From contig OZ244799.1 of NCBI GenBank assembly GCA_965219955.1, positions 3,136,001 through 3,200,000 of the forward strand: a stretch of DNA of 64,000 nucleotides, given 5' to 3'. The notes beneath the pieces are model-generated. The model was not told where the DNA came from. It made no database searches and saw only the letters and a list, made by a program, of their open reading frames with translations. Of the stretch, positions 1 to 64,000 are shown piece after piece. The stretch comes from a bacterium (GTDB lineage: Bacteria > UBA8248). The translations under genes and the position numbers were made by a program. How positions within the stretch are numbered: position 1 is the stretch's first letter; each line of letters opens with the position of its first letter.

Positions 1-114
1 CAACTCGCCGAGGGCGCCGAGGGTTTCAAACATGCCGGGTTTCCCAAACGAAGGGTGGTGGCCGAAGCCGGCGACTCGGTGCAGCCGCCGGGAGCCCGCA
101 TCGAAACGGACTAG
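1..114 (+). CDS. 3' end of an unidentified CDS truncated by the window edge
   Basis: Frame 1 open from base 1 (QLAEGAEGFKHAGFP...IETD) to TAG at 112-114; product not recognisable. Confidence 0.4.
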   Translation, partial: QLAEGAEGFKHAGFPKRRVVAEAGDSVQPPGARIETD

Positions 115-403
115 GGGTTGTTGAAAAAATCCACAGAAGGAGCACGCTGGATTTCACTCCCCCCTTGAGGGTCTGGCTTCCCGAGGGGAAAGCCAGACGA
201 AGAGCTAAGGGCGTAAGCCCGCAGGCGATTCGGTGGGGGGTGTAATTCGGAATGGCGATAAAACGCATTACACCCCCCACCGCATCAGCCTTCGCAAAAA
301 CGCTCGGCTTCTGCGACTCCCCCTTAAGGGGGGAGTGATTTTTCTCTCTCGTCGGTCAGTTACATACGGCAAATCCAGTGTTCCAGGCTTTTTCAACAGA
401 CCC
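114..403. mobile_element. MITE-like shell 1 enclosing a REPIN-like palindrome
   Basis: GGGGTTGTTGAAAAA at 114 and TTTTTCAACAGACCC ending at 403; inner inverted arms GGAGCACGCTGGATTT / AAATCCAGTGTTCC. Confidence 0.55.
154..338. repeat. Palindromic dispersed repeat (REPIN-like), copy 1 of 3
   Basis: Ends TCACTCCCCCCTT...AAGGGGGGAGTGA; central hairpin GTGGGGGGTGTAAT/ATTACACCCCCCAC; close copies at 43487 and 59604. Confidence 0.9.
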
Positions 404-445
404 AACTCCCGGCGGTATGCAACGGTTCCGACGTGGCGCTTTCGC

Positions 446-1732
446 TTACATGGACTCCCACTTGAACGGGTGCTTGAACTTGGCGGAGGCGATCTTGCTC
501 GGGTAGATCACCTCCGGCACCACCTTGCCGTTCTTGATCTGGTTCTGCAAAGCGAGCCGCGTGCCGCCGACCTGCAGTCCGGAGTCGGGATGACCCAGCG
601 GGTTCACCCGGAAGCGTCCGAACACGGTGGCGCGATCGAGCGAGAACATGGCGTCGCGGATCGCCGAGCGATTCTCCACCGAGCCGGCCCGTTTGACCGC
701 CTCCTCGAGAATCTGACAGCCGCCGTATCCGGCCGCCGCGAGCCAGTCGGGCGCCTTGTTGTACTCCTTGGCAAAGGAGTCGACGAACTTCTTGTTGCCG
801 GGCCAGTCGGCCGTCGGGAGCCATTCGGTGTCGCTGCAATGCCAGGCCGCGTTCTTCCCGAGCGCCTGGTTGAAGTCCACGTGACCGAGAGCGGACATGT
901 ACCAGATCGCCTTGGGCGCCCATTTCAGCGAAAGGGCGGCCTTGGCAATCAGGATGGAGTCGGCCGAGTAGCCGCCGCCGCAGAGCACCTCGGCGCCGGC
1001 GTCCCGGGCCTTGCGGACCAGCGGCACCATGTCCTGAATCCCGATGGGATAGGCCTCGTCGAGAACGAGGTCGAGACCCGCGGCCTTGATCCGCTTGCGC
1101 ACGCCCTCCGCCGCGGCGATCGGCATCGCATCGTCGATGTGCAGCAGGGCGACCTTCTTCATCCCGGCGTTCTTGCACATCACTTCCATGCCGGCGAAGC
1201 GGTCGCGGCTCGGGACCATGAGCTGCACCTGCCAGTCGAGCTTCTGGCCCAGCCATATCTTCTGGCTGGAGGCGGTGGCGCTGACGGTAGGAATCTTCGC
1301 CGCGGCGACGATGGGCCGCACCGCCAGGTTGATGGAGCTGGCGTAGGGGCCGAGCAGCAGGTCGACCTTCTGGTTGTGGATGAGATGAAGCATGAGCCGC
1401 GCGCCCTGGGTGGGGTCGCTCGTATCGTCGAGAACGGTCAGCTCGACCTTGCGCCCGTTGATGAGCCCGGGCTCGCTGTGCGGGAGTTTCTCGTTGCCGT
1501 AGCTGTAGCCCTTCTCGTTGATGTGCTTGGCCCAAAGCTTGTAGCCTTCGACACAGTACAGCGCCTCGCGGGAATACCGCCCGGTGAGCGGCATCGGGCA
1601 GCCGATCTTGATGGGCTTCGCGGCGCGGGCCGATGTCAGGATTCCCGGCGCCGCCAGGGTACCCAGGCCGGCCAAAGAACCAGCGGTCGAATACTTCAGG
1701 AACTCGCGTCTCGTGATCGTGCTCTTGGACAT
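446..1732 (-). CDS. Branched-chain amino acid-type (LivJ-like) ABC substrate-binding protein, Tat-exported
   Basis: Twin-arginine signal TRREFLK; PIKIG..PLTG and LLGPYAS motifs; GGAGG RBS before ATG 1732. Confidence 0.85.
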   Translation of the reverse strand: MSKSTITRREFLKYSTAGSLAGLGTLAAPGILTSARAAKPIKIGCPMPLTGRYSREALYCVEGYKLWAKHINEKGYSYGNEKLPHSEPGLINGRKVELTVLDDTSDPTQGARLMLHLIHNQKVDLLLGPYASSINLAVRPIVAAAKIPTVSATASSQKIWLGQKLDWQVQLMVPSRDRFAGMEVMCKNAGMKKVALLHIDDAMPIAAAEGVRKRIKAAGLDLVLDEAYPIGIQDMVPLVRKARDAGAEVLCGGGYSADSILIAKAALSLKWAPKAIWYMSALGHVDFNQALGKNAAWHCSDTEWLPTADWPGNKKFVDSFAKEYNKAPDWLAAAGYGGCQILEEAVKRAGSVENRSAIRDAMFSLDRATVFGRFRVNPLGHPDSGLQVGGTRLALQNQIKNGKVVPEVIYPSKIASAKFKHPFKWESM

Positions 1733-1943
1733 TTCTGTTCCTCCCTGATGGGTGCGATTGGACCGTTGCGCTTTGCGGGCCATCACCGACGGACGTTCGA
1801 ACGAGCGGCATCGCGAGCGGACGATCTCTCACGCCGCAATTCAAACGCCGAGCGGTTCGTTACGCCCCGCACGATGGATTATAAAGCCGGTATGGATACC
1901 CCATGCTACCACCGGGACCCCTCCGAAGCAAACAAAAGCTCAG

Positions 1944-2324
1944 GGGGTTGTTGAAAAAGCCTCCCTCGCTCGGAATTGGCCACTGTCGTCATTCCGGTAA
2001 TCAATGCCGACCGGGGAGGGATTGACACGATGGTTTTGTAGGGACAGGCCTCCGTGCCTGTCCTCACGAAGGACAACCACGAAAGGCAGGACAGGCACGG
2101 AGGCTTGTCCCTACGGCGAACAATCTCGAAGGTCGGATAGGACTTTTCAACAGCCCCGATGAATGAGCGTTTGCTCCCGCCCGGCGCGAGGCGTTCGATT
2201 CCCCTCGCCCTTCGATACAAACGCTCCTTTCTCAGTCGCGTTTTACTTTTGGCGGCTACTCAGGGTGAGGAAAGAGGTGTTGGCGGTTTGCAGGGGTCGC
2301 AGACGAGGCTTTTTCAACAGTCCC
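1944..2324. mobile_element. MITE-like shell 2 enclosing a GTAG-type REP pair
   Basis: GGGGTTGTTGAAAAAGCCTC (1944-1963) pairs with GAGGCTTTTTCAACAGTCCC (2305-2324); a further right end at 2144-2157. Confidence 0.55.
2038..2114. repeat. GTAG-type REP doublet (REPIN)
   Basis: GTAGGGACAGGCCTCCGTGCCTGTCC ... GGACAGGCACGGAGGCTTGTCCCTAC. Confidence 0.85.
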
Positions 2325-2521
2325 GGCGCATGCGAATTTCCCAATCTTGCGCTTCATCGGCGAATTAGGTAACATTTTTCCACATCATTTCTTCTTTATA
2401 CCTGAAACAAATTCGAATATCTGAGAGCGGAGTTCCGCGTTCAGCACGTCTCCGTATGGGGGTGAGTGCGTATTTGTGGGTTTTCACTCACCAAAACGTA
2501 GTCAACAGGAGGACTTGCGAT

Positions 2522-3562
2522 ATGAGGTGCGCGTGGAAACGAATCAATATCATCATGCTCGTTGCGGTTGTGACGGTCTGGACCGTTGGCGCAGGCGTCT
2601 CGGAAGCGGCCAGGCACAAACTCGTCGTGGGTTCGGGCGGCGGCAACATCGGGGCGCCCATCCACGTCGCCAAGGTGAAGGGGTACTTCACGCAAGAAGA
2701 CCTTGCGATCGAACACAAGATATTCTCCTCCGGCGCGGCCATGGTCGAGGCGCTCGCGGCGGGCGGCGTCGAGCTGGGCCACTCGGGGGATCTGCCGTTC
2801 GTCTCGCTGGCCGCCGCCAACGTGCCCGCATGCATCATCGCCCAGAACGGTCAGGACAAGGACTACCTCGAGATTTTCGTCGGCAAAGACCTGGGGATGA
2901 CGAAACCCACCGACTTCTACGGGAAAAAAGTCGGGTTGCGGTTTGCATCCGCGGCCCACATTCTGTGGATCAATTTTCTGCAAAAATACAACCTGGACGC
3001 CAAAAAGATACGGGTGGTGAACCTGACGCCGAACGATCTCATCGCCGCCTACAAGAACAAGGACGTGGACGGCGGGGTGGTCTGGTATCCGCACCTGACG
3101 ACCGCGGAGCAGGTCCGCCCGACGCATTTCGCGCATTCCCAGTTGCTCAACAAGTTCGGCAAAATGGCGAAGCCCGCCAACATCCACCTTTCCTTCACCC
3201 TCATCAGCGCGCGGAAAGTGGCGCTCAAGAACAAGCCGGACGCCATGAAGGCGTATATGCGGGCGATGCTGAAGTCCTACCGGTTCATGAACGATTCGGG
3301 AAATCGCGCGGAGTTTCTGAAAATCCTGGGCAAGGCGTACAAGATGTCCGCTCCCGCGATGAAACCCATTCTTGACAACACTTTCTACAGGCTTGAGATT
3401 ACGGATGAAATGGTGAACGCCGAGCAGGCGGTGGCCAATAACATGAAAAGGGTCGGCAGGAAGCTCAAAAGAACGCCGAACATGAGAGAATTCGTCTATA
3501 CGGATCTCCTGAAGTCGGTCGCGAAGGATCTGGCGAAGACCGAAGGGGCCTGCAAGCTTTAG
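2522..3562 (+). CDS. Nitrate/sulfonate/taurine-type (SsuA/NMT1-like) ABC substrate-binding protein
   Basis: Signal peptide; KGYF..EDL, GKKVG and VDGGVVWYP motifs; AGGAGG RBS; leads ATPase and permease genes. Confidence 0.85.
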   Translation: MRCAWKRINIIMLVAVVTVWTVGAGVSEAARHKLVVGSGGGNIGAPIHVAKVKGYFTQEDLAIEHKIFSSGAAMVEALAAGGVELGHSGDLPFVSLAAANVPACIIAQNGQDKDYLEIFVGKDLGMTKPTDFYGKKVGLRFASAAHILWINFLQKYNLDAKKIRVVNLTPNDLIAAYKNKDVDGGVVWYPHLTTAEQVRPTHFAHSQLLNKFGKMAKPANIHLSFTLISARKVALKNKPDAMKAYMRAMLKSYRFMNDSGNRAEFLKILGKAYKMSAPAMKPILDNTFYRLEITDEMVNAEQAVANNMKRVGRKLKRTPNMREFVYTDLLKSVAKDLAKTEGACKL

Positions 3563-3614
3563 GGGGACAGTCTCACTTTACCGGTTTGGGGTGTCTGTAT
3601 CGTGAACTTCCGAT

Positions 3615-4427
3615 ATGACGGTTAATCTTCAGGTAAATCGGGTCTCGAAAGAATTCGTCGACCGGCGCGCCAAGTCTAAGGTGCGGGCGCTGGACGAAAT
3701 AAACCTCGAGGTCCAAAAAGGCGAAGTCATCTGCATCCTCGGTCCCAGCGGATGCGGAAAATCCACCCTCCTGAACATCGTCGCGGGATTCCTCCCCCCC
3801 TCGGGGGGGGAGGTCCGCGTCGACGGGCGTCCGGTGGTCGAGCCGGGACCCGACCGGGGTTTCGTCTTCCAGGAATTCGCCCTTTTCCCCTGGCGGACGG
3901 TGCTCGAAAATATCGAATTCGGTCCTGTCCTGAAGGGGATGGAAAAGGCCGACAGGCACGCCCGCGCGCGGGAGCTCATCCAGCGCATCCACCTTACGGG
4001 ATTCGAGGACAAATACCCTTTCGAGCTTTCGGGCGGAATGAAGCAGCGCGTCGGGATCGCCCGGGCGCTGGCGAACGACCCCGAAGTGTTGCTGATGGAC
4101 GAACCTTTTGGCGCACTGGACGCCCAGACGCGCCGGGTGATGCAGGAAGAGCTCCTGAAGCTTCTCGGTGAAACGGAGAAAACCGTCCTCTTCGTGACCC
4201 ACGCCATCGACGAGGCCATCGTTCTGGCCGACCGGGTGCTGATCATGACGGCCCGCCCGGGCCAGGTGAAGGCTCTTCTCGGCGTCGACCTCCCCCGTCC
4301 CCGGGAGAGGACTTCTCCCGAATTCAACGAACTCTACCGGACGATGGACGACCTCATCCGGGTCGAGGTGGAGAAGGCGTCGGAAGTGCAGGATTCGGAT
4401 TCCGCGGCTTCGGGAGAGGACGCATGA
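3615..4427 (+). CDS. ABC ATP-binding protein (SsuB/TauB-like)
   Basis: Walker A GPSGCGKST, signature LSGGMKQ, Walker B LLMDEPF, VTH switch. Confidence 0.95.
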   Translation: MTVNLQVNRVSKEFVDRRAKSKVRALDEINLEVQKGEVICILGPSGCGKSTLLNIVAGFLPPSGGEVRVDGRPVVEPGPDRGFVFQEFALFPWRTVLENIEFGPVLKGMEKADRHARARELIQRIHLTGFEDKYPFELSGGMKQRVGIARALANDPEVLLMDEPFGALDAQTRRVMQEELLKLLGETEKTVLFVTHAIDEAIVLADRVLIMTARPGQVKALLGVDLPRPRERTSPEFNELYRTMDDLIRVEVEKASEVQDSDSAASGEDA

Positions 4428-5194
4428 ACAGAAAAATGGCGACGCGCGCCGCCTCCATCGGCGGATTGGTTACCCTCTGGTTCGTGGTCACGCATTACAA
4501 GCTGGTCAATCCGCTCTTCCTGCCGCCGCCCAGGGAAGTCTGGGAGGGAGCGGTCGATCTTTTCCAGGCGGGTGAGTTGCGGGAGCACATTACCGCCAGC
4601 CTCTGGCGGATGTTCATGGGTTTCGTCGTCGGTTCCTTTACCGGCGTGGTCATCGGAATCCTGATGGGCCAGTTCCGCCTCTTCCACGCGGCCGTGGGGC
4701 CACTGGTCGAAATCATCCGGCCCATTCCCGGCCTGGCCTGGATCCCGGTGGCCCTTATCTGGTTCGGCATCGAAGACGCCTCCAAGGTATTCATCATATC
4801 CATGGGCGTGTTCCTCGCCGTCGTCACCAATACCTTCGTGGGGGTCCGCTCGCTGGACCCCGTTCTGGTGCGCGCCGCGCGCAGCCTGGGGGCCAACCGC
4901 CGGGACGTTTTCTTCCGCGTGGTTCTTCCCGGAACCCTCCCTCACATCTTCACCGGTTTCCGGCTGGGCGTTCAGGTCTCCTTCGCCCTGCTGGTTGCGG
5001 CGGAGCTGGTGGGTTCCACGTCGGGCCTTGGGTTCCTGATCCAGGACGCCCGGAATTATTTCCGCGGGGATCTGGTCATCCTGGGCATGGCCGTCATCGG
5101 CGCCCTGGGATTCAGCATCACGCGCCTCGTGGAAATCGCGGAGAGGTGGTTTCTCCACTGGCATTCCACGAGCCGGGAAGGCGCTTTCTACTAG
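4424..5194 (+). CDS. ABC permease (SsuC/TauC-like)
   Basis: Hydrophobic; RPIP.LAWIP; EAA-like AARSLGA; LVAAEL. Confidence 0.92.
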   Translation: MNRKMATRAASIGGLVTLWFVVTHYKLVNPLFLPPPREVWEGAVDLFQAGELREHITASLWRMFMGFVVGSFTGVVIGILMGQFRLFHAAVGPLVEIIRPIPGLAWIPVALIWFGIEDASKVFIISMGVFLAVVTNTFVGVRSLDPVLVRAARSLGANRRDVFFRVVLPGTLPHIFTGFRLGVQVSFALLVAAELVGSTSGLGFLIQDARNYFRGDLVILGMAVIGALGFSITRLVEIAERWFLHWHSTSREGAFY

Positions 5195-5202
5195 GAGAGA
5201 CC

Positions 5203-5976
5203 TTGCAAACGCAATCCGTGTCGGGCCGCTTTGGAATATCCGCCGTCTCGGTGGCGGGGTTCGTCGTCCTCTGGCAGCTCTCCGTCACCCTCGGGCTGGT
5301 GGACCCGCTCATCCTGCCCTCCCCCTGGATGGCCATCCAGTCCGGGATCAGGCGCGCCGAGGGAGGTGAGCTCCTTCACCACATCATCGCCTCGGTGCTT
5401 CGCATCACCGAGGGGTTCTTCCTGGGCTCCGCCCTGGGCGTCGTGATCGGCTTGCTCATGGGGCAGGTCCGAATCATCGGCGATGCGCTCGAGCCGATCG
5501 TGGACATATTCCGGCAGATACCCGAGGTCGCGTGGATTCCCCTCGCCATCCTGATGTTCCAGATGGGGGAGGGCTCCAAGGTATTCATCATCACCTACGG
5601 CGCACTGTTTCCCGCCATCATCTGCACCTTCGACGGCGTCAGGATGACCGAGCCCGCCATCATCCGCGCGGCGCGCTCGCTGGGCGCGAGCCGGAGCCAG
5701 CTTTTCTGGCGGGTCACCCTGCCCGCCACCCTGCCCCACATCATGACCGGGCTGTGGATCGGACTCGGCTATGCTTTCCGCGGGCTCATCGCGGCCGAGT
5801 TGGCGGGGGCGCAGGAGGGAATCGGGTTCATGATCATGCTGGCGCGCGAAGACAACCTGACCGCGGACGCTTTCATGGGCATGGCGCTCATCGGGGTGAT
5901 TGGCTTTTGCGCCATCTACGGCCTGGGCGCGGTCCGCAACCACGTTCTCCGCTGGCACGAGAGCACGCAGGAATAA
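5203..5976 (+). CDS. Second ABC permease (SsuC/TauC-like)
   Basis: Same motifs as the preceding permease; TTG start after AGGAGA. Confidence 0.9.
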   Translation: MQTQSVSGRFGISAVSVAGFVVLWQLSVTLGLVDPLILPSPWMAIQSGIRRAEGGELLHHIIASVLRITEGFFLGSALGVVIGLLMGQVRIIGDALEPIVDIFRQIPEVAWIPLAILMFQMGEGSKVFIITYGALFPAIICTFDGVRMTEPAIIRAARSLGASRSQLFWRVTLPATLPHIMTGLWIGLGYAFRGLIAAELAGAQEGIGFMIMLAREDNLTADAFMGMALIGVIGFCAIYGLGAVRNHVLRWHESTQE

Positions 5977-6079
5977 GGTTTTTCATCCGGGCGCAGCGGC
6001 AGGACCCGCCGGGAGAAAGGCGCGCGCAATAAGCCCCGCTCAGGAGCGAGAGAAAGAGGTACGGCCGTCCGGATTGTGC

Positions 6080-6381
6080 GTGATTGCTAGATGAACCCGG
6101 CGACGGTGCCTTTCGCCGCGTCCAGGAAGCTGCCCGGGAAGATGCCCAGCAGAAGCGTCCCCACCACCAGCACCACCATCGCGAAGAAGAGCGAGGGCGC
6201 GCTCGAGAGGCTCATCACCTCCTGGGTCTCGCCCCGGTTCTCCATGTACAACACCATGATGATGCGCCCGTAGTAGTACATCGAGACCGCGCTCATCACG
6301 AGCCCGATGGCGGCGAGCCAGTAGTACTCGTTCTGCACCGCCGCGGCGAACAGGTAGAGTTTGCCCACGAAGCCGGCTGTC
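6080..6381 (-). pseudogene. nuoN: Orphaned duplicate of the nuoN2 3' end (att-like direct repeat)
   Basis: Matches 10547-10848 with 6 mismatches, all at third codon positions; no 5' part of the gene. Confidence 0.95.
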
Positions 6382-6763
6382 ACTTCACAAACGTCTGGCT
6401 CGTCCGTCTTGACACCCAATCGCCCGGATGCCACGGTGCTCATGCGACACGTAAACACGGGTTTGGGAATGTGCAAGGGCTCCCTATAATTCGGGGTCCG
6501 TCCTGTTCGGACAAACTCCCTCCATTCCAAATACCGGCTCATACGGTGACGGTGCGAATTATGACCGAGAGTTATCTCTGGTATTTGCATCCTTGGTAGG
6601 ACTGCATTTTCTCGTTTGCATGTTCGCCGTGGTCGTGGGCCTCGTCTGTTGGATGTTGAAAAAGCAGAAGAATCCCCTCTCTGCCATTCAGGCCCAAACT
6701 GGCCAGATCGGAACTTTATGGAAGCTGCGGTTCTGAGTACCTAATATTCGAGGAAAAAACTTA

Positions 6764-7384
6764 ATGAGTGAGAATGATACATTCGGAGAAATCCTAAATC
6801 AGGAAATCCGGTGGCCCCTCCCGGGCGATGATCCGTTCGCGCCATCTTACGGATTGACAAGCGTCACCATTCCCGAAAATGAGCTCCCGCGCTTTTACAT
6901 GATGTTGATAGGTTACGAAGAAGCGGCAAATCATCTTGTCGATATAGCCCTTGAGAACAGGCACAGGAGAGAAGCTCTTATTTTCCCGATTTTGTTCCTG
7001 TATAGGCATTATATCGAGCTTCAACTCAAATATTTCATCAGCACCTATGGCCGTCACGCTGGAATTGAGCCCGTGTGGAAAACACATGATCTGACTATTC
7101 TGTGGCGTCGGTTCAAAGAGATTCTCGATGAGTTTGTGGGGGAGGATCAGGACCCAGACGATGCGGATACGACTGTCGAAAATATCGTTGCGCAATTCGC
7201 CAAAATGGATCCGCGCTCATTTTCCTACCGCTACCCTTGCGACAAAAAAGGACGTCCCGTGCCGATTGCCTATAACAATTTAGATCTGGAAACCCTCAAA
7301 GATGTAATGGGTGGCTTATCCGCTTATTTTGGCGGTTGTGAGGGCTATTTTGATAATTTGGTTTCAGCAGAACCACACCCTTAA
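6764..7384 (+). CDS. Hypothetical protein, HEPN-like
   Basis: GAGGA RBS; LFLYRHYIELQLK...THDL..LW...YRYP resembles the HEPN E-x-x-L-K / HDL / RY pattern. Confidence 0.6.
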   Translation: MSENDTFGEILNQEIRWPLPGDDPFAPSYGLTSVTIPENELPRFYMMLIGYEEAANHLVDIALENRHRREALIFPILFLYRHYIELQLKYFISTYGRHAGIEPVWKTHDLTILWRRFKEILDEFVGEDQDPDDADTTVENIVAQFAKMDPRSFSYRYPCDKKGRPVPIAYNNLDLETLKDVMGGLSAYFGGCEGYFDNLVSAEPHP

Positions 7385-7486
7385 TAATCGCCACAACTCT
7401 CAGTTGGAGAACAAGGCAATGGCAGACATGTATCAGGGAATTCTTATGAAATTAACATATATGGACATCATTGCATTATCGTATGA

Positions 7487-7621
7487 GCCAAACATCTGCA
7501 TGTGGTACTGAAAGTCGGGCCGCCTGCTGAATACAAAACCGCTCCCAGCGGGAATAGGCAGGGTCTCACCCAAAACGTGCAGATGTTTGGCGACCGACCC
7601 GGCCTTACAGGAAGGTCAGGG
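7487..7621 (+). ncRNA. Candidate structured RNA or leader upstream of the lipoprotein gene
   Basis: 17-bp stem 7487-7503 / 7575-7591 (one G-U), nested stems, second hairpin 7598-7621. Confidence 0.3.
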
Positions 7622-7642
7622 CAACTCTAAGGAGAAGTCGTC

Positions 7643-9016
7643 ATGTTCGCCAAACGCATTACAGCGGTTCTTTCCCTGTTGGTTTTCGCGTTCGGTTGTG
7701 GCGGCGGTTCGATGAAAAACGAACTGCCGGTTCAGAATTACTCAAGGCCAGCTTACCGGAACCCGAATTACCATCCCTATTTAACGCCATCCCATGTTTA
7801 CTGGTGGGAGAACACAATATATGTGGGCGGCGACGTTGAGCCTCGCGAGAAGTTGCGTCGTGTCGGGACTTTTGACGGGATCAATGTTTCTTTAGGAGCC
7901 TCGCGTGATGGCGTCGGGGTAGACCGACTGAGAAAATACGATCGCGATTTGAGAACCGATTCACGTAATGGATTCTATCCATTCAGGGCGCCTCCAAAGA
8001 TTTGGCTTGAAGATGATTTTTACAGACTTCTCAGGGCAAATAATGGAAAAGCGGAAGGTCTTCTGCAAGCATTGTTCGGGAGCGTTCAGATTCTCAACGA
8101 TGCCCTTCCACCTGAATTTCAAATCGACTTCACTTCTGAAGATTCACACCAGGTAGAGGGAACAATCGCTATCGCATTTCGTTCCCCTGGAAGTATTGCG
8201 GATATTTGTGGTATCGCTGGTGCTGTCGCATGCGCATCATCGGATATTTCAAATTTGAGCAATAAGACGAATACAGCCGTTATCTATCTTCCCGACAACC
8301 TGGACACATCGAAAACACAAACAACCCAAACGATTATACTTCATGAACTTTTACACGCTCTTGGCATTCAGGGTCATTTGGACAGCATCGAATTTCCTGA
8401 TTCACTTATGGGCGCATACGGCGATTTTTTCCCGAACCCAGGGTTCGTGTTACACCGCATTGATCGAGAGATTTTACAAATTATGTACATGTCCCAACGG
8501 ACAGACGATTACAATGATTGGGGAGAGTGGAGCGATACGACCCTGCACCTGGTCGGGGAGTCTGTCGATGGGCACGTGAACTTCGGGGTGGCGCTGTTCA
8601 ACGGATTGCCTCAACCTTGGGCGCGTGGCGTGGCGCCTCGAAGTATACTGAGTTCCGAAGTAAAACCATCTTACTTGATCGGGTCCGTTTCGTGGAAAGG
8701 CTCCTTGTTGGGGTTCTCGGGAATATCTCCGGTTTACGGAGAAACTACGCTCACTGTTGATATGGATAACCTTGATGACGAACAAAACCTGAGTTTCAGG
8801 AACCTGTTCTTCCTGAGTCGGTTCGAGGAAAGCGGAGCCGAAAGATGGTTCCCTACTCGAAACATAAGCTACAAGGTGAAGATGGCACAGCAAGGATTTT
8901 ATCGTTCCGAAGATGACGGCCAGATTACAGGCGTCTTCCTCGGCCCAAAACATGAGGGCATGGCAGGGACCATCAAGCGCACAGATCTGGTCGGCGCGTT
9001 TGGGGGGAAACGATAA
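7643..9016 (+). CDS. Lipoprotein with zinc-metalloprotease motif and C-terminal TbpB-like beta-barrel
   Basis: AAGGAG RBS; lipobox AFG-C; HELLHALGIQGH; C-terminus G.F.GP..E.MAG...GAFGGKR. Confidence 0.75.
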   Translation: MFAKRITAVLSLLVFAFGCGGGSMKNELPVQNYSRPAYRNPNYHPYLTPSHVYWWENTIYVGGDVEPREKLRRVGTFDGINVSLGASRDGVGVDRLRKYDRDLRTDSRNGFYPFRAPPKIWLEDDFYRLLRANNGKAEGLLQALFGSVQILNDALPPEFQIDFTSEDSHQVEGTIAIAFRSPGSIADICGIAGAVACASSDISNLSNKTNTAVIYLPDNLDTSKTQTTQTIILHELLHALGIQGHLDSIEFPDSLMGAYGDFFPNPGFVLHRIDREILQIMYMSQRTDDYNDWGEWSDTTLHLVGESVDGHVNFGVALFNGLPQPWARGVAPRSILSSEVKPSYLIGSVSWKGSLLGFSGISPVYGETTLTVDMDNLDDEQNLSFRNLFFLSRFEESGAERWFPTRNISYKVKMAQQGFYRSEDDGQITGVFLGPKHEGMAGTIKRTDLVGAFGGKR

Positions 9017-9017
9017 A

Positions 9018-9485
9018 ATGCTAAAACGGATTTTTGCAATTACAGGTGTTTTTGTCCTGGGCATTTCAGGCTGTGTCTCAGTAGAGGAATTGGCCCGACA
9101 GGAATTGGGAAGTGTCGCCGAACACAAGAGGATTTTCGTGGAGTGCAAGGGAAAGGTGTTTGCGTTCAGGGAATGGATTGAAAAGAAGAAGGTGCTTTTC
9201 ACGAAACGAGAAAGGCGCACCAAAAGCAGTCGGGTATATGCGAAATGTCTTGAGGAAAAGCTCGGGGTGGTTTTGGCAGACGTTGTTCCCACGACCAGCC
9301 TCGATATTCAATCCAAAACATCGTTGCGGTTTTATAATGTTGGGCTCTTAGCTGAACGATTTTTTGAGCGTGCTCGAAAATGGGATGAGGTCATCCACGA
9401 AAACGGCGAGCCGTGGAAAGGGTACTGGCTAGAACACAATGAGATGATAGATAAGTGGCGAAAGATATACAAGGATGCAAATTAG
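9018..9485 (+). CDS. Hypothetical lipoprotein
   Basis: MLKR + hydrophobic stretch + ISG-C lipobox; starts right after the upstream stop. Confidence 0.65.
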   Translation: MLKRIFAITGVFVLGISGCVSVEELARQELGSVAEHKRIFVECKGKVFAFREWIEKKKVLFTKRERRTKSSRVYAKCLEEKLGVVLADVVPTTSLDIQSKTSLRFYNVGLLAERFFERARKWDEVIHENGEPWKGYWLEHNEMIDKWRKIYKDAN

Positions 9486-9494
9486 GAATTCTGC

Positions 9495-9797
9495 TCACAT
9501 TTTGCTTTTCTGAATTTTCAGTTGGAGTATCTCGCTTTGAGTTTCCCTTGTGTTCTCGATTAAAGAAGCAAGTTCTTCTTTCGGAGGCCAGCGTTCGTGC
9601 CAGTCAAACTCTAGTTCAGGGCGGGGTTTGAATGTGTTTTCTTCAGCGGAATCGTCCCATGTGAGGTAAGCGAGCATTCGTTTCAGTTCTTTCGAAAGCC
9701 TTGCGGTTTTCGCTTCGAGGCAAGCGAGGGTTCTTTCGCAACTATCAAGAGCGACGATAACATGTTCTCTTTCCTTCCTTTTTTCTTCCTCGTTCAC
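9495..9797 (-). CDS. Hypothetical coiled-coil-like protein
   Basis: 100-aa charged helical ORF; start overlaps the IS1595 transposase stop (GTGA). Confidence 0.45.
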   Translation of the reverse strand: MNEEEKRKEREHVIVALDSCERTLACLEAKTARLSKELKRMLAYLTWDDSAEENTFKPRPELEFDWHERWPPKEELASLIENTRETQSEILQLKIQKSKM

Positions 9798-10290
9798 GCC
9801 GCCAAACCCTTGTATGATAGCCGCTTTCCCGTGAATCCTTCCGCTATTCTCCGCATCTGATCGGCGGTGTCTACAGACCGCTGGTTGTGGTGTCCCTCAA
9901 GCTCGTTCACGTAGCGTTGCAGGTGCTTGTTGCTGTTCTTGTGGTAGGTGCCATAAAGCCCTCTTTTGGGCATAGCCAAAATAACTCCACGCCGTTGCTA
10001 TGCGCCTGTTCCCTCACGTATTCCCCCGCGCTGTGCTTCATGGATTCATGCTCAAATCCACCATGTCTCAATAGCAGGGATTGTCGTCCGTGTAGAGCGT
10101 GGCACCCATGACGGCGTTCTCCCGCACGAAGCCCTGCAAGGTGGGCTTGTCTGGTGACCCGCCCCATTCCTCGCCCAGCTTCACGACTTCGGCGGAATCC
10201 TTGTTTGTGCTTCGGTCTTTCATGCCTATAACCGCCGTTTTCCCCAATGGCCTCTATGCCTGTCTGAGATCGCGGCCTCGGGCCGTTCAC
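9794..10290 (-). pseudogene. Frameshifted, 5'-truncated IS1595-family (ISXO2-like) transposase
   Basis: Fragments in different frames: GKTAVIGMKDR, TLQGFV...LYTDD, HSAGEYVR..AHSNGVE.FW, KRG.YGTYH...KHLQRYVNE. Confidence 0.85.
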
Positions 10291-10498
10291 AAGAACGTCC
10301 CACCACGAGGCGGTGCGGTTTTGTCCGTCATTCCGGTGTCAGTCCCGGCCGGGGAGGGAGTGATTGTGCGGCCGCGCGGAAAACGGACAGTCTGTGCGTT
10401 TGGAATGTTCGAACTTGAGACCCGGCTTTCTCGCCGTAGCAAAGAAAAGTGACGCACCCCTAAGAACAAGCGCGCCGTGTCCGCAAAGAGGCGCATTG

Positions 10499-10522
10499 GC
10501 CCCCTGCTAAAAAGCAAGGGGC
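10499..10522. terminator. Hairpin downstream of nuoN2, possible terminator
   Basis: GCCCC-C-TGCT AAAA AGCA-A-GGGGC; no clear U-tract. Confidence 0.35.
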
Positions 10523-10553
10523 GGGCGTACGATTCAGATGTTGCGTGTGATTG

Positions 10554-12056
10554 CTAGATGAAGCCGGCGACGGTGCCCTTCGCCGCGTCCAGGAAGCTGC
10601 CCGGGAAGATGCCCAGCAGAAGCGTCCCCACCACCAGCACCACCATCGCGAAGAAGAGCGAGGGCGCGCTCGAGAGGCTCATCACCTCCTGGGTCTCGCC
10701 CCGGTTCTCCATGTACAACACCATGATGATGCGCCCGTAGTAGTACATCGAGACCGCGCTCATCACGAGCCCGATGGCGGCGAGCCAGTAATACTCGTTC
10801 TGCACCGCCGCGGCGAACAGGTAGAGCTTGCCGACGAAGCCGGCCGTCGGCGGTATGCCGCCGAGCGAGAGCAGGAACACCACGAAGGCCATGCCCGCCC
10901 AGGGATGCGCCTGCCCGATTCCCTTCCAGTCCTCGATGTTGTCGCCCCGGTAGCCGTCGCGGCACACGAGAATCAGCATCCCGAAGGCCCCGAGGTTCGT
11001 GAACAGGTAGGCGAGCAGATAGAACGCCACCGCGCTGATGCCGATGTCGGTGAACGTCACCTTGCCGTCCACGACGCTCATGGAGACCACCACGCCCATC
11101 AGCACGTAGCCCGCATGCCCGATGCTCGAATACGCCAGCATGCGCTTGAGGCTCGTCTGCGCGATGGCCGCCACGTTCCCCCACACCATCGTGAACGCCG
11201 TGAGCACCCACAACAGGGTGTTCCAGCTCTCGGCCATGGCCGGGAACGCCACGAAGAATATCCGCATCAGGGCGGCCACGGTCGCGAACTTGACGGCCAC
11301 GGACATGAAGCCCGTGATCGGCGTCGGCGCGCCCGTATAGGCGTCGGGCAGCCACATGTGGAACGGCGCCAGCGCCAGCTTGAAGCCGAAGCCCGCGACG
11401 AGGAGGATGAGGCCGAAAATCATCGCCGGGTTCTGCGCGATGGCGGCGCCGCCCGAGCCCGCGAACGCCTCCGCGATTCCGCGAATCGAGGTCGTTCCGG
11501 TAAACCCGTAGGTAAGCGCCATGCCGTAGAGCAGGACGCCCGAGGCGAAGGCGCCCATCAGGAAATACTTGAGGCCCGCCTCCCGGCTCAGGGGGTCGTG
11601 CCGCATGAACGCCACGAGCACGTAGATGCTGATGCTCATGGTTTCGAGCCCCAGATAGACGGTGAGCAAATCGTTGCCCGAGGCCATCACGAGCATCCCG
11701 AACACCGAGAAGAGCAGCATGGCGTAGAATTCGCCGTAGTTGATCTTCTCCACCTTTGCGTATTGAAGCATCAGCAGGATGGAGATGGCCGTACAGGCCA
11801 GCACGCACACCTTCACGAACACGCTCATGTTGTCGACTACGTAAAAGCCGTTGAACGTCGTTCTCGCGCCCTCGCCCCATTGCCCGAAGGCGACGAGCCC
11901 CAGGATAACGACCCCCACGAACGCCACGACGCCCACGCGGGATTTGTTCTCCATCGACACGAACAGGTCGAGGATCAGGACCGTGCAGACGAGTATGGCC
12001 AGCCCGATTTCGGGAAGCGCCAGGGATAAGGCGATGTCGGGAATCACCACTTCCAT
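10554..12056 (-). CDS. nuoN: NADH-quinone oxidoreductase subunit N (operon 2)
   Basis: EAGLKYF, FKLALAPFHMW.PD.Y.GAP, KRMLAYSSI.HAGY, GIPPTAGFVGK. Confidence 0.97.
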   Translation of the reverse strand: MEVVIPDIALSLALPEIGLAILVCTVLILDLFVSMENKSRVGVVAFVGVVILGLVAFGQWGEGARTTFNGFYVVDNMSVFVKVCVLACTAISILLMLQYAKVEKINYGEFYAMLLFSVFGMLVMASGNDLLTVYLGLETMSISIYVLVAFMRHDPLSREAGLKYFLMGAFASGVLLYGMALTYGFTGTTSIRGIAEAFAGSGGAAIAQNPAMIFGLILLVAGFGFKLALAPFHMWLPDAYTGAPTPITGFMSVAVKFATVAALMRIFFVAFPAMAESWNTLLWVLTAFTMVWGNVAAIAQTSLKRMLAYSSIGHAGYVLMGVVVSMSVVDGKVTFTDIGISAVAFYLLAYLFTNLGAFGMLILVCRDGYRGDNIEDWKGIGQAHPWAGMAFVVFLLSLGGIPPTAGFVGKLYLFAAAVQNEYYWLAAIGLVMSAVSMYYYGRIIMVLYMENRGETQEVMSLSSAPSLFFAMVVLVVGTLLLGIFPGSFLDAAKGTVAGFI

Positions 12057-12091
12057 CAGAAAGACTCCATCAATTCAAGCGAAAACGCTGT

Positions 12092-13639
12092 TTATTTCTC
12101 GAGCTTCGTCATTTTGCCGAGCGCGGCCTTTTGCGGAACCTCCGCCACGTTCACCATCTTCACGACCTTCTTCACGCTCGCCTCCATCCTCCCGAGGAAC
12201 GGCTTGGGATACAGGCCGATCCAGAACATCAGGATGATCAGCGGCATCAGGTAGAGAACCTCGCGCGCGTTGCAGTCGGTGAGCTTCTCGTTCTCCGGAT
12301 TATCCAGCGTCCCGAAGAACACCCGCTGGAAGAGCCAGAGCATGTACGCCGCTCCCAGGACGATGCCGATGACGGCGAACGCGGCGTACACGTAGCTCTT
12401 CTTGAACGCGCCGATGAGGATCAGGAACTCGCCCACGAATCCGTTCAGCCCCGGCAGGCCGATGCTGCTCAGCATCGTGATGGCGAAGAGCACCGTATAG
12501 ACCGGCACGATTTTCGAGAGGCCGCCGTAGTCGGAGATGAGCCGCGTATGACGCCTCTCGTAAACGACGCCCACCAGGAGGAACAAGGCGCCCGTGCTGA
12601 TCCCGTGGTTGATCATCTGGAGCTGTCCGCCGAGCACGCCCTGCTCGTTCAAGGCGAAAACGCCCAGCATCACGAAGCCCAGGTGGCTCACAGAGGAATA
12701 GGCCACCAGTTTCTTGATGTCGGTCTGCGCCATGGCCACCAGCGCCCCGTAGATGATGCCGATGATGGAGAGCAACACCATGAAGGGCACGAAAACCTGG
12801 CTCGCCTGGGGCAGCAGGGGCAGGGCGAAGCGCACGAATCCGTAGGTTCCCATTTTCAACAGGATGCCCGCCAGGATCACGCTGCCCGCCGTGGGCGCTT
12901 CCACGTGCGCGTCCGGCAGCCAGGTGTGGAAGGGGAACATGGGGACCTTGATGGCGAAGCCGATGAAGAACGCCAGGAATATCCATATCTGGAGCGATAA
13001 CGGAATCTTCGGCCCCACGGCGTAGAGTTCCACCAGATCGAACGTGAGGGTCCCGGTGCCCATTTTCAGGTTGGCGAAGTAGTACGCCAGAATTCCCAAC
13101 AGCATCAACACGCTGCCGAACAGCGTATAGAGGAAGAACTTGATCGCCGCGTAGAGCTTCCTCGGCCCGCCCCACACGCCGATGAGGAAGTACATCGGCA
13201 CCAAGGTGATCTCGAAGAACACGTAGAAGAGGAAAATATCGAGCGCGATGAAGGTGCCCAGCATGCCGGTCGCCAGCAAGAGGAGGCAGACGTAGTATTC
13301 TTTTTCGCGCTCCTCGATGGCGGTGAACGAGCACACGACCCCTATGATCATCGTCAGCGTCGTGAGCAGGACGAGCAGCACGCTGATCCCGTCGATGCCG
13401 ACGAAATAGCTCACCCCGATGGTGGGTATCCAGCTCACCTTCTCCACGAACTGAAAGCCGGCTTCGGCCTGATCGAAAAGGAACCATAAGGGAAGTGAAA
13501 TCAGGAAGTCCAAGACCACCACCGCCGTGGCGAAACCCTTGATGGCTTTCGTCTGCTCTTTCTTCATGAAGAGCATGATAATCACCGCGCCCAACGCGGG
13601 CAGGAAGGTGATCAGCGTAAGAAGCGGCATGTTACTCAT
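12092..13639 (-). CDS. nuoM: Subunit M (operon 2)
   Basis: FYVFFE, AIKVPMFPFHTWLPDAHVEAP, LLKMGTY, GFVGEF. Confidence 0.97.
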   Translation of the reverse strand: MSNMPLLTLITFLPALGAVIIMLFMKKEQTKAIKGFATAVVVLDFLISLPLWFLFDQAEAGFQFVEKVSWIPTIGVSYFVGIDGISVLLVLLTTLTMIIGVVCSFTAIEEREKEYYVCLLLLATGMLGTFIALDIFLFYVFFEITLVPMYFLIGVWGGPRKLYAAIKFFLYTLFGSVLMLLGILAYYFANLKMGTGTLTFDLVELYAVGPKIPLSLQIWIFLAFFIGFAIKVPMFPFHTWLPDAHVEAPTAGSVILAGILLKMGTYGFVRFALPLLPQASQVFVPFMVLLSIIGIIYGALVAMAQTDIKKLVAYSSVSHLGFVMLGVFALNEQGVLGGQLQMINHGISTGALFLLVGVVYERRHTRLISDYGGLSKIVPVYTVLFAITMLSSIGLPGLNGFVGEFLILIGAFKKSYVYAAFAVIGIVLGAAYMLWLFQRVFFGTLDNPENEKLTDCNAREVLYLMPLIILMFWIGLYPKPFLGRMEASVKKVVKMVNVAEVPQKAALGKMTKLEK

Positions 13640-13662
13640 AGTTCCTCCAAAACCTCATCGCA

Positions 13663-15684
13663 TCAGCGGAAAAGGTACGCGCTCAGCATCACGAAGATGC
13701 CCAACAGCATCACGAAAAGATAATTCTGAACCATTCCGGATTGCAGGTATTTGAATACCTGGGAGAAAAAGCGGATGAAGCTCGCCGTGCCGTTCACCGC
13801 GCCGTCCACCGTCCGGAGGTCGAAAATGCCCGAGAAGCGGCTCGACACGACGGTGATGAGCGAACTGCCGTTCACCGCGCCGTCCACCACTTTCGCATCG
13901 AAGGTCCACAGGCCGCGCATGAGCTTGTATGTCGGCTCGACGATGCAGGCCTGGTAAATCTCGTCGATATAGTACTTGCCGAGCAGCAGACGATACATGC
14001 CCGTAAAACGCTCGTACAGGCGATTCGGCGCCTCGGTGTCCCTCACGTACATGTGCCACGCCAGGGCGATCCCGCCCACGGCGACGGCGATGGCCAGGAT
14101 GATCAGGAGCACCACGGCAGGCCCGCTGTGCCCGCCGCCGGCCGCGGCGTTCATCAGGTGAACGCCCTGGTCCATGGCGTGGCCGCCCGCCGGCATCTTC
14201 GCCAGAGAGGGCGCCAGGAAGCGGTGTATCCAGCCGGCCTCGGGAGGGAATCCGGGAATCACGCCGCCGATGACGCTCAGGACGGCCAGGATGACGAGTG
14301 GAACCGTCATCGTGGAGGGTGATTCGTGAATGTATTCGCGGGCGTGATGGTCGACGCGCATCTCTCCGTGAAACGTCATGAAGATGAGCCGGAACATGTA
14401 GAAGGCCGTCATGAAGGCCGCAACGGTGCCCATGATCCAGACCGTGTAGTGCCCCGTGAAGAAGGCGTTCGCCAGAATCTCGTCCTTGCTCCAGAAGCCC
14501 GCGAGCGGCGGCACCCCCGCAATGGCGATAGCGCCTATCAGGAACGTCCAGTACGTGATGGGCATCTTGTCCTTCAAGCCGCCCATGTAGCGCATGTCCT
14601 GCTGCTGATCCTCGGGCGCGTGGTGAAGCGCGTGGATGACGCTGCCGCTGCCCAAAAAGAGCAGGCCCTTGAAGAAGGCGTGGGTCATCAGGTGGAAGAT
14701 GCCGGCCGTGAATGCGCCCACGCCCAGCGCCATGAACATGAAGCCGAGCTGGCTCACCGTGCTGTAGGCGAGCACGCGCTTGATGTCGTTTTGCACCAGG
14801 CCGATGCTCGCGGCGAACAGGCCCGTGAGCGCGCCGACGATGGCGATGACGCTCATCGCGTCCGGCCCCATGACGTAGATGGGGCTCGTGCGCGCGACCA
14901 TGTAGACGCCCGCCGTCACCATGGTGGCGGCGTGGATGAGCGCGCTCACAGGGGTGGGGCCTTCCATGGCGTCGGGAAGCCAGACGTAGAGCGGAATCTG
15001 CGCGCTCTTGCCGATGGCGCCGACGAACAGCAGGAGACCGACGGCCGAGGCCGCCGCCGCGCTCATCTCGGGAGCCGCCTTGAAGACCTCCGTGTAGGTG
15101 AGGCTGCCGGTCAGCGTCCAGATGAGGAACATGCCGAGCAGAAAGCCCGCGTCGCCGATGCGGTTGACGATGAACGCCTTTTTGCCCGCGTCGGAAGCGG
15201 ATTGCTTCTCGTACCAGAAGCCGATGAGCAGATAGCTGCAAAGGCCCACGCCCTCCCAGCCGACGAACATGACGAGATAGTTGTCGCCCAGCACCAGGAG
15301 GAACATCGAGAGCATGAACAGGTTGAGCCAGGTGAAAAAGCGCGGGTAGCCCGGGTCTCCGTGCATGTAGCCCACGGCGTAGACGTGCACCAGAAAGCCC
15401 ACGCCCGACACCACGAGCAGCATGATGGTGCTCAGCGGATCGATCAGGAAGCTCATGGACACGCTGAGGCTCCCCGCTTCCACCCACGTCCAGAGCGGCA
15501 CGGTGTGGCTGCCGCCCGCGCCGAATATCATCTCTACGGCGATGCCCAGCACCACGAGAAACGACAGGCCCGCCATGACGGAAGCGATGGGGCCCGCCTT
15601 CTCGCCCACGTTCTTTCCGAAGAATCCGTTGATCAGAACCCCGATCACCGGAAAAACGGGAATGAGCCAAGCCAGTTCGATCAT
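13663..15684 (-). CDS. nuoL: Subunit L (operon 2) with 26-aa duplicated transverse helix
   Basis: GKSAQIPLYVWLPDAMEGPTP, HAFFK; FD...VDGAVNG occurs twice, 26 aa apart. Confidence 0.97.
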   Translation of the reverse strand: MIELAWLIPVFPVIGVLINGFFGKNVGEKAGPIASVMAGLSFLVVLGIAVEMIFGAGGSHTVPLWTWVEAGSLSVSMSFLIDPLSTIMLLVVSGVGFLVHVYAVGYMHGDPGYPRFFTWLNLFMLSMFLLVLGDNYLVMFVGWEGVGLCSYLLIGFWYEKQSASDAGKKAFIVNRIGDAGFLLGMFLIWTLTGSLTYTEVFKAAPEMSAAAASAVGLLLFVGAIGKSAQIPLYVWLPDAMEGPTPVSALIHAATMVTAGVYMVARTSPIYVMGPDAMSVIAIVGALTGLFAASIGLVQNDIKRVLAYSTVSQLGFMFMALGVGAFTAGIFHLMTHAFFKGLLFLGSGSVIHALHHAPEDQQQDMRYMGGLKDKMPITYWTFLIGAIAIAGVPPLAGFWSKDEILANAFFTGHYTVWIMGTVAAFMTAFYMFRLIFMTFHGEMRVDHHAREYIHESPSTMTVPLVILAVLSVIGGVIPGFPPEAGWIHRFLAPSLAKMPAGGHAMDQGVHLMNAAAGGGHSGPAVVLLIILAIAVAVGGIALAWHMYVRDTEAPNRLYERFTGMYRLLLGKYYIDEIYQACIVEPTYKLMRGLWTFDAKVVDGAVNGSSLITVVSSRFSGIFDLRTVDGAVNGTASFIRFFSQVFKYLQSGMVQNYLFVMLLGIFVMLSAYLFR

Positions 15685-15691
15685 GATTCCC

Positions 15692-15994
15692 CTACCACTT
15701 CAAAAGGTTGACTTCGTCCACGTTGACCATCGTACGGTCGCGGTTCAGGGCGATGAGAATCGCAAGTCCCACGGCCGCCTCGCACGCCGCCACCGTGATG
15801 ACGAAGATCGCGAACACCTGTCCCGTCATATCCGCCAGATGGCGCGAGAAGCCCACGAAAGTCACGTTCACGGCGTTGAGCATCAATTCGATCGACAACA
15901 GGATGATGATGGCGTTGCGGCGCATCAGCACGCCCATCGCGCCGATGAGGAACAAGATGGCGCCCAGGACTAGAAAATGGGTCATCGATATCAT
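15692..15994 (-). CDS. nuoK: Subunit K (operon 2)
   Basis: 100 aa; [20 protein letters not shown]. Confidence 0.96.
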
Positions 15995-16013
15995 AGCGGG
16001 TTCTCTCTCCCCT

Positions 16014-16523
16014 TTATCGCTCTATCCTGCGCTTCGCGAGAACGATGGCGCCGATCATCGCGGCCAGCAGGAGGATGGAGGCCACCTCGAAAGGGAACAG
16101 GAATTTCGTGTACAGGACCGCGCCCAGGGCCTCGACGTTGCCCGGCGTGGCTCCCAGCGACCACTCCCATTGCTTGGGCTTCGCGAACTCCACATCCCCC
16201 AGCACGGCCCATATTTCCAGGCCCAGCAGGACGGCCGCCACGAGCACCACGACGCCCTGGCGGTGCCACTGCCGCATCCGCACGGCCACCTCCACGTTCA
16301 TCAGCATGATCGAGAACAGGTAGAGCACCATGATGCCGCCCGCGTAGAGCAGAATCTGCACCGCCGCCAGAAACTCCGCTCCCGCCAGCACGAAGACGCC
16401 CGCGAGGAAGAAGAACGTCAGCACCAGCAGCAAGGCCGCGTGAATCACGTTCGCGCGCGTGATCATCAGCAAGGAGGTGAGGATCATCCCGCCTGCGAAC
16501 ATATAGAAGAAATATAGCTCCAC
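16014..16523 (-). CDS. nuoJ: Subunit J (operon 2)
   Basis: [29 protein letters not shown]. Confidence 0.95.
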
Positions 16524-16542
16524 CCTGCGTATCTCCCGCGAG

Positions 16543-17514
16543 TTACAAGAACAGGTACTTCAGGAATCCGGTCAGGAAAATGTTGATCATCACGAGCGGG
16601 AACATGAACTTCCAGCCCACGCGCATCAGCTGATCGTAGCGGTAGCGCGGCAGCGTCGCCCGCAACCATATGAACACGAACATGAATACGGAGAGCTTCA
16701 GCATGTACCAGACGAAGCCGGGAAGCGGAATGAAATCCGGTCCTTCCCATCCGCCGAAGAACAGCACGATGCCCACCGTCGATACGACAAACATGTTGGC
16801 GTATTCCGCCAGAAAGAAGAACGCGAACTTCATCCCGCTGTATTCGGTGTGGAAGCCCGCCACGAGTTCGGTCTCCGCCTCGGGCAGGTCGAAGGGCGCG
16901 CGGTTCGTCTCCGCCATCGCCGCGATGAAGAAGACGATAAAGGCTATCGGCTGATAGAACACGAACCACACGTCGCTCTGCGCGTGCACGATCTCCTGTA
17001 AGTTCATGGAACCCGCGAGCATCAGCGGCCCGATGACGGAGAAGCCCAGGAAAATCTCGTAGCTCAGCATCTGCGCCGCGCTCCTGAGCGCGCCCAGAAG
17101 CGAGTACTTGCTGTTCGAGGCCCAGCCCGCCATCACGATGCCGAACACGCCGAGCGAACTGATCGCCAGGATGAAGAACAGCCCGATGTTGATTTGCGTG
17201 ATGTAGAACGTCGCGCTGAAGGGCAGCACCGCGTAGACGACCAGGGCGGGCACCAGCACCATCACGGGCGCCAGGACGAACACGATGCGGTCCGACTTGT
17301 CGGGGATGATGTCTTCTTTCAGGAACAGCTTCAGTCCGTCCGCTATCGGCTGGAGAAGCCCGTGCCAGCCCACGCGCATGGGTCCCAGGCGCATCTGGAC
17401 GTGGGCGATCACCTTTCGCTCGACGTAGATCGTATACGCCACCGCGAGCTGCACGACGTTTACTACGATGAATATCTTTATCGCGGCGACCGCGATTTCA
17501 AGCGCCATGTCCAA
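16543..17514 (-). CDS. nuoH: Subunit H (operon 2)
   Basis: [37 protein letters not shown]. Confidence 0.97.
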
Positions 17515-17526
17515 CGATACTACTCC

Positions 17527-18669
17527 TTACCGATCACACTCGCCCAAAACGATGTCGATGCTACCGATGATAGCCACCACGTCCGCGACCAACTGCCCGA
17601 CGCACAGCTTCTTGAGCCCGCCGAGGTTGATGAATGAGGGCGGGCGGATGCGGACGCGATAGGGCGTCGTCGTTCCATCGCTCACGATGTAGAAACCGAA
17701 CTCGCCCTTGGGGTTCTCGATGCTGTGGTATATCTCGCCCTCGGGGGGCTTGATGGTTCGCGGCGTCTTGCAGGTCACCGGCCCGCCGGGAAGCTGCTCC
17801 AGGCACTGCTGGATGATGCGGGTGCTCTGGCGCAACTCCTCGATGCGCACCAGATAACGGTCGTAGATGTCGCCGTTCTCGCCGACGGGCACGACGAAGT
17901 CGAGATAGGGATACGCGGCGTAGGGCTTGGCGCGCCTCAGGTCCCAACGCACGCCGCTGCCCCGGATGATCGGGCCCGTGAGGCCCAAGTCCATCGCGTC
18001 CTCGGCGGAGATGATGCCCACGTCGCGCGTCCTCTGCAGCCAGATGCGGTTGTTGGTGAGCAGCGTCTCGTAATCGTCGACCCGGCTCGGGAAAAGATCG
18101 ACGAACTCCTGCGTGAGCTGCAGGAACTTGTCCGGCACGTCCTCGTGCAGACCCCCGAGCCGGAAGGCGTTCACCGTCAGGCGGCCGCCGAACGCCGTCT
18201 CGAAGAGATCGAGCACCATCTCGCGCTCCCTGAAGCACCACAGGAACACCGTCATCGCCCCGATGTCCAGGGCGTGCGTGGCGAGCCAGAGCAGATGGCT
18301 GGCGATGCGGGAGAGCTCCCCCACCATCGAGCGGATGTACTGCGCCCGCATGGGGATCTCCCAGTCGAAGAATTTCTCCACCGCCGTGACCCACGCGAGA
18401 TTGTTCGAGGGAGCCGCGATGTAGTCGAGGCGGTCCGTATAGGGGATGAACATCGTGTAGGTGATGTTCTCGCCGATCTTCTCGGTACCTCGGTGCAGGT
18501 AGCCGATGTCGCAGTCGAGATCGTTCACCGTCTCGCCGTCGAGCTTCAGGATGACCCGGAGCACTCCGTGCGTACTCGGGTGCTGGGGACCCATGTTGAT
18601 GACGAGTTCTTCCGTCCCGTGCAGGGTGCTCTGCTGCTCGATGCGAGACACGTTCGCTACGCCGACCAT
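17527..18669 (-). CDS. nuoD: Subunit D (operon 2), short form
   Basis: NMGPQHPSTHGVLR, GYLHRG.EK, DRLDY, DIVLGECDR. Confidence 0.96.
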   Translation of the reverse strand: MVGVANVSRIEQQSTLHGTEELVINMGPQHPSTHGVLRVILKLDGETVNDLDCDIGYLHRGTEKIGENITYTMFIPYTDRLDYIAAPSNNLAWVTAVEKFFDWEIPMRAQYIRSMVGELSRIASHLLWLATHALDIGAMTVFLWCFREREMVLDLFETAFGGRLTVNAFRLGGLHEDVPDKFLQLTQEFVDLFPSRVDDYETLLTNNRIWLQRTRDVGIISAEDAMDLGLTGPIIRGSGVRWDLRRAKPYAAYPYLDFVVPVGENGDIYDRYLVRIEELRQSTRIIQQCLEQLPGGPVTCKTPRTIKPPEGEIYHSIENPKGEFGFYIVSDGTTTPYRVRIRPPSFINLGGLKKLCVGQLVADVVAIIGSIDIVLGECDR

Positions 18670-18698
18670 TTCTTCATTCCCTCAAAAGCTGCGCTGCT

Positions 18699-19289
18699 CT
18701 AGTCGCCGATTTCCTTGCGCTTCGGCTTGGTGTAAATCCGCTCTCCCCGGCCCTCCAGGGGATAGTCCTTTCTCATCGGATGGCTGCCCCAGTTGTCGGG
18801 CAGTAGTATCCGCCGCAAATCCGGATGGTCCTCGAATTCGATGCCGAACAAATCGTACACCTCGCGCTCCATCCAGTCCGCGCTGCTCCATACCCCCGAA
18901 ACCGTAGGCATGGACTGACCATCCTTGATCCGCACCTTCAGGCGAAGCCTGCGGTTATGCTCGATGCTATAGAGGTGATACAGCACCTCGAAGGGATTTT
19001 CGGCCTCCGGGTAGTGCGTCGCGGTCAGGTCGGTGAGGAGCTCGAAATGCGAATCGCCGTGATCACGAAGATGGGTGGCCACGGCGACGATGGCATCGAA
19101 CCCCACGACGAACGTCGCCTCGTCCTCCTCGTCCTGGTAGGCGCTCTGCTCCAGGACGGCTCCCGGAAACGCCGATTCCACCACTTCCTTCAAATCCTCG
19201 CCGGGCGGGGTCTTCACCTCTTCGGCGGATTCCTCGGATTCAGGCGCGCCGTCCGTCTGCTCGCTGTTTTCCACTGCTTCGTCGGACAT
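18699..19289 (-). CDS. nuoC: Subunit C (operon 2)
   Basis: W.EREVYDLFGI.F..HPDLRRIL, HPMRKDYP; acidic N-terminal extension. Confidence 0.95.
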   Translation of the reverse strand: MSDEAVENSEQTDGAPESEESAEEVKTPPGEDLKEVVESAFPGAVLEQSAYQDEEDEATFVVGFDAIVAVATHLRDHGDSHFELLTDLTATHYPEAENPFEVLYHLYSIEHNRRLRLKVRIKDGQSMPTVSGVWSSADWMEREVYDLFGIEFEDHPDLRRILLPDNWGSHPMRKDYPLEGRGERIYTKPKRKEIGD

Positions 19290-19315
19290 CTTCTTCCCTT
19301 GTGCGCCGCAGGTTC

Positions 19316-19792
19316 TTACCGGCGGACGTATTTTTCCTGTTCAATTTTTTTCTGAAGCTGCATGACGCCCCACATCAAGGATTCAGGCCTGGGCGGGCAA
19401 CCCGGAACGTAGACGTCCACCGGGATGATTTCATCCACTCCCTGCATCACCGCATAGTTCGCGTACGGGCCGCCGCAGGTGGCGCAGTTGCCCATCGCGA
19501 TCACCCAGCGCGGCTCGGGCATCTGATCGTAGACCTTGCGAATCGCGTCCCCCATCTTGTGGGTGACGGTGCCCGCCACGATGATCACGTCGGACTGGCG
19601 CGGCGTGGCGCGGAAGATCACGCCGAAACGGTCGAAATCGTAGCGCGCAGCACCCGAGGCCATCATCTCGATGGCGCAGCACGCAAGTCCGAAGGTCATC
19701 GGCCATAGCGCGCTCTTTCTCGCCCAGGCGACCAGGCTGTCGACTTTCGACGTGATGAAGTTGTCGCTGAACTTGCCCTCGACTAAGCCCAC
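19316..19792 (-). CDS. nuoB: Subunit B (operon 2)
   Basis: [22 protein letters not shown] (N2 ligands); GTG start overlaps the nuoA end. Confidence 0.96.
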
Positions 19793-20184
19793 TCCAACGC
19801 TCCTTTTCTCCAAGCGTAGAAATAACCCACCAACAGGATGGCGATGAACAGCATCATCTCGATGAATCCGAACAGCCCGAGCGCGTCGTAGCGCACCGCC
19901 CAGGGGAAGAGGAACAAGGCCTCCACGTCGAAAAGCAGGAACAGGATGCCCAGCAGGTAGAACCGGATGGAGAAGCGCTCGTGCGCCTCCATCAGCGGGG
20001 GCATGCCGCACTCGTACGGGGAGTTCTTCTCGGGGTCCGGGTTGTTCGGGCGGATGACCAGCGCGATGATCAGAATGCTCCCGGCAAGAGCGGCCGCCAT
20101 GAGCGTGATCAGGAAAATGGGGATGTAGGGATTGATGACCTGATAATCCCTGAAAAATGCGCCGACAACTTCCATCGCATCCAT
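19783..20184 (-). CDS. nuoA: Subunit A (operon 2)
   Basis: PYECG, FDVE..FLFPWA, GALEW. Confidence 0.96.
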
Positions 20185-20305
20185 GCTAGGCCCCCACTAA
20201 AACGCAAACTGCCAGGGGTGATGAAAAATGCGCCGCCCTCATCGTTGCCGCAAGGCGCTCATTTCCCTCGAAAACCCCTGGAACAAAAGCCTGAAATCGA
20301 ACGAA

Positions 20306-20329
20306 CCGCCATGACTTATATCATGGCGG
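20306..20329. promoter_or_regulatory. Palindrome between the nuo operons: CRP/FNR-like TGA-N6-TCA box or terminator stem
   Basis: CCGCCATGA-CTTATA-TCATGGCGG, perfect 9-bp arms. Confidence 0.45.
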
Positions 20330-20353
20330 CAACCGAAAAACCAACCCCCGGGG

Positions 20354-21832
20354 TCAATTAAAAAAGACTGTGGAACGATGGGCGAAATCCAGCACCGAGG
20401 AGGGGAAAATCCCCAGCTGCAGGGTGCTCGCGACGGCGAGCGTGAGCGCCGCGACCGCATAGGACCAGCCCGGATGCGGAGCGGATTTCGCGACTCCGCC
20501 CTGCGGTTCACTCATGTACATCACCACGACGAGCCGCAGGTAATAATACACGGCCACCACGCTGTTGAGCACTGCTATCACGGTCAGCCAGACGTACCCG
20601 CCGTTCAGCGCCGCACTGAACACGTGGAATTTCGCCACGAAACCCCCGGTGGGCGGGAGACCCGAGAGCGACACCATGAACACGGCCATCGCCGCCGCCA
20701 GCCCTGGCCGGAAAGAGGCCAGACCCGCGAGATTGTCGATCTTCGTGCCGCCGTCCTCGCGCATGTTCGAGATGAGGATGAGCACGCAGAAAGCGCCCAT
20801 GTTCATGAAAACGTAGACGAGCATGTAGTACAGGAAACCGCTCGTGGCCAGTTCCGCGCTCGTGCGCGAGGCCACGAGCGCGACCATGAGATAGCCGGCG
20901 TGGGCGATGCTCGAATAGGCGAGCATCCGCTTCACGCAGGTCTGCCAGATGGCGATGAGGTTCGCCAGGCTCATCGTGAGGACGGCCATCACCCACAAGA
21001 CCGTATCGAAACTCCCGCCGGCGTCGCCCGTGGAGAGAAAAACCCGGAAAAACGCGGCGAAAGCCGCCGCCTTCGGACCCACGGACATGAACGCCGTCAC
21101 CGCGGTGGGCGCGCCTTCGTATACGTCGGGCGTCCACATGTAAAACGGCGCCGCGGCCACCTTGAAGCCCAGGCCCACCACCATGAAGCCCAGGCCCATC
21201 AGGAAGGCCGCCCCTCGCGAGGCGGGATTCTCGTGAAGCCGCGTCGCGATTTCGATCAGGTCGACCGAGCCGGTGGCGCCGTAGACGAGCGCCATGCCGT
21301 AGAGCAGGAAACCCGAGGCGAACGAACCGAGCAGAAAGTATTTGAGCGACGCCTCGTTGCCCTCGGGCCGGGCGCGCAAATAACCCGCCAGGACGTAGAG
21401 CGACAGGGAGAACACCTCGAGGCCCACGAAGATCATCAGCAGGTTCCGCGTCGCCGCCATGAGCATCATGCCCGAAGTCGCGAAGAGGATGAGGCCGAAA
21501 TACTCGCCCGCCGGCGTATCGTCCAACTCCCGCTGGGCCGCGGCGATGAGGACCGAGAATATGCTCGCGAACAGGATGACGACGTAGAGGAATTGCGTGA
21601 ACCCGTCGAAGAGATACATGCCGCCGAACGACGCGGCCAGACCCGGCAGGGTCCGCGCGCCGAGCGTCACGCCCAGGGCGGCGGCCAGCGTCACCAGCGT
21701 GATGATGATGATGACGGAGCGCTCCCCCTTGGCGAAAAAGGCGTCCCACATCAAAACCAGGACCGCCCCGCACACCGGCAGGATCACCGGCAGCAGGTAT
21801 CCCCAATGGATGGTGGGATGAACGATATCCAA
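20354..21832 (-). CDS. nuoN: Subunit N (operon 1)
   Basis: EASLKYF, FKVAAAPFYMWTPDVYEGAP, KRMLAYSSIAHAGY. Confidence 0.97.
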   Translation of the reverse strand: MDIVHPTIHWGYLLPVILPVCGAVLVLMWDAFFAKGERSVIIIITLVTLAAALGVTLGARTLPGLAASFGGMYLFDGFTQFLYVVILFASIFSVLIAAAQRELDDTPAGEYFGLILFATSGMMLMAATRNLLMIFVGLEVFSLSLYVLAGYLRARPEGNEASLKYFLLGSFASGFLLYGMALVYGATGSVDLIEIATRLHENPASRGAAFLMGLGFMVVGLGFKVAAAPFYMWTPDVYEGAPTAVTAFMSVGPKAAAFAAFFRVFLSTGDAGGSFDTVLWVMAVLTMSLANLIAIWQTCVKRMLAYSSIAHAGYLMVALVASRTSAELATSGFLYYMLVYVFMNMGAFCVLILISNMREDGGTKIDNLAGLASFRPGLAAAMAVFMVSLSGLPPTGGFVAKFHVFSAALNGGYVWLTVIAVLNSVVAVYYYLRLVVVMYMSEPQGGVAKSAPHPGWSYAVAALTLAVASTLQLGIFPSSVLDFAHRSTVFFN

Positions 21833-21834
21833 AG

Positions 21835-23382
21835 CTATTTCACCTCGACTCTATGCGCATAGGCGAGCGCGCTCTTTCGCAATTTCCGCTCGGGCGCTTC
21901 CTCCACGCGCAGCACCCGCCGGTTCACCTGCGAAAGCCAGGCCTGGGCCGAGGGCTCGATGCGGTTGAACAGCGGCTTGGGATACAACCCGATCCAGAAC
22001 ATGAGGGCCACCATGGGCAGCATGACGAGCCACTCGCGCCTGTTCATGTCGGGGAGCCCCAGGTTCGCCCGCACGCTCACCTCGCCGAACAGGACGCGCT
22101 GGAGCATCCAGAGCATGTAGACGGCGGAGAGAACCACGCCGGTGGCCGCGATGACGGCGAACCAGGCGTTGCGCTCGAACGCGCCCAGCAGAATCGTGAA
22201 CTCGCCCACGAAGCCGTTCAGCCCCGGCAGGCCGATGCTGCTGAGCGCCGTGATGATGAAAAACGTGGAAAACACGGGCATCACCCGGAGCAGCCCGCCG
22301 AACTCATCGATCTGCCTCGTGTGCCGCCTCGAATAGATGAAGCCCACGATCAGGAAGAGCGCCCCGCTGCTGATGCCGTGGTTCACCATCTGGATGACGC
22401 TCCCCGAAGCGCCCAGAAGGTTGAAAGAGAAAAGCCCCAGCATCACGAAGCCCAAGTGACTCACCGAGGAGTAGGCCACCAGCTTTTTCACGTCGGTCTG
22501 CACCATGGCCATGAGCGCCCCGTAGATGATCCCCACCAGCGCCAGGCAGATGATGAGGAACGCGAACTCGCGCGCCGCCGTCGGGAACAGCGGCATCGCC
22601 AGCCGCATGAAACCGTAGGTGCCCATCTTCAGGAGGACGCCGGCGAGGATGACGCTTCCCGCCGTGGGCGCTTCCACGTGGGCGTCGGGCAGCCAGGTGT
22701 GGAACGGGAAAATCGGCACCTTGATGGCGAAGGATATGGCGAACGCGGCGAACAGCCACGGCTGGAGGGCGGCGTCCACCGGCTCGCGGAAATGCGCGAG
22801 GATGTCGAACGTGCCGACCCCGCTCGCGAAATACAGCCAGATGATCGCCACGAGCATCAGCACGCTCCCGGCCATGGTGTAGAGGAAGAACTTGACGGCC
22901 GCGTAGATCCGGCGGCCTCCGCCCCAGACCCCAATGATGAGGTACATCGGAATCAGCATTCCTTCCCAGAAGACGTAGAACAGGAAGAAATCGAGCGCGA
23001 AGAAGACCCCGAGCATCCCCGTCTCCAGGAACAGCAGGGACATGTAGTAGAGCCGCGTCTTTTTCCGCACGTCGTCGAAGGAGAAGAGGATCGCGACCGG
23101 CGTCAGGATGGTGGTCAGCATCACGAGCAGCAGGCTGATGCCGTCCACGCCCACCTTGTAGGAAATCCCGAACCTCGGGATCCACGCCGCTTCCTCGACG
23201 AACTGCATGCCCGCGTAATCGGGCCGGAAACCCAGGTACATCACGGCCGAAAGAGCGAACGTAACGAGGGAGACCGCCAGCGCGAACGCGCGGACGCCGC
23301 CGTCTCTTCCCTCGCGCAGGAGAAGGAGCAGCAGGCCCCCCAGCATGGGCAAGAACAGTATCGAGGTGATTATTCCAGGCAT
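21835..23382 (-). CDS. nuoM: Subunit M (operon 1)
   Basis: FYVFWE, AIKVPIFPFHTWLPDAH, FVGEF. Confidence 0.97.
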   Translation of the reverse strand: MPGIITSILFLPMLGGLLLLLLREGRDGGVRAFALAVSLVTFALSAVMYLGFRPDYAGMQFVEEAAWIPRFGISYKVGVDGISLLLVMLTTILTPVAILFSFDDVRKKTRLYYMSLLFLETGMLGVFFALDFFLFYVFWEGMLIPMYLIIGVWGGGRRIYAAVKFFLYTMAGSVLMLVAIIWLYFASGVGTFDILAHFREPVDAALQPWLFAAFAISFAIKVPIFPFHTWLPDAHVEAPTAGSVILAGVLLKMGTYGFMRLAMPLFPTAAREFAFLIICLALVGIIYGALMAMVQTDVKKLVAYSSVSHLGFVMLGLFSFNLLGASGSVIQMVNHGISSGALFLIVGFIYSRRHTRQIDEFGGLLRVMPVFSTFFIITALSSIGLPGLNGFVGEFTILLGAFERNAWFAVIAATGVVLSAVYMLWMLQRVLFGEVSVRANLGLPDMNRREWLVMLPMVALMFWIGLYPKPLFNRIEPSAQAWLSQVNRRVLRVEEAPERKLRKSALAYAHRVEVK

Positions 23383-23418
23383 TCGCCCCTCACGCTCCTC
23401 AAAGAATCGAAAGAATCA

Positions 23419-25323
23419 TCAGCGCGCCGTGAGATACAGCAGAATCACCAGCGCGCCGACCAGCATCGAAACGGCGTAGCTCTTCACGTAGCCCGTCTGG
23501 AGGCGTCTCAGGACGCCGCCCAGGGATCGCACGAAAATGCCCGCCCCGTTCACGGCCGCGTCCACCAGGCCGTCCTCGAACGCTCGCCAGCACCAGATCG
23601 ACGCCCGCTTCACCGGTTGTACGATGCAGGCGTCGTATATCTCGTCCACGTAATACTTGTTCACCAAAAGGCGGTGAACGCCCGGCCAGAGTTCCGCGTA
23701 CGCGCTGCCGCCGTCGTTTTTCAGCACATAGAGATTATAGGCCGCGTAAATGCCGACGAAGGCGATGGCGAGCGAGAACACCATCATCAACAACTCGAAC
23801 ACCACCTCGTGGTGCGCCTCTACGTGACCGCCGAAAGAAGGAGCGAGGAAATCACCGAAAATGTTCGCTCCCGTGATGATCGGAATCCCCACCCAGCCGC
23901 CGATGATGGAGAGCGCCGCCAGCGCCTGAAGCGGGATCGTCATGCTTCTGGGAGATTCATGGACTTTCTGCTGCTCCTCCAGGCTCAGGTTGCAGGTGCC
24001 GAAGAATACCCGGAACAGGAGCCTGAACATGTAGAACGCGGTCATCAGCGCGCCGGCCGCGCCGGCGAGCCACAGGAGGATTCCGCCGCGCTCGGCCGTC
24101 ATGGCCGAATAGAGAATGGCGTCCTTGCTGAAGAATCCGGCGAAGGGGAATACGCCCGCGATGGCCAGCGCGCCGATCACGAAGGTGTTGCTCGTTCGCG
24201 GCAGCGCCGCCTGGAGTCCGCCCATCCTGCGGATGTCCTGCTCGCCGTCCAGCGCGTGGATCACGCTCCCCGCGCCCAGGAACAGGAGCGCCTTGAAGAA
24301 CGCATGGGTCATCAGGTGGAAGATCGCCGCGGAGAACGCCCCCACGCCGCAGGCCAGAAACATGTAGCCCAACTGGCTCACCGTGCTGTAGGCGAGCACC
24401 TTCTTGATGTCGGTCTGCACCAGGGCGATGGACGCCGCCATCAACAGCGTGAGCGCTCCGATGACGGCCACCACGAGCATCGCCGCCGATGAGAGTTCGA
24501 AGAGCACGTGCGTTCTCGCCACCATGTAGACGCCCGCCGTCACCATCGTCGCCGCGTGTATCAGGGCGCTGACCGGGGTGGGACCTTCCATCGCGTCGGG
24601 CAGCCAGACGTAAAGCGGAATCTGCGCGCTCTTGCCCGTCGCGCCCGCGAAGAGCAGCAGGCAGATGATCGTCGCCGCCGCGCTCTCGGGACCGAGCAGC
24701 CCGGGGGCTTTTGCGAACACCTCCGAGAAATCCAGCGAGCCGACGACGCTGTAGATGTAGAAGAGCGCTATCAGGAAGCAGAAATCACCCACCCGGTTCA
24801 CGATGAAGGCCTTCTTGCCGGCCTCGGCCGCCGCCTTGCGCTCGTACCAGAAGCCGATGAGCAGGTAGCTGCACAGGCCCACCGCCTCCCAGCCCACGAA
24901 CATGACCAGGAAGTTATCGCCCAGAACCAGCGTGAGCATCGAGAGCGAGAAGAGGTTCAGATAGATGAAATAGCGCACCACGCCGCGATCATGGTGCATG
25001 TAGCCCATCGAGTAGAGGTGGATGAGCGCTCCTACGCCGGTGACGACCAGCGCCATGACGGCCGAGAGCGGATCGAGCGAGAAGCCCGCCTCGACCTCGA
25101 AGGCGCCCACGGGAATCCACTCGAACAGGACGACGCGGATGAGACGCGCCTTCTCGGGCATCGCCAGCAGGCGGAGCCAGCTCACGAGCGACGCCGCGAA
25201 CGCGAGCGCCATCGCCAGCGTCGCGGTCCAGCCGGCGAATTTCTCCCCGCGCTTCCAGCCGAAGATCAGGTTCACCAGCACGCCGATGAGGGGGAACGCC
25301 AATATGAGGGTCAGACTATCCAT
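23419..25323 (-). CDS. nuoL: Subunit L (operon 1), normal-length helix
   Basis: GKSAQIPLYVWLPDAMEGPTP; single VDAAVNG. Confidence 0.97.
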   Translation of the reverse strand: MDSLTLILAFPLIGVLVNLIFGWKRGEKFAGWTATLAMALAFAASLVSWLRLLAMPEKARLIRVVLFEWIPVGAFEVEAGFSLDPLSAVMALVVTGVGALIHLYSMGYMHHDRGVVRYFIYLNLFSLSMLTLVLGDNFLVMFVGWEAVGLCSYLLIGFWYERKAAAEAGKKAFIVNRVGDFCFLIALFYIYSVVGSLDFSEVFAKAPGLLGPESAAATIICLLLFAGATGKSAQIPLYVWLPDAMEGPTPVSALIHAATMVTAGVYMVARTHVLFELSSAAMLVVAVIGALTLLMAASIALVQTDIKKVLAYSTVSQLGYMFLACGVGAFSAAIFHLMTHAFFKALLFLGAGSVIHALDGEQDIRRMGGLQAALPRTSNTFVIGALAIAGVFPFAGFFSKDAILYSAMTAERGGILLWLAGAAGALMTAFYMFRLLFRVFFGTCNLSLEEQQKVHESPRSMTIPLQALAALSIIGGWVGIPIITGANIFGDFLAPSFGGHVEAHHEVVFELLMMVFSLAIAFVGIYAAYNLYVLKNDGGSAYAELWPGVHRLLVNKYYVDEIYDACIVQPVKRASIWCWRAFEDGLVDAAVNGAGIFVRSLGGVLRRLQTGYVKSYAVSMLVGALVILLYLTAR

Positions 25324-25335
25324 GATTCCTTAGCT

Positions 25336-25638
25336 CTATAGCTTCAGTAGGTTGATTTCGTCCAGGTCGGTGGATTCGCGGTTGCGGTAGATCAGCACCA
25401 CGATGGCCAGCCCGATGGCGGCCTCCGCCGCGGCCACCGCCATCACGAAAAACACGATCATCTGGCCCGCCATCGAATCGAGGTACCGGCCATAGGCCAC
25501 GAACGCCAGGTTCGCCCCGTTCATCATCAACTCGATGCACAAGATGACGACGATGGCGTTTCTGCGCACCACGACGCCCACGACGCCCAGGGAGAAGAGA
25601 ACCGCGCTCAGAATCAGGTAATGCTCGAGCGGCGCCAC
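25336..25638 (-). CDS. nuoK: Subunit K (operon 1)
   Basis: [16 protein letters not shown]. Confidence 0.96.
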
Positions 25639-25650
25639 GTCCCATCCCTC

Positions 25651-26169
25651 CTAGCGGCTTCGCCTGCGCGCCAGTACCACGGCGCCGACGATGCCCACGA
25701 ACAACAAGACGCCCATGGCCTGAAACGGCAGGACGTAATCCGTCAACAACAGATTTCCGATGACCTGCGTGTTGCCCAGCTCATCCACGCGCTCGGGCGG
25801 AAAACTCCCCTTCTTGCCCGTCATGAGGGAGGTGGAGAGGAATATCTTGAGCAGCACGCTAAAGAGGGCGAGCCCCGCGATAGCCCCCAGCATCTTCTGG
25901 CCGGGAAGACGCAACTCCCGCTTCTCCTCACGGTCCAGGTTGATCAGCATCACGACGAACAGGAAGAGCATCATGATCGCGCTGGCGTAGATGATCACCT
26001 GAACGATGGCGACGAACTGCGCGTGAAGCGAGAGGTACAGCCCGGCGAGACCCAGGAAGGTCAGTATCAGGGCAAGCACGCTGTAGAGCGGGCTGGGGAA
26101 CGCGACGACGGCTATCGCGCCCACCGTCGTCACCACCGCCAGGAAATAAAAAAACAGGGAACTGGCCAC
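25651..26169 (-). CDS. nuoJ: Subunit J (operon 1)
   Basis: QVIIYASAIMMLFLFVVML; position between nuoI and nuoK. Confidence 0.95.
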   Translation of the reverse strand: MASSLFFYFLAVVTTVGAIAVVAFPSPLYSVLALILTFLGLAGLYLSLHAQFVAIVQVIIYASAIMMLFLFVVMLINLDREEKRELRLPGQKMLGAIAGLALFSVLLKIFLSTSLMTGKKGSFPPERVDELGNTQVIGNLLLTDYVLPFQAMGVLLFVGIVGAVVLARRRSR

Positions 26170-26214
26170 TACCGCCCTTCCTCCAGCGGGCGGGCGCCCG
26201 CCTGAAATCGAACC

Positions 26215-26694
26215 CTAGACATACGTGAGCAGGTTTTTCTCGTCATAGCGGGCATGAAGCTCCGGGTAATCCTCTGTACGCTCCACAATCAAATCGCCCT
26301 TCTCGTAGAGGAACTTGCCGCGATCGTCCTGGCAGAATTCATACTCGTTGCCCAGCACGACCGCGCCGACCGGGCAGGCTTCTTCGCAGTATCCGCAAAA
26401 GATGCAGCGAAGCTCGTTGATCTCGTAAATGCTGGCGTAGCGCTCGCCCTTGGAAGTCGGCGCCTCGGGGTCGTTCTCCTCCGATTCCACATAAATGCAA
26501 TCCACGGGACACGCCGCCGAGCAGAGCTTGCACCCCACGCAGCGCTCCAGGCCGTCCTCCCAGCGCAGCAGCTTGTGGAGGCCGCGGTAGCCCACGGGCA
26601 TCTCCTCTTTGACGTCGGGGTATTGCACGGTCACGCGGTTTTTGAAGGAATGCTTGATCGTCAGCCACAATCCCCTGCAAATCTCGCCTAACAT
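26215..26694 (-). CDS. nuoI: Subunit I (2x[4Fe-4S])
   Basis: CVGCKLCSAACP and CIFCGYCEEACP. Confidence 0.97.
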   Translation of the reverse strand: MLGEICRGLWLTIKHSFKNRVTVQYPDVKEEMPVGYRGLHKLLRWEDGLERCVGCKLCSAACPVDCIYVESEENDPEAPTSKGERYASIYEINELRCIFCGYCEEACPVGAVVLGNEYEFCQDDRGKFLYEKGDLIVERTEDYPELHARYDEKNLLTYV

Positions 26695-26721
26695 GAAATC
26701 TCCTCCCCCTTACACGGCCCG

Positions 26722-27702
26722 CTAGCCCAGGAAAACGACGGCGCCGGCCGTGAGCATCACGTTCAGGATGGACAGCGGCAGAAGCACCTTCCACCCGAAA
26801 CCCATCAGTTGGTCATAGCGCAGGCGCGGCGTGGAGGCGCGCAGCCACATGAAGAAGAACATGAACGCCAGCACCTTGATCAGGAACCACACGACGGGCG
26901 GCAGCAGCGGCCCGCGCCATCCGCCGAGGAAAAACGTCGCCCCCACCGCCGAGAGCGTGATCATGCTGCAGTACTCGGCGATGGAGTAAACCGCAAAGTG
27001 CATGCTGCTGTATTCGGTATGAAAACCGCCGGTGAGCTCGCTCTCGGCCTCGGGCAAATCGAACGGCGCCCGGTTCGTCTCCGCCAGCATGCAGATGACG
27101 AAGAGCAGAAACCCCAGGGGCTGCAAGACGATGTAGGGCATACCGGCCTGGGCCTCGACGATCCCCTTCAGGCTCAGGGTGCCCGAGATCATGACAACGC
27201 CCAGAAGCGACATGCCGAGCGAGAGTTCGTAGCTGATGAGCTGCGCCGCCGAGCGAAGCCCGCCGATGAGCGGGTACTTGCTGTTCGACGCCCATGAGCC
27301 GAGCACGATGCCGTACACGCCGATGCCCGCCATGGCGAAGATGTAGAGAATGCCGACGTTGATGTCGGCCAGCACCAGATCCACCTTCTGTCCGAGCACG
27401 GTCACGGAATCGCCGAAGGGCACCACGGCGAAGGCGGCCAGCGCCGGAATGAGCGTGACGGCCGGCGCGAGGAGGTAAATCACCTTGTCCGCCTGCGCGG
27501 GAATGATGGTTTCCTTGAACATGAGCTTGATGCCGTCGGCGATGGGCTGCAAAAGCCCCGACGGCCCCACGCGGTTGGGCCCCACCCGCACCTGTATGAG
27601 CGCGAACACGCGCCGCTCCATCCAGGTCATGTAGGCGGCGAGCAGCAAAAGCCCGCCGAAGCCCACGAGCACTTTCCCGAGGATGATGAGCAGACTGGCC
27701 AT
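26722..27702 (-). CDS. nuoH: Subunit H (operon 1)
   Basis: [31 protein letters not shown]. Confidence 0.97.
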   Translation of the reverse strand: MASLLIILGKVLVGFGGLLLLAAYMTWMERRVFALIQVRVGPNRVGPSGLLQPIADGIKLMFKETIIPAQADKVIYLLAPAVTLIPALAAFAVVPFGDSVTVLGQKVDLVLADINVGILYIFAMAGIGVYGIVLGSWASNSKYPLIGGLRSAAQLISYELSLGMSLLGVVMISGTLSLKGIVEAQAGMPYIVLQPLGFLLFVICMLAETNRAPFDLPEAESELTGGFHTEYSSMHFAVYSIAEYCSMITLSAVGATFFLGGWRGPLLPPVVWFLIKVLAFMFFFMWLRASTPRLRYDQLMGFGWKVLLPLSILNVMLTAGAVVFLG

Positions 27703-30300
27703 CTATGCGCCCACCTCCTGGGGTTTCTCCGCCTTGCGGACCCGAATCTCCACTCCCTGGCGACCCGGCGCGCCGCCCGTGTTGAGGGCCGAGCCCCCAT
27801 GCGCGCGCAAATAACCCTCAGGCGCGAAGGCGACGCCCACGGGCGCGTTCTTGTCGACGTGCGCGGGTAGCCGAACGGCCTCCCCGCCCACTTCGAATTC
27901 CACGAGTTCGCCGTCTTTGGCGCCCAGACTCTCCGCATCGCTCGGCGACAGGGCGAGCGCGGCTTCGGGCATGTCGGCCAGATGATAGGCCGAGGCTGCA
28001 TAAGCTCCCGAGAGCCACAAGACGGGCGTCAACAGCATCCTGAGGCCCGGCGCTTGCGCTTCTTTCTCCGGAATCTGGGATATCTGATAGGCGCGCTGTC
28101 CCTCTCGTCTTAAATGCAGACCCTCATCGGGAACCCGGCCGAAGGCGTCCGCGTAATCGGCGACCAACGAGCGCGCCTGGATCCGGATTTTGTCCAGCGA
28201 GTTCGCCCGCATGGGCCGCTCCATCGCCTTTGCGATATCGGCGAAGGCCCGCCAGGCTTCGGGGACCATCTTGTCGATCATCGGCTTGAGCGCGCGCGGG
28301 AGAGACTGCGCCCTGCGCTCCAGGTTCGTGACGCTGCCCGTTTCCTCATACAGCGTGGGCGCGGGGATCACGACGTCCGCGTACTGCGCACTCGCGTTCA
28401 AATGCGATGTCTGCAAGACGACGAAATCGGCCTTCTCCAGCGCCTCTCTAGCCCGCGCGCCGTCGGGGTATTCCGCCACCGGGTCGCAATCCAGAATATA
28501 AAGGGCTTTGAGTTCACCGCTCCCGAGTCCATCGAGTATGCCGCTTGCATCTCTGCCGGCCTGCGCGCCGGGCGGCCTTCCCCACGCCTCCCCGCAGGCG
28601 GCGCGCGTATTCTCACTAGACAAATCGCCGCCGGGCAGGGCTTCGGGATGCAGGCCCATGTCGATTGCGCCCTGTAAGTTCGGCGCGCCGGTGGCGAAGA
28701 GCATGTTGGCGCGGAGCAGCAGCCCCAGATTGATCGCTTCTGAAACGGCGACCTTCCCCGTCTCCCCAGGTCCTGAGAGGATGCTCACCGGGCCGTCCGC
28801 CGCCAGGATCGCCCGGGCGGCGGCCATGAGGTCCTCAGGCGGCAGGTCCGCCTCTTCGCACAGGGATTCCAAGTCGGCGGAACCCAGGAGCGCGGCGTAG
28901 TCTTCGGCGTTGTCTCCTTCGGGTTTCGCGCCGCCGTCCACGAGGCAGGCCGCCAGCGCGCGAAGCGTCCGCGAGATGCCCCCAAGAACCGGCACCAGAT
29001 GATGCACCCTGCCCTGAACGCGCAGGTCGATGCGCCTTTGGTTCACGTTGACGACCACCGCGCCTGCGCGGTGCGCCTTTCTGATCTGGAGCGCGAGTAT
29101 GGGGTGCTGCGTGAACGGGTCGCTCCCCACGATGATGACGGCCTTAGAACGCCCCAACTCCTCGATGGAGCCCGCGCCGCCCACGCCGCCCAGGGCGGCG
29201 CTTTGCAAGTCCGTCTGCACGATGTCGCGCGTATGAATCCGGCTGTCGATATGGTTGGTTCCCAGGACCGAGCGCATGAAGGCGCCGAACTGATAGGCCG
29301 TCTCGTTCGTGGAAGAGGCCCCGCCCAGACCGGCGATTGCGCCGCCGCCCGCTTGCTCCATCACGGCGCCGAAACCCCTCGCCGCCTCGCCGACCGCTTC
29401 CGCCCAGCCGACGGGCGTCAGTTCGCCGTCTTTTCTGATCATCGGCTGGGTGATGCGCTCATCGCCGTGCGCCCCGCTCCAGCCGTAGCGCGCGACGTCG
29501 CATATCCAGGTGTCGTTCACCCTCTCGTTCTCAGCCGCCGTAACGCGCTTGATCTCGCCGTCCTTCGTCCAGACGCCCTGGCGGCAGCCCACGCTGCACA
29601 GGGTGCAGGGCCCCTGGGTCTCCTCCATCTCCCAAACGCGGGCGGTGAAGCGGTATTTGTTGTCCGTGAGCGCGCCGACCGGGCAGATGTCGATGACGTT
29701 GCCCGAGACGACGCTCGTCAGGGGCAGGTCCTCATAGACGCCCACTTCGGTGCGGTCGCCGCGCTGCGCCCAGCCGAACTCCGCCCCGCCGTCTATCTCC
29801 TCGGTGAAGCGGATGCACCGGGTGCAGTGCACGCAGCGGTTCATCTCGGGCTTGATGAAGGCGCTGATCTCCTTGCTCGGATAAATGCGCCGGAACTCGT
29901 GCGTCCTGCTGATCGCCTTGCCGTAGGCCATCGTCTGATCCTGCAGGGGGCATTCCCCGCCCTGATCGCACACCGGACAATCGAGCGGGTGGTTCTTGAG
30001 CAGGAATTCGAACACCCCTTCCTGCGCCTCGATGACGCGCGGGGTCACCGAACTGATCACCATGCCCTCGGCCGCATACGTGGCGCAGGAGGGCTGGAGT
30101 TTGGGTATCGGCCGGCCGTTGCCGGCGTCGAGCACTTCCACGAGGCAGGCCCGGCACTGGCCCACGATGGAGAGGTTCTTGTGGTAGCAGAAATGCGGAA
30201 CGTGCGCGCCGATGCGGAGCGCGGCCTCCAGGACGGGCAGGCTCTTGTCCATCGTGATGCTCTGATCGTTGAATACGAATGTTACCTGCTCATTCGACAT
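27703..30300 (-). CDS. nuoG: Subunit G
   Basis: CYH...CRAC (N1b), HPLDCPVCDQGGEC (N5), CVHCTRC..CPVG (N4), CTLCSVGC (N7). Confidence 0.97.
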   Translation of the reverse strand: MSNEQVTFVFNDQSITMDKSLPVLEAALRIGAHVPHFCYHKNLSIVGQCRACLVEVLDAGNGRPIPKLQPSCATYAAEGMVISSVTPRVIEAQEGVFEFLLKNHPLDCPVCDQGGECPLQDQTMAYGKAISRTHEFRRIYPSKEISAFIKPEMNRCVHCTRCIRFTEEIDGGAEFGWAQRGDRTEVGVYEDLPLTSVVSGNVIDICPVGALTDNKYRFTARVWEMEETQGPCTLCSVGCRQGVWTKDGEIKRVTAAENERVNDTWICDVARYGWSGAHGDERITQPMIRKDGELTPVGWAEAVGEAARGFGAVMEQAGGGAIAGLGGASSTNETAYQFGAFMRSVLGTNHIDSRIHTRDIVQTDLQSAALGGVGGAGSIEELGRSKAVIIVGSDPFTQHPILALQIRKAHRAGAVVVNVNQRRIDLRVQGRVHHLVPVLGGISRTLRALAACLVDGGAKPEGDNAEDYAALLGSADLESLCEEADLPPEDLMAAARAILAADGPVSILSGPGETGKVAVSEAINLGLLLRANMLFATGAPNLQGAIDMGLHPEALPGGDLSSENTRAACGEAWGRPPGAQAGRDASGILDGLGSGELKALYILDCDPVAEYPDGARAREALEKADFVVLQTSHLNASAQYADVVIPAPTLYEETGSVTNLERRAQSLPRALKPMIDKMVPEAWRAFADIAKAMERPMRANSLDKIRIQARSLVADYADAFGRVPDEGLHLRREGQRAYQISQIPEKEAQAPGLRMLLTPVLWLSGAYAASAYHLADMPEAALALSPSDAESLGAKDGELVEFEVGGEAVRLPAHVDKNAPVGVAFAPEGYLRAHGGSALNTGGAPGRQGVEIRVRKAEKPQEVGA

Positions 30301-30317
30301 CTATCGTCTCTCCCCCA

Positions 30318-31622
30318 TCACATCGCGGCGGGATACGGGCTGCCCAGCGGACAGCGGCCCAGAGAGATGTGCGCTTCAAATTCATCGTAAAACTTCGTCA
30401 AAAACGCGCCGAACATCATGGCGCACGCATCAGAGAGCACGCAGATGGTGTTCCCGCGCATGTTGGGGTCTATCGACGCGAGCGTATCCAGATCGTCGGG
30501 CACCCCATCGCCCCGCTCCATGCGCGCCAGAATCTCGGACACCCAGCCGGTCCCCTCCCGGCAGACCGAGCATTGTCCGCAGGATTCGTGCTCGAAAAAG
30601 GCGGCGAGCCTGCCGGCCGCCTGCACCATGCACGTCGTCTCGTCCATGACGATGACCCCGCCGCTGCCGCCCATGCTGCCCGCCTGGGCTAAAGAATCGA
30701 AATCCATCGTCACCTTGTCCTCATATACTTCCTGCGCGGTGAGGGCCGGCGCGCTCGCGCCGCCGGGAATCACCGCCTTCAGCGCCGCGCCGTTTCGCAT
30801 GCCGCCGCAGTGCTCGTGAATCATCTCCTCGCACGTGAGGCCGAGCGGCAGTTCATACAGGCCTGGCTTCGCCACGTGGCCCGAGACGCAGTACATGCGG
30901 GTGCCCGAGTTTTTCTCGTCGATTCCGATGCCGGCGAACCACTCCGCCCCCTTGTTCACGATGTGGGGGAGGTTCGCGAGCGTCTCCACGTTGTTGATGA
31001 CCGTGGGCCGCGCATAGAGACCGATGACAGCGGGGAACGGCGGCTTTAAGCGCGGGTGCCCGCGCTTGCCCTCGAGCGACTCCAGAAGCCCGGTCTCCTC
31101 GCCGCAGATGTAGGCGCCCGCGCCGCGGTGGGTGTAGATATCGCACGAAAACCCGCTGCCCATGATGTTTTGGCCGATGTAGCCTTTCTCATAGGCCTCG
31201 GCCAGCGCCTTTTCCACCGCGCGCCAGGGGGCGACGAACTCGCCTCGGATGTAGATGTAGGCCTTCTCGATGCCCACGGCGTAACACGCGATGAGGATGC
31301 CCTCGATGAGCTGGTGCGGGTCGCGCAGCATGAGTTCGCGGTCCTTGAACGTGCCGGGCTCTCCCTCGTCCGCGTTGACGGCCAGGTATTTCGGCCCGTC
31401 CACCTGGGGCACGAAGCTCCACTTGAGGCCGCACGGGAACCCCGCACCGCCGCGTCCGCGCAACCCTGAGGTCTTCACCGTTTCGATGACGTCGGCGGGC
31501 TCGACGCCGTCCAGGAGCTTCCGGATCGCCTCGTAGCCGCCCGTGGCCTCATAGCCCGTGATGTGCTGCGCATCCGGGTTGTCGAACCGGCCCGTCACGA
31601 TTTTTTCCAGTACCAACGCCAT
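30318..31622 (-). CDS. nuoF: Subunit F (FMN/NADH-binding)
   Basis: GLRGRGGAGFP, NADEGEPGTFKD, GAGAYICGEET, ESCGQCSVCREG; ATG at 31622. Confidence 0.97.
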   Translation of the reverse strand: MALVLEKIVTGRFDNPDAQHITGYEATGGYEAIRKLLDGVEPADVIETVKTSGLRGRGGAGFPCGLKWSFVPQVDGPKYLAVNADEGEPGTFKDRELMLRDPHQLIEGILIACYAVGIEKAYIYIRGEFVAPWRAVEKALAEAYEKGYIGQNIMGSGFSCDIYTHRGAGAYICGEETGLLESLEGKRGHPRLKPPFPAVIGLYARPTVINNVETLANLPHIVNKGAEWFAGIGIDEKNSGTRMYCVSGHVAKPGLYELPLGLTCEEMIHEHCGGMRNGAALKAVIPGGASAPALTAQEVYEDKVTMDFDSLAQAGSMGGSGGVIVMDETTCMVQAAGRLAAFFEHESCGQCSVCREGTGWVSEILARMERGDGVPDDLDTLASIDPNMRGNTICVLSDACAMMFGAFLTKFYDEFEAHISLGRCPLGSPYPAAM

Positions 31623-31633
31623 TTTCAGGCCCC

Positions 31634-32233
31634 TCAGCCCTGGACTTCGCCGTCTGGTTCTTCGGCGCCTGCCAGAGCGGGCGTTACCACCTCGTCCGCC
31701 CCGATGGGCGAGACGACCTCGCCCTTTTCCAGCGCGCTGAAGATATCGTTCATGATCTCGGGCGTGACGCCCTCGAAGTAGTGTTCGTTTACCTGCACGC
31801 AGGGAGCGCCCCCGCACGCGCCCAGGCACTCGACCGCCTCGATCGAGAACTTCCCGTCCTCGCGCGTGTGGCCGGTGCGGCAATCCAGGCGGTTTTCGAT
31901 CTCGCGCAGCAGCCTGCCCGCTCCCATGAGGGCGCACGAGAGGTTGTTGCACACCTGCACGTGGTATTCCCCGATGGGCTGGGTCTTGAGCATGGTGTAA
32001 AAGCTCACCACGCCCCACACCTCCATGGGGGAGACCTCGAAAATCTCGGCCACATGCTGCATCACAGCACTTGTGATGAAGCCCTCCTGCTCCTGGGCCA
32101 GTTGAAGCGCGGGGATGAGGGCCGAGCGTTTTACCGGATACTTGGCGATGATGCGCTCCAGTTCCGCGCGGTTCTCGGGCGTGAACTCGAAGCGCTCTTC
32201 CTGTCCGGAATGGGGAAACCGTATCAACGCCAA
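31634..32233 (-). CDS. nuoE: Subunit E
   Basis: SFY, VCNNLSC, ECLGACGGAP ([2Fe-2S]). Confidence 0.96.
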   Translation of the reverse strand: MALIRFPHSGQEERFEFTPENRAELERIIAKYPVKRSALIPALQLAQEQEGFITSAVMQHVAEIFEVSPMEVWGVVSFYTMLKTQPIGEYHVQVCNNLSCALMGAGRLLREIENRLDCRTGHTREDGKFSIEAVECLGACGGAPCVQVNEHYFEGVTPEIMNDIFSALEKGEVVSPIGADEVVTPALAGAEEPDGEVQG

Positions 32234-32257
32234 AACAATACCACCCTCTGTTTCACT

Positions 32258-33481
32258 CTAGCGATCTATCTCGCCCAGCACGATGTCGATGCTGCCGATG
32301 GCCGCCACGACGTCGCCCATCAGCCCGCCCCGGGTGATCTCGGAGAGCGCGTGGAGGTTCGCGAAACTCGGTGCGCGCACCTTCACCTTGTAAGGACCCG
32401 GGCTGCCGTCGCTGATCATGTAATAGCCGAGTTCCCCCCGTGGGGATTCGATGGCCTGGTACACCTCGCCCTCGGGCACGCTGTAGCCTTCGGTGAATAT
32501 CTTGAAATGGTGGATCAGCGCTTCCATGTCGTGGGCCAGCTGTTCCTTGGGCGGCGGCACCACCTTGGGGTTGTCCGCCATGAGCGGCCCCTCGGGCATG
32601 CCTTCTAACGCCTGCATGGCGATGCGCCGGGACTCGCGCATCTCGGCGATCCGAACCAGATACCTGTCCAGAATGTCGCCCCGCTCGCCCACGGGAACCT
32701 CGAAGTCGAATTCCTCGTAACCCGAGTAGGGCTCGTTCTTGCGGATGTCATAAGGGACGCCGCAGGCCCGGAGCAGCGGCCCCGTGATGCCGAGCGCATA
32801 GGCCTGCTCCGCCGTCATGGCGCAAACGCCCTCCGCGCGCCTCAGGTAGATGGGGTTGTTCGTGAGCAGTTCCTCATACTCGTCCACGCGGTCTGAGAAG
32901 GGTTCCAGAAAATCCCGGCAATCCTCGTAAAACGTCGGGTAGGGTTCGCGCGCGACGCCGCCCACCCGGAAATAGCTGGTCATCATGCGGACGCCCGAGA
33001 CTTTCTCGAAAATCTTCAAGAGCTGCTCGCGCTCCCTGAAGCAATAGAGAAAGACCGTCATCGCACCCAGATCGAGCGCGTGTGTGCCGAGCCAGACCAG
33101 GTGGCTGTTCAGCCGCGTCATCTCGGCGAGCAGCACGCGCAGGTACTTGCAACGCCGGGGAACCTCCATGTCCAGGAGTTTCTCCACGGCCAGGACGAAG
33201 CCCAGGTTGTTCGACATGGGCGCCAGGTAGTCCATGCGGTCGGTCATGGGGAGGGCCTTGTTGTAGGTTTTCTCCTCCATGTTCTTCTCGATGCCGGTAT
33301 GCAGGTAGCCGATGACGGGCTTGCAGGTGAGCACCGTCTCGCCGTCGAGTTCGAGCACCACGCGCAAGACCCCGTGGGTGCTCGGGTGCTGCGGCCCCAT
33401 GTTGAGCGTCATCGTCTCGGTCTGGATGGGACCGAGCATGTCGCTGTCGAGTGGGTCCGTCTGCCGGGTATCCGTTACCAT
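32258..33481 (-). CDS. nuoD: Subunit D (operon 1)
   Basis: NMGPQHPSTHGVLR, MEALIHHFK, DIVLGEIDR. Confidence 0.97.
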   Translation of the reverse strand: MVTDTRQTDPLDSDMLGPIQTETMTLNMGPQHPSTHGVLRVVLELDGETVLTCKPVIGYLHTGIEKNMEEKTYNKALPMTDRMDYLAPMSNNLGFVLAVEKLLDMEVPRRCKYLRVLLAEMTRLNSHLVWLGTHALDLGAMTVFLYCFREREQLLKIFEKVSGVRMMTSYFRVGGVAREPYPTFYEDCRDFLEPFSDRVDEYEELLTNNPIYLRRAEGVCAMTAEQAYALGITGPLLRACGVPYDIRKNEPYSGYEEFDFEVPVGERGDILDRYLVRIAEMRESRRIAMQALEGMPEGPLMADNPKVVPPPKEQLAHDMEALIHHFKIFTEGYSVPEGEVYQAIESPRGELGYYMISDGSPGPYKVKVRAPSFANLHALSEITRGGLMGDVVAAIGSIDIVLGEIDR

Positions 33482-33499
33482 AACCAGCTCCCGTAGTCC

Positions 33500-34060
33500 T
33501 TATTCCGCCGCCTTCGGCTTGCCCGCGGGGGTATCCCGGAACGTAAACGCCACTGGCTCGGAGGAGATGTCGAAATCCTTTCGGTGGGGATGGCCCTCGA
33601 ACCCCTCGGGCGTCAGGATACGCTCGAGTTCGGGATGTCCCTCGAAGGTGATTCCCAGAAGGTCGTACGCCTCGCTCTCATGGAGTCTCGCGCCCGGCCA
33701 TATCCCGCAGACGCTGGGCATCGCCGGTTCGAGATCGTCCGCGCAGGGGGCTTCGATGCGCAGACGCCGCGATTTCTCGGGATTCAGGAGCGAATACGTC
33801 ACCTTGAAACGGTAGGAAACCGGCAACTCCAGACAATCCACCCCGCAGACGAAGCTCAGCAGCTTGTAGCCTCTCTCGTCGCGCAGAAAGCGCGCCGCAT
33901 CGAGCAGGGCGGCCGGCGCGACCTGCGCGGAAATCTGGCCGCGATGTTCCGTCGCCCCGAGAAAGCCTCCCCCGATTTTCGCCTGAAGCAAAACGAGGTC
34001 GGGGTCTTTCTTCTCGATCGGCTCCTCGGCCTCGGCTTGTTCCCGCTCCTCTTCATTCAA
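33500..34060 (-). CDS. nuoC: Subunit C (operon 1)
   Basis: E.EAYDLLGI.FEGHP.L.RIL, GHP.RKDF. Confidence 0.94.
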   Translation of the reverse strand: MNEEEREQAEAEEPIEKKDPDLVLLQAKIGGGFLGATEHRGQISAQVAPAALLDAARFLRDERGYKLLSFVCGVDCLELPVSYRFKVTYSLLNPEKSRRLRIEAPCADDLEPAMPSVCGIWPGARLHESEAYDLLGITFEGHPELERILTPEGFEGHPHRKDFDISSEPVAFTFRDTPAGKPKAAE

Positions 34061-34170
34061 CGGCTCAATCCTTTATTTTTCAAATGTTTGTTTCACTTTA
34101 CGAACAAGCCCGCATCCTGTATTCGCACCGGTTTTCAACTCAGGTGGCGTGGGGGGCTTTCGCGCATCTT

Positions 34171-34668
34171 CTAAAGCGAGGTGACGCCGGAATCCTCTCG
34201 GTAGAGCGTTTCATCCGCAATCTTCGCCTGGAGCTTCATGATCCCGTCGATGAGCGTCTCGGGACGCGGCGGGCAGCCCGGCACGTAGATATCGACGGGC
34301 ACGACTTCGTCCACGCCCTGCACGAGGGCGTAGTTGTTGAATATCCCGCCCGTGGACGCGCACGCGCCCATCGAGATCACCCATTTCGGTTCGGGCATCT
34401 GATCGTATATCTGCCGGAGCACGGGCGCCATCTTCCGCGACACCCGGCCCGCCACGATCATCAAATCCGCCTGGCGGGGCGACGCGCGGAACACCTCGGC
34501 GCCGAAGCGCGAAATGTCGTATTTCGCCGCCGAGGTCGACATCATCTCGATAGCGCAGCACGCCAGCCCGAAAAGCGCGGGCCACAGGCTGTTCTTGCGC
34601 GCCCATTTGATGACGTCGGTCGCGCGGCCCAGCACCACCTGGCCTTCGAGTTGTTGTTCTAGTCCCAT
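34171..34668 (-). CDS. nuoB: Subunit B (operon 1)
   Basis: [26 protein letters not shown]. Confidence 0.96.
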
Positions 34669-35015
34669 TCGAGCGCTCCCCGGCGCCATTCGTATATCAG
34701 ACTGGCCACCAGCAAAGCCATGAAAGGCAGAATCGCGACGAACCCGTATACGCCCAGGCTCTTCAGGTTCACCGCCCACGGAAACAGGAAGATGGTCTCC
34801 ACGTCGAAGACGATGAACAGGATCGCCACCAGAAAGAATTTCACGCTGAAGCGCCCGCGCGCGTTCGATTGGGGCACGATGCCGCACTCATAGGCGACGT
34901 CCTTCTCCACCGTGGACTTGCGCCTGCCCAGGAGAAACGTCACGCCCAGGTTCACGATGGCGAACCCGACCGCCAGCGCCAGCAGAATCAATATGGGTAA
35001 ATACTCTTCCGGCAT
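34659..35015 (-). CDS. nuoA: Subunit A (operon 1)
   Basis: [22 protein letters not shown]. Confidence 0.96.
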
Positions 35016-35082
35016 TTCCCGCCCCCACGGCGCTCGGACACGCGCCTTTTTCTCATGCCACATGGGATGTCAAATCGAGCGC

Positions 35083-35111
35083 ATCTTACGGCTGGCATCC
35101 CGTGGTGTCAA
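35083..35111 (-). promoter_or_regulatory. Sigma70-type promoter of nuo operon 1
   Basis: Minus-strand TTGACA-17 nt-TAAGAT, about 70 bp upstream of nuoA. Confidence 0.7.
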
Positions 35112-35324
35112 CAATTCGCCGCCGCATACTCCATAAACCAAAAACCAACCCAAACTCCATACAACCCCTGCTCTATATTGTTGCTCACGCACAGGAATTT
35201 TACCGTTTTCTCTCTCTTGAAAATAGGGTATTTTGTTCTTGCCGCCATCTACCGCCCGGGAGAATGGCGCGCCTGTACGAATACCCGTGACGTTCTCCCG
35301 CGCGCGGGCATGAGGGTTTGAGCC

Positions 35325-36455
35325 ATGAACGAACCGAATCCACTCACCAGGGCGCATCTCGACGCCTTGAAACGCGAATTCGAGGAACTGGCGCAGCGGC
35401 AGGTGGGCTATCCCTGCAACCAGAGTTTCGATTATTCGGAGTTGACGCCCTTTCTGGAATACACCCTCAACAACGTGGGCGACCCCTTTCACGACAGCAA
35501 TTTCCGCAGCAACACGCACGAGATCGAGCGCGAGGTCATCGCCCGGTTCGCCTCCCTGATGCACCTGGAACAGGAGCAGGCCTGGGGCTACGTCACCTCC
35601 GGCGGAACCGAGGGGAACATGTACGGCATCTATATGGGGCGCGAGCTGTTCCCGGACGGGGTGGTGTATTTCTCGCAGGACACGCACTACAGCGTCCTCA
35701 AGATCCTGCGCGTGCTGAACGTGCGCAACATCATGATCAAGAGTCAGGAAAACGGAGAAATCGACTACGAGGACCTCCGCGAGACCATCCGCATCCACCG
35801 CGACGCGCCGGTCATCTTCATGGCGAACATCGGCTCCACGATGAAAGGCGCCGTGGACGACGTGAGCAGGGTGCGCGGCATCCTCGACGACCTGGCCGTC
35901 ACGAACGCCTACATCCACGCGGACGCCGCCCTGAGCGGCATGATCCTGCCCTTCGTCGATGAGCCGCAGCCCTACGGCTTCGACGCCGGTTTCGACAGCG
36001 TCTCCATCAGCGGGCACAAGCTCATCGGCTGTCCGCTGCCCTGTGGCGTCGTGCTGACGAAACGCGATTACGTGGCGCGCATCGCGCGTTCGATAGAATA
36101 CGTGGGCGTGCTCGACACCACGCTGCCCGGCTCGCGCAACGCGCTGACGCCGCTCATGCTCTGGTACGCCTTCGAGCGCCTGGGGATGGAGGGATTCCGG
36201 GAGCTGGTGGCGGAAATGCTGGCGGTCGCCGAGTACGCGGTCGAGCGCTTCGGCGAGTTCGGCGTCCCCGCGTGGCGCCACAAGAACTCGGTGACGGTCG
36301 TTTTCCCGAGACCCCCGGGCGAGGTGTCGCGCAAGTGGCAGATCGCGCCGCTGGGCGACATCGCCCACATCATCACCATGCCGCACGTCACGCGCGAGAT
36401 GGTGAACGAGTTCGTCGACGACTGCGTGAAGCAAAAACACAGGCAAACGGCCTGA
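35325..36455 (+). CDS. hdcA: PLP-dependent histidine decarboxylase (group II)
   Basis: GYP.N..FDY, NNVGDPF, WGYVTSGGTEGN, THYS, HADAALSG, SGHK (PLP lysine). Confidence 0.85.
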   Translation: MNEPNPLTRAHLDALKREFEELAQRQVGYPCNQSFDYSELTPFLEYTLNNVGDPFHDSNFRSNTHEIEREVIARFASLMHLEQEQAWGYVTSGGTEGNMYGIYMGRELFPDGVVYFSQDTHYSVLKILRVLNVRNIMIKSQENGEIDYEDLRETIRIHRDAPVIFMANIGSTMKGAVDDVSRVRGILDDLAVTNAYIHADAALSGMILPFVDEPQPYGFDAGFDSVSISGHKLIGCPLPCGVVLTKRDYVARIARSIEYVGVLDTTLPGSRNALTPLMLWYAFERLGMEGFRELVAEMLAVAEYAVERFGEFGVPAWRHKNSVTVVFPRPPGEVSRKWQIAPLGDIAHIITMPHVTREMVNEFVDDCVKQKHRQTA

Positions 36456-36467
36456 GGAGGATTCCGG

Positions 36468-36860
36468 ATGAACCGAATCATCATCACGGTGCGCGACGAG
36501 GTCGGCGTCATCGCGGACATCAGCAAGGCGCTCGCCGATGAGAACATCAACATCGAAGCCCTGAACACCGAGGTCGCAGGCGAGAAGGGCGTCGTCATCC
36601 TGACCACGAACGAGTCCGACCGCGCCCTGCGCGTGCTCATGAACGCGGGCTTCCGGGCGATCTCGGACGAGGCGATGATCATCAGGCTGCGCGACGAGCC
36701 GGGCGCCCTCGCCAAGGTGGCGGAGAAATTCAAGATCGCGGGCGTGAACATCCAGAGCATGCACATCCTGAACCGCCACGCCGGCTACGCGAACGTCGCC
36801 CTGACCGCGGACGACGAGGCGAAGGCCAAGGTGCTGTTAGAGGGCGAGGACGTGCTCTAA
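36468..36860 (+). CDS. Tandem ACT-domain protein
   Basis: DEVGVIADIS..LA..NINI and DEPGALAKVA......VNI; GAGGAG RBS. Confidence 0.85.
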   Translation: MNRIIITVRDEVGVIADISKALADENINIEALNTEVAGEKGVVILTTNESDRALRVLMNAGFRAISDEAMIIRLRDEPGALAKVAEKFKIAGVNIQSMHILNRHAGYANVALTADDEAKAKVLLEGEDVL

Positions 36861-36874
36861 AAATTCCCGTAAGA

Positions 36875-37361
36875 GTCATTCCCGGTTTTGTAGTCGGTCA
36901 GGCCCCTGTGCCTGTTCGATGGAGGACAACCACAGGGGGTTGTCCCTACGGTCTCCGAATTCACCATCGGCCAGACTGCAAGTTGCCGTCATTCCGGGGC
37001 ATGCCGGAATCCAGTGGCTTCGCTTTTGTATTTGTCTTTTCTCTTTATCGTTTTTCTTGGCCCTCCTGCGATTCGGTATCCCCGTCTGCTCTGGATTCCG
37101 GCATGCGCCGGAATGACGACCAAAAACGAACGAAGGGGCAGGCATAAATCCACCCCTGTGGATGCGCACCGCTTTTGTAGGGACAGGTCGCGACCTGTCC
37201 CTGCGAGCAACAACCACGGGGGGCAGAGTGGGAAAACCGACCCAAAAGGGAAGAACACTCAAAGCGCGGCCTCAATAATTACTCTCCCCTTGAGGGGTCG
37301 AGCTTGCCGAGGATGGAAATTTGCGATGGATTTGTAGGGGCCGCTCGCGAACGGCCCCTAC
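36875..37361. repeat. Mosaic cluster of REP-like palindromes
   Basis: GTAG-type units at 36890-36949, 37177-37204, 37334-37361; GTCATTCCG...CGGAATGAC pair at 36988-37117; partial CTCCCCTTGAGGGG near 37280. Confidence 0.85.
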
Positions 37362-37385
37362 GGGCGGTATCTCCTGGCGGACGGC

Positions 37386-38255
37386 TCACCCCGCCAGGAT
37401 CAGCAACACGATTCCCGCCAGGATCACCACGCCGCCCAGCAGCGTCTCGCGGACGCGCTCGCGCTCCTTGAAGAAGACGTAGCCGATCCCGACCGCCAGG
37501 AGAATCTCGACCTGTTTCACCGATTCCACATAAGAAGTGAGCGTGAGGCGGTAGGCCTCCGCCTGGGCCAGGCTCGTGATGAAGGCGAACAGCCCCAGGG
37601 AGACGAAGCCTTTCCAGAGTTTGGGCGCGTCCTTGAAGTGCTCGGCGGATTTCCACAACGTCAGGGGCAGCACGACGAGCGACGCCGCCGCATAAGTCAT
37701 GAACGTCCCGAAAGTCGCGTCCGAGAGCACCGCCGCTTGCTTGAACGTGATCACCGAAGGCGCGTACAGCAGCGAGGCGAGCACGGTGTAGCGCATCCCC
37801 TTGTCGGTGAACAGCGCGCGGACGGGCTCGAACCAGCCGATTTTTGCGCGCGAGACGTTCAGTCCGTAGACGCCCGCGAGGGTGACGAGGATGCCCACGA
37901 GCCCCCAGGCGGAGGGCGTCTCGCCCAGCGTGATGAAAGCGAGCACCACCAGCCAGATGGTCGCGAGCTTCCACAGCGAGGTCACCACGCCCATCGAACC
38001 GTAGAGGAGCGCCTTCGAGAGCGAGAGCGTGGCCGCCGTCTGCAGGAAGCCGAAGAGGACGCAATACCACCAGAAGCCGGGCTGTATCTCGGGCATGCCC
38101 CGCATCCACACCGCGGCGGCCGCGAAGGGGAGCAGGAACGCGAACCGCCCCAGCACGTTGATGTACTCATCGAGCTTGTGGCCGATGGATTTCATCGCCG
38201 CGTTTCTGAGCACCTGCGCGAGGGCCGCTATGACGGCGAGCGTCACCCAGTCCAT
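37386..38255 (-). CDS. DMT/EamA-family transporter
   Basis: About 289 aa, two hydrophobic halves; LGETPS, FFKER. Confidence 0.85.
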   Translation of the reverse strand: MDWVTLAVIAALAQVLRNAAMKSIGHKLDEYINVLGRFAFLLPFAAAAVWMRGMPEIQPGFWWYCVLFGFLQTAATLSLSKALLYGSMGVVTSLWKLATIWLVVLAFITLGETPSAWGLVGILVTLAGVYGLNVSRAKIGWFEPVRALFTDKGMRYTVLASLLYAPSVITFKQAAVLSDATFGTFMTYAAASLVVLPLTLWKSAEHFKDAPKLWKGFVSLGLFAFITSLAQAEAYRLTLTSYVESVKQVEILLAVGIGYVFFKERERVRETLLGGVVILAGIVLLILAG

Positions 38256-38465
38256 GTCCTGCTCCTCTGCCCCTTCCCGCGTGAAAAAACCAGGGCCATT
38301 TCTACGCGCACTTTGGGTGTAAGTCCAATAGCAGCCATGTTTCGCGAGGCCGCGCACCCAAAGCCCTCCCAAAGCGAAGCGAAATCCCTCTCCCATCTGA
38401 CACGTCGGCGCGCCGTGTGATAATCTGGCGATTGTGATTCGTTCCCCTGAAAGGAGTTTCGTCTC

Positions 38466-39494
38466 ATGATTCGCGACGACGTATTCGTATTCGACAACGT
38501 GGTGCACATGTACGACTACTCGGATGAGAACCTCGTCTCCGAGAAAAGCGAATACGACCGCCACTACCACGTGAGCAAGGTGCTCGGCAGGAGGCGGACG
38601 GCGCCCACGGACGTCTACGCGAACTGGCACCCGGTGGAGGGCTTCAAGCGCCGCTGGAGCGTGGAGGACATGGGCCGCCTCGTCTTTGAGGATTCGGGCA
38701 CCGACATGGCGATGGCGCAGGCCGTGCCCCTGTTCGATCTTTATAAAGACGGCTTCGCTCCCGTGAAGGCGCAGTACGCCTTCGCCCAGGCCTATCCCGA
38801 ACGCTGCCTGTTCTGCGGGGCCGTGGACCCGATGTACCCGAGCGTGGCCGCCGCGTGCGAGGAGATGGAGCGCCAGGTGAAGGAGTGGGGGGCCAAATCC
38901 ATCAAAATCTACAACGCCCACGTGGACGGGAAATCCTGGGCGTGCGACGACCCCGAAATCGCCTATCCCCTCTATGAGAAAGGACGCGAGCTGGGTATCG
39001 AGGTATTCCAGTTCCACAAGGGAAACCCCATCACGCGGGCGAAGCTGCGCGACCTCTCACCGCTCGACATCGAGGGCGCGGCCCTCGATTTTCCCGATCT
39101 GCTCTTCGGCGTCCACCACCTGGCGGTGCCCTATTTCGAAGAGGTCGTCTGGATGGCCAACCGCTACGAGAACGTCTTCCTCGTGCTCTCGGGCATCGGC
39201 CACACGCCGATGATCGCGCCCAGGACCTTCACCGAATGGATGGGCAGACTGCTGCGCGACGTGGGCTCCGAGCGAGTGCTCTGGGGTTCGGAGATGGCGC
39301 TCCTTGGAAACGCGAAGCCCGTCATCGAGTGGATATGGGAGATGGAGATCCCCGAATCCATGCAGGACGACTACGGCTATCCGCAGATCACCGAGCAGGA
39401 CAAGCGCAACATCCTGGGTCTCAACCAGGCGCGCATCTTCGGCGTGGACGTGGAGGCCAAGAAACGAGAGCTCTGGAACGGAGCGGCGCGATGA
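38466..39494 (+). CDS. Amidohydrolase_2-family protein
   Basis: FVFDNVVH, IKIYN, YPLYEK, FHKG, DFPDL.F.VHH, RVLWGSE, KRNILG.N; AAGGAG RBS. Confidence 0.85.
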   Translation: MIRDDVFVFDNVVHMYDYSDENLVSEKSEYDRHYHVSKVLGRRRTAPTDVYANWHPVEGFKRRWSVEDMGRLVFEDSGTDMAMAQAVPLFDLYKDGFAPVKAQYAFAQAYPERCLFCGAVDPMYPSVAAACEEMERQVKEWGAKSIKIYNAHVDGKSWACDDPEIAYPLYEKGRELGIEVFQFHKGNPITRAKLRDLSPLDIEGAALDFPDLLFGVHHLAVPYFEEVVWMANRYENVFLVLSGIGHTPMIAPRTFTEWMGRLLRDVGSERVLWGSEMALLGNAKPVIEWIWEMEIPESMQDDYGYPQITEQDKRNILGLNQARIFGVDVEAKKRELWNGAAR

Positions 39495-39829
39495 ACGACC
39501 ACGAAGCCCTCATCACCGACGTCGAGGACATCATCGAGACGCAGATTCGCCCGCTTCTCAAGATTCACGGCGGGGGCATCACGCTCGAGCGCGTGAGCGA
39601 GAAGGGAGAAGTTTCGCTTCGCTTCGAGGGCGCGTGCCGGGGCTGCATGCTCAAGAGCGTCACCTACGCCCTGGGCGTGCGCCAGAAGCTCATGCAGCAT
39701 CCCGGCGTTACGGACGTCGCCGTCGAGGGCGTGCGCATCTCCGATCACGCCATCAAGCGGGTGGAGAAATTCTACTCCGGCTATTCGTTTTGGGTGGGGC
39801 ATCCGCTCAAAGACCAATCACCGTCTTGA
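39491..39829 (+). CDS. NifU/NfuA C-terminal domain protein
   Basis: IRP.L..HGG.I.L...F.GACRGC (CxxC); ATGA overlap with the upstream gene. Confidence 0.85.
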   Translation: MNDHEALITDVEDIIETQIRPLLKIHGGGITLERVSEKGEVSLRFEGACRGCMLKSVTYALGVRQKLMQHPGVTDVAVEGVRISDHAIKRVEKFYSGYSFWVGHPLKDQSPS

Positions 39830-41115
39830 TCGCATCGCGCTACCAGACACGAAAAGACCTGCGCCTGTGGTACGGGTGGGTGATCCTCCTGGCCGTCTTC
39901 ATCATCATGACGGTGGTCATCGGCATCAGAAACTCCATCGGCGTTTTCTTCAAGGAGATATCGGGCGAGTTCGGCTGGAACCGCGCGCAGACGGCCGGCG
40001 CCTTCACCATGGGCATGCTCGGCCAGGGGCTGGTGGCTCCTTTCGCGGGATGGGTGCTCGAACGCTTCAACATGCGCTGGGTGATCGGGGCGGGAATTCT
40101 CGTGAACGGGGCGGCGCTCATCATCGGCGCCTACATCGACGCGCTCTGGCATTTTTACGCCATGTATTTTCTGCTCTCGCTCGGCTTCGCCTTCACGGCC
40201 AATCTGCCCCAGGTGCAACTGCTCGCCAACTGGTTCGTCCTGAAGCGCGGATTGGCGATGGGGTTTTCGCACGCCGCCCAGGGGCTGGCGCCCATCGTGA
40301 ACATCTTCACGCCCCTGCTCATCGCGGGCCTCGGCTGGCGGGGGAGCTACCTGGCGCTGGCGGGGATTGTTCTCCTTTTCGTATTACCATTCGCCGTGGC
40401 GCTGCTGCGCGAGCACCCCAGAGAGAAACGCACCGCGCCCGACGCGCCCTTTCTCACGTCCGAGGAGTTCTCCCGAGCGCGCGCGAGGAGCGCCGTCATC
40501 ATTCCTGTGGATAAAGAGAAAGAGACCGCCTCATTCTCTTTTTTCTTCACCCGCAGGTTCATGCTGATCGGAGGCATCTACGGCAGCATCGCCTACATCT
40601 TTACCGCCGTCCTGGTGCACCTGATCCCCCACGCGACGGACCAGGGCTTCTCCACCTCGGGGGGCGCCGCGCTATTCGCCCTCTACGGAGCGGCCCTCGT
40701 CGTGGGAAACGGGCTGAGCGCGGTATCGGACCGCATCGGGAGGCTCCCCACCTTCATGGTGGGGGTGGTGTGCGGGTTGGCCGCATGTTACCTCCTGGCC
40801 GCCTTCACGCAGGCGTCTGCCGAGTGGCGGATATACGCGGGCGCCATGGGGGTGGGCTTCGCCCTGGGATTCGTCCGGCCCACGGCGTCCTCTCTTCTGG
40901 CGGATCATTTCGCGGGGCCGGGCTTCGGCCTCGTGAACGGGTGCGCGATGATGGTCTTCTCCATCCTGGGCGCTCTCGGCCCCCTCGTGACGGGGATGCT
41001 CTTCGATGCGAGCGGGAACTATTATTCGGGTTTCCTCCTCGTGGGCTGCATGTTCATCACGGGCGCGATTTTCGTCGTGAGCCTCTCGCGCATGCCGCGG
41101 GAAGAACGCGGCTAG
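39826..41115 (+). CDS. MFS transporter
   Basis: WYGWVIL, NWF..KRGLAMG, SDRIGR; TTG start overlaps the upstream TGA. Confidence 0.88.
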   Translation: MIASRYQTRKDLRLWYGWVILLAVFIIMTVVIGIRNSIGVFFKEISGEFGWNRAQTAGAFTMGMLGQGLVAPFAGWVLERFNMRWVIGAGILVNGAALIIGAYIDALWHFYAMYFLLSLGFAFTANLPQVQLLANWFVLKRGLAMGFSHAAQGLAPIVNIFTPLLIAGLGWRGSYLALAGIVLLFVLPFAVALLREHPREKRTAPDAPFLTSEEFSRARARSAVIIPVDKEKETASFSFFFTRRFMLIGGIYGSIAYIFTAVLVHLIPHATDQGFSTSGGAALFALYGAALVVGNGLSAVSDRIGRLPTFMVGVVCGLAACYLLAAFTQASAEWRIYAGAMGVGFALGFVRPTASSLLADHFAGPGFGLVNGCAMMVFSILGALGPLVTGMLFDASGNYYSGFLLVGCMFITGAIFVVSLSRMPREERG

Positions 41116-41119
41116 GACC

Positions 41120-42388
41120 ATGAACGTCATGCGGGACGAATCGCGCCTCTGGTACGGCTGGGTGGTTCTGGCCGTGGTCTTTCTCGTCATGATCTCGCTC
41201 ATCGCATTCCGCGCCACCATCGGGCCCTTCTTCAAGGAAATCTCGGGCGAGCTGGGCTGGAGCCGGGGAGCGACGGCGGCGGCTTTTTCCATCGGCATGC
41301 TGGCCCAGGCGCTCGTCTCGCCGCTGGCGGGCATCTTTTCCGATCGCTGGAGCATCCGGGCGTCGATGTCGGCGGGCGTTGTGGTGTTCGGCCTCTCCTT
41401 GCTCATCGGGAGCCAAATCACATCGCTCTGGCATTTTTACCTGATGTACATCGGCCTGTGCGCGGGCTTCGCCGCGAGCACGTGGATCGCCCAGGTGCCC
41501 ACGCTCTCGAACTGGTTCGTGAAAAAACGAGGCCTGGCCTTAGGCATTTCCAACACCTGCCAGGGCGGGGCCTTCTGCCTGAACATCGCTACGCCCTACC
41601 TCATCGCGGCCCTGGGATGGCGGATGAGCTATCTGGCGCTTGCGGGCGTGACGCTGCTCATCGTGCTCCCCGTCTGCATCATTTTTCACAGGGACCACCC
41701 ATCCGAGAAAGGCACCATCGCCGACGCTCCCTTCGTCCGCAACCTCCCGGAAGAAGGAACGCCGAAACCACAGCCTCCATCCGCCGACGAGCCGCCTGTC
41801 TCCATGTACAACCTGCCGTTTTTCTTCTTCCTGGGCTCGTTCCTGCCCATGGCCTACGCCTTCGCGGGCATGCTCGTGCATCTGGTGCCCCACGCCACCG
41901 ACCAGGGTTTCTCGCTCAAGACCGCGAGCGTGCTGTTCGCCATCTGGGGGCTCTGCCAGGTGGCGGCGAACCTCGTAAGCCCGGTCTCGGACCGGCTGGG
42001 ACGGGTGCCGACGTACCTCATCGGCAACGCGCTCGGAATCGCCTCCGCCCTCATTCTCGCCACCTACGAGAAGGGAGACCCGGAGGTCCGCTTCTACATC
42101 GGTACGATAACCAACGGCTTCGCCCTGGGCCTCATACGGCCCACCGGTTCGGCCATCCTCGCGGATTACTTCGAAGGCCCCGGCTTCGGGCGCGTGAACG
42201 GGGTGGCGATGATGGCCTTCGCCCTCTGGGGCTCGGCGGGGCCGTGGACGACGGGCGCATTGTTCGACCTGCACGGCTCCTACCTGTGGGGGCTTTCGGC
42301 CTTCGCGCTCATGTTCTTTCTCTGCGGCTTCTTCGCCGTGTTGCTCGGCTGGACGAAAAGAGATAAGAGAGGGGCATCCCCCGCCTGA
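41120..42388 (+). CDS. MFS transporter, paralog of the preceding gene
   Basis: Shares LWYGWV, FFKEISGE.GW, VHL.PHATDQGFS, GPGFG.VNG with the upstream MFS. Confidence 0.9.
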   Translation: MNVMRDESRLWYGWVVLAVVFLVMISLIAFRATIGPFFKEISGELGWSRGATAAAFSIGMLAQALVSPLAGIFSDRWSIRASMSAGVVVFGLSLLIGSQITSLWHFYLMYIGLCAGFAASTWIAQVPTLSNWFVKKRGLALGISNTCQGGAFCLNIATPYLIAALGWRMSYLALAGVTLLIVLPVCIIFHRDHPSEKGTIADAPFVRNLPEEGTPKPQPPSADEPPVSMYNLPFFFFLGSFLPMAYAFAGMLVHLVPHATDQGFSLKTASVLFAIWGLCQVAANLVSPVSDRLGRVPTYLIGNALGIASALILATYEKGDPEVRFYIGTITNGFALGLIRPTGSAILADYFEGPGFGRVNGVAMMAFALWGSAGPWTTGALFDLHGSYLWGLSAFALMFFLCGFFAVLLGWTKRDKRGASPA

Positions 42389-42411
42389 ATCATGGAACCA
42401 CGAATTCGAGG

Positions 42412-43323
42412 ATGAGCATGGCCGTAGAAAGAGTCGACGGATTCTATTTTCACCCCACATCGCGCGAGCGCGTCCTGGCGCAGCGCCACGCGGACCCGGC
42501 CAAAACGCCCTGGACGCCGATGGCGAAACCGCTCGCCGAATGCAAGGTCACACTCGTCTCCACGGCCGGCATCTTCATGAAGGACGACGTTTCTTTCGAC
42601 TACGAAAGAGAGCGCCGCGAGGGCACCTGGGGCGACCCCACCCACCGGGAGATCCCCAAAACGGCGGGCCAGGACGACGTAGCGTATTCGCATCTGCACG
42701 TCGACACCTCGTTCATGGCCGAGGACAGGAACGTGGCCTGGCCGGTCGACATTTTCCTCGATTTCGAGAGGGAGGGAAAAATCGGCGCGCTGGCCGATAC
42801 GCTCTACTCCATCATGGGCTACATCCCGAACTTCAACCCGCTGGTGAAGCGCACGGCGCCGCTTATGATCGAGAAGATGAAAAAAGAGGGCGTGGACGCG
42901 GCCTTCCTCTACCCGGTCTGACCGCTCTGCAACCGGTCCGGCGGACTGCTTCAGCGCGAGATCGAAAAGGCGGGTATCCCCACCGTCATCATCTCCAACG
43001 TGCCCGAGACCACCGAGCGCGTCTGTGTGCCGAGAGCCGTCTTCGTCCAATACCCCTTCGGGCGGCAGTTGGGCCTCGTGAGTGACTACGCGGGCCAGCG
43101 AAAGATTTGCGAGGACATGGCCGCATTGCTCGATGAGGCGCAAGCCCCCAACGCCTACCGGCATTTGCCGTATGAGTGGCCAGAGCCGCCCGAGACCACC
43201 AAATGGCGTCCCGACGTTCCCCCGCCCATCTTCTCCGTCCGGCAGGGACAAGAGGGCGGACACAACCTGCTGGACGATTTCAAGGACGAAGAACGCGCCG
43301 CATATACGGACTCGGGGCGTTAG
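42412..43323 (+). CDS. PrdB/GrdB-like selenoprotein (Sec at TGA 42919-42921)
   Basis: KPLAECKVTLVSTAG, DRNVAWP, FLYPV-TGA-PLCNRS.GLLQREIEKAGIPTV, VPRA...YPFG; frame continues past TGA. Confidence 0.88.
42934..42948 (+). promoter_or_regulatory. Candidate bacterial SECIS hairpin
   Basis: CGGTCC-GGC-GGACTG starts 12 nt after the in-frame UGA; G in the apical loop. Confidence 0.55.
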
Positions 43324-43370
43324 CTGCGCGTTCGAGACACGCCTGCCGCCCTCCGCGCGACGTCTATAAC

Positions 43371-43707
43371 GGGGTTGTAGAAAAGCCTCGCTTCGCTTGA
43401 GATTAACCTTCGCCTTTGCTCGTCATTCTGAGGTCAGACCTGACCAATGCGGGCCTGTTAAAAAAATCCTTGCGGGTCGGGCCAAATCACTCCCCCCTTG
43501 AGGGGGAGTCGAAGAGCTAAGGGCGTAAGCCCGCAAGCGATTCGGTGGGGGGTATAATTCGGACTGGCGATAAAACGCATTTTACCCCCCACCGATTCAG
43601 CCTTCGCACAAATCGCTCGGCTTCATCGTCTGGCTTTCCCCTCGGGAAGCCAGACCCTCAAGGGGGGAGTGGTTCATTCCGACGCACACGGGGTTTATCA
43701 ACAACCC
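43371..43707. mobile_element. MITE-like shell 3 enclosing REPIN copy 2
   Basis: GGGGTTGTAGAAAAGCCTC (43371), GGGCCTGTTAAAAAA (43451), TTTATCAACAACCC ending at 43707. Confidence 0.45.
43487..43671. repeat. Palindromic dispersed repeat, copy 2
   Basis: Near-identical to 154-338 and 59604-59768. Confidence 0.9.
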
Positions 43708-43714
43708 AATTAAA

Positions 43715-45124
43715 CTACGCCTTCTCCAGCTTGGCGAAGTTGAGATAAAACCGCCCGTCCGCCTCCGCCCGCGAGAGCGTCTGCGCGAAGTCTTTCGATT
43801 CCACCCGGTAGATTCGCTCCTCTCCTCGCGCTCTCGAAAAATTCGTAAGCGCCTCCCCATCGAGGCCTTCGGGAGACTCTTTCCCCATCAGGGAGAGGAT
43901 GGTGGGAGCCAGGTCGATGTTGCCCGTCGGCGCGTCCATCTGCGCGCCCGCCGGGAAGGCGGGGCCTTGCGCAATCAGGAAGTTGCATAACTCATACGGA
44001 CTGCACGAACCGTGCGTTCCGCCGCTTCCCTTGTTGTTGGCCGATGAATACCCCCAGCCCGGGAGCGCGCCCTCGCGGTTCTCGCCTGCCAGGAAACCAT
44101 CGCCCCACTGAAAGCCCATGAGCAAATCCGGCGCGCGGGGTCCGCCGCAACCCGTAAGCCCCAGAGACATCGTACCCGGAAGCGCACCCTCCGCTCCTTC
44201 CCCATTTTTCGAGAACAATGGCCCCGCCCAGTCTTTCGTCCTCAAGAACGAGACCAGTTCCAGAAGTGTTTTATCCGACTCGGCGTAGAAAAGAGCGGCC
44301 CCCTCGCTGTGCGCCGCCTGCCAACTCTCCCCGCGGCCAGGGAGATCGCCAAGTTCCGCTTCCAGGTCGATCATGCCCGCCGTCGCCACGACCCCGTGGT
44401 CCGAGAACAGGAGAAGGTTCGTCTGCCTCCAGTCATCGTGTTCCGCCTGAAACCTCTCCCAAAACGCGCCGAACAGCCTGTCCACTCCTTCGAGCGCTTC
44501 GCGGTGAACCGCGCCTGCGGCGCCCTGGTGATGCTGCGTGCTGTCCGGCTCGCTCAGGTGAACCACGAGCACGGCGGGCGCGAGTTTCGGGATCGCGTAA
44601 TCGAGCGCCAGGTCGAGCGCCCACGCGCAGCGATCCAGATCGGGCTCGCCGGCAGAGGGAATTTCTCCATGTTCCTCGATTTTTTCGCGCTCCCCGGCAG
44701 GATACGCCGCAACGGGGTGAATCAGGCATGCGGCGCGGCTGGCGTTCCAGAGCCAGGCGGAGCCGCTCGACGCCGCGCTGATGATGACGCCGCCCCCGAC
44801 CGCCTCGAAAAAGGTATCCCTTAACAGCAGGCGTCCGCCCATGGCGCGCTGCCAGTCAATGAGATTCTCGTAGCTGCCCGTCGTGATGGTTTCGCCCAGT
44901 TCGCGCGAGAAGAGCGCATTGCCCGGAAGGCCGTGCTTGTCGGGGTAGACGCCGGTGGCGAGGCTCGAGACGCAAACTCTCGTCGAGGTGGGAAACGTGC
45001 TGCGGTGGTTCCGAAACCACGCGCCCCGCTTCGCCGCCGCCAGCAGATTCGGCGTTCTCTCCTCACTCAGGGCGTCCGCGCGCAGACCGTCGAACTGTAT
45101 CGCGATGACGCGAGGCGAGGGCAT
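43715..45124 (-). CDS. Alkaline phosphatase superfamily protein (NPP/phosphodiesterase-like)
   Basis: FDGLR, FPTST, TGVYPDKHG, EPDSTQH, SDHG, NIDLAPTIL. Confidence 0.85.
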   Translation of the reverse strand: MPSPRVIAIQFDGLRADALSEERTPNLLAAAKRGAWFRNHRSTFPTSTRVCVSSLATGVYPDKHGLPGNALFSRELGETITTGSYENLIDWQRAMGGRLLLRDTFFEAVGGGVIISAASSGSAWLWNASRAACLIHPVAAYPAGEREKIEEHGEIPSAGEPDLDRCAWALDLALDYAIPKLAPAVLVVHLSEPDSTQHHQGAAGAVHREALEGVDRLFGAFWERFQAEHDDWRQTNLLLFSDHGVVATAGMIDLEAELGDLPGRGESWQAAHSEGAALFYAESDKTLLELVSFLRTKDWAGPLFSKNGEGAEGALPGTMSLGLTGCGGPRAPDLLMGFQWGDGFLAGENREGALPGWGYSSANNKGSGGTHGSCSPYELCNFLIAQGPAFPAGAQMDAPTGNIDLAPTILSLMGKESPEGLDGEALTNFSRARGEERIYRVESKDFAQTLSRAEADGRFYLNFAKLEKA

Positions 45125-45138
45125 TCGTTCTCATCCCG

Positions 45139-45171
45139 AAAAAAAGCGGCGGGAGCTTCCACCCCCGCCGC
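45139..45171 (-). terminator. Intrinsic terminator downstream of the nitrile hydratase genes
   Basis: GCGGCGGG/CCCGCCGC stem followed by T7 on the minus strand. Confidence 0.6.
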
Positions 45172-45172
45172 G

Positions 45173-45326
45173 GGGGTTGTTGAAAAACCCTCATCAATCG
45201 TGTTCGACACGTAGGGGCGGACCTGCGTGTCCGCCCGATCGATCGGACGAGAACACGGAAAAACGGGAGCACACACGGGTGCTCCCCTACGCCCAACTAT
45301 TCAATCAGGGCTTTTTCAACAATCTC
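45173..45326. mobile_element. MITE-like shell 4 enclosing a GTAG REP pair (45211-45290)
   Basis: GGGGTTGTTGAAAAACCCT ... AGGGCTTTTTCAACAATCTC; inside GTAGGGGCGGACC...GTGCTCCCCTAC. Confidence 0.55.
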
Positions 45327-45350
45327 CGCGTGGAGAGATTGAGACTGTGA

Positions 45351-46115
45351 TCAGCTGGCCTGCCCCGACGCCTGCACGGCTTCTTCGAGCTGCTCGGGCG
45401 TCAGGGGGTCGCCCACGCCGATCATCGAATCGCGCGTCACGAGCTGGAAGAGCTGCGCTTCCGTCCAGTCCTCGGTTCCCGCCGGACGCTGGGGGATGAT
45501 GAGATAGCGGCAATCCGCGTTCGAGTCGATGACGATGAGCTCCACGTCGTCGGGCGCATCGAAACCCATGTCCTTCAAGGTGCCCCTCGGGTCCGTCACG
45601 GCTTTCGAGCGATAGGGGAAACTCTTATACCAGGTGGGGGGCTGGCCGAGGATTTGCCTCGGGTAGCACGAGCAAAGCGTGCACACCACCATGTAGCGGG
45701 TCGTGTCGGTATTCTCGAGGGCCACCACGCGGTTGATGCCCGTGGTGTCAACGCCCATCTCGCCGCAGGCGGCGTCCGCGTCCGCCAGGAGCCTCTCCTT
45801 GAAGCCCTCATCCACCCAGGCGCGCGCGATGATGCGCGAACCGATGGCGGGGCTCTGGCCGTAGATCTCCTCCACCGCGCGCCGCATCTCGTCCGTCGTG
45901 AGAAGTCCCTTCTCGCGGAGGACGTTCATCAGCGCCATCATGCGCACCTGGTAGTAGTCCAGATCGTGCTCGACCTGGGCCACGGCTCCTTCGCGGTAGG
46001 CGTCGTCGGACTGCATCCGCGCGTTGTGCGCAGAAGGGTCCTGACTGTAGGTGTGGGGATGGTCGCCGTGGTGGTGAACATGTCCGCCGTTGTGGTGATC
46101 GTGAGAGTGCGCCAT
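45351..46115 (-). CDS. Co-type nitrile hydratase alpha / thiocyanate hydrolase gamma-like subunit with His-rich N-terminus
   Basis: VVCTLCSCYP, ARAWVD..FK.RLL, P.WYKS..YRS, RY..IP.RPAGTE, VTRDSMIG; GAGGAG RBS. Confidence 0.9.
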   Translation of the reverse strand: MAHSHDHHNGGHVHHHGDHPHTYSQDPSAHNARMQSDDAYREGAVAQVEHDLDYYQVRMMALMNVLREKGLLTTDEMRRAVEEIYGQSPAIGSRIIARAWVDEGFKERLLADADAACGEMGVDTTGINRVVALENTDTTRYMVVCTLCSCYPRQILGQPPTWYKSFPYRSKAVTDPRGTLKDMGFDAPDDVELIVIDSNADCRYLIIPQRPAGTEDWTEAQLFQLVTRDSMIGVGDPLTPEQLEEAVQASGQAS

Positions 46116-46154
46116 GGTGTGCTCCTCGCTCACAGGGGAGCCGGCGGATTCGTC

Positions 46155-46442
46155 CTAGACCGGCTCCAGCCAATGTTCATAAATTTCGATATAGAGTTTG
46201 TCCTGTTTTTTGCCCGCCTCGTGATCCCACAGATCGTTGATGTCGAACTCCACCCAGTAGAGTTCCCTGAGCGGCAGGCCGTCGCCGCCGTAAGCGAGAT
46301 TCTCAGGATTCTTGTATTTGCCGAAATATCGGTTGATGACGCCCGTTTTTCCCTTCACGAAATACGTCGTTCGGTGATGACCGTCGGGGTACATCTCCTT
46401 GACGCGCACCCTGTCGCCCATATGGAACCGGGTTTCCTCCAT
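46155..46442 (-). CDS. Nitrile hydratase beta C-terminal SH3-like subunit (ScnA-like)
   Basis: F..GDRVRV....GHHRT..FVKGKTG.I...NPE..AYG...LY.VEF...LW...EHWLEP. Confidence 0.88.
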   Translation of the reverse strand: MEETRFHMGDRVRVKEMYPDGHHRTTYFVKGKTGVINRYFGKYKNPENLAYGGDGLPLRELYWVEFDINDLWDHEAGKKQDKLYIEIYEHWLEPV

Positions 46443-46525
46443 CGGAACATCCCCTTTGCAGTTGAATCGACTCGAACTGGAACACTTGCCTGAATTTTAC
46501 ACCCGGAAGGCGCTTTGTCCAGCCC

Positions 46526-47542
46526 CTATACCGAAAGGCGGTACACGCGCCTGGCGTTGGTCGTGAGGATCATCTCCTGCTCGGATTCGGAGAGACGATT
46601 CAGGCCCGGAATATCCCGCGCGGGCTGGTGATATCCCATGTCCGCCGGATAGTCCGTGCCGTAGAGAATCCGCTCCGCCCCCAGCGTCTTCGCCGCGAAC
46701 TCGAAGCAGTCCGCGTTGTGGATGATGGTGTCGTAATAGAAGCGGCCGAAATACTGTTCGGGGTCTTTCGCACCGTGCATCCTGGGCTCCCTGCGCTCGC
46801 CGTAGCCGTGCTGCCAGCGGCCCCTGATCCAGGGCACGAAGCCGCCCACGTGGGAGAGATAGAACCGAAGCCCCGGGAACCTGTCCATCACGCCGCCGAA
46901 GATAAGGCACGCGACCGCAACTGTGGTGTCGAGCGGGTTGCCGATAAAATTCCTCAGGTAGAAATCCTGGAGGCGGTCGCCTCCGCCCAGCACGTTCGTG
47001 GGATGCACGAACACGGGCATATCGAGCGCCTCCGCCTTCGCCCAGAAGACGTCCAGACCCGGATCGTCGAGGTTCCTGCCCGCCACGTTCGAGGCGATCA
47101 TCACGCCCAGGTGGCCGTTCGCGCACGCGCGTTCGAGTTCCGCCGCCGCGGCTTCGGGCGCCTGGAGGGGAACGGTGGCCATGCAGGAGAATTTGTCGGG
47201 ATACTCCCTCGCCAGCGCGCTCAGGCCGTCGTTCAGCGAGGCGGCCAGTTCCCTGTTCGCCTCCGCCTCGAGCGTATAGAGCGTCATGGCGGGGCCGATG
47301 GAGAGCACCTGGTGCGCGACGCCCATCCGCTCCATGTCGGCGAAGCGGGGTTCCAACTCATAGTAAAGAGGCGTGAGCTTGTTCCTGAGTTCCGAGTCGC
47401 GCCCCAGAACCTTTCCGCGCGTGATGAGCCACTCGCCGTGCTCGTCGGCCTCTATCGACGCCGTGCGTCCGAAGCGGCCCGCGCGCACGTCCGCAATGAA
47501 CTGCTCGGGATAGATATGGGTGTGGGGATCGATCGCCGCCAT
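46526..47542 (-). CDS. Amidohydrolase_2 (ACMSD-like decarboxylase/hydratase), paralog B
   Basis: DPHTH, PLQAPE.A..EL, FVHP, GNPLDTT, H.GG..P, YGTDYP. Confidence 0.88.
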   Translation of the reverse strand: MAAIDPHTHIYPEQFIADVRAGRFGRTASIEADEHGEWLITRGKVLGRDSELRNKLTPLYYELEPRFADMERMGVAHQVLSIGPAMTLYTLEAEANRELAASLNDGLSALAREYPDKFSCMATVPLQAPEAAAAELERACANGHLGVMIASNVAGRNLDDPGLDVFWAKAEALDMPVFVHPTNVLGGGDRLQDFYLRNFIGNPLDTTVAVACLIFGGVMDRFPGLRFYLSHVGGFVPWIRGRWQHGYGERREPRMHGAKDPEQYFGRFYYDTIIHNADCFEFAAKTLGAERILYGTDYPADMGYHQPARDIPGLNRLSESEQEMILTTNARRVYRLSV

Positions 47543-47621
47543 ATTCTTCTCTTATCTATAAAGGGAGGAGGCCCTCCCGGGCCCCCTCGCCGAAACTATC
47601 GAGCGTTTCGTCGCCGAAGCC

Positions 47622-48638
47622 TTACACGTCCAGCTTGTAGAGCTTCTTCACGTTCCCGTAGAGCATCTGTTCCTGCTCTTCCGCCGAGAAGCGCGAAAGG
47701 CCGGGAATCTCCTTCGCCCCGGCCAGATAGCCCATGTCGAAGGGATAGTCCGTACCGTAGAGAATCCTGTCCACGCCGAGCGTTTTCACGGCGAACTCGA
47801 ACGAATCCGCGTTGTGGATGATGGTGTCGTAATAAATCTTGCCGAAATACTGCTCGGGGTCCTTCGCGCCGTGCACCTTGGGCTCCCTGCGTTCGCCGTA
47901 GCCGTGCTGCCAGCGGCCCCGGATCCAGGGCACGAAGCCGCCCACGTGCGAAACCAGGAACTTGATGTTCGGGAAGCGGTCGAACACGCCGCCGAAGATG
48001 AGGCAGGCGATGGATATCGTCGTGTCCAGCGGGTTGCCGATGAAGTTTCTCAGGTAATAGTCCTTGAGCCTGTCGTTGACGCCCATGACGTCCACCGGGT
48101 GAATGAAGATCGGCACGTCGTGCTCGCACGCCTTGGCCCAGACAGCGTCGAGCGCCGGGTCGTCCAGGTTCTTGCCCGCGACGTTCGAGCCGATCTGGCA
48201 GCCAAGATGGCCGTTTTTCACCGCGCGGTCGAGTTCGGCCGCCGCGGCTTCGGGGTCCTGGAGCGGAATCTGCGCCATGCACAGGAAGCGCTCGGGATGC
48301 TCTTTCGTGAGCGCGGTGAGCGCGTCGTTCAGCGACGCGGAGAGTTCCCTGTTCAGCCCTGCGTCGAGCGCGTAGTGCGTCATGGGCGGAACGACGGAGA
48401 GAATCTGTATGTCCACGTTCTGGTTGTTGTCCATGTCGCTCAGGCGCATCTCGACGTCATAGGTTTCCTTCGGCAGCGGGTTCTTGTGAATCCGCTCCTC
48501 ACCGAGCACGGTGTTTTTCGTAACGAGTTGTTCCCAAGGGTCGCCCGCCTCGATGGTGACGGCGTCGCCGAAACGGCCCTGGCGTACGTCTTCGATGAAA
48601 CTCTCGGGAGCGATGTGGGCATGGGGGTCGATGATCAC
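47622..48638 (-). CDS. Amidohydrolase_2 (ACMSD-like), paralog A
   Basis: DPHAH, FIHP, GNPLDTT, YGTDYPFDM; AAGGAG RBS before GTG. Confidence 0.88.
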   Translation of the reverse strand: MIIDPHAHIAPESFIEDVRQGRFGDAVTIEAGDPWEQLVTKNTVLGEERIHKNPLPKETYDVEMRLSDMDNNQNVDIQILSVVPPMTHYALDAGLNRELSASLNDALTALTKEHPERFLCMAQIPLQDPEAAAAELDRAVKNGHLGCQIGSNVAGKNLDDPALDAVWAKACEHDVPIFIHPVDVMGVNDRLKDYYLRNFIGNPLDTTISIACLIFGGVFDRFPNIKFLVSHVGGFVPWIRGRWQHGYGERREPKVHGAKDPEQYFGKIYYDTIIHNADSFEFAVKTLGVDRILYGTDYPFDMGYLAGAKEIPGLSRFSAEEQEQMLYGNVKKLYKLDV

Positions 48639-48836
48639 CTGGACTTCTCCTTATCGGTACGTGGATGAGGTAAAACCTAATTTCGCTCAGAAATAGATTC
48701 TCGGAATTTTCGAGGGCCGATTATGCACACTTTGCCGCCGCCGCGCCAGAGCGCGCGGCCATCGACTCGATTGTTATAAAGCGTAAACGAGACGACGCGC
48801 ATCCCGGTCAGCGGAAGCGCTACGGTCCAAGCCTTA

Positions 48837-50069
48837 TTAAAACGCCTTGTCGATCACGATGCGCACGTTCTTCTCCCCCACTCTTACCGGCTGGGCCGTG
48901 CGGCCCTCGAGATCGCCCGCGCTTGCTGGTCCCGCCGAGCCGTCCGCGTCGAGGCGGGCCGAGAGCGAAACCATCCCCTCGAACGGGACGCCGGGGATCA
49001 TCACGTTCCGCTTCGATATCTCGAACGCCAGCGGGAAGCGGGGGCTCGCCACCCGCACGACCGCCAGCGGAGGACCTCCGCCGCCCTTGCGCGCGATCAG
49101 GAACAAGACGGGCTTGCCCCGTGCCTTGGCCTGCAAGTCGGAGGCAATCTCTATCGTGCCCGAAATCACATCTCCCGCCCCTTGCGTAGGTGCGGGCTGT
49201 TGCGCCGCTGCGCCCTTCGCCTCCTGCGAGAGAACGATCTCCACGCCGCGCGCGCCCACCTGCACCGGCCCGCGCGCGCCGCCGAAAATATCGCCCGGCT
49301 GCGTCCCGACTTTCCCGTCGGCGTCCAGCTTGGCGATGAGGCTGACCTCACCCGCGAACGCCATCCCCTGCATCATCACGTTCTGCTCGCCCATGGTGAA
49401 CTCCAGGGGAAAGCGGGGGTTGAGTATCCGCATGACCGCAAGCGGCGGGCCGGGCTGTTTCCCGCGCGCGATGATGAAAATCGCCGCTTTCCCCTTCGCT
49501 TTTTCCGCAAGGGCTGGCGCGACTCGAACCACGCCGCGAATCGTTTTGCCCCCTTCCGCCGCCGGTGGAGGCGTCTTTGGTGGCGGAGCGGGCTTCGGGG
49601 GGGATTTCTTCGCCATCTTCGGTGGAGGCGCGGTTCCGATCCGGTCGATCACCACGTCCACGTTCTTGGCTCCCACGGCGACCAGGCCCGACGCCCTCCC
49701 CTCGAAATCACCCTTGACCAGCGGCCCCGGAACGCCGTCCGCATCGAGGCGGGCGCGCACGCGGACGCGGCCTGCGAACTTCTGCCCGCGAATCATCATG
49801 TCGTCTTTCGTGATGACGTATCGGTAGGGAAAGCGCGTCTCCACCAGGCGCTGCACGGCCAGCGGCGGGCCGCCTCCCTCGCGCTCCAGAATGATGAAGA
49901 GCGTGCGCGTGCGCCACGCCTTCACGGGAAGATTCGCGCTCATCCGGATAACGCCCGAGACGGAATCTTTCGGTGGGCCGAGTTCAGGCAGCAGATCGCA
50001 GCCGCCCAGAATCAGAGAGAAACAAACCACCGCGAGGGCGGCGCAAGATTTTTCGAATATGCGCTTCAT
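48837..50069 (-). CDS. Lipoprotein with three CcmI/CycH C-terminal Ig-like repeats
   Basis: Lipobox LGG-C; three FII.R...GPPLAV.R....FP...ARLDADG....GD..G repeats with Pro/Ala linkers. Confidence 0.75.
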   Translation of the reverse strand: MKRIFEKSCAALAVVCFSLILGGCDLLPELGPPKDSVSGVIRMSANLPVKAWRTRTLFIILEREGGGPPLAVQRLVETRFPYRYVITKDDMMIRGQKFAGRVRVRARLDADGVPGPLVKGDFEGRASGLVAVGAKNVDVVIDRIGTAPPPKMAKKSPPKPAPPPKTPPPAAEGGKTIRGVVRVAPALAEKAKGKAAIFIIARGKQPGPPLAVMRILNPRFPLEFTMGEQNVMMQGMAFAGEVSLIAKLDADGKVGTQPGDIFGGARGPVQVGARGVEIVLSQEAKGAAAQQPAPTQGAGDVISGTIEIASDLQAKARGKPVLFLIARKGGGGPPLAVVRVASPRFPLAFEISKRNVMIPGVPFEGMVSLSARLDADGSAGPASAGDLEGRTAQPVRVGEKNVRIVIDKAF

Positions 50070-51001
50070 GGGCTTTCCCGTGGTGAATTCGCCCGCAGAA
50101 AGGCTTCCACCTCGCTCAGGCGGGGGAGTGCGGCCCTTCCCCCGAGGGCGGTACAGTTCATCGCGGCGACCGCGTTTGCGAAGCGCAACGTATCCTCAAG
50201 GCCCATCTTGCGCAATACGCCGTACAGGAATCCGCCATGAAACGCATCGCCCGCTCCCGTGGTGTCGAGAACGTCGACATGAAAGCCCGGCGATTCGTAA
50301 AACCGCGTCCCGTCGTATGCGAGCGCGCCGCGCGCGCCCAGGGTGACGCCCACCACCCCGGGACCCATCGCGTGGAGCATGCGCAAGGCTTCGCGGTGAT
50401 CGGAAACGCCGGTGAGCAGAACGGGAAAATCCTCCGCCGCGATCAGGTAATCCGTGAGTCCGATGAGGTCCTCGATTCCCTCGGGCGCTCGCTCGGCATC
50501 CAGGAACACGGGCGAATCCTCCTCGCGCGCCCACCGCGCGGCTGCGATTTCCGCCTCGACGTGGTGGCCATCCAGATGAAGGGCGCGGCCCGCGCGAACG
50601 ATCTCCTCGCGCACGTCTCCTGGAGCCAGAGAAACCTCACGCCGCCACAGGATCGTCCGCGAACCCTTTTCCTCCCCGTCGCCTTCCCGCTGCACGATGA
50701 TGAGGGCGAACTGGCTCGCGCGTCCTCGCTGCGTGACGACGCCTTCCACGTTCACGCCTTCCGTCTCCAGACTCGCAAGAGAAAACGCGCCCGCCTCGTC
50801 GTCGCCCACCGCGCCGATGTAGGCCGCACGCAAACCCAGGCGCGCCAGCGACGCCATGGCCGTCGCCGCCTGGCCGCCGCCTTCGCGCGCCATCTCCAGA
50901 ATGCCGCTCTTGGTATTCCGTCTCGGATATTCGCGCACGACGCAGAACTGATCCACGGAGTTCAGGCCGATTCCCACGGCGTCGAATTTTTTCTGCGGCA
51001 T
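50066..51001 (-). CDS. PfkB-family carbohydrate kinase
   Basis: GGQAATA, G.VGDD..G, VTLGARGA, DTTGAGDAFHGG. Confidence 0.92.
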   Translation of the reverse strand: MPQKKFDAVGIGLNSVDQFCVVREYPRRNTKSGILEMAREGGGQAATAMASLARLGLRAAYIGAVGDDEAGAFSLASLETEGVNVEGVVTQRGRASQFALIIVQREGDGEEKGSRTILWRREVSLAPGDVREEIVRAGRALHLDGHHVEAEIAAARWAREEDSPVFLDAERAPEGIEDLIGLTDYLIAAEDFPVLLTGVSDHREALRMLHAMGPGVVGVTLGARGALAYDGTRFYESPGFHVDVLDTTGAGDAFHGGFLYGVLRKMGLEDTLRFANAVAAMNCTALGGRAALPRLSEVEAFLRANSPRESP

Positions 51002-51018
51002 GAAAGGAAGTTTCCGCT

Positions 51019-51771
51019 TCAGATGAATTCAAGCAGGCGAACGCCTTCGGGGTCTGCGGCGTGGAGTGCTGTGCGCTCGGCATCCGTGGGTTCGGGCGTG
51101 ATGGGCGCGGACTCCAGATCGCCCGGGTCGAACCCCGTGGCCGCGCGCAAGTCATCCGGCGCGACGCCCCGGTGAATCGACTTCACCCGCAGTCGTCCCT
51201 CCGCCTTCTCGAAAATGCACAAGGGGGTCACCACCGCATCCACGTTGCCCGAAGCCGTCACGAAGTCGCAGCGCTCGGGAAAGCTCTTCGCGTCGTGAGC
51301 CGTCCGCCACAGCACGGTTCGCCTGGCCGTGGGCAGAATGTGCGCGCTGCCCGCGCCGCCCGGCAGACGCACCTTGGGCGCAGCGGGGTCCCCGATGAAG
51401 GAGAGGTTCATGTCGCCCCGCGCGTCGATTTGCGCGCCTCCCAGAAACGCGAGCCCCAGCTTGCCCCGGGCGGAGAGATCGAAAATTTCCGTGAGGGTGA
51501 AATACGAAAGCGCGCCCTCCATGAGCTGCCGCGCCACGGTGGAGCCGGGAAGAAAAGAGGGCCTGGGGTCCACGCCGCCCGGTATGTTCAGGTAGGTCAG
51601 GTTCGGCGCATGGGTGTTCCGCGCCATGACGATCGCCGCCATCGGCAGCGGCGAGGCCACGCCATGGAACACGAGTTCCCCGTCGCGAATGAATCTGGAG
51701 AGAAAAACCGCCATCCTGTCCGCAGTGGCGCGCACTTTTTCGGACGCGCCTTCGCGCAAGGCGACGCTCAT
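51019..51771 (-). CDS. Class I CoA-transferase-like beta subunit (GctB-like), catalytic Glu absent
   Basis: THAPNL, FLGGAQID..G.MN, RLPGGAG. Confidence 0.85.
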   Translation of the reverse strand: MSVALREGASEKVRATADRMAVFLSRFIRDGELVFHGVASPLPMAAIVMARNTHAPNLTYLNIPGGVDPRPSFLPGSTVARQLMEGALSYFTLTEIFDLSARGKLGLAFLGGAQIDARGDMNLSFIGDPAAPKVRLPGGAGSAHILPTARRTVLWRTAHDAKSFPERCDFVTASGNVDAVVTPLCIFEKAEGRLRVKSIHRGVAPDDLRAATGFDPGDLESAPITPEPTDAERTALHAADPEGVRLLEFI

Positions 51772-52613
51772 GCAACGTCCCCGGAGGAGACCGACGCGCT
51801 TCCCGCGTAATCGCGCTCCTCCCAGGAGTCCAGGTGAGCGCGCAGGGGTTCCGCGCCGGACGCCGAATCGAGATACGCGCCCACGGCGTCCTCGTCGATA
51901 TCGTAGAATGGATGGCATCCCCCGGGCCGGGCGCCTCCCGGCGCGTGTACGACCGCCTGCACCATGAAGGCGGGAACCGCCGTTCTGTCGGGTTTCTCCA
52001 CGAAAAACGCGGTCTCCTCGATACGCTCCGCCGTGAGAATCACCGACTCGGCCGCTCTGGACATCAATACGTCCTCGAACGCGCCGCCCTCAATCCGCGC
52101 GTTCCCCTCCGCATCGGCATACGTCACATGGAGAATGGCGAACTTCGGCCTGATTCCGGGAACCATGTAGACCGACTCGACCGTGTAGGGGTCTTTCACC
52201 TGCCGGAAACCCGTATGCGCCGCCACGTCGCTCCCCTCCAGGCCCGCCACGGGCTGGCTCGGCAGACCGTAGGCGGAGGCCCTGAGACCCGCGATGACCG
52301 TGGAGCAGGCGTGTTCGACCGCCTGCACGCGGCCTTCCTCCACGCCCCGGCGGTAGGAGGGAGCGAGACCGAAGAGGTTCTCGAAGCCCACGTAGCCCGT
52401 CTGCACCTGCGCCACGGCCCCCGCCGCACACAGCAGGTCGACGTCATAGGCGCCGGCCGTCTTCACCAGACGCAAACCCTCCCGCCGCCGGCGGGCGAGT
52501 TCCCGGACGAAGGCGGCGGGAATTCTCGTAAGCGCGTTTCCGCCCAGGGCGAGCAAATCCCCATCCTGCACCAGGGCCGCCGCTTCCGTGAGAGACATGA
52601 TTTTGCCTGCCAT
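51768..52613 (-). CDS. Class I CoA-transferase-like alpha subunit (GctA-like)
   Basis: KIMSL.EA..LV.DGD.L..GG, P.A.VREL.R, GSD, AD.EGNA, AVVHAP.GA.P. Confidence 0.85.
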   Translation of the reverse strand: MAGKIMSLTEAAALVQDGDLLALGGNALTRIPAAFVRELARRRREGLRLVKTAGAYDVDLLCAAGAVAQVQTGYVGFENLFGLAPSYRRGVEEGRVQAVEHACSTVIAGLRASAYGLPSQPVAGLEGSDVAAHTGFRQVKDPYTVESVYMVPGIRPKFAILHVTYADAEGNARIEGGAFEDVLMSRAAESVILTAERIEETAFFVEKPDRTAVPAFMVQAVVHAPGGARPGGCHPFYDIDEDAVGAYLDSASGAEPLRAHLDSWEERDYAGSASVSSGDVA

Positions 52614-52748
52614 TGATTCTTCCTCGCTTGGATAATCGCAAACCCGATTATCCCCCAGAGGCGCGCGCCCCTCAAGGCGGACGAGCCGACGCGCCCTGAA
52701 ATTCATCCATAACGGATTGAATTTCCTGAAAAACCCGATTTTATGCAT

Positions 52749-52777
52749 TTGACAAGATCATCCATCTTTCCTAGGCT
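52749..52777 (+). promoter_or_regulatory. Sigma70-type promoter of scpAB
   Basis: TTGACA-17 nt-TAGGCT. Confidence 0.6.
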
Positions 52778-52871
52778 TGTGAGCAACTTCAGGGCGATGG
52801 AGAGCCTCACCGCCCGTGGGCTCGTGAAATCGCCCGGAAAAGACCGCTCGGTCCGCCCATCCGGGGTGAGC

Positions 52872-53801
52872 ATGAATCCCCAAGAAAATACACCACCGCC
52901 AGAGGGCGTGGTTGCGCCTTCAGAGGCGACCGACTTCGCCGATCTGCCCTGGGGCAGTGACATGTCCGCGGGAAACCCCGATAACTGGGAAATCCTGGAG
53001 ACGGCGCGCACGCCCGAGTCAGGCCACACCAAGGGCCAGGAAACCGCTACCGGGGCTTCCGATGATTCCGAACGATTCAACGTCAAAATCGACGTCTTCG
53101 AAGGGCCGCTCGAACTGCTGCTCCACCTGGTGCGCGAGCACAAGCTGGACATCCACGATATTCCTGTCGCCTTCATCACGGATCAATACCTGAAATACGT
53201 GGAGCTGCTCAAAAAGCTGAACATCAACCTGGCGTCGGAATACCTCGTCATGGCCTCCTACCTGGTCTACATCAAGAGCAGAACGCTTCTGCCCCGGACC
53301 GAGGACGACGCGGAAGAGGAAGACCCCGAAGTCCTGCGCCAGGAACTCCAGCGTCAACTCATCGAGTACCAGAAATTCAAGAAAATCAGCCAGGTGTTCC
53401 GCCATGCCGAGGAGGAGCAATCCTGGCTCTATACGCGGGGCGCCGACCCTCTCCTGCTGGAGGATGACGAGGAAGAAGAAGCGCCCGAGCTGCAAGTCAC
53501 GGTGTTCGACCTCATCAGCGCCATGCAGCACCTCATCGAGTCCATCGGGGAAGAGGGCATCCATCTCGTGGACATCGATGAGCTCGAAGTCGCCGACATG
53601 AGAACAAAGCTGCTGGATACCCTCGAAGACGCAGGGAAAGAGGGTATCTTTTTTCATTCATTGTTCCAGACGAGGCGCATACTGGAAGTGGTGGCGATAT
53701 TCCTGGCGCTCCTCGAACTCATCAAGGGAAATCTCGTCGTGGCGCAACAGGCGTCCAATTTCGGTGAAATCCGAATTACAAAGGCGGTGCGTGATGAATG
53801 A
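52872..53801 (+). CDS. scpA: Segregation and condensation protein A
   Basis: FEGPLELLLHL, ITDQY, EYLVMA, IKSR.LLP, FLALLEL; start uncertain. Confidence 0.93.
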   Translation: MNPQENTPPPEGVVAPSEATDFADLPWGSDMSAGNPDNWEILETARTPESGHTKGQETATGASDDSERFNVKIDVFEGPLELLLHLVREHKLDIHDIPVAFITDQYLKYVELLKKLNINLASEYLVMASYLVYIKSRTLLPRTEDDAEEEDPEVLRQELQRQLIEYQKFKKISQVFRHAEEEQSWLYTRGADPLLLEDDEEEEAPELQVTVFDLISAMQHLIESIGEEGIHLVDIDELEVADMRTKLLDTLEDAGKEGIFFHSLFQTRRILEVVAIFLALLELIKGNLVVAQQASNFGEIRITKAVRDE

Positions 53802-54816
53802 TCCACAACCGGAAATCCAGGAAACAGCGCAGGTGGAAACCGGCGTTCCCTACGAACTCGAGGAAGATGAGGCGTCAGCCCCGGACGCCGCGGCCAGGGC
53901 TCTGGCGGAGCATCAGATGGAAGCCATGGAGGAGCCTCGCCAGCATACGCTCTTCGAGATCGATGAGTCGCAAGAGCACGCCGGGATGGCCGAAGATGCG
54001 TCCGAAGATGATGACGCCGGAGAAGTCGACAAGGACGCGCCTCTCGTCATGGACCCGGACGAGGCGAAAAAAATCATCGAATCCGTTCTCTTCGTCGCGA
54101 GCGAACCGCTCAGGCCGCGGGACATCTCTTTCCTGTTCAAGGGCGTCTCCAACGTGAACGCTAAAGTCGTCCGAAAACTCCTGGGCGAACTGGTCGAGGA
54201 ATACCGGGAAAAAACCCTGCAGATCATCGAAGTGGCCGAGGGTTTCCGCCTGTGCACGCGCGCGGAATTCTCACCCTGGGTCAAGCGGTTCCTGAAAACG
54301 GCGAAAAAAACCAAACTGTCCCAGGCGGCGCTCGAAACCCTGGCCATCCTTGCCTACAAGCAGCCCATGACCAAAGCGGAAATCGAAGAGGTCCGGCGGG
54401 TGGATTGCGGCGGCGTACTGAACACCCTGCTCGAGCGCGGCCTCATCCGCATCCTGGGACGACGCGACGTCGTGGGCCGGCCCATCGTCTACGGCACCAC
54501 GCCGCAGTTCCTGGAGCATTTCGGCTTCAAGAGCCTCTCGGACATGCCGAAGCCCGAGGAGTTCGAAATGACCGAGCGGATCGACTGGGGGCCGGCGGAA
54601 GGCCAGGAAGAGATAATCGCGCTAGAAGCCGAGGCGGAGACGCCGCCGTCGAACGGCCATGCAAACGGTCACTCGAACGGACATACGAATGGCCACGCAA
54701 ACGGCCATGCGGACGAGGGGGCCGAGCGGGATGACGCCCCGGCGCAAGCGGAGGCATCGCCATCGAACGGCCAGGCGGATAAAGACCCCGAAAAGGAGGC
54801 GGAGACCACCTCCTGA
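53794..54816 (+). CDS. scpB: Segregation and condensation protein B
   Basis: IES.LF, LSQAALETLAI.AYKQP.T, GRP..YGTT..FL..FG. Confidence 0.95.
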   Translation: MNDPQPEIQETAQVETGVPYELEEDEASAPDAAARALAEHQMEAMEEPRQHTLFEIDESQEHAGMAEDASEDDDAGEVDKDAPLVMDPDEAKKIIESVLFVASEPLRPRDISFLFKGVSNVNAKVVRKLLGELVEEYREKTLQIIEVAEGFRLCTRAEFSPWVKRFLKTAKKTKLSQAALETLAILAYKQPMTKAEIEEVRRVDCGGVLNTLLERGLIRILGRRDVVGRPIVYGTTPQFLEHFGFKSLSDMPKPEEFEMTERIDWGPAEGQEEIIALEAEAETPPSNGHANGHSNGHTNGHANGHADEGAERDDAPAQAEASPSNGQADKDPEKEAETTS

Positions 54817-54842
54817 CGAAAACCCCGGGATTCTGGTACAAC

Positions 54843-54881
54843 AAAAGGAGGAGAGCCTGGGCTTTCCTCCTTTTTCTTTTT
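54843..54881 (+). terminator. Intrinsic terminator after scpB
   Basis: AAAAGGAGGAGAGCC/GGCTTTCCTCCTTTT stem plus T-tract. Confidence 0.8.
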
Positions 54882-54923
54882 CCATGCACGGCGGGAACCG
54901 AGTCTTTCCAGGAAGGATGGAAC

Positions 54924-55868
54924 ATGCGTTTCGGAATCATGGCGACAGGGGGCGTGGGCGGCTATTTCGGCGCCATGTTGGCGAGGGGCGGCAAGGACGT
55001 CGCCTTCATCGCGCGCGGAGAACACCTCGAAGCCATGCGGAAAGAGGGACTCCGCGTGGAAAGCGTCGTGCCCGGAGAATTCAGCGTGCGTGATGGGGTG
55101 TTTACGGACTCGCCTGCGGAAGCGGGCGTCTGCGACGTCATCCTCTATTGCGTGAAAACGACCGCCGACGGCGTCGCCGTTCCCGCCATCGCGCCCATGG
55201 TCGGTCCGGACACCGCCATCATCAACCTGCAAAACGGCGTGGGGGGTGAAGAGAAACTGGCGGCCGTCTACGGTGCTGAGCGCGTGATGGGCGGGGCAGC
55301 CTACATATTCACCTCCATCGCGGGGCCGGGCCTCATCCGGCAAATCGGGGGGCCGAGGCGCATGGTTTTCGGCGAGATGGGCGGCGGCGCGAGCGGGCGC
55401 GGCGATGGGATATTCGCCGAACTGAAAGACGCTGAGATCAACGCGGTATATTCAGAAGACATCGAGGCGGAGCTTTGGACGAAGTTCATCTTCATCTGCG
55501 CGGTCGGCGGAATGACGGCGCTCACGCGCTCCACCCTCGGCGAGATCATGGCCTACGAGGGCACGCGAAACATGATGCGCGAGACGATGCGCGAGGTCTT
55601 TCTGGTGGGCCGGGCGAAGGGCGTGAACCTCCCCGAGGGGGCGGACGAGGGACGCTACCGCTTCATCGACGAGCAGAACCCGGCCAGCAAGGGCAGCCTG
55701 TGTCATGACCTCGAAGCCGGCAGACGCCTCGAGATCGACGCGCTGTGCGGAACCGTCTCGCGCATCGGGGCGGAGGTGGGCGTCGAGACGCCGTGCAACG
55801 ATTTCATCTCACACACCCTGAAACTCGCCGACCTTCAAATCGCGGGCGAGGTGAAACCTCCATCATAA
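54924..55868 (+). CDS. panE: 2-dehydropantoate 2-reductase (ketopantoate reductase family)
   Basis: GGVGGYFG, VK, LQNG, LWTKF, S...DL..GR.LEID. Confidence 0.85.
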   Translation: MRFGIMATGGVGGYFGAMLARGGKDVAFIARGEHLEAMRKEGLRVESVVPGEFSVRDGVFTDSPAEAGVCDVILYCVKTTADGVAVPAIAPMVGPDTAIINLQNGVGGEEKLAAVYGAERVMGGAAYIFTSIAGPGLIRQIGGPRRMVFGEMGGGASGRGDGIFAELKDAEINAVYSEDIEAELWTKFIFICAVGGMTALTRSTLGEIMAYEGTRNMMRETMREVFLVGRAKGVNLPEGADEGRYRFIDEQNPASKGSLCHDLEAGRRLEIDALCGTVSRIGAEVGVETPCNDFISHTLKLADLQIAGEVKPPS

Positions 55869-55964
55869 GCGCGCCGCTCTCTCATATTTCACCATCTGCC
55901 GCGACGTGGTAGTCTTGCCGGAACCCGGATTTCATTCGCAACAACACATGGAGATGCGCTTTCG

Positions 55965-56432
55965 ATGGCACGAAAATACTGGCTCATGAAGAGCGAACCG
56001 GACGCTTATTCGTTCGACGACCTCATGGCGGAGCCCGAGCAGACCGCCTGCTGGGACGGCATCCGGAACTACCAGGCCAGAAATTTCATGATGGAGATGA
56101 AGGTGGGCGACTACGTGCTCTTCTACCATTCGAACGCGAAGCCGCCCCACGTGGCGGGCACCGCCCGGGTGGCGCGGGAGTCCTACCCCGATCACACCCA
56201 GTACGACAAGAAATCCAAGTACTACGACCCGAAAGCCCCCGCCGACGCCCCGCGCTGGCAGATGGTGGATTTGCAGGCGATGGAAAAACTCCCCCGGCCC
56301 GTCTCGCTGAACGAGCTCAAGGAGAACCCCAAGCTGGCCGAAATGCGCGTCACCCAGAAAGGGCAGCGCCTGAGCGTTCAGCCCGTGACCAGAAAGGAAT
56401 TCGACGAAGTGCTGCGAATGGCGAAGAAGTAG
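55965..56432 (+). CDS. EVE domain protein
   Basis: YWLMKSEP, WDGIRNYQARNF, FYHS, YYDPK, RLSVQPV. Confidence 0.95.
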   Translation: MARKYWLMKSEPDAYSFDDLMAEPEQTACWDGIRNYQARNFMMEMKVGDYVLFYHSNAKPPHVAGTARVARESYPDHTQYDKKSKYYDPKAPADAPRWQMVDLQAMEKLPRPVSLNELKENPKLAEMRVTQKGQRLSVQPVTRKEFDEVLRMAKK

Positions 56433-56464
56433 CGTCTAAGAAAACATTTTTGAGCAGGGAATCC

Positions 56465-56899
56465 TTACTTTTTCTTGAGTCTGGCTGCGGAGTTACCCGG
56501 GCCCGCATAAAGTAAATAACGCGTACCTTTGGGCGCATCGTCCAATTCATACAGCTTTTCCCTTACGTCTAAAATCGCACACGCCTTCTCCAACTGCTCT
56601 TTATTGTGAAGTTTTCCACTTATCAATATATGAGTAATGCCATTCTCCCTGCACACAATAGGCAAGGGCGTTCCCTTTCTTCGACTACCAGAACCTCTGT
56701 CAGCAGAGATAACTATCCAACCTTCACCAGCCAGTCTCGGCACCCAGGACTCATCCCGCAAACCTTCTCCAGAATAATCAGCAATCAGGTGCGCAGTTTC
56801 TATATTTCTGGTTTTCGAGAGTTTCAATAAAGCTGAAAGCGCTCTGTAAAGGCGCGCGCCTATATTCTCATCGAAAAACAATTTGAGGGAGTTTCTCAC
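56465..56899 (-). CDS. PIN-like (VapC45-type) toxin
   Basis: FFDEN, G..DE.W....A.EGW.VIS.D; overlaps the antitoxin stop; AT-rich. Confidence 0.7.
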   Translation of the reverse strand: MRNSLKLFFDENIGARLYRALSALLKLSKTRNIETAHLIADYSGEGLRDESWVPRLAGEGWIVISADRGSGSRRKGTPLPIVCRENGITHILISGKLHNKEQLEKACAILDVREKLYELDDAPKGTRYLLYAGPGNSAARLKKK

Positions 56900-57630
56900 G
56901 CGGCTATATGGTGTGCTGTCGATGGTGTTAAGTGATCAATATATCTACAGGCAATATCCACATCTTCAGGCTCAACCTCATACATATCGGCTGCAGCTTC
57001 GATGCTTCCTTCCGTGATACTGGCTTCATACAGCGTTTGTGGTGTGATCCCACACGACTCCACTAACGGCTCACCAAATCTCTTTTCTGGATGCAAAACA
57101 ATCTTCTTGACCTTATTTTTATAAGGTCGACTAAATGCAGTATAGAACTCTACCAATCCATCGGGTTTGAATTTCAGGTCCTGCATATAAACTTCGACAA
57201 CCCGCCTCAAAGCAAATTGACCTTTAGAGTTGCCGGATACAGCAGTGTAAAAATTGTCCTCGGATTCATCCTGTTGGCGAATATAAAGGGTCTTTTGAAA
57301 CAGGTAGGCCACATGCTCACGCGCAAAAGGATGACCGATTCCGTATCTATCCTGAAACTCTTTGATGCCATCACGGATATTCTGCAGCGGAACTTTATAC
57401 TTGTAACGCAATTCCCGAACGGCCAGCATTTGAACGAAATCAAGAAATGAAATTACCCGCTCGTCTTTCAATTCCAATTCGGGAGAAAATATTTTTTCAC
57501 CCTGCTTGTTCCCGAAAAACCATCTATTGATGAGACGCGTCTGGACACGCGCATAAAATGCGGCTTCGGCGGGTGTGTAAATTCCCCTGCCAACCAACTT
57601 ACATGGAGATTCATTTCCCATAGGCGCCAC
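56896..57630 (-). CDS. HTH + DUF433 antitoxin (VapB45-like)
   Basis: GIYTPAEAA, SFLD, HPFA, P..RFGEP.V...GI, A..YEV. Confidence 0.8.
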   Translation of the reverse strand: MAPMGNESPCKLVGRGIYTPAEAAFYARVQTRLINRWFFGNKQGEKIFSPELELKDERVISFLDFVQMLAVRELRYKYKVPLQNIRDGIKEFQDRYGIGHPFAREHVAYLFQKTLYIRQQDESEDNFYTAVSGNSKGQFALRRVVEVYMQDLKFKPDGLVEFYTAFSRPYKNKVKKIVLHPEKRFGEPLVESCGITPQTLYEASITEGSIEAAADMYEVEPEDVDIACRYIDHLTPSTAHHIAA

Positions 57631-57792
57631 CTAAGTTCCTTGAAGTTCAAATGAACTCCTGAATGATATTTCAACGACTGCGAAAAGACAATGGTAGCGC
57701 CGGACTAACACGATCAAACAACGAAATACCTGCGCGATTGCGCAACATGATTCTTGATTTTCATTTTTTGAGTGCTGTAATTGTTCCTGAGC

Positions 57793-59211
57793 CTAGCTCG
57801 CCAATTGTTGTTTCATCGCCTCGAAATCGGCTTCGTAGAAGAACTCCTTCTCTCCGAAGGCCGGCTTGAGGCCGGTGAGCCAGGTGGCGTTTTCGTCGTA
57901 CTCGGCGAAGAAGACGCGGCCCAGCCACTCGGGGTTTCTCGCCTGGAGGAACTGAAGCGCGATGATGCGCTCGCCGCGGATCTCCTCTATCCCCAGGACC
58001 TGCACCTTGCCGGGCGCCGCGCTCATCGAGGGCCCCCGCGCGGTGCGCGCCAGACCGGACACCTGGGAGTACGCCTTCCGGTAGATCGCGTGAGCCTCCA
58101 CCAGGGGCAATTCGAAGTAGCGCTTGGCGCCCGTGTCCCTCTCGACGAACATGTAATAGGGGATCAGGCCCAGCCGCACCTGCTCCTTCCACATGCGCGC
58201 CCACATGTCCGCGTCGTCGTTGATGTGCTTGAGAAGCGGCGCCTGCGTCCTGATGACGGCGCCCGTATCCCGCACCCTTCTGATGGCCTCGCGCACCATC
58301 GGGGTCGAGACCTCACGCTCGTGATTGAAGTGCGCCATGATGGCGATGTGCTTGCCGCCCTTCACCATCTTCTCGAAAAGGCGAAGCGCATCGTCCGCGT
58401 CGGCGTCCGAGGTGAAGCGATACGGCCAGAAGGTCAGCGCCTTCGTGCCGATGCGTATGTCGCGGATGTGCGCGAAGCGCGAATCATCCAGCAGGGGCTC
58501 CATATAGCCCTCGAGCGCCTTGGTCTTCATGATCATGGGGTCGCCGCCGGTGAAGAGGACGTCCGTCACCTCCTTATGCTCGGCGAGATACCTGTGCAGG
58601 ATGTCCGCATCCGTGGAGATGAAGCGAAGTTCCTTGTCGCCCACGAACTGCGCCCAGCGGAAACAGAACGTGCAGTAGGCGTGGCACGTCTGTCCCTGGC
58701 CGGGGAAGAAGAGCACCGTCTCGTGGTATTTGTGCTGCATGCCCTCTACGTGTTCTTCGTCGAGGACGGGCACGTTAAGCGTCTGCTGCCCGGCGGGGTG
58801 GGGGTTCAGGCCGGCCCTGATCTCGTGGATGGCGGCGTTGAGTTGCTCCTTGGGCGCGTCCCGCCTCAAGAGGTCCGCCACGGAATCGAAATCCTCTTTC
58901 GAGATCATCCCCTCCTGGGGAAAAGAGAGCTGGAACAGGGGATCCTCGGGCACGTTGTCCCAGTCGATGAGGTTCTCCACCATGTAGCGGTTCGTGCGGA
59001 AGGGCAGCACGTGCCCCACCACCTTCATGCTGAAGCGAATGTCATCGGGGAGGCTCTGCAACTCGGGGACTTTGTCGATTTGCTGGACCACGATCGGCTT
59101 GTAGCGTGGCGGGTCGATGGACAGCAGGTTCTGGCCGTTCGGACCGCCGTTCTGGGCTTTTGGCGTCCCCGCCTCGGCAGGAACGGGATTCTCTGAAGAA
59201 GATGTGTTCAT
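57793..59211 (-). CDS. KamA-family radical SAM aminomutase (lysine 2,3-aminomutase-like)
   Basis: HKY.ETVL, CHAYCTFCFR, TGGDP, RIGTK, HFNH, PYY, GK. Confidence 0.9.
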   Translation of the reverse strand: MNTSSSENPVPAEAGTPKAQNGGPNGQNLLSIDPPRYKPIVVQQIDKVPELQSLPDDIRFSMKVVGHVLPFRTNRYMVENLIDWDNVPEDPLFQLSFPQEGMISKEDFDSVADLLRRDAPKEQLNAAIHEIRAGLNPHPAGQQTLNVPVLDEEHVEGMQHKYHETVLFFPGQGQTCHAYCTFCFRWAQFVGDKELRFISTDADILHRYLAEHKEVTDVLFTGGDPMIMKTKALEGYMEPLLDDSRFAHIRDIRIGTKALTFWPYRFTSDADADDALRLFEKMVKGGKHIAIMAHFNHEREVSTPMVREAIRRVRDTGAVIRTQAPLLKHINDDADMWARMWKEQVRLGLIPYYMFVERDTGAKRYFELPLVEAHAIYRKAYSQVSGLARTARGPSMSAAPGKVQVLGIEEIRGERIIALQFLQARNPEWLGRVFFAEYDENATWLTGLKPAFGEKEFFYEADFEAMKQQLAS

Positions 59212-59508
59212 TTTCTGGCCCTCCAGGCTATGTCCAACGGGACTCGAGACAGGATTCGAAATTTCTCCGTGGGCGTCATGTCGATAAATCGCCGGCCATC
59301 GATGTCATGCCGTCATCAATGCACCGGATTCTTCCTTCTCTATAATAGATGATACCCCCGACTTTGAAAACATGCCACAAATTATGCTCCGTCTTTTCTT
59401 GGGAAAACCGGTATTTTCTGAAAAAATGAAAGCGTATCGAAAAATATGAGCAGAAAACCCCCGCCCATCCCTCATCCGGCGAAGAGGTGGTGTCTTTTCG
59501 CTCCTTCA

Positions 59509-59845
59509 GGGGCGGTTGAAAAAGTCCTGGTTTCGTGATTCCACGTACCGAGCCGACCATGGAGGGATGAAACATTACTCCCCCCTTGCAGAGCGCCAAT
59601 CAATCACTCCCCCCTTGAGGGGGAGTCGAAGAGCTAAGGGCGTAAGCCCTCAAGCGATTCGGTGGGGGGTATAATTCGGAATGGCAATAAAACGCGATTC
59701 ACCCCCCACCGATTCAGCCTTCGCACAAACCGCTCGGCTTCATCGACTCCCCCTCAAGGGGGGAGTGAATCTTACTCTTTCATTGGTCGCGTCAAATCCT
59801 CGTTAATCGGGGTTTTCCCTTGGCAAGGGCTTTCTCACCAGCCCC
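59509..59845. mobile_element. Degenerate MITE-like shell 5 enclosing REPIN copy 3
   Basis: GGGGCGGTTGAAAAAGTCCT ... AGGGCTTTCTCACCAGCCCC. Confidence 0.4.
59604..59768. repeat. Palindromic dispersed repeat, copy 3
   Basis: TCACTCCCCCCTTGAGGGGGAGTCGA...TCGACTCCCCCTCAAGGGGGGAGTGA; a truncated end precedes it near 59575. Confidence 0.9.
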
Positions 59846-59847
59846 CT

Positions 59848-60588
59848 TTAGTGCGGCATGTGGGCGGGGTTCCAGAACTCGCCCGTGCGAATCGTGTGGG
59901 CCTGCTTGTCCCCGCCGGGGTCCCAGCTCTCCTCGTTCTTGCGCGCCTGCTCCTCGAAATCATACTCGACGCGGTGAATCTCCCCCTCCCAGTTCCCGCC
60001 TCCCTGGTATTCGAGCAGGACGTAGGCGGGGCGGTTGTCCCCGTCCCAGTTCACCGCGGCGGAGGCGGCGCATACGAGCGTCTGGTTCCCGACCTGGCGG
60101 ATGTAGGGGCCGTGACACTGCCCGAAGGCCACGACTTCCGATTTCTCCCCCGCGAGGCGTTCGAGTATCTCCTCGTCGGTGAGCCTGAGCGGGAGCGCGC
60201 CCTCGTCGTTCCCCGGCGAGCCGTGGAAGATGCGGAGGTCGTGCCCGGGCTCTGGCGTAAGCGTCATCTCGCGGGGCAGCCCCCGCAGCCAGTCGAGCTG
60301 GTCTTCGCTCAAGTGCTCGCGCGTCAGGCGGGAGCTCTCGTTTCGCGCCGGGAAATCGTTTTCCCCCTCGTCGACGTGGTCGATGACCCAGCGGTCGAAG
60401 TTCCCCAGTATGGGCAGGCAGTTCTTGCGGGAACGCAGGCGGTCCACCACCTCGCCCGGCTCCGGGCCGCCCATCACGTGATCCCCGGGCACGATCTCCC
60501 AGTGCACGTCGTGCTTGTCGACTTCCGCCAGAACGGCGTCCAGAGGTGCGAGTTGGGCATGAATATCGGAATAAAGCGCCAGTCTCAT
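59848..60588 (-). CDS. Metallophosphoesterase-family protein with variant motifs
   Basis: SDIH, GD, GNFD, HGSP, GQCH. Confidence 0.85.
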   Translation of the reverse strand: MRLALYSDIHAQLAPLDAVLAEVDKHDVHWEIVPGDHVMGGPEPGEVVDRLRSRKNCLPILGNFDRWVIDHVDEGENDFPARNESSRLTREHLSEDQLDWLRGLPREMTLTPEPGHDLRIFHGSPGNDEGALPLRLTDEEILERLAGEKSEVVAFGQCHGPYIRQVGNQTLVCAASAAVNWDGDNRPAYVLLEYQGGGNWEGEIHRVEYDFEEQARKNEESWDPGGDKQAHTIRTGEFWNPAHMPH

Positions 60589-60643
60589 TTTCTTTCTCCA
60601 AAATTGATGATGTATGGATTACAAAAAAATGCCGATGAGCGCG

Positions 60644-61978
60644 CTAGTGTAGCAATCTCCTCCCCGATTCCGCCAACGACTCCATCTTCTCCCGCAGTCG
60701 GGGATAGACCAATTCACCGTTTTTCTTCACGACCTTTCCGGCCACGAACACCGTGTCCACGTTGGCGAACGACGCCTGGAAAACAGCCGTCTCGAGCGGG
60801 TCGTTCACGGGATAGAGGTTCAGGTCGGTCTTTCTGATCAGGATGAGGTCCGCCTGTTTGCCAAGCTTGAGCGTGCCCGACTTGAATCCGAGCCCCAAGG
60901 CGTTGGCGCCGTCTATCGTCGCCCACTCCAGCGCGCGCCTCGCGGGAATCGCGATTTGCGCCGGGGAGGTTCTCCCGTCGAGAATCTTCTGGTTCTCCTG
61001 TGCGCGGGCGAACTGAAGCCCCGCCCGCATCATGGTGAACATGTCGCCGCTGATGTTCGATTCCACGTCGATCCCCAGCGTCGGCCTGCCACCCAGGGCC
61101 AGCACGCGCCCGATGACGGGCTCGCCGTGGCCCATCTGCATCTCCACCTCGGGGCAGGAGGTGACCGAGCAGCCCGAGTCGACGAGTATCCGCAATTCCT
61201 CCCCGCTCAACTGGTTCGCGTGCACGGCGTTGAAATCGGGCCCCAGAAGCCCCTTCCGCGCCAAATCCCTGATTCCGTCGGGCGTCACCCGGTAGAACCC
61301 GCCGCCGATGTGCGCGCTCCAGAGCAAATCGTACTCGCGGGCCAGGCAGATATCGTGCACACACATATCGAGCGTGGAGAGATCGGGGCCTCTCGTGGCC
61401 AGGGCCAGCTTGATGAGACCGCCGTCCGAAGCCAGCCGCCCCGAGCGCAAACGCCTGACCTCATCGGGGGGATGCGGCCTGTGGCTGAGCGGCGTCTCGC
61501 TCTCCGCGATTTTGGGCTTAGGGGTTCCATGGCCGAATACCGCGCGGATACCCGCTTCCTCCAGGCCGTCCAAGCCCGCGTCGGTGTGCTCGGGCGTGGG
61601 GTTGTTGTGACACCAGTCGAACAGCGTCGTAACGCCCCCGTTGAGCTGGTTCAGCGCGCCCACCAGGTTCGCGAGATATATATCTTCTGGCTGAAACCTC
61701 GGGCCGAAACCCTCGTGCATCTGGCGGACATATTCCACCAGTGTCCAGTCGCCCGCCACCCCTCGGATGCCCGTCTGCCAGGTATGCTGATGGGCGTTCA
61801 CGAAACCCGGCATGACGATGAAATCGCTCGCATCGACGCTTTCGGCCTCAGGCGCAAGAATGTTCCGGCCGACTTCCCTTATCTCATCGTCCTCGATGAG
61901 CAGGTCGCCGCCCTCGATATCGCCGAGCACGGGGTCGAGCGTGAGGATGCTGCCTCCGCGCAGGAGCGTCATTCCCAT
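60644..61978 (-). CDS. Amidohydrolase_1 (deaminase/chlorohydrolase-like)
   Basis: MPGFVNAHQH, SAH, HAN, PEVE, GID, ATIDGA.ALG, GKQADL; TAATG coupling with upstream gene. Confidence 0.9.
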   Translation of the reverse strand: MGMTLLRGGSILTLDPVLGDIEGGDLLIEDDEIREVGRNILAPEAESVDASDFIVMPGFVNAHQHTWQTGIRGVAGDWTLVEYVRQMHEGFGPRFQPEDIYLANLVGALNQLNGGVTTLFDWCHNNPTPEHTDAGLDGLEEAGIRAVFGHGTPKPKIAESETPLSHRPHPPDEVRRLRSGRLASDGGLIKLALATRGPDLSTLDMCVHDICLAREYDLLWSAHIGGGFYRVTPDGIRDLARKGLLGPDFNAVHANQLSGEELRILVDSGCSVTSCPEVEMQMGHGEPVIGRVLALGGRPTLGIDVESNISGDMFTMMRAGLQFARAQENQKILDGRTSPAQIAIPARRALEWATIDGANALGLGFKSGTLKLGKQADLILIRKTDLNLYPVNDPLETAVFQASFANVDTVFVAGKVVKKNGELVYPRLREKMESLAESGRRLLH

Positions 61979-63087
61979 TACAAAGAGCCTCCCACCGGCG
62001 GCGCGAACTCCCGGAGCGCCTCTTCTTTCCATTCCAGCCCGAGTCCGGGCTTGTCGGTGAGCACCAGATTCCCGTCCCTGAACTCCATCGGCTCCTTGAT
62101 GATGCACTCCCACCAGGGCATGTTCTCGCACCAGACGCCGTGTTCCTCAGCACTCAGAAGATGCGCCGATACCTCGTGGAACAGGTGCGGGGTCACCGGC
62201 TTTCCGAACTCCTTCGCCATTGCCGCGGCGCGGCGCCAGCCCGTGACGCCCGAGCAGCGCTCCAGATCGGGCATGAGAATATCGGCTGCGCCCGCGACGA
62301 GCAGGTGGCGCATCCCGCGCGGGTTGTAGTTCGTCTCCCCGGTGCAGATGGGGATATTGCTGGCCTTGGCGACCTCCGCGCACCCCCTGATGTCCTCGTG
62401 ATCGACCGGCTCCTCCACCCAGTAGAGGCCGAAGGGTTCGAACGCCCTGCACGCCTGCTTGGCGGTTTCCACGTCCCAGGCCTGATTGGCGTCCACCATG
62501 AGCGCGACCTCATCGCCAATCGCCTCGCGCACCGCGCGGATCCGCTCGACGTCGTCATTCACCTCTCCGCCCACGCGGAGTTTCATGGCCCTGAAGCCGC
62601 GCGCCTTGAGCGCTGTGGCTTCTTCTACGAGTTCGTCTATCGTGAGATTCAGCCAAAGGCCCTCGCTCGCGTAGCAGGGAATCTCGCGCTTATCGCCGCC
62701 CAGGTACTTCCAGAGCGGCTGGCCCGCCGCCTGGGCGGCGAGGTCCCAGCAGGCGGTGTCGAGCGCTGACATCGCCAGGGCGCTGATGCCGTCTCGGCCC
62801 ACGAAGCTCACCGCCTTGCGCATCGCCTCCCAGTTCGTATCCGTGTCCGCCGGGTCCTTGCCCAGCAGGTTGGCGAACAGGTCGCGCACCATCGCTATCA
62901 TGGCGCGGGTGCGCTCGGGCCCGAAGGCGAAGCACCAGCCGTGGCCCTTGAGACCCTCTTTCGTTCGGAGGGTGACGCAGCAGGTGTCGACGGCGTGCAC
63001 CTCGAAAGTGGCCACCTTGAGCGGCCGCTCCAGCGGCACGCAAACGTGCGCCGGCGTCATGCTGATGATGGTTTGAGAAGACGGCAA
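61978..63087 (-). CDS. Mandelate racemase/muconate lactonizing enzyme family
   Basis: D.ACWDL, KLRVG, MVDANQ, WVEEP, TGE, PD, PH; TTG start after AAGGAGG. Confidence 0.9.
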   Translation of the reverse strand: MPSSQTIISMTPAHVCVPLERPLKVATFEVHAVDTCCVTLRTKEGLKGHGWCFAFGPERTRAMIAMVRDLFANLLGKDPADTDTNWEAMRKAVSFVGRDGISALAMSALDTACWDLAAQAAGQPLWKYLGGDKREIPCYASEGLWLNLTIDELVEEATALKARGFRAMKLRVGGEVNDDVERIRAVREAIGDEVALMVDANQAWDVETAKQACRAFEPFGLYWVEEPVDHEDIRGCAEVAKASNIPICTGETNYNPRGMRHLLVAGAADILMPDLERCSGVTGWRRAAAMAKEFGKPVTPHLFHEVSAHLLSAEEHGVWCENMPWWECIIKEPMEFRDGNLVLTDKPGLGLEWKEEALREFAPPVGGSL

Positions 63088-63229
63088 AACGGACCTCCTT
63101 CGCAAAGAGTGTGGGACGTCGCCCTGTCCTTCATGCGCTTTGCGCGACAGGTTACCCTGATCGGCCCTGTATGGCTATAATCGCGTGGCTCGTAATTGTC
63201 GTAGAACAGGCCAGGGAGAAAAACAAAAA

Positions 63230-64000
63230 ATGTCCGCTATCCGGCTCCAGAAAATCATCGCCCAGGCAGGCCTCGCCTCGCGCCGGGAGGCGGAGCGCCT
63301 GATCGCGGAGGGCCGCGTCCAGGTGAATGGAGAGCGCGTGCTCACCCTCGGAGCCAAGGCGGATCCGCTGGCCGATTCCGTCAAGGTGGACGGCAAGCTC
63401 ATCACGAAAAAAGAACTTCCGGTCTATCTGGTGCTGAACAAACCGAAGAACGTGCTCACCACCATGCGCGACGAGGAGGGCAAGGACAGGCCCACGGTGG
63501 CGGACCTGCTGCCCCAGGGTCTTCGGCGCGTATTTCCCGTGGGCAGGCTCGATTTCGACGTCGAGGGCGTCTTGCTCCTGACCAACGACGGCGAGATGGC
63601 GAACCGCCTCGCCCACCCGAGATACGAAATACCCCGCGTATACGAGGCGAAGGTGAAGGGCATGCCCACCGAGGCCGCCCTCGCCCGGATGGCGGATGGG
63701 TCATGGATGCGCGGGCGAGGCAGGAAAGCCCAGCCTGCCGGCGTGCGGGTCATCCGAAAAAAGACGGAGAAGAACGCATGGCTCAGAATCGAACTCCGCG
63801 AGGGCAGGCAGCACCAGGTCAAGAAAATGTGCGAGGCCGTGGGGCACCCCGTCATCAAGCTCGTCCGGCGCGCATACGGGGGAATCACGGCCAGGGGTCT
63901 TCCCGGCGCCAAGGTGAGGACCCTCACCCGCGATGAGGTCGAAAAACTGAAAATTATGACGAACATCAGTCCCAACGCATCCAGGCGCCCACCTTCCAGG
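63230..64000 (+). CDS. rluB: RsuA/RluB-family pseudouridine synthase, running off the window
   Basis: Hand-translated (not in the ORF track): RLQKIIAQAGLASRREAE (S4), LNKP, VGRLDFDVEG.LLLTNDG, EGRQHQVK. Confidence 0.88.
   Translation, partial: MSAIRLQKIIAQAGLASRREAERLIAEGRVQVNGERVLTLGAKADPLADSVKVDGKLITKKELPVYLVLNKPKNVLTTMRDEEGKDRPTVADLLPQGLRRVFPVGRLDFDVEGVLLLTNDGEMANRLAHPRYEIPRVYEAKVKGMPTEAALARMADGSWMRGRGRKAQPAGVRVIRKKTEKNAWLRIELREGRQHQVKKMCEAVGHPVIKLVRRAYGGITARGLPGAKVRTLTRDEVEKLKIMTNISPNASRRPPSR

Follow-up and report, generated by a model that had tools for sequence, protein, structure and literature searches.

Operon 2 is a second, stripped-down complex I operon of a sponge-associated bacterium. 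It encodes a single NuoM together with a NuoL, NuoL2, whose lateral helix HL is lengthened by a tandem repeat. The same 25-column insert occurs at the same place in the whole phylum-level group of the window (the entire 64-kb stretch of DNA that was analysed) as well as in operons of Methylomirabilis, Acidobacteriota and Desulfobacterota. Across these phyla, nearly all operons with the insert lack nuoEFG and have one nuoM. Judged by these sequences, the HL duplication is ancient and no peculiarity of the locus. The energy yield of a cell, or its cost of reverse flow, depends on the proton-to-electron ratio of complex I. Until now, a second nuoM has been the mark of extra-pump variants. The membrane arm encoded by operon 2 could have the composition L-M-M-N with NuoM used twice, a reading that we regard as well possible, if short of probable. 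It draws on the insert, which is as in 2M operons (those with a second nuoM), on its fixed length and constraint, on the lack of any other pump gene and on the NuoM clade.

Operon 2 and its gene content

The genes of operon 2 are arranged in the order nuoA2B2C2D2H2J2K2L2M2N2 (Table 1). Operon 1 adjoins it at one end, and the genes beyond the other end are convergent. This tandem pairing of operon 1 and operon 2 is retained throughout most of the phylum group. All seven membrane subunits (A, H, J, K, L, M, N) are present above the Pfam or NCBIfam cut-offs, and no conserved extra gene was found in or beside the operon. The single nuoM reported in the first-pass annotation was confirmed: NCBIfam assigns one NuoM and one NuoN, and nuoN2 scores 150.8 bits on the NuoM model. 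M2, N2 and J2 (515, 500 and 169 aa) have about the sizes of M1, N1 and J1 (515, 492 and 172 aa). Thus, no operon 2 subunit is wider. The nuoB2 translation has cysteines in a stretch of 14 residues and in GCPP, which presumably bind cluster N2. NuoD2 is ~27 aa shorter than NuoD1. This had been listed in favour of a mix-and-match enzyme, but a known NuoD profile of 366 positions (NF008974) covers NuoD2 from end to end.

Table 1. Features of operon 2 and its surroundings (positions refer to the window).
Feature	Position	Strand	Basis or remark
operon 1, canonical 14-gene nuoA1-N1	20354..35063	-	context
terminator-like hairpin, end of nuoN1, ahead of nuoA2	20339..20359	-	consensus scan
nuoA2	19783..20184	-	Pfam Oxidored_q4 134.7 bits; first gene of operon 2, 170 bp after nuoN1
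nuoB2 (start codon uncertain)	19316..19771	-	Pfam Oxidored_q6 103.8 bits
nuoC2	18699..19289	-	Pfam Complex1_30kDa 155.6 bits
nuoD2, 380 aa	17527..18669	-	TIGR01962 NuoD 513.1 bits vs. cut-off 459.35
nuoH2	16543..17514	-	Pfam NADHdh 435.3 bits; nuoJ2 19 bp on, no nuoI between
nuoJ2	16014..16523	-	Pfam Oxidored_q3 138.4 bits
nuoK2	15692..15994	-	Pfam Oxidored_q2 105.3 bits
nuoL2, 673 aa, long-helix form	13663..15684	-	NF005141 NuoL 754.9 bits vs. cut-off 556
helix HL of NuoL2, residues 570-650 (KYYIDEIY ... LQSG), 81 residues	13735..13977	-	alignment of 71 NuoL
repeat unit 1, residues 595-620 (FDAKVV...SGI)	13825..13902	-	corresponds to the 25 columns missing from canonical NuoL
repeat unit 2, residues 621-646 (FDLRTV...FKY)	13747..13824	-	holds 23-nt copy 13788-13810
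last transmembrane helix (TM16) of NuoL2, residues about 651-672	13669..13734	-	AF2 helix; conserved QxG..QNY motif in alignment
nuoM2, 515 aa, sole nuoM of operon 2	12092..13639	-	NCBIfam TIGR01972 (NDH_I_M) 639.9 bits
nuoN2, 500 aa, last gene of operon 2	10554..12056	-	NCBIfam TIGR01770 (NDH_I_N) 439.9 bits
terminator-like hairpin after nuoN2	10451..10476	-	consensus scan only

Between nuoD2 and nuoJ2, there is no gene for E, F, G or I. The earlier statement that EFG and I are missing holds for EFG, none of which is encoded in operon 2. It does not hold for I: A gene of the true NuoI family is found outside the window, ~280 kb off (G000:C1:3479793-3480164; TIGR01971, 121.7 bits vs. a cut-off of 113.05). 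This orphan NuoI is 39% identical to NuoI1 and has orthologues in relatives without operon 1. The related genomes G027 and G028 (2.1 Mb, 95% complete) possess the operon-2 type only, exactly three antiporter-type (PF00361) genes and the orphan nuoI, and no NuoF was found in them at E ≤ 1e-10. Since the orphan nuoI is present in these two genomes, both without operon 1, it probably serves operon 2. The quinone-module genes are B, C and D in operon 2 and I as the orphan gene. As shown by gene content, operon 2 plus the orphan nuoI specify a predicted complex-I-type enzyme of 11 subunits (A, B, C, D, H, I, J, K, L, M, N) without NuoEFG. A neighbour of the orphan nuoI was considered as ferredoxin-NADP reductase and rejected: It is a thioredoxin reductase (TIGR01292). 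Only one other NuoF-like gene exists in the genome, a NuoE fusion beside a formate dehydrogenase alpha subunit, and it was assigned to a formate dehydrogenase. The genome contains eight PF00361 genes, i.e. the six nuoLMN genes and those for MrpA and MrpD. There are two nuoM in all, one per operon, and an orphan nuoM as had been envisaged is not among the eight.

Operon 2 was found in RNA libraries (four runs from two studies, 93-99% identity; contigs, in which DNA carry-over is possible). The contigs of four runs end at 20257-20299 in the spacer between operons 1 and 2. Together with the hairpin ahead of nuoA2, these ends give a weak hint that operon 2 has its own transcript. Placement was based on contigs, the depths of which give neither a gene ranking nor an M:L ratio. 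The nuoL2 repeat stretch is contained in RNA and DNA runs of several studies.

The lengthened helix HL of NuoL2

Two exact copies of a 23-nt sequence are located 78 bp apart in nuoL2, one in repeat unit 1 (13866-13888) and one in unit 2. Their minus-strand product is V-VDGAVNG within two 26-residue units. Copies and tandem unit had been described in the first-pass annotation and were found as described. With up to three mismatches allowed, the 23-nt repeat has two matches in the window compared to 0.00 expected from 100 shuffles. The duplicated 26-residue module of HL has the pattern FDxxVVDGxVNG... Over their whole length, the two units agree in 10 of 26 residues and in 42 of 78 bases. A MAFFT alignment of 71 non-redundant NuoL sequences reproduced the reported KYY..LQxG spans of 81 residues in NuoL2 and 56 in NuoL1. 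The gap between both proteins at the HL insert was also found by BLASTP, according to which they are 51% identical. The helix had been called 26 residues longer, which is one too many: The net insert comprises 25 columns, and 26 is the repeat period. This period is the same in 37 of 37 long NuoL genes, and the exact nucleotide run varies between 3 and 23 (10-23 nt within the genus). The 23-nt identity with such a variable run length gives no sign of a recent event and fits a conserved heptapeptide encoded by GC-biased codons.

Among the 71 NuoL sequences, the span is bimodal: 49 have 55-57 residues, 22 have 81-82 and none falls between. The insert of the long proteins is a single clean block. 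In 22 of 22, repeat units 1 and 2 are without gaps, and D..VDG.VN is retained in both units. Mean pairwise identity among these 22 amounts to 52% for unit 1 and 44% for unit 2. For comparison, TM15 has 42%, TM16 has 50% and the loop ahead of TM15, which is rich in indels, has 18%. The insert is as conserved as the helices around it, and the length is constant at 81-82.

AF2 modelled NuoL2 as helix at residues 570-625, 627-630 and 634-672, with a pLDDT below 50 at 621-636. From KYY to the C-terminus, about 103 residues are helical in L2 vs. 77 in the L1 control (NuoL1, short-helix, 23419-25323 within operon 1). In this control, HL and TM16 are merged into a single unbroken helix (residues 557-633). 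Consequently, the AF2 monomers are silent on geometry, i.e. on a straight extension vs. a detour. PDB matches to NuoL2 by Foldseek and phmmer were canonical NuoL/ND5/NdhF and MrpA chains only, and no long-helix structure was seen among them (the helices of some chains were inspected). With no long helix seen among these matches, the idea of HL as a ruler has no counterpart in their structures.

A possible arm with four pump modules

Helix HL connects the TM7 helices of adjacent antiporter-like subunits (passages in PMC7419157). Its duplicated piece would be the middle, NuoM-facing module, and HL would be a ruler for four modules. At 1.5 Å per residue, 25-26 extra helical residues would add about 38 Å, roughly the width of one antiporter-like subunit. 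The membrane arm would then be L-M-M-N, with the product of the single nuoM2 built in twice. Such an enzyme might translocate five protons per two electrons where the usual number is four. This could be of use if the driving force is low or the reaction runs in reverse, with a partner resembling ferredoxin. It is possible but doubtful that one nuoM product occupies two neighbouring positions with the HL duplicate as ruler, and that such enzymes form a stable, widespread class in four groups. To our knowledge, no complex I is on record in which two non-equivalent positions are taken by the product of a single antiporter-subunit gene. The two NuoM of four-module operons are only 51% identical, which suggests that the two positions differ. 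A NuoM2 + NuoM2 complex prediction (residues 1-495, 23-row alignment, controls not folded) had a score of 0.00 at a mark of 0.42 and speaks neither for nor against a NuoM pair. The state with one gene for two places may have been an intermediate that later gave rise to two-nuoM operons through gene duplication.

If the long helix alone marks four pumps, such enzymes would be far commoner than gene-pair screens suggest, and the four-pump class would take in whole lineages with only that complex I type. HL would serve as a ruler in assembly, and one could test in which order the steps of 2M evolution took place. Likewise, if one gene serves two places, five-proton relatives of complex I would be much commoner than screens for adjacent nuoM genes imply. 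We agree with the first-pass annotation that such screens would miss operons of this type. If the arm has three pumps, helix length would be no predictor of pump number, and the structural argument for 2M complexes would need to be revisited.

Long-helix operons with one or two nuoM genes

The proposed survey for a long-helix NuoL with one operonic nuoM found this combination to be widespread: Among L032-L128, 33 of 36 long-helix loci have one nuoM (32 with the order MN, one with MN then H), and so does L134. Genes for E, F and G are missing in 30 of the 31 long-helix loci with a visible D-to-H stretch. Two nuoM genes are present in L058, L059 and L145. These loci have the order ...K-L-M-M-N, a span of 81 and the same tandem motif. 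A comparison of NuoL2 with their NuoL, which had also been proposed, revealed an insert of the same length at the same place. Among long-helix operons, only these two-nuoM ones have retained EFG: L058 and, as judged from gene order, L059 and L145. As read from gene content and order, the long-helix, one-nuoM, EFG-less layout is shown to be conserved in the phylum group and to occur in at least three other phyla.

A second nuoM at the operon-2 locus was found in none of 27 loci in the phylum group, a count read from 17 relatives (L044 and L045 represent other phyla), 10 named loci and L062. The possibility of a degenerate 2M locus whose relatives carry a second nuoM was not borne out in these loci, and the locus is not visibly degenerate. 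In 121 genomes of Acidobacteriota, NuoM2 as query at E ≤ 1e-130, which misses a divergent second nuoM, matched 106 and yielded no adjacent pairs. This tally takes in the unpublished genomes G101 and G126, which contributed no sequence and on which no claim rests. Among 151 genomes of Desulfobacterota, 100 matched and two (G042, G274) have adjacent nuoM pairs. The 33-genome group that holds the genome of L100 ('Nitrospirae') gave no full-length L2-type match.

The arm might also consist of three modules only (L-M-N), with the extra 25 helical residues being functional in the absence of a fourth pump. TM16 could stand further along beside NuoK, J or A as a longer brace of an enzyme without the NuoEFG module, the helix could follow a bent path, or it could bind lipid or a small subunit. 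We take this alternative seriously and consider it rather doubtful. The prevalence of one nuoM in the loci surveyed is in its favour, as is the low AF2 confidence around repeat unit 2. The nearly general lack of EFG would allow the insert to relate to the EFG module and not to pump number. However, the long-helix operons that keep EFG are exactly the two-nuoM ones, one and the same motif recurs in both units, and there is no conserved extra gene in or beside operon 2.

NuoM phylogeny and the origin of the long helix

NuoM proteins of long-helix operons are located on one side of a branch in 23 of 23 cases vs. 40 from short-helix operons (SH-aLRT 96). In the careful tree, support for the long-helix NuoM clade is 97/96. 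NuoM2 belongs to this clade, and so do the two NuoM proteins each of the 2M operons L058 and L145, which are placed at its unresolved base. The two NuoM of 2M operons are 51% identical to each other, M2 and M1 55%. The best topology of the NuoL tree, which has a weak backbone, takes five insert changes, and its well-supported branches require only one. With five changes, a single origin of the insert is not displayed.

The long helix could be a relic of an ancestor with two nuoM genes, one of which was lost, and would then bulge without function. The basal position of the 2M copies would permit an ancestral pair of which one was later lost, and these copies have diverged from each other as far as M2 from M1. 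Nevertheless, such a history is improbable. Each of the 22 non-redundant long NuoL, which come from several phyla, has a span of 81-82. The insert is free of indels and conserved at the level of the adjacent helices, whereas a true loop of the same protein is indel-rich with 18% identity. Furthermore, a tree with the two 2M NuoM copies as sisters, which corresponds to a later lineage-specific duplication, was not rejected in the AU test (p = 0.217).

It is very improbable that the fourth slot is taken by NuoM1 from the adjacent operon 1, from which NuoI and NuoEFG would be borrowed, too. The tandem arrangement of the operons, 170 bp apart and kept in most of the phylum group, would be in line with this mix-and-match enzyme of the first-pass annotation. 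It cannot be the general answer: G027 and G028 have the long-helix operon alone, with three antiporter genes and neither NuoF nor operon 1. In other phyla, long-helix one-nuoM operons are found without the same adjacency to a canonical operon. A dedicated orphan nuoI exists, the RNA-library contigs end in the spacer, and there is a terminator-like hairpin at the end of nuoN1. Two exact 23-nt copies 78 bp apart might also suggest that the repeat arose recently at this locus or through misassembly. This is almost certainly not so: No more than 42 of 78 bases agree between the units, all 37 long NuoL genes, which come from independent assemblies and several phyla, contain the repeat, the exact run is 10-21 nt in close relatives due to synonymous changes, and the stretch was recovered in RNA and DNA runs of several studies.

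Comparison with known systems

According to passages in two citing papers (PMC6606698, PMC9040806), the 2M complex I of Chadwick et al. (2018, ISME J) has a second nuoM and an HL that is ~26 residues longer. In the same passages, helix length is linked with the extra NuoM, some clades are without NuoE and NuoF, and extra proton pumping as well as reverse flow towards ferredoxin are proposed. The position of the HL insert and its length of ~26 residues, as given for 2M in these citing papers, are alike in operon 2. The defining second nuoM, however, is missing from operon 2 and from the genome. The idea of an insert without an extra nuoM is partly in print: In passages of Yu et al. (2022; PMC9040806), NuoL inserts without an extra nuoM were already noted in Manganitrophaceae. 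Two readings are offered there, a complex already able to hold an extra subunit or an evolutionary transition. Complex_I_1 and Complex_I_2 of Manganitrophaceae, compared by their description only, resemble operon 2 in the HL insert and in three pump genes. They differ in their canonical content and order and belong to another phylum, whereas operon 2 is without EFG and has its I elsewhere. Yu et al. (2022) was the only report of a mismatch between helix and nuoM found in the literature; Chadwick et al. (2018) or Fig. S2 of Yu et al. may list such operons.

Cyanobacterial NDH-1 is an eleven-subunit, NuoEFG-less relative of complex I, and structures of this kind (6hum, 6khj and 6l7o) are among the fold matches to NuoL2. 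It resembles the operon 2 enzyme in its subunits A-D and H-N, in the lack of E, F and G and in a plausible ferredoxin-type donor. However, its matched NuoL counterpart, NdhF, aligns as a normal NuoL, and the operon 2 enzyme has no subunits of oxygenic photosynthesis and an unlinked nuoI.

For NUO-2 of Nitrospina gracilis, reverse flow from quinol to ferredoxin has been proposed (Lucker et al., 2013; passages in PMC3578206). It is likewise the second complex I of its host, which is named as Nitrospinota. Its genes are scattered (nuoACHIJKLMN and nuoEGD, with nuoB2 and nuoF2 alone), and it differs from operon 2 by its own modified NuoE, F and G; the passages concerned do not mention helix length. 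In 'green' complex I, two MrpD-like subunits replace NuoL (passages in PMC9040806). This is another route to a fourth pump module. Operon 2 differs from it by one NuoL of the normal type with an internal helix duplication. At locus L135, a 'green'-type layout adjoins an M2-like nuoM.

Gene content of the second nuo operon

The window corresponds to G000:C1:3136001-3200000 of a genome that is a single contig of 4.28 Mb; among named genomes, its nearest relatives are MAGs titled 'Nitrospinota bacterium'. The two nuo operons of the window are arranged head to tail (see table). Every gene of operon 2 has a Pfam or NCBIfam family match; neither reading frames nor family matches reveal any nuoE, nuoF, nuoG or nuoI in it, and nuoH2 and nuoJ2 are only 19 bp apart. 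No conserved extra gene flanking operon 2 was seen in the window or in the loci of relatives. The first-pass annotation had regarded NuoD2 as short. Short it is, but it aligns end to end with a known 366-position NuoD profile and is an ordinary NuoD. The annotation had also listed NuoEFG and NuoI as missing. This holds for operon 2, but NuoI is not absent from the genome: an orphan nuoI outside the window passes the family cut-off (121.7 versus 113.05 bits). The encoded protein (184 aa) is 39% identical to NuoI1 and has orthologues with matching neighbours in three genomes (G027, G028, G032). Thus, the enzyme of operon 2 is an 11-subunit, EFG-less relative of complex I. The orphan nuoI adjoins genes for a thioredoxin reductase and for a quinolinate phosphoribosyltransferase-like protein. 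All three genomes retain the nuoI-trxB pair, and the reductase neighbour is uninformative on the function of the orphan. For EFG-less relatives, ferredoxin is the usual proposed partner (PMC3578206, PMC6606698).

Elsewhere in the genome, the alpha subunit of a formate dehydrogenase (TIGR01591, 790.8 bits) has a NuoG-like N-terminus. The fused NuoE/NuoF-like protein (549 aa) encoded beside it represents the only other NuoF-like gene. In G011, a genome of the same genus, the intact nuoN2 is followed ~1.3 kb downstream by a fragment with 98% identity to residues 404-500 of NuoN2.

Coordinates of features in the window (plain numbers), the source genome (G000) and comparison loci (L-numbers)
Feature	Location	Strand	Remarks
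Operon 1	35063-20354	minus	all 14 genes, nuoA1 to N1
Operon 2	20184-10554	minus	nuoA2, B2, C2, D2, H2, J2, K2, L2, M2, N2
Exact 23-nt copies	13788-13810; 13866-13888
Repeat unit 1	NuoL2 residues 595-620
Repeat unit 2	NuoL2 residues 621-646
Second NuoL2 insert	14122-14205		residues ~494-521
Hairpin after nuoN1	within 20257-20359		terminator-like
Hairpin after nuoN2	10451-10476		terminator-like
Orphan nuoI	G000:C1:3479793-3480164 (L129:7662-8216)	minus
Formate dehydrogenase alpha subunit	L133:4267-8667 (G000:C1, ~1.134-1.139 Mb)
Mrp-type antiporter cluster	L001:8024-13741 (G000:C1, ~448-454 kb)
nuoM-nuoN locus L135	G278:C17:35500-43200		Desulfobacterota
Long-helix operon, nuoH after nuoN	L121:15221-16339		Bryobacteraceae MAG
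Long-helix operon, no nuoN after nuoM	L088:4346-12648		Acidobacteriota MAG
Long-helix locus L060	L060:5894-9800		Methylomirabilis MAG
nuoN2-like fragment	L048:3789-4079; L049		G011

The lateral helix of NuoL2

NuoL2 had been described as carrying a lateral helix (HL) lengthened by 26 residues. Alignment of 71 non-redundant NuoL sequences gives a KYYxDExY-to-LQxG stretch of 81 residues in NuoL2 versus 56 in NuoL1, the difference being a single clean 25-column block. Therefore, the lengthening and the repeat period of 26 stand, while the net gain is 25 and not 26 residues. Three true two-nuoM operons (L058, L059, L145; ..K-L-M-M-N) also have a span of 81 and share with NuoL2 the tandem FDxxIIDGxVNG ... 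FDxxxVDGxxN pattern in identical columns. Because span, pattern and columns agree, the NuoL2 insert is the feature that elsewhere accompanies a fourth pump gene; the HL duplication is conserved and identical to that of two-nuoM enzymes. Such an insert accompanying an extra NuoM is reported from Chadwick et al. (2018) in citing papers (PMC9040806 section 10; PMC6606698 section 22). Yu et al. describe a mismatch of helix and gene number for another phylum (PMC9040806).

The AF2 model of NuoL2 (62-row alignment, mean pLDDT 83.9) shows helices at residues 570-625, 627-630 and 634-672, with confidence <50 at 621-636; the NuoL1 control shows one helix (557-633). Thus, a helical insert is predicted, although the course of the helix does not follow from monomer models. 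No long-helix NuoL was seen among the PDB matches (canonical NuoL, ND5, NdhF and MrpA chains). Compared with NuoL1, NuoL2 has a second insert, unrelated to the first, in the loop before TM15; it is Gly/Ala/His-rich, with pLDDT <50.

Composition of the membrane arm

HL links TM7 of adjacent antiporter-like subunits (PMC7419157). The duplicated piece would represent the middle module of HL. At 1.5 Å each, 25-26 residues would cover ~38 Å, and the width of one antiporter-like subunit is close to this value. NuoM2 might be used twice in the arm, with HL acting as a ruler. Such a four-module arm, L-M-M-N, is the simplest account and is tentatively preferred, at somewhat less than an even chance. 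The operon 2 subunits are no bigger than their operon 1 counterparts, so the longer helix is not accounted for by a wider arm. The main rival, only a little less probable, is a three-module arm that the longer helix braces differently. This could be tied to the loss of NuoEFG, which is almost perfectly associated with the long helix. Between nuoD and nuoH, 30 of 36 long-helix loci lack E, F and G, five are not judgeable and one, the two-nuoM operon L058, contains them. Among short-helix loci, E/F/G are present in 30, absent in two and not visible in 37 (L060 is misfiled among the last).

Conservation and spread of the insert

A decaying leftover or floppy loop is improbable, because both units are gap-free in 22/22 non-redundant long NuoL from several phyla, are conserved, and the helix shows no intermediate lengths. 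In these 22 proteins, units 1 and 2 have mean pairwise identities of 52% and 44%, respectively. The corresponding values are 42% (TM15), 50% (LQxG-TM16 stretch) and 66% (core), and 18% in the loop ahead of TM15, which is rich in indels. Across the 71 NuoL, HL spans are 55 (n=1), 56 (n=31), 57 (n=17), 81 (n=21) and 82 (n=1), with none between 57 and 81. Judged by these alignments, the insert is under constraint.

A full-length L2-type match is found in 42 of 51 genomes of the phylum-level group; in five others it is split over short contigs. Another two show short-type matches only and two no match at threshold; these four are 67-92% complete. The loci read comprise 17 of relatives and 80 named ones. 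Every operon-2-type locus of the group is arranged ABCDHJK-L(long)-M-N and has a single nuoM, and the intergenic gaps are too small for a hidden extra gene. The 36 long nuoL genes among L032-L128 (L060 counted from the 71-NuoL alignment, not from the regular-expression tally) are followed by M-N (32), M-N-H (1), M alone (1) or M-M-N (2). Outside the group, long, one-nuoM loci occur in the Methylomirabilis MAG (L060), in Acidobacteriota (L066, L071, L073, L082, L121), in two 'delta'-type MAGs (L045, L123) and in a Desulfobacterota genome (L134). On this sampling, the long NuoL is no peculiarity of the source genome. L060 lacks nuoI between nuoH and nuoJ as in the window, and nuoB was not detected in this locus.

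Adjacent nuoM pairs are present in two of 151 sampled Desulfobacterota genomes. Twenty Desulfobacterota loci comprise one long one-nuoM, one long two-nuoM and 17 short one-nuoM operons and one with two MrpD-like genes for NuoL. L135 has an M2-like nuoM (62% identity) and nuoN without a normal nuoL ahead; upstream lie the end of an antiporter-like gene and a divergent L-like gene of 609 aa (27% identical to NuoL2), a layout resembling 'green' complex I with two MrpD-like subunits.

Within the literature covered, including parts of the Nitrospinota papers PMC3578206 and PMC10839748, we found neither a description of how broadly the long-helix, one-nuoM, EFG-less class is distributed nor genomes with this type as sole complex I nor the single NuoM clade of these operons; Chadwick et al. 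(2018) or the supplements of the papers may contain them.

Pump genes available for a possible fourth place

All eight PF00361 genes of the source genome are assigned: six are nuoL/M/N of the two operons, and two are MrpA and MrpD (NCBIfam) at 448-452 kb. An orphan nuoM is not among them, and gene content confirms the single nuoM of operon 2 despite the long helix. The 929-aa MrpA reading frame begins ~150 residues ahead of the profile matches, which indicates a later start codon or an N-terminal extension. G027 and G028, class-level relatives (2.1 Mb, 95% completeness), possess the operon-2 type only, with exactly three PF00361 genes each, the orphan nuoI and no NuoF at E <= 1e-10. Therefore, the enzyme type works without operon 1, and only three pump genes go with it; a fourth module, if any, must be a second copy of one of its own three antiporter subunits. 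This makes the mix-and-match arm with a borrowed NuoM1, proposed in the first-pass annotation, very unlikely.

Age and descent

The two exact 23-nt copies (0.00 expected matches in 100 shuffles) encode V-VDGAVNG in both 26-residue units, which have 10/26 residues and 42/78 bases in common. A recent duplication or an artefact has a negligible probability: the 26-residue period is found in 37/37 long NuoL genes read, and the longest exact run between units varies from 3 to 23 nt (10-23 nt within the genus, via synonymous changes). Since the period is constant while the run varies, the 23-nt identity is, on this comparison, no mark of youth.

In a quick NuoM tree, 23/23 proteins from long-helix operons lie on one side of a branch versus 40 from short-helix operons (SH-aLRT 96); in a careful tree (29 rows), their clade has a support of 97/96. 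Therefore, NuoM and the long helix diverged together across phyla, and this speaks for a single origin of the enzyme type. With the helix columns taken out, the NuoL tree gives no decision on a single origin: the best tree needs five changes, and well-supported branches force only one. The 29-row NuoM clade contains an unresolved four-way fork into L-proximal NuoM of two-nuoM operons, their distal NuoM, the L045 + L123 pair and 13 single NuoM proteins (92/96). Constraining the two-nuoM copies as sisters was not rejected (AU p = 0.217); these copies are 51% identical, M2 and M1 55%. Both orders, one-nuoM operons earlier or later than two-nuoM operons, fit the NuoM trees.

Expression and occurrence

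Two studies (sponge, marine) provide four RNA libraries whose contigs cover most of operon 2 at 93-99% identity; these contigs carry no expression levels and may reflect DNA carry-over. A contig of 1.9 kb extends from nuoN2 across nuoM2 into nuoL2. In 4/4 RNA runs, contigs over nuoA2 end at 20257-20299 in the spacer after nuoN1, one with adaptor letters; the terminator-like hairpin after nuoN1 is located there. These contig ends hint weakly at separate transcription of operon 2, and the 170-bp spacer may contain its transcript start. The window stretch occurs in sponge and marine metagenomes and metatranscriptomes. Half or more of the sampled words of 10554-20184 are present in 14 runs (organism A, sponge and marine metagenomes) and part of them in six runs recorded as RNA. 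Because these 20 runs come from eight studies, the lineage appears to be a recurring associate of sponges.
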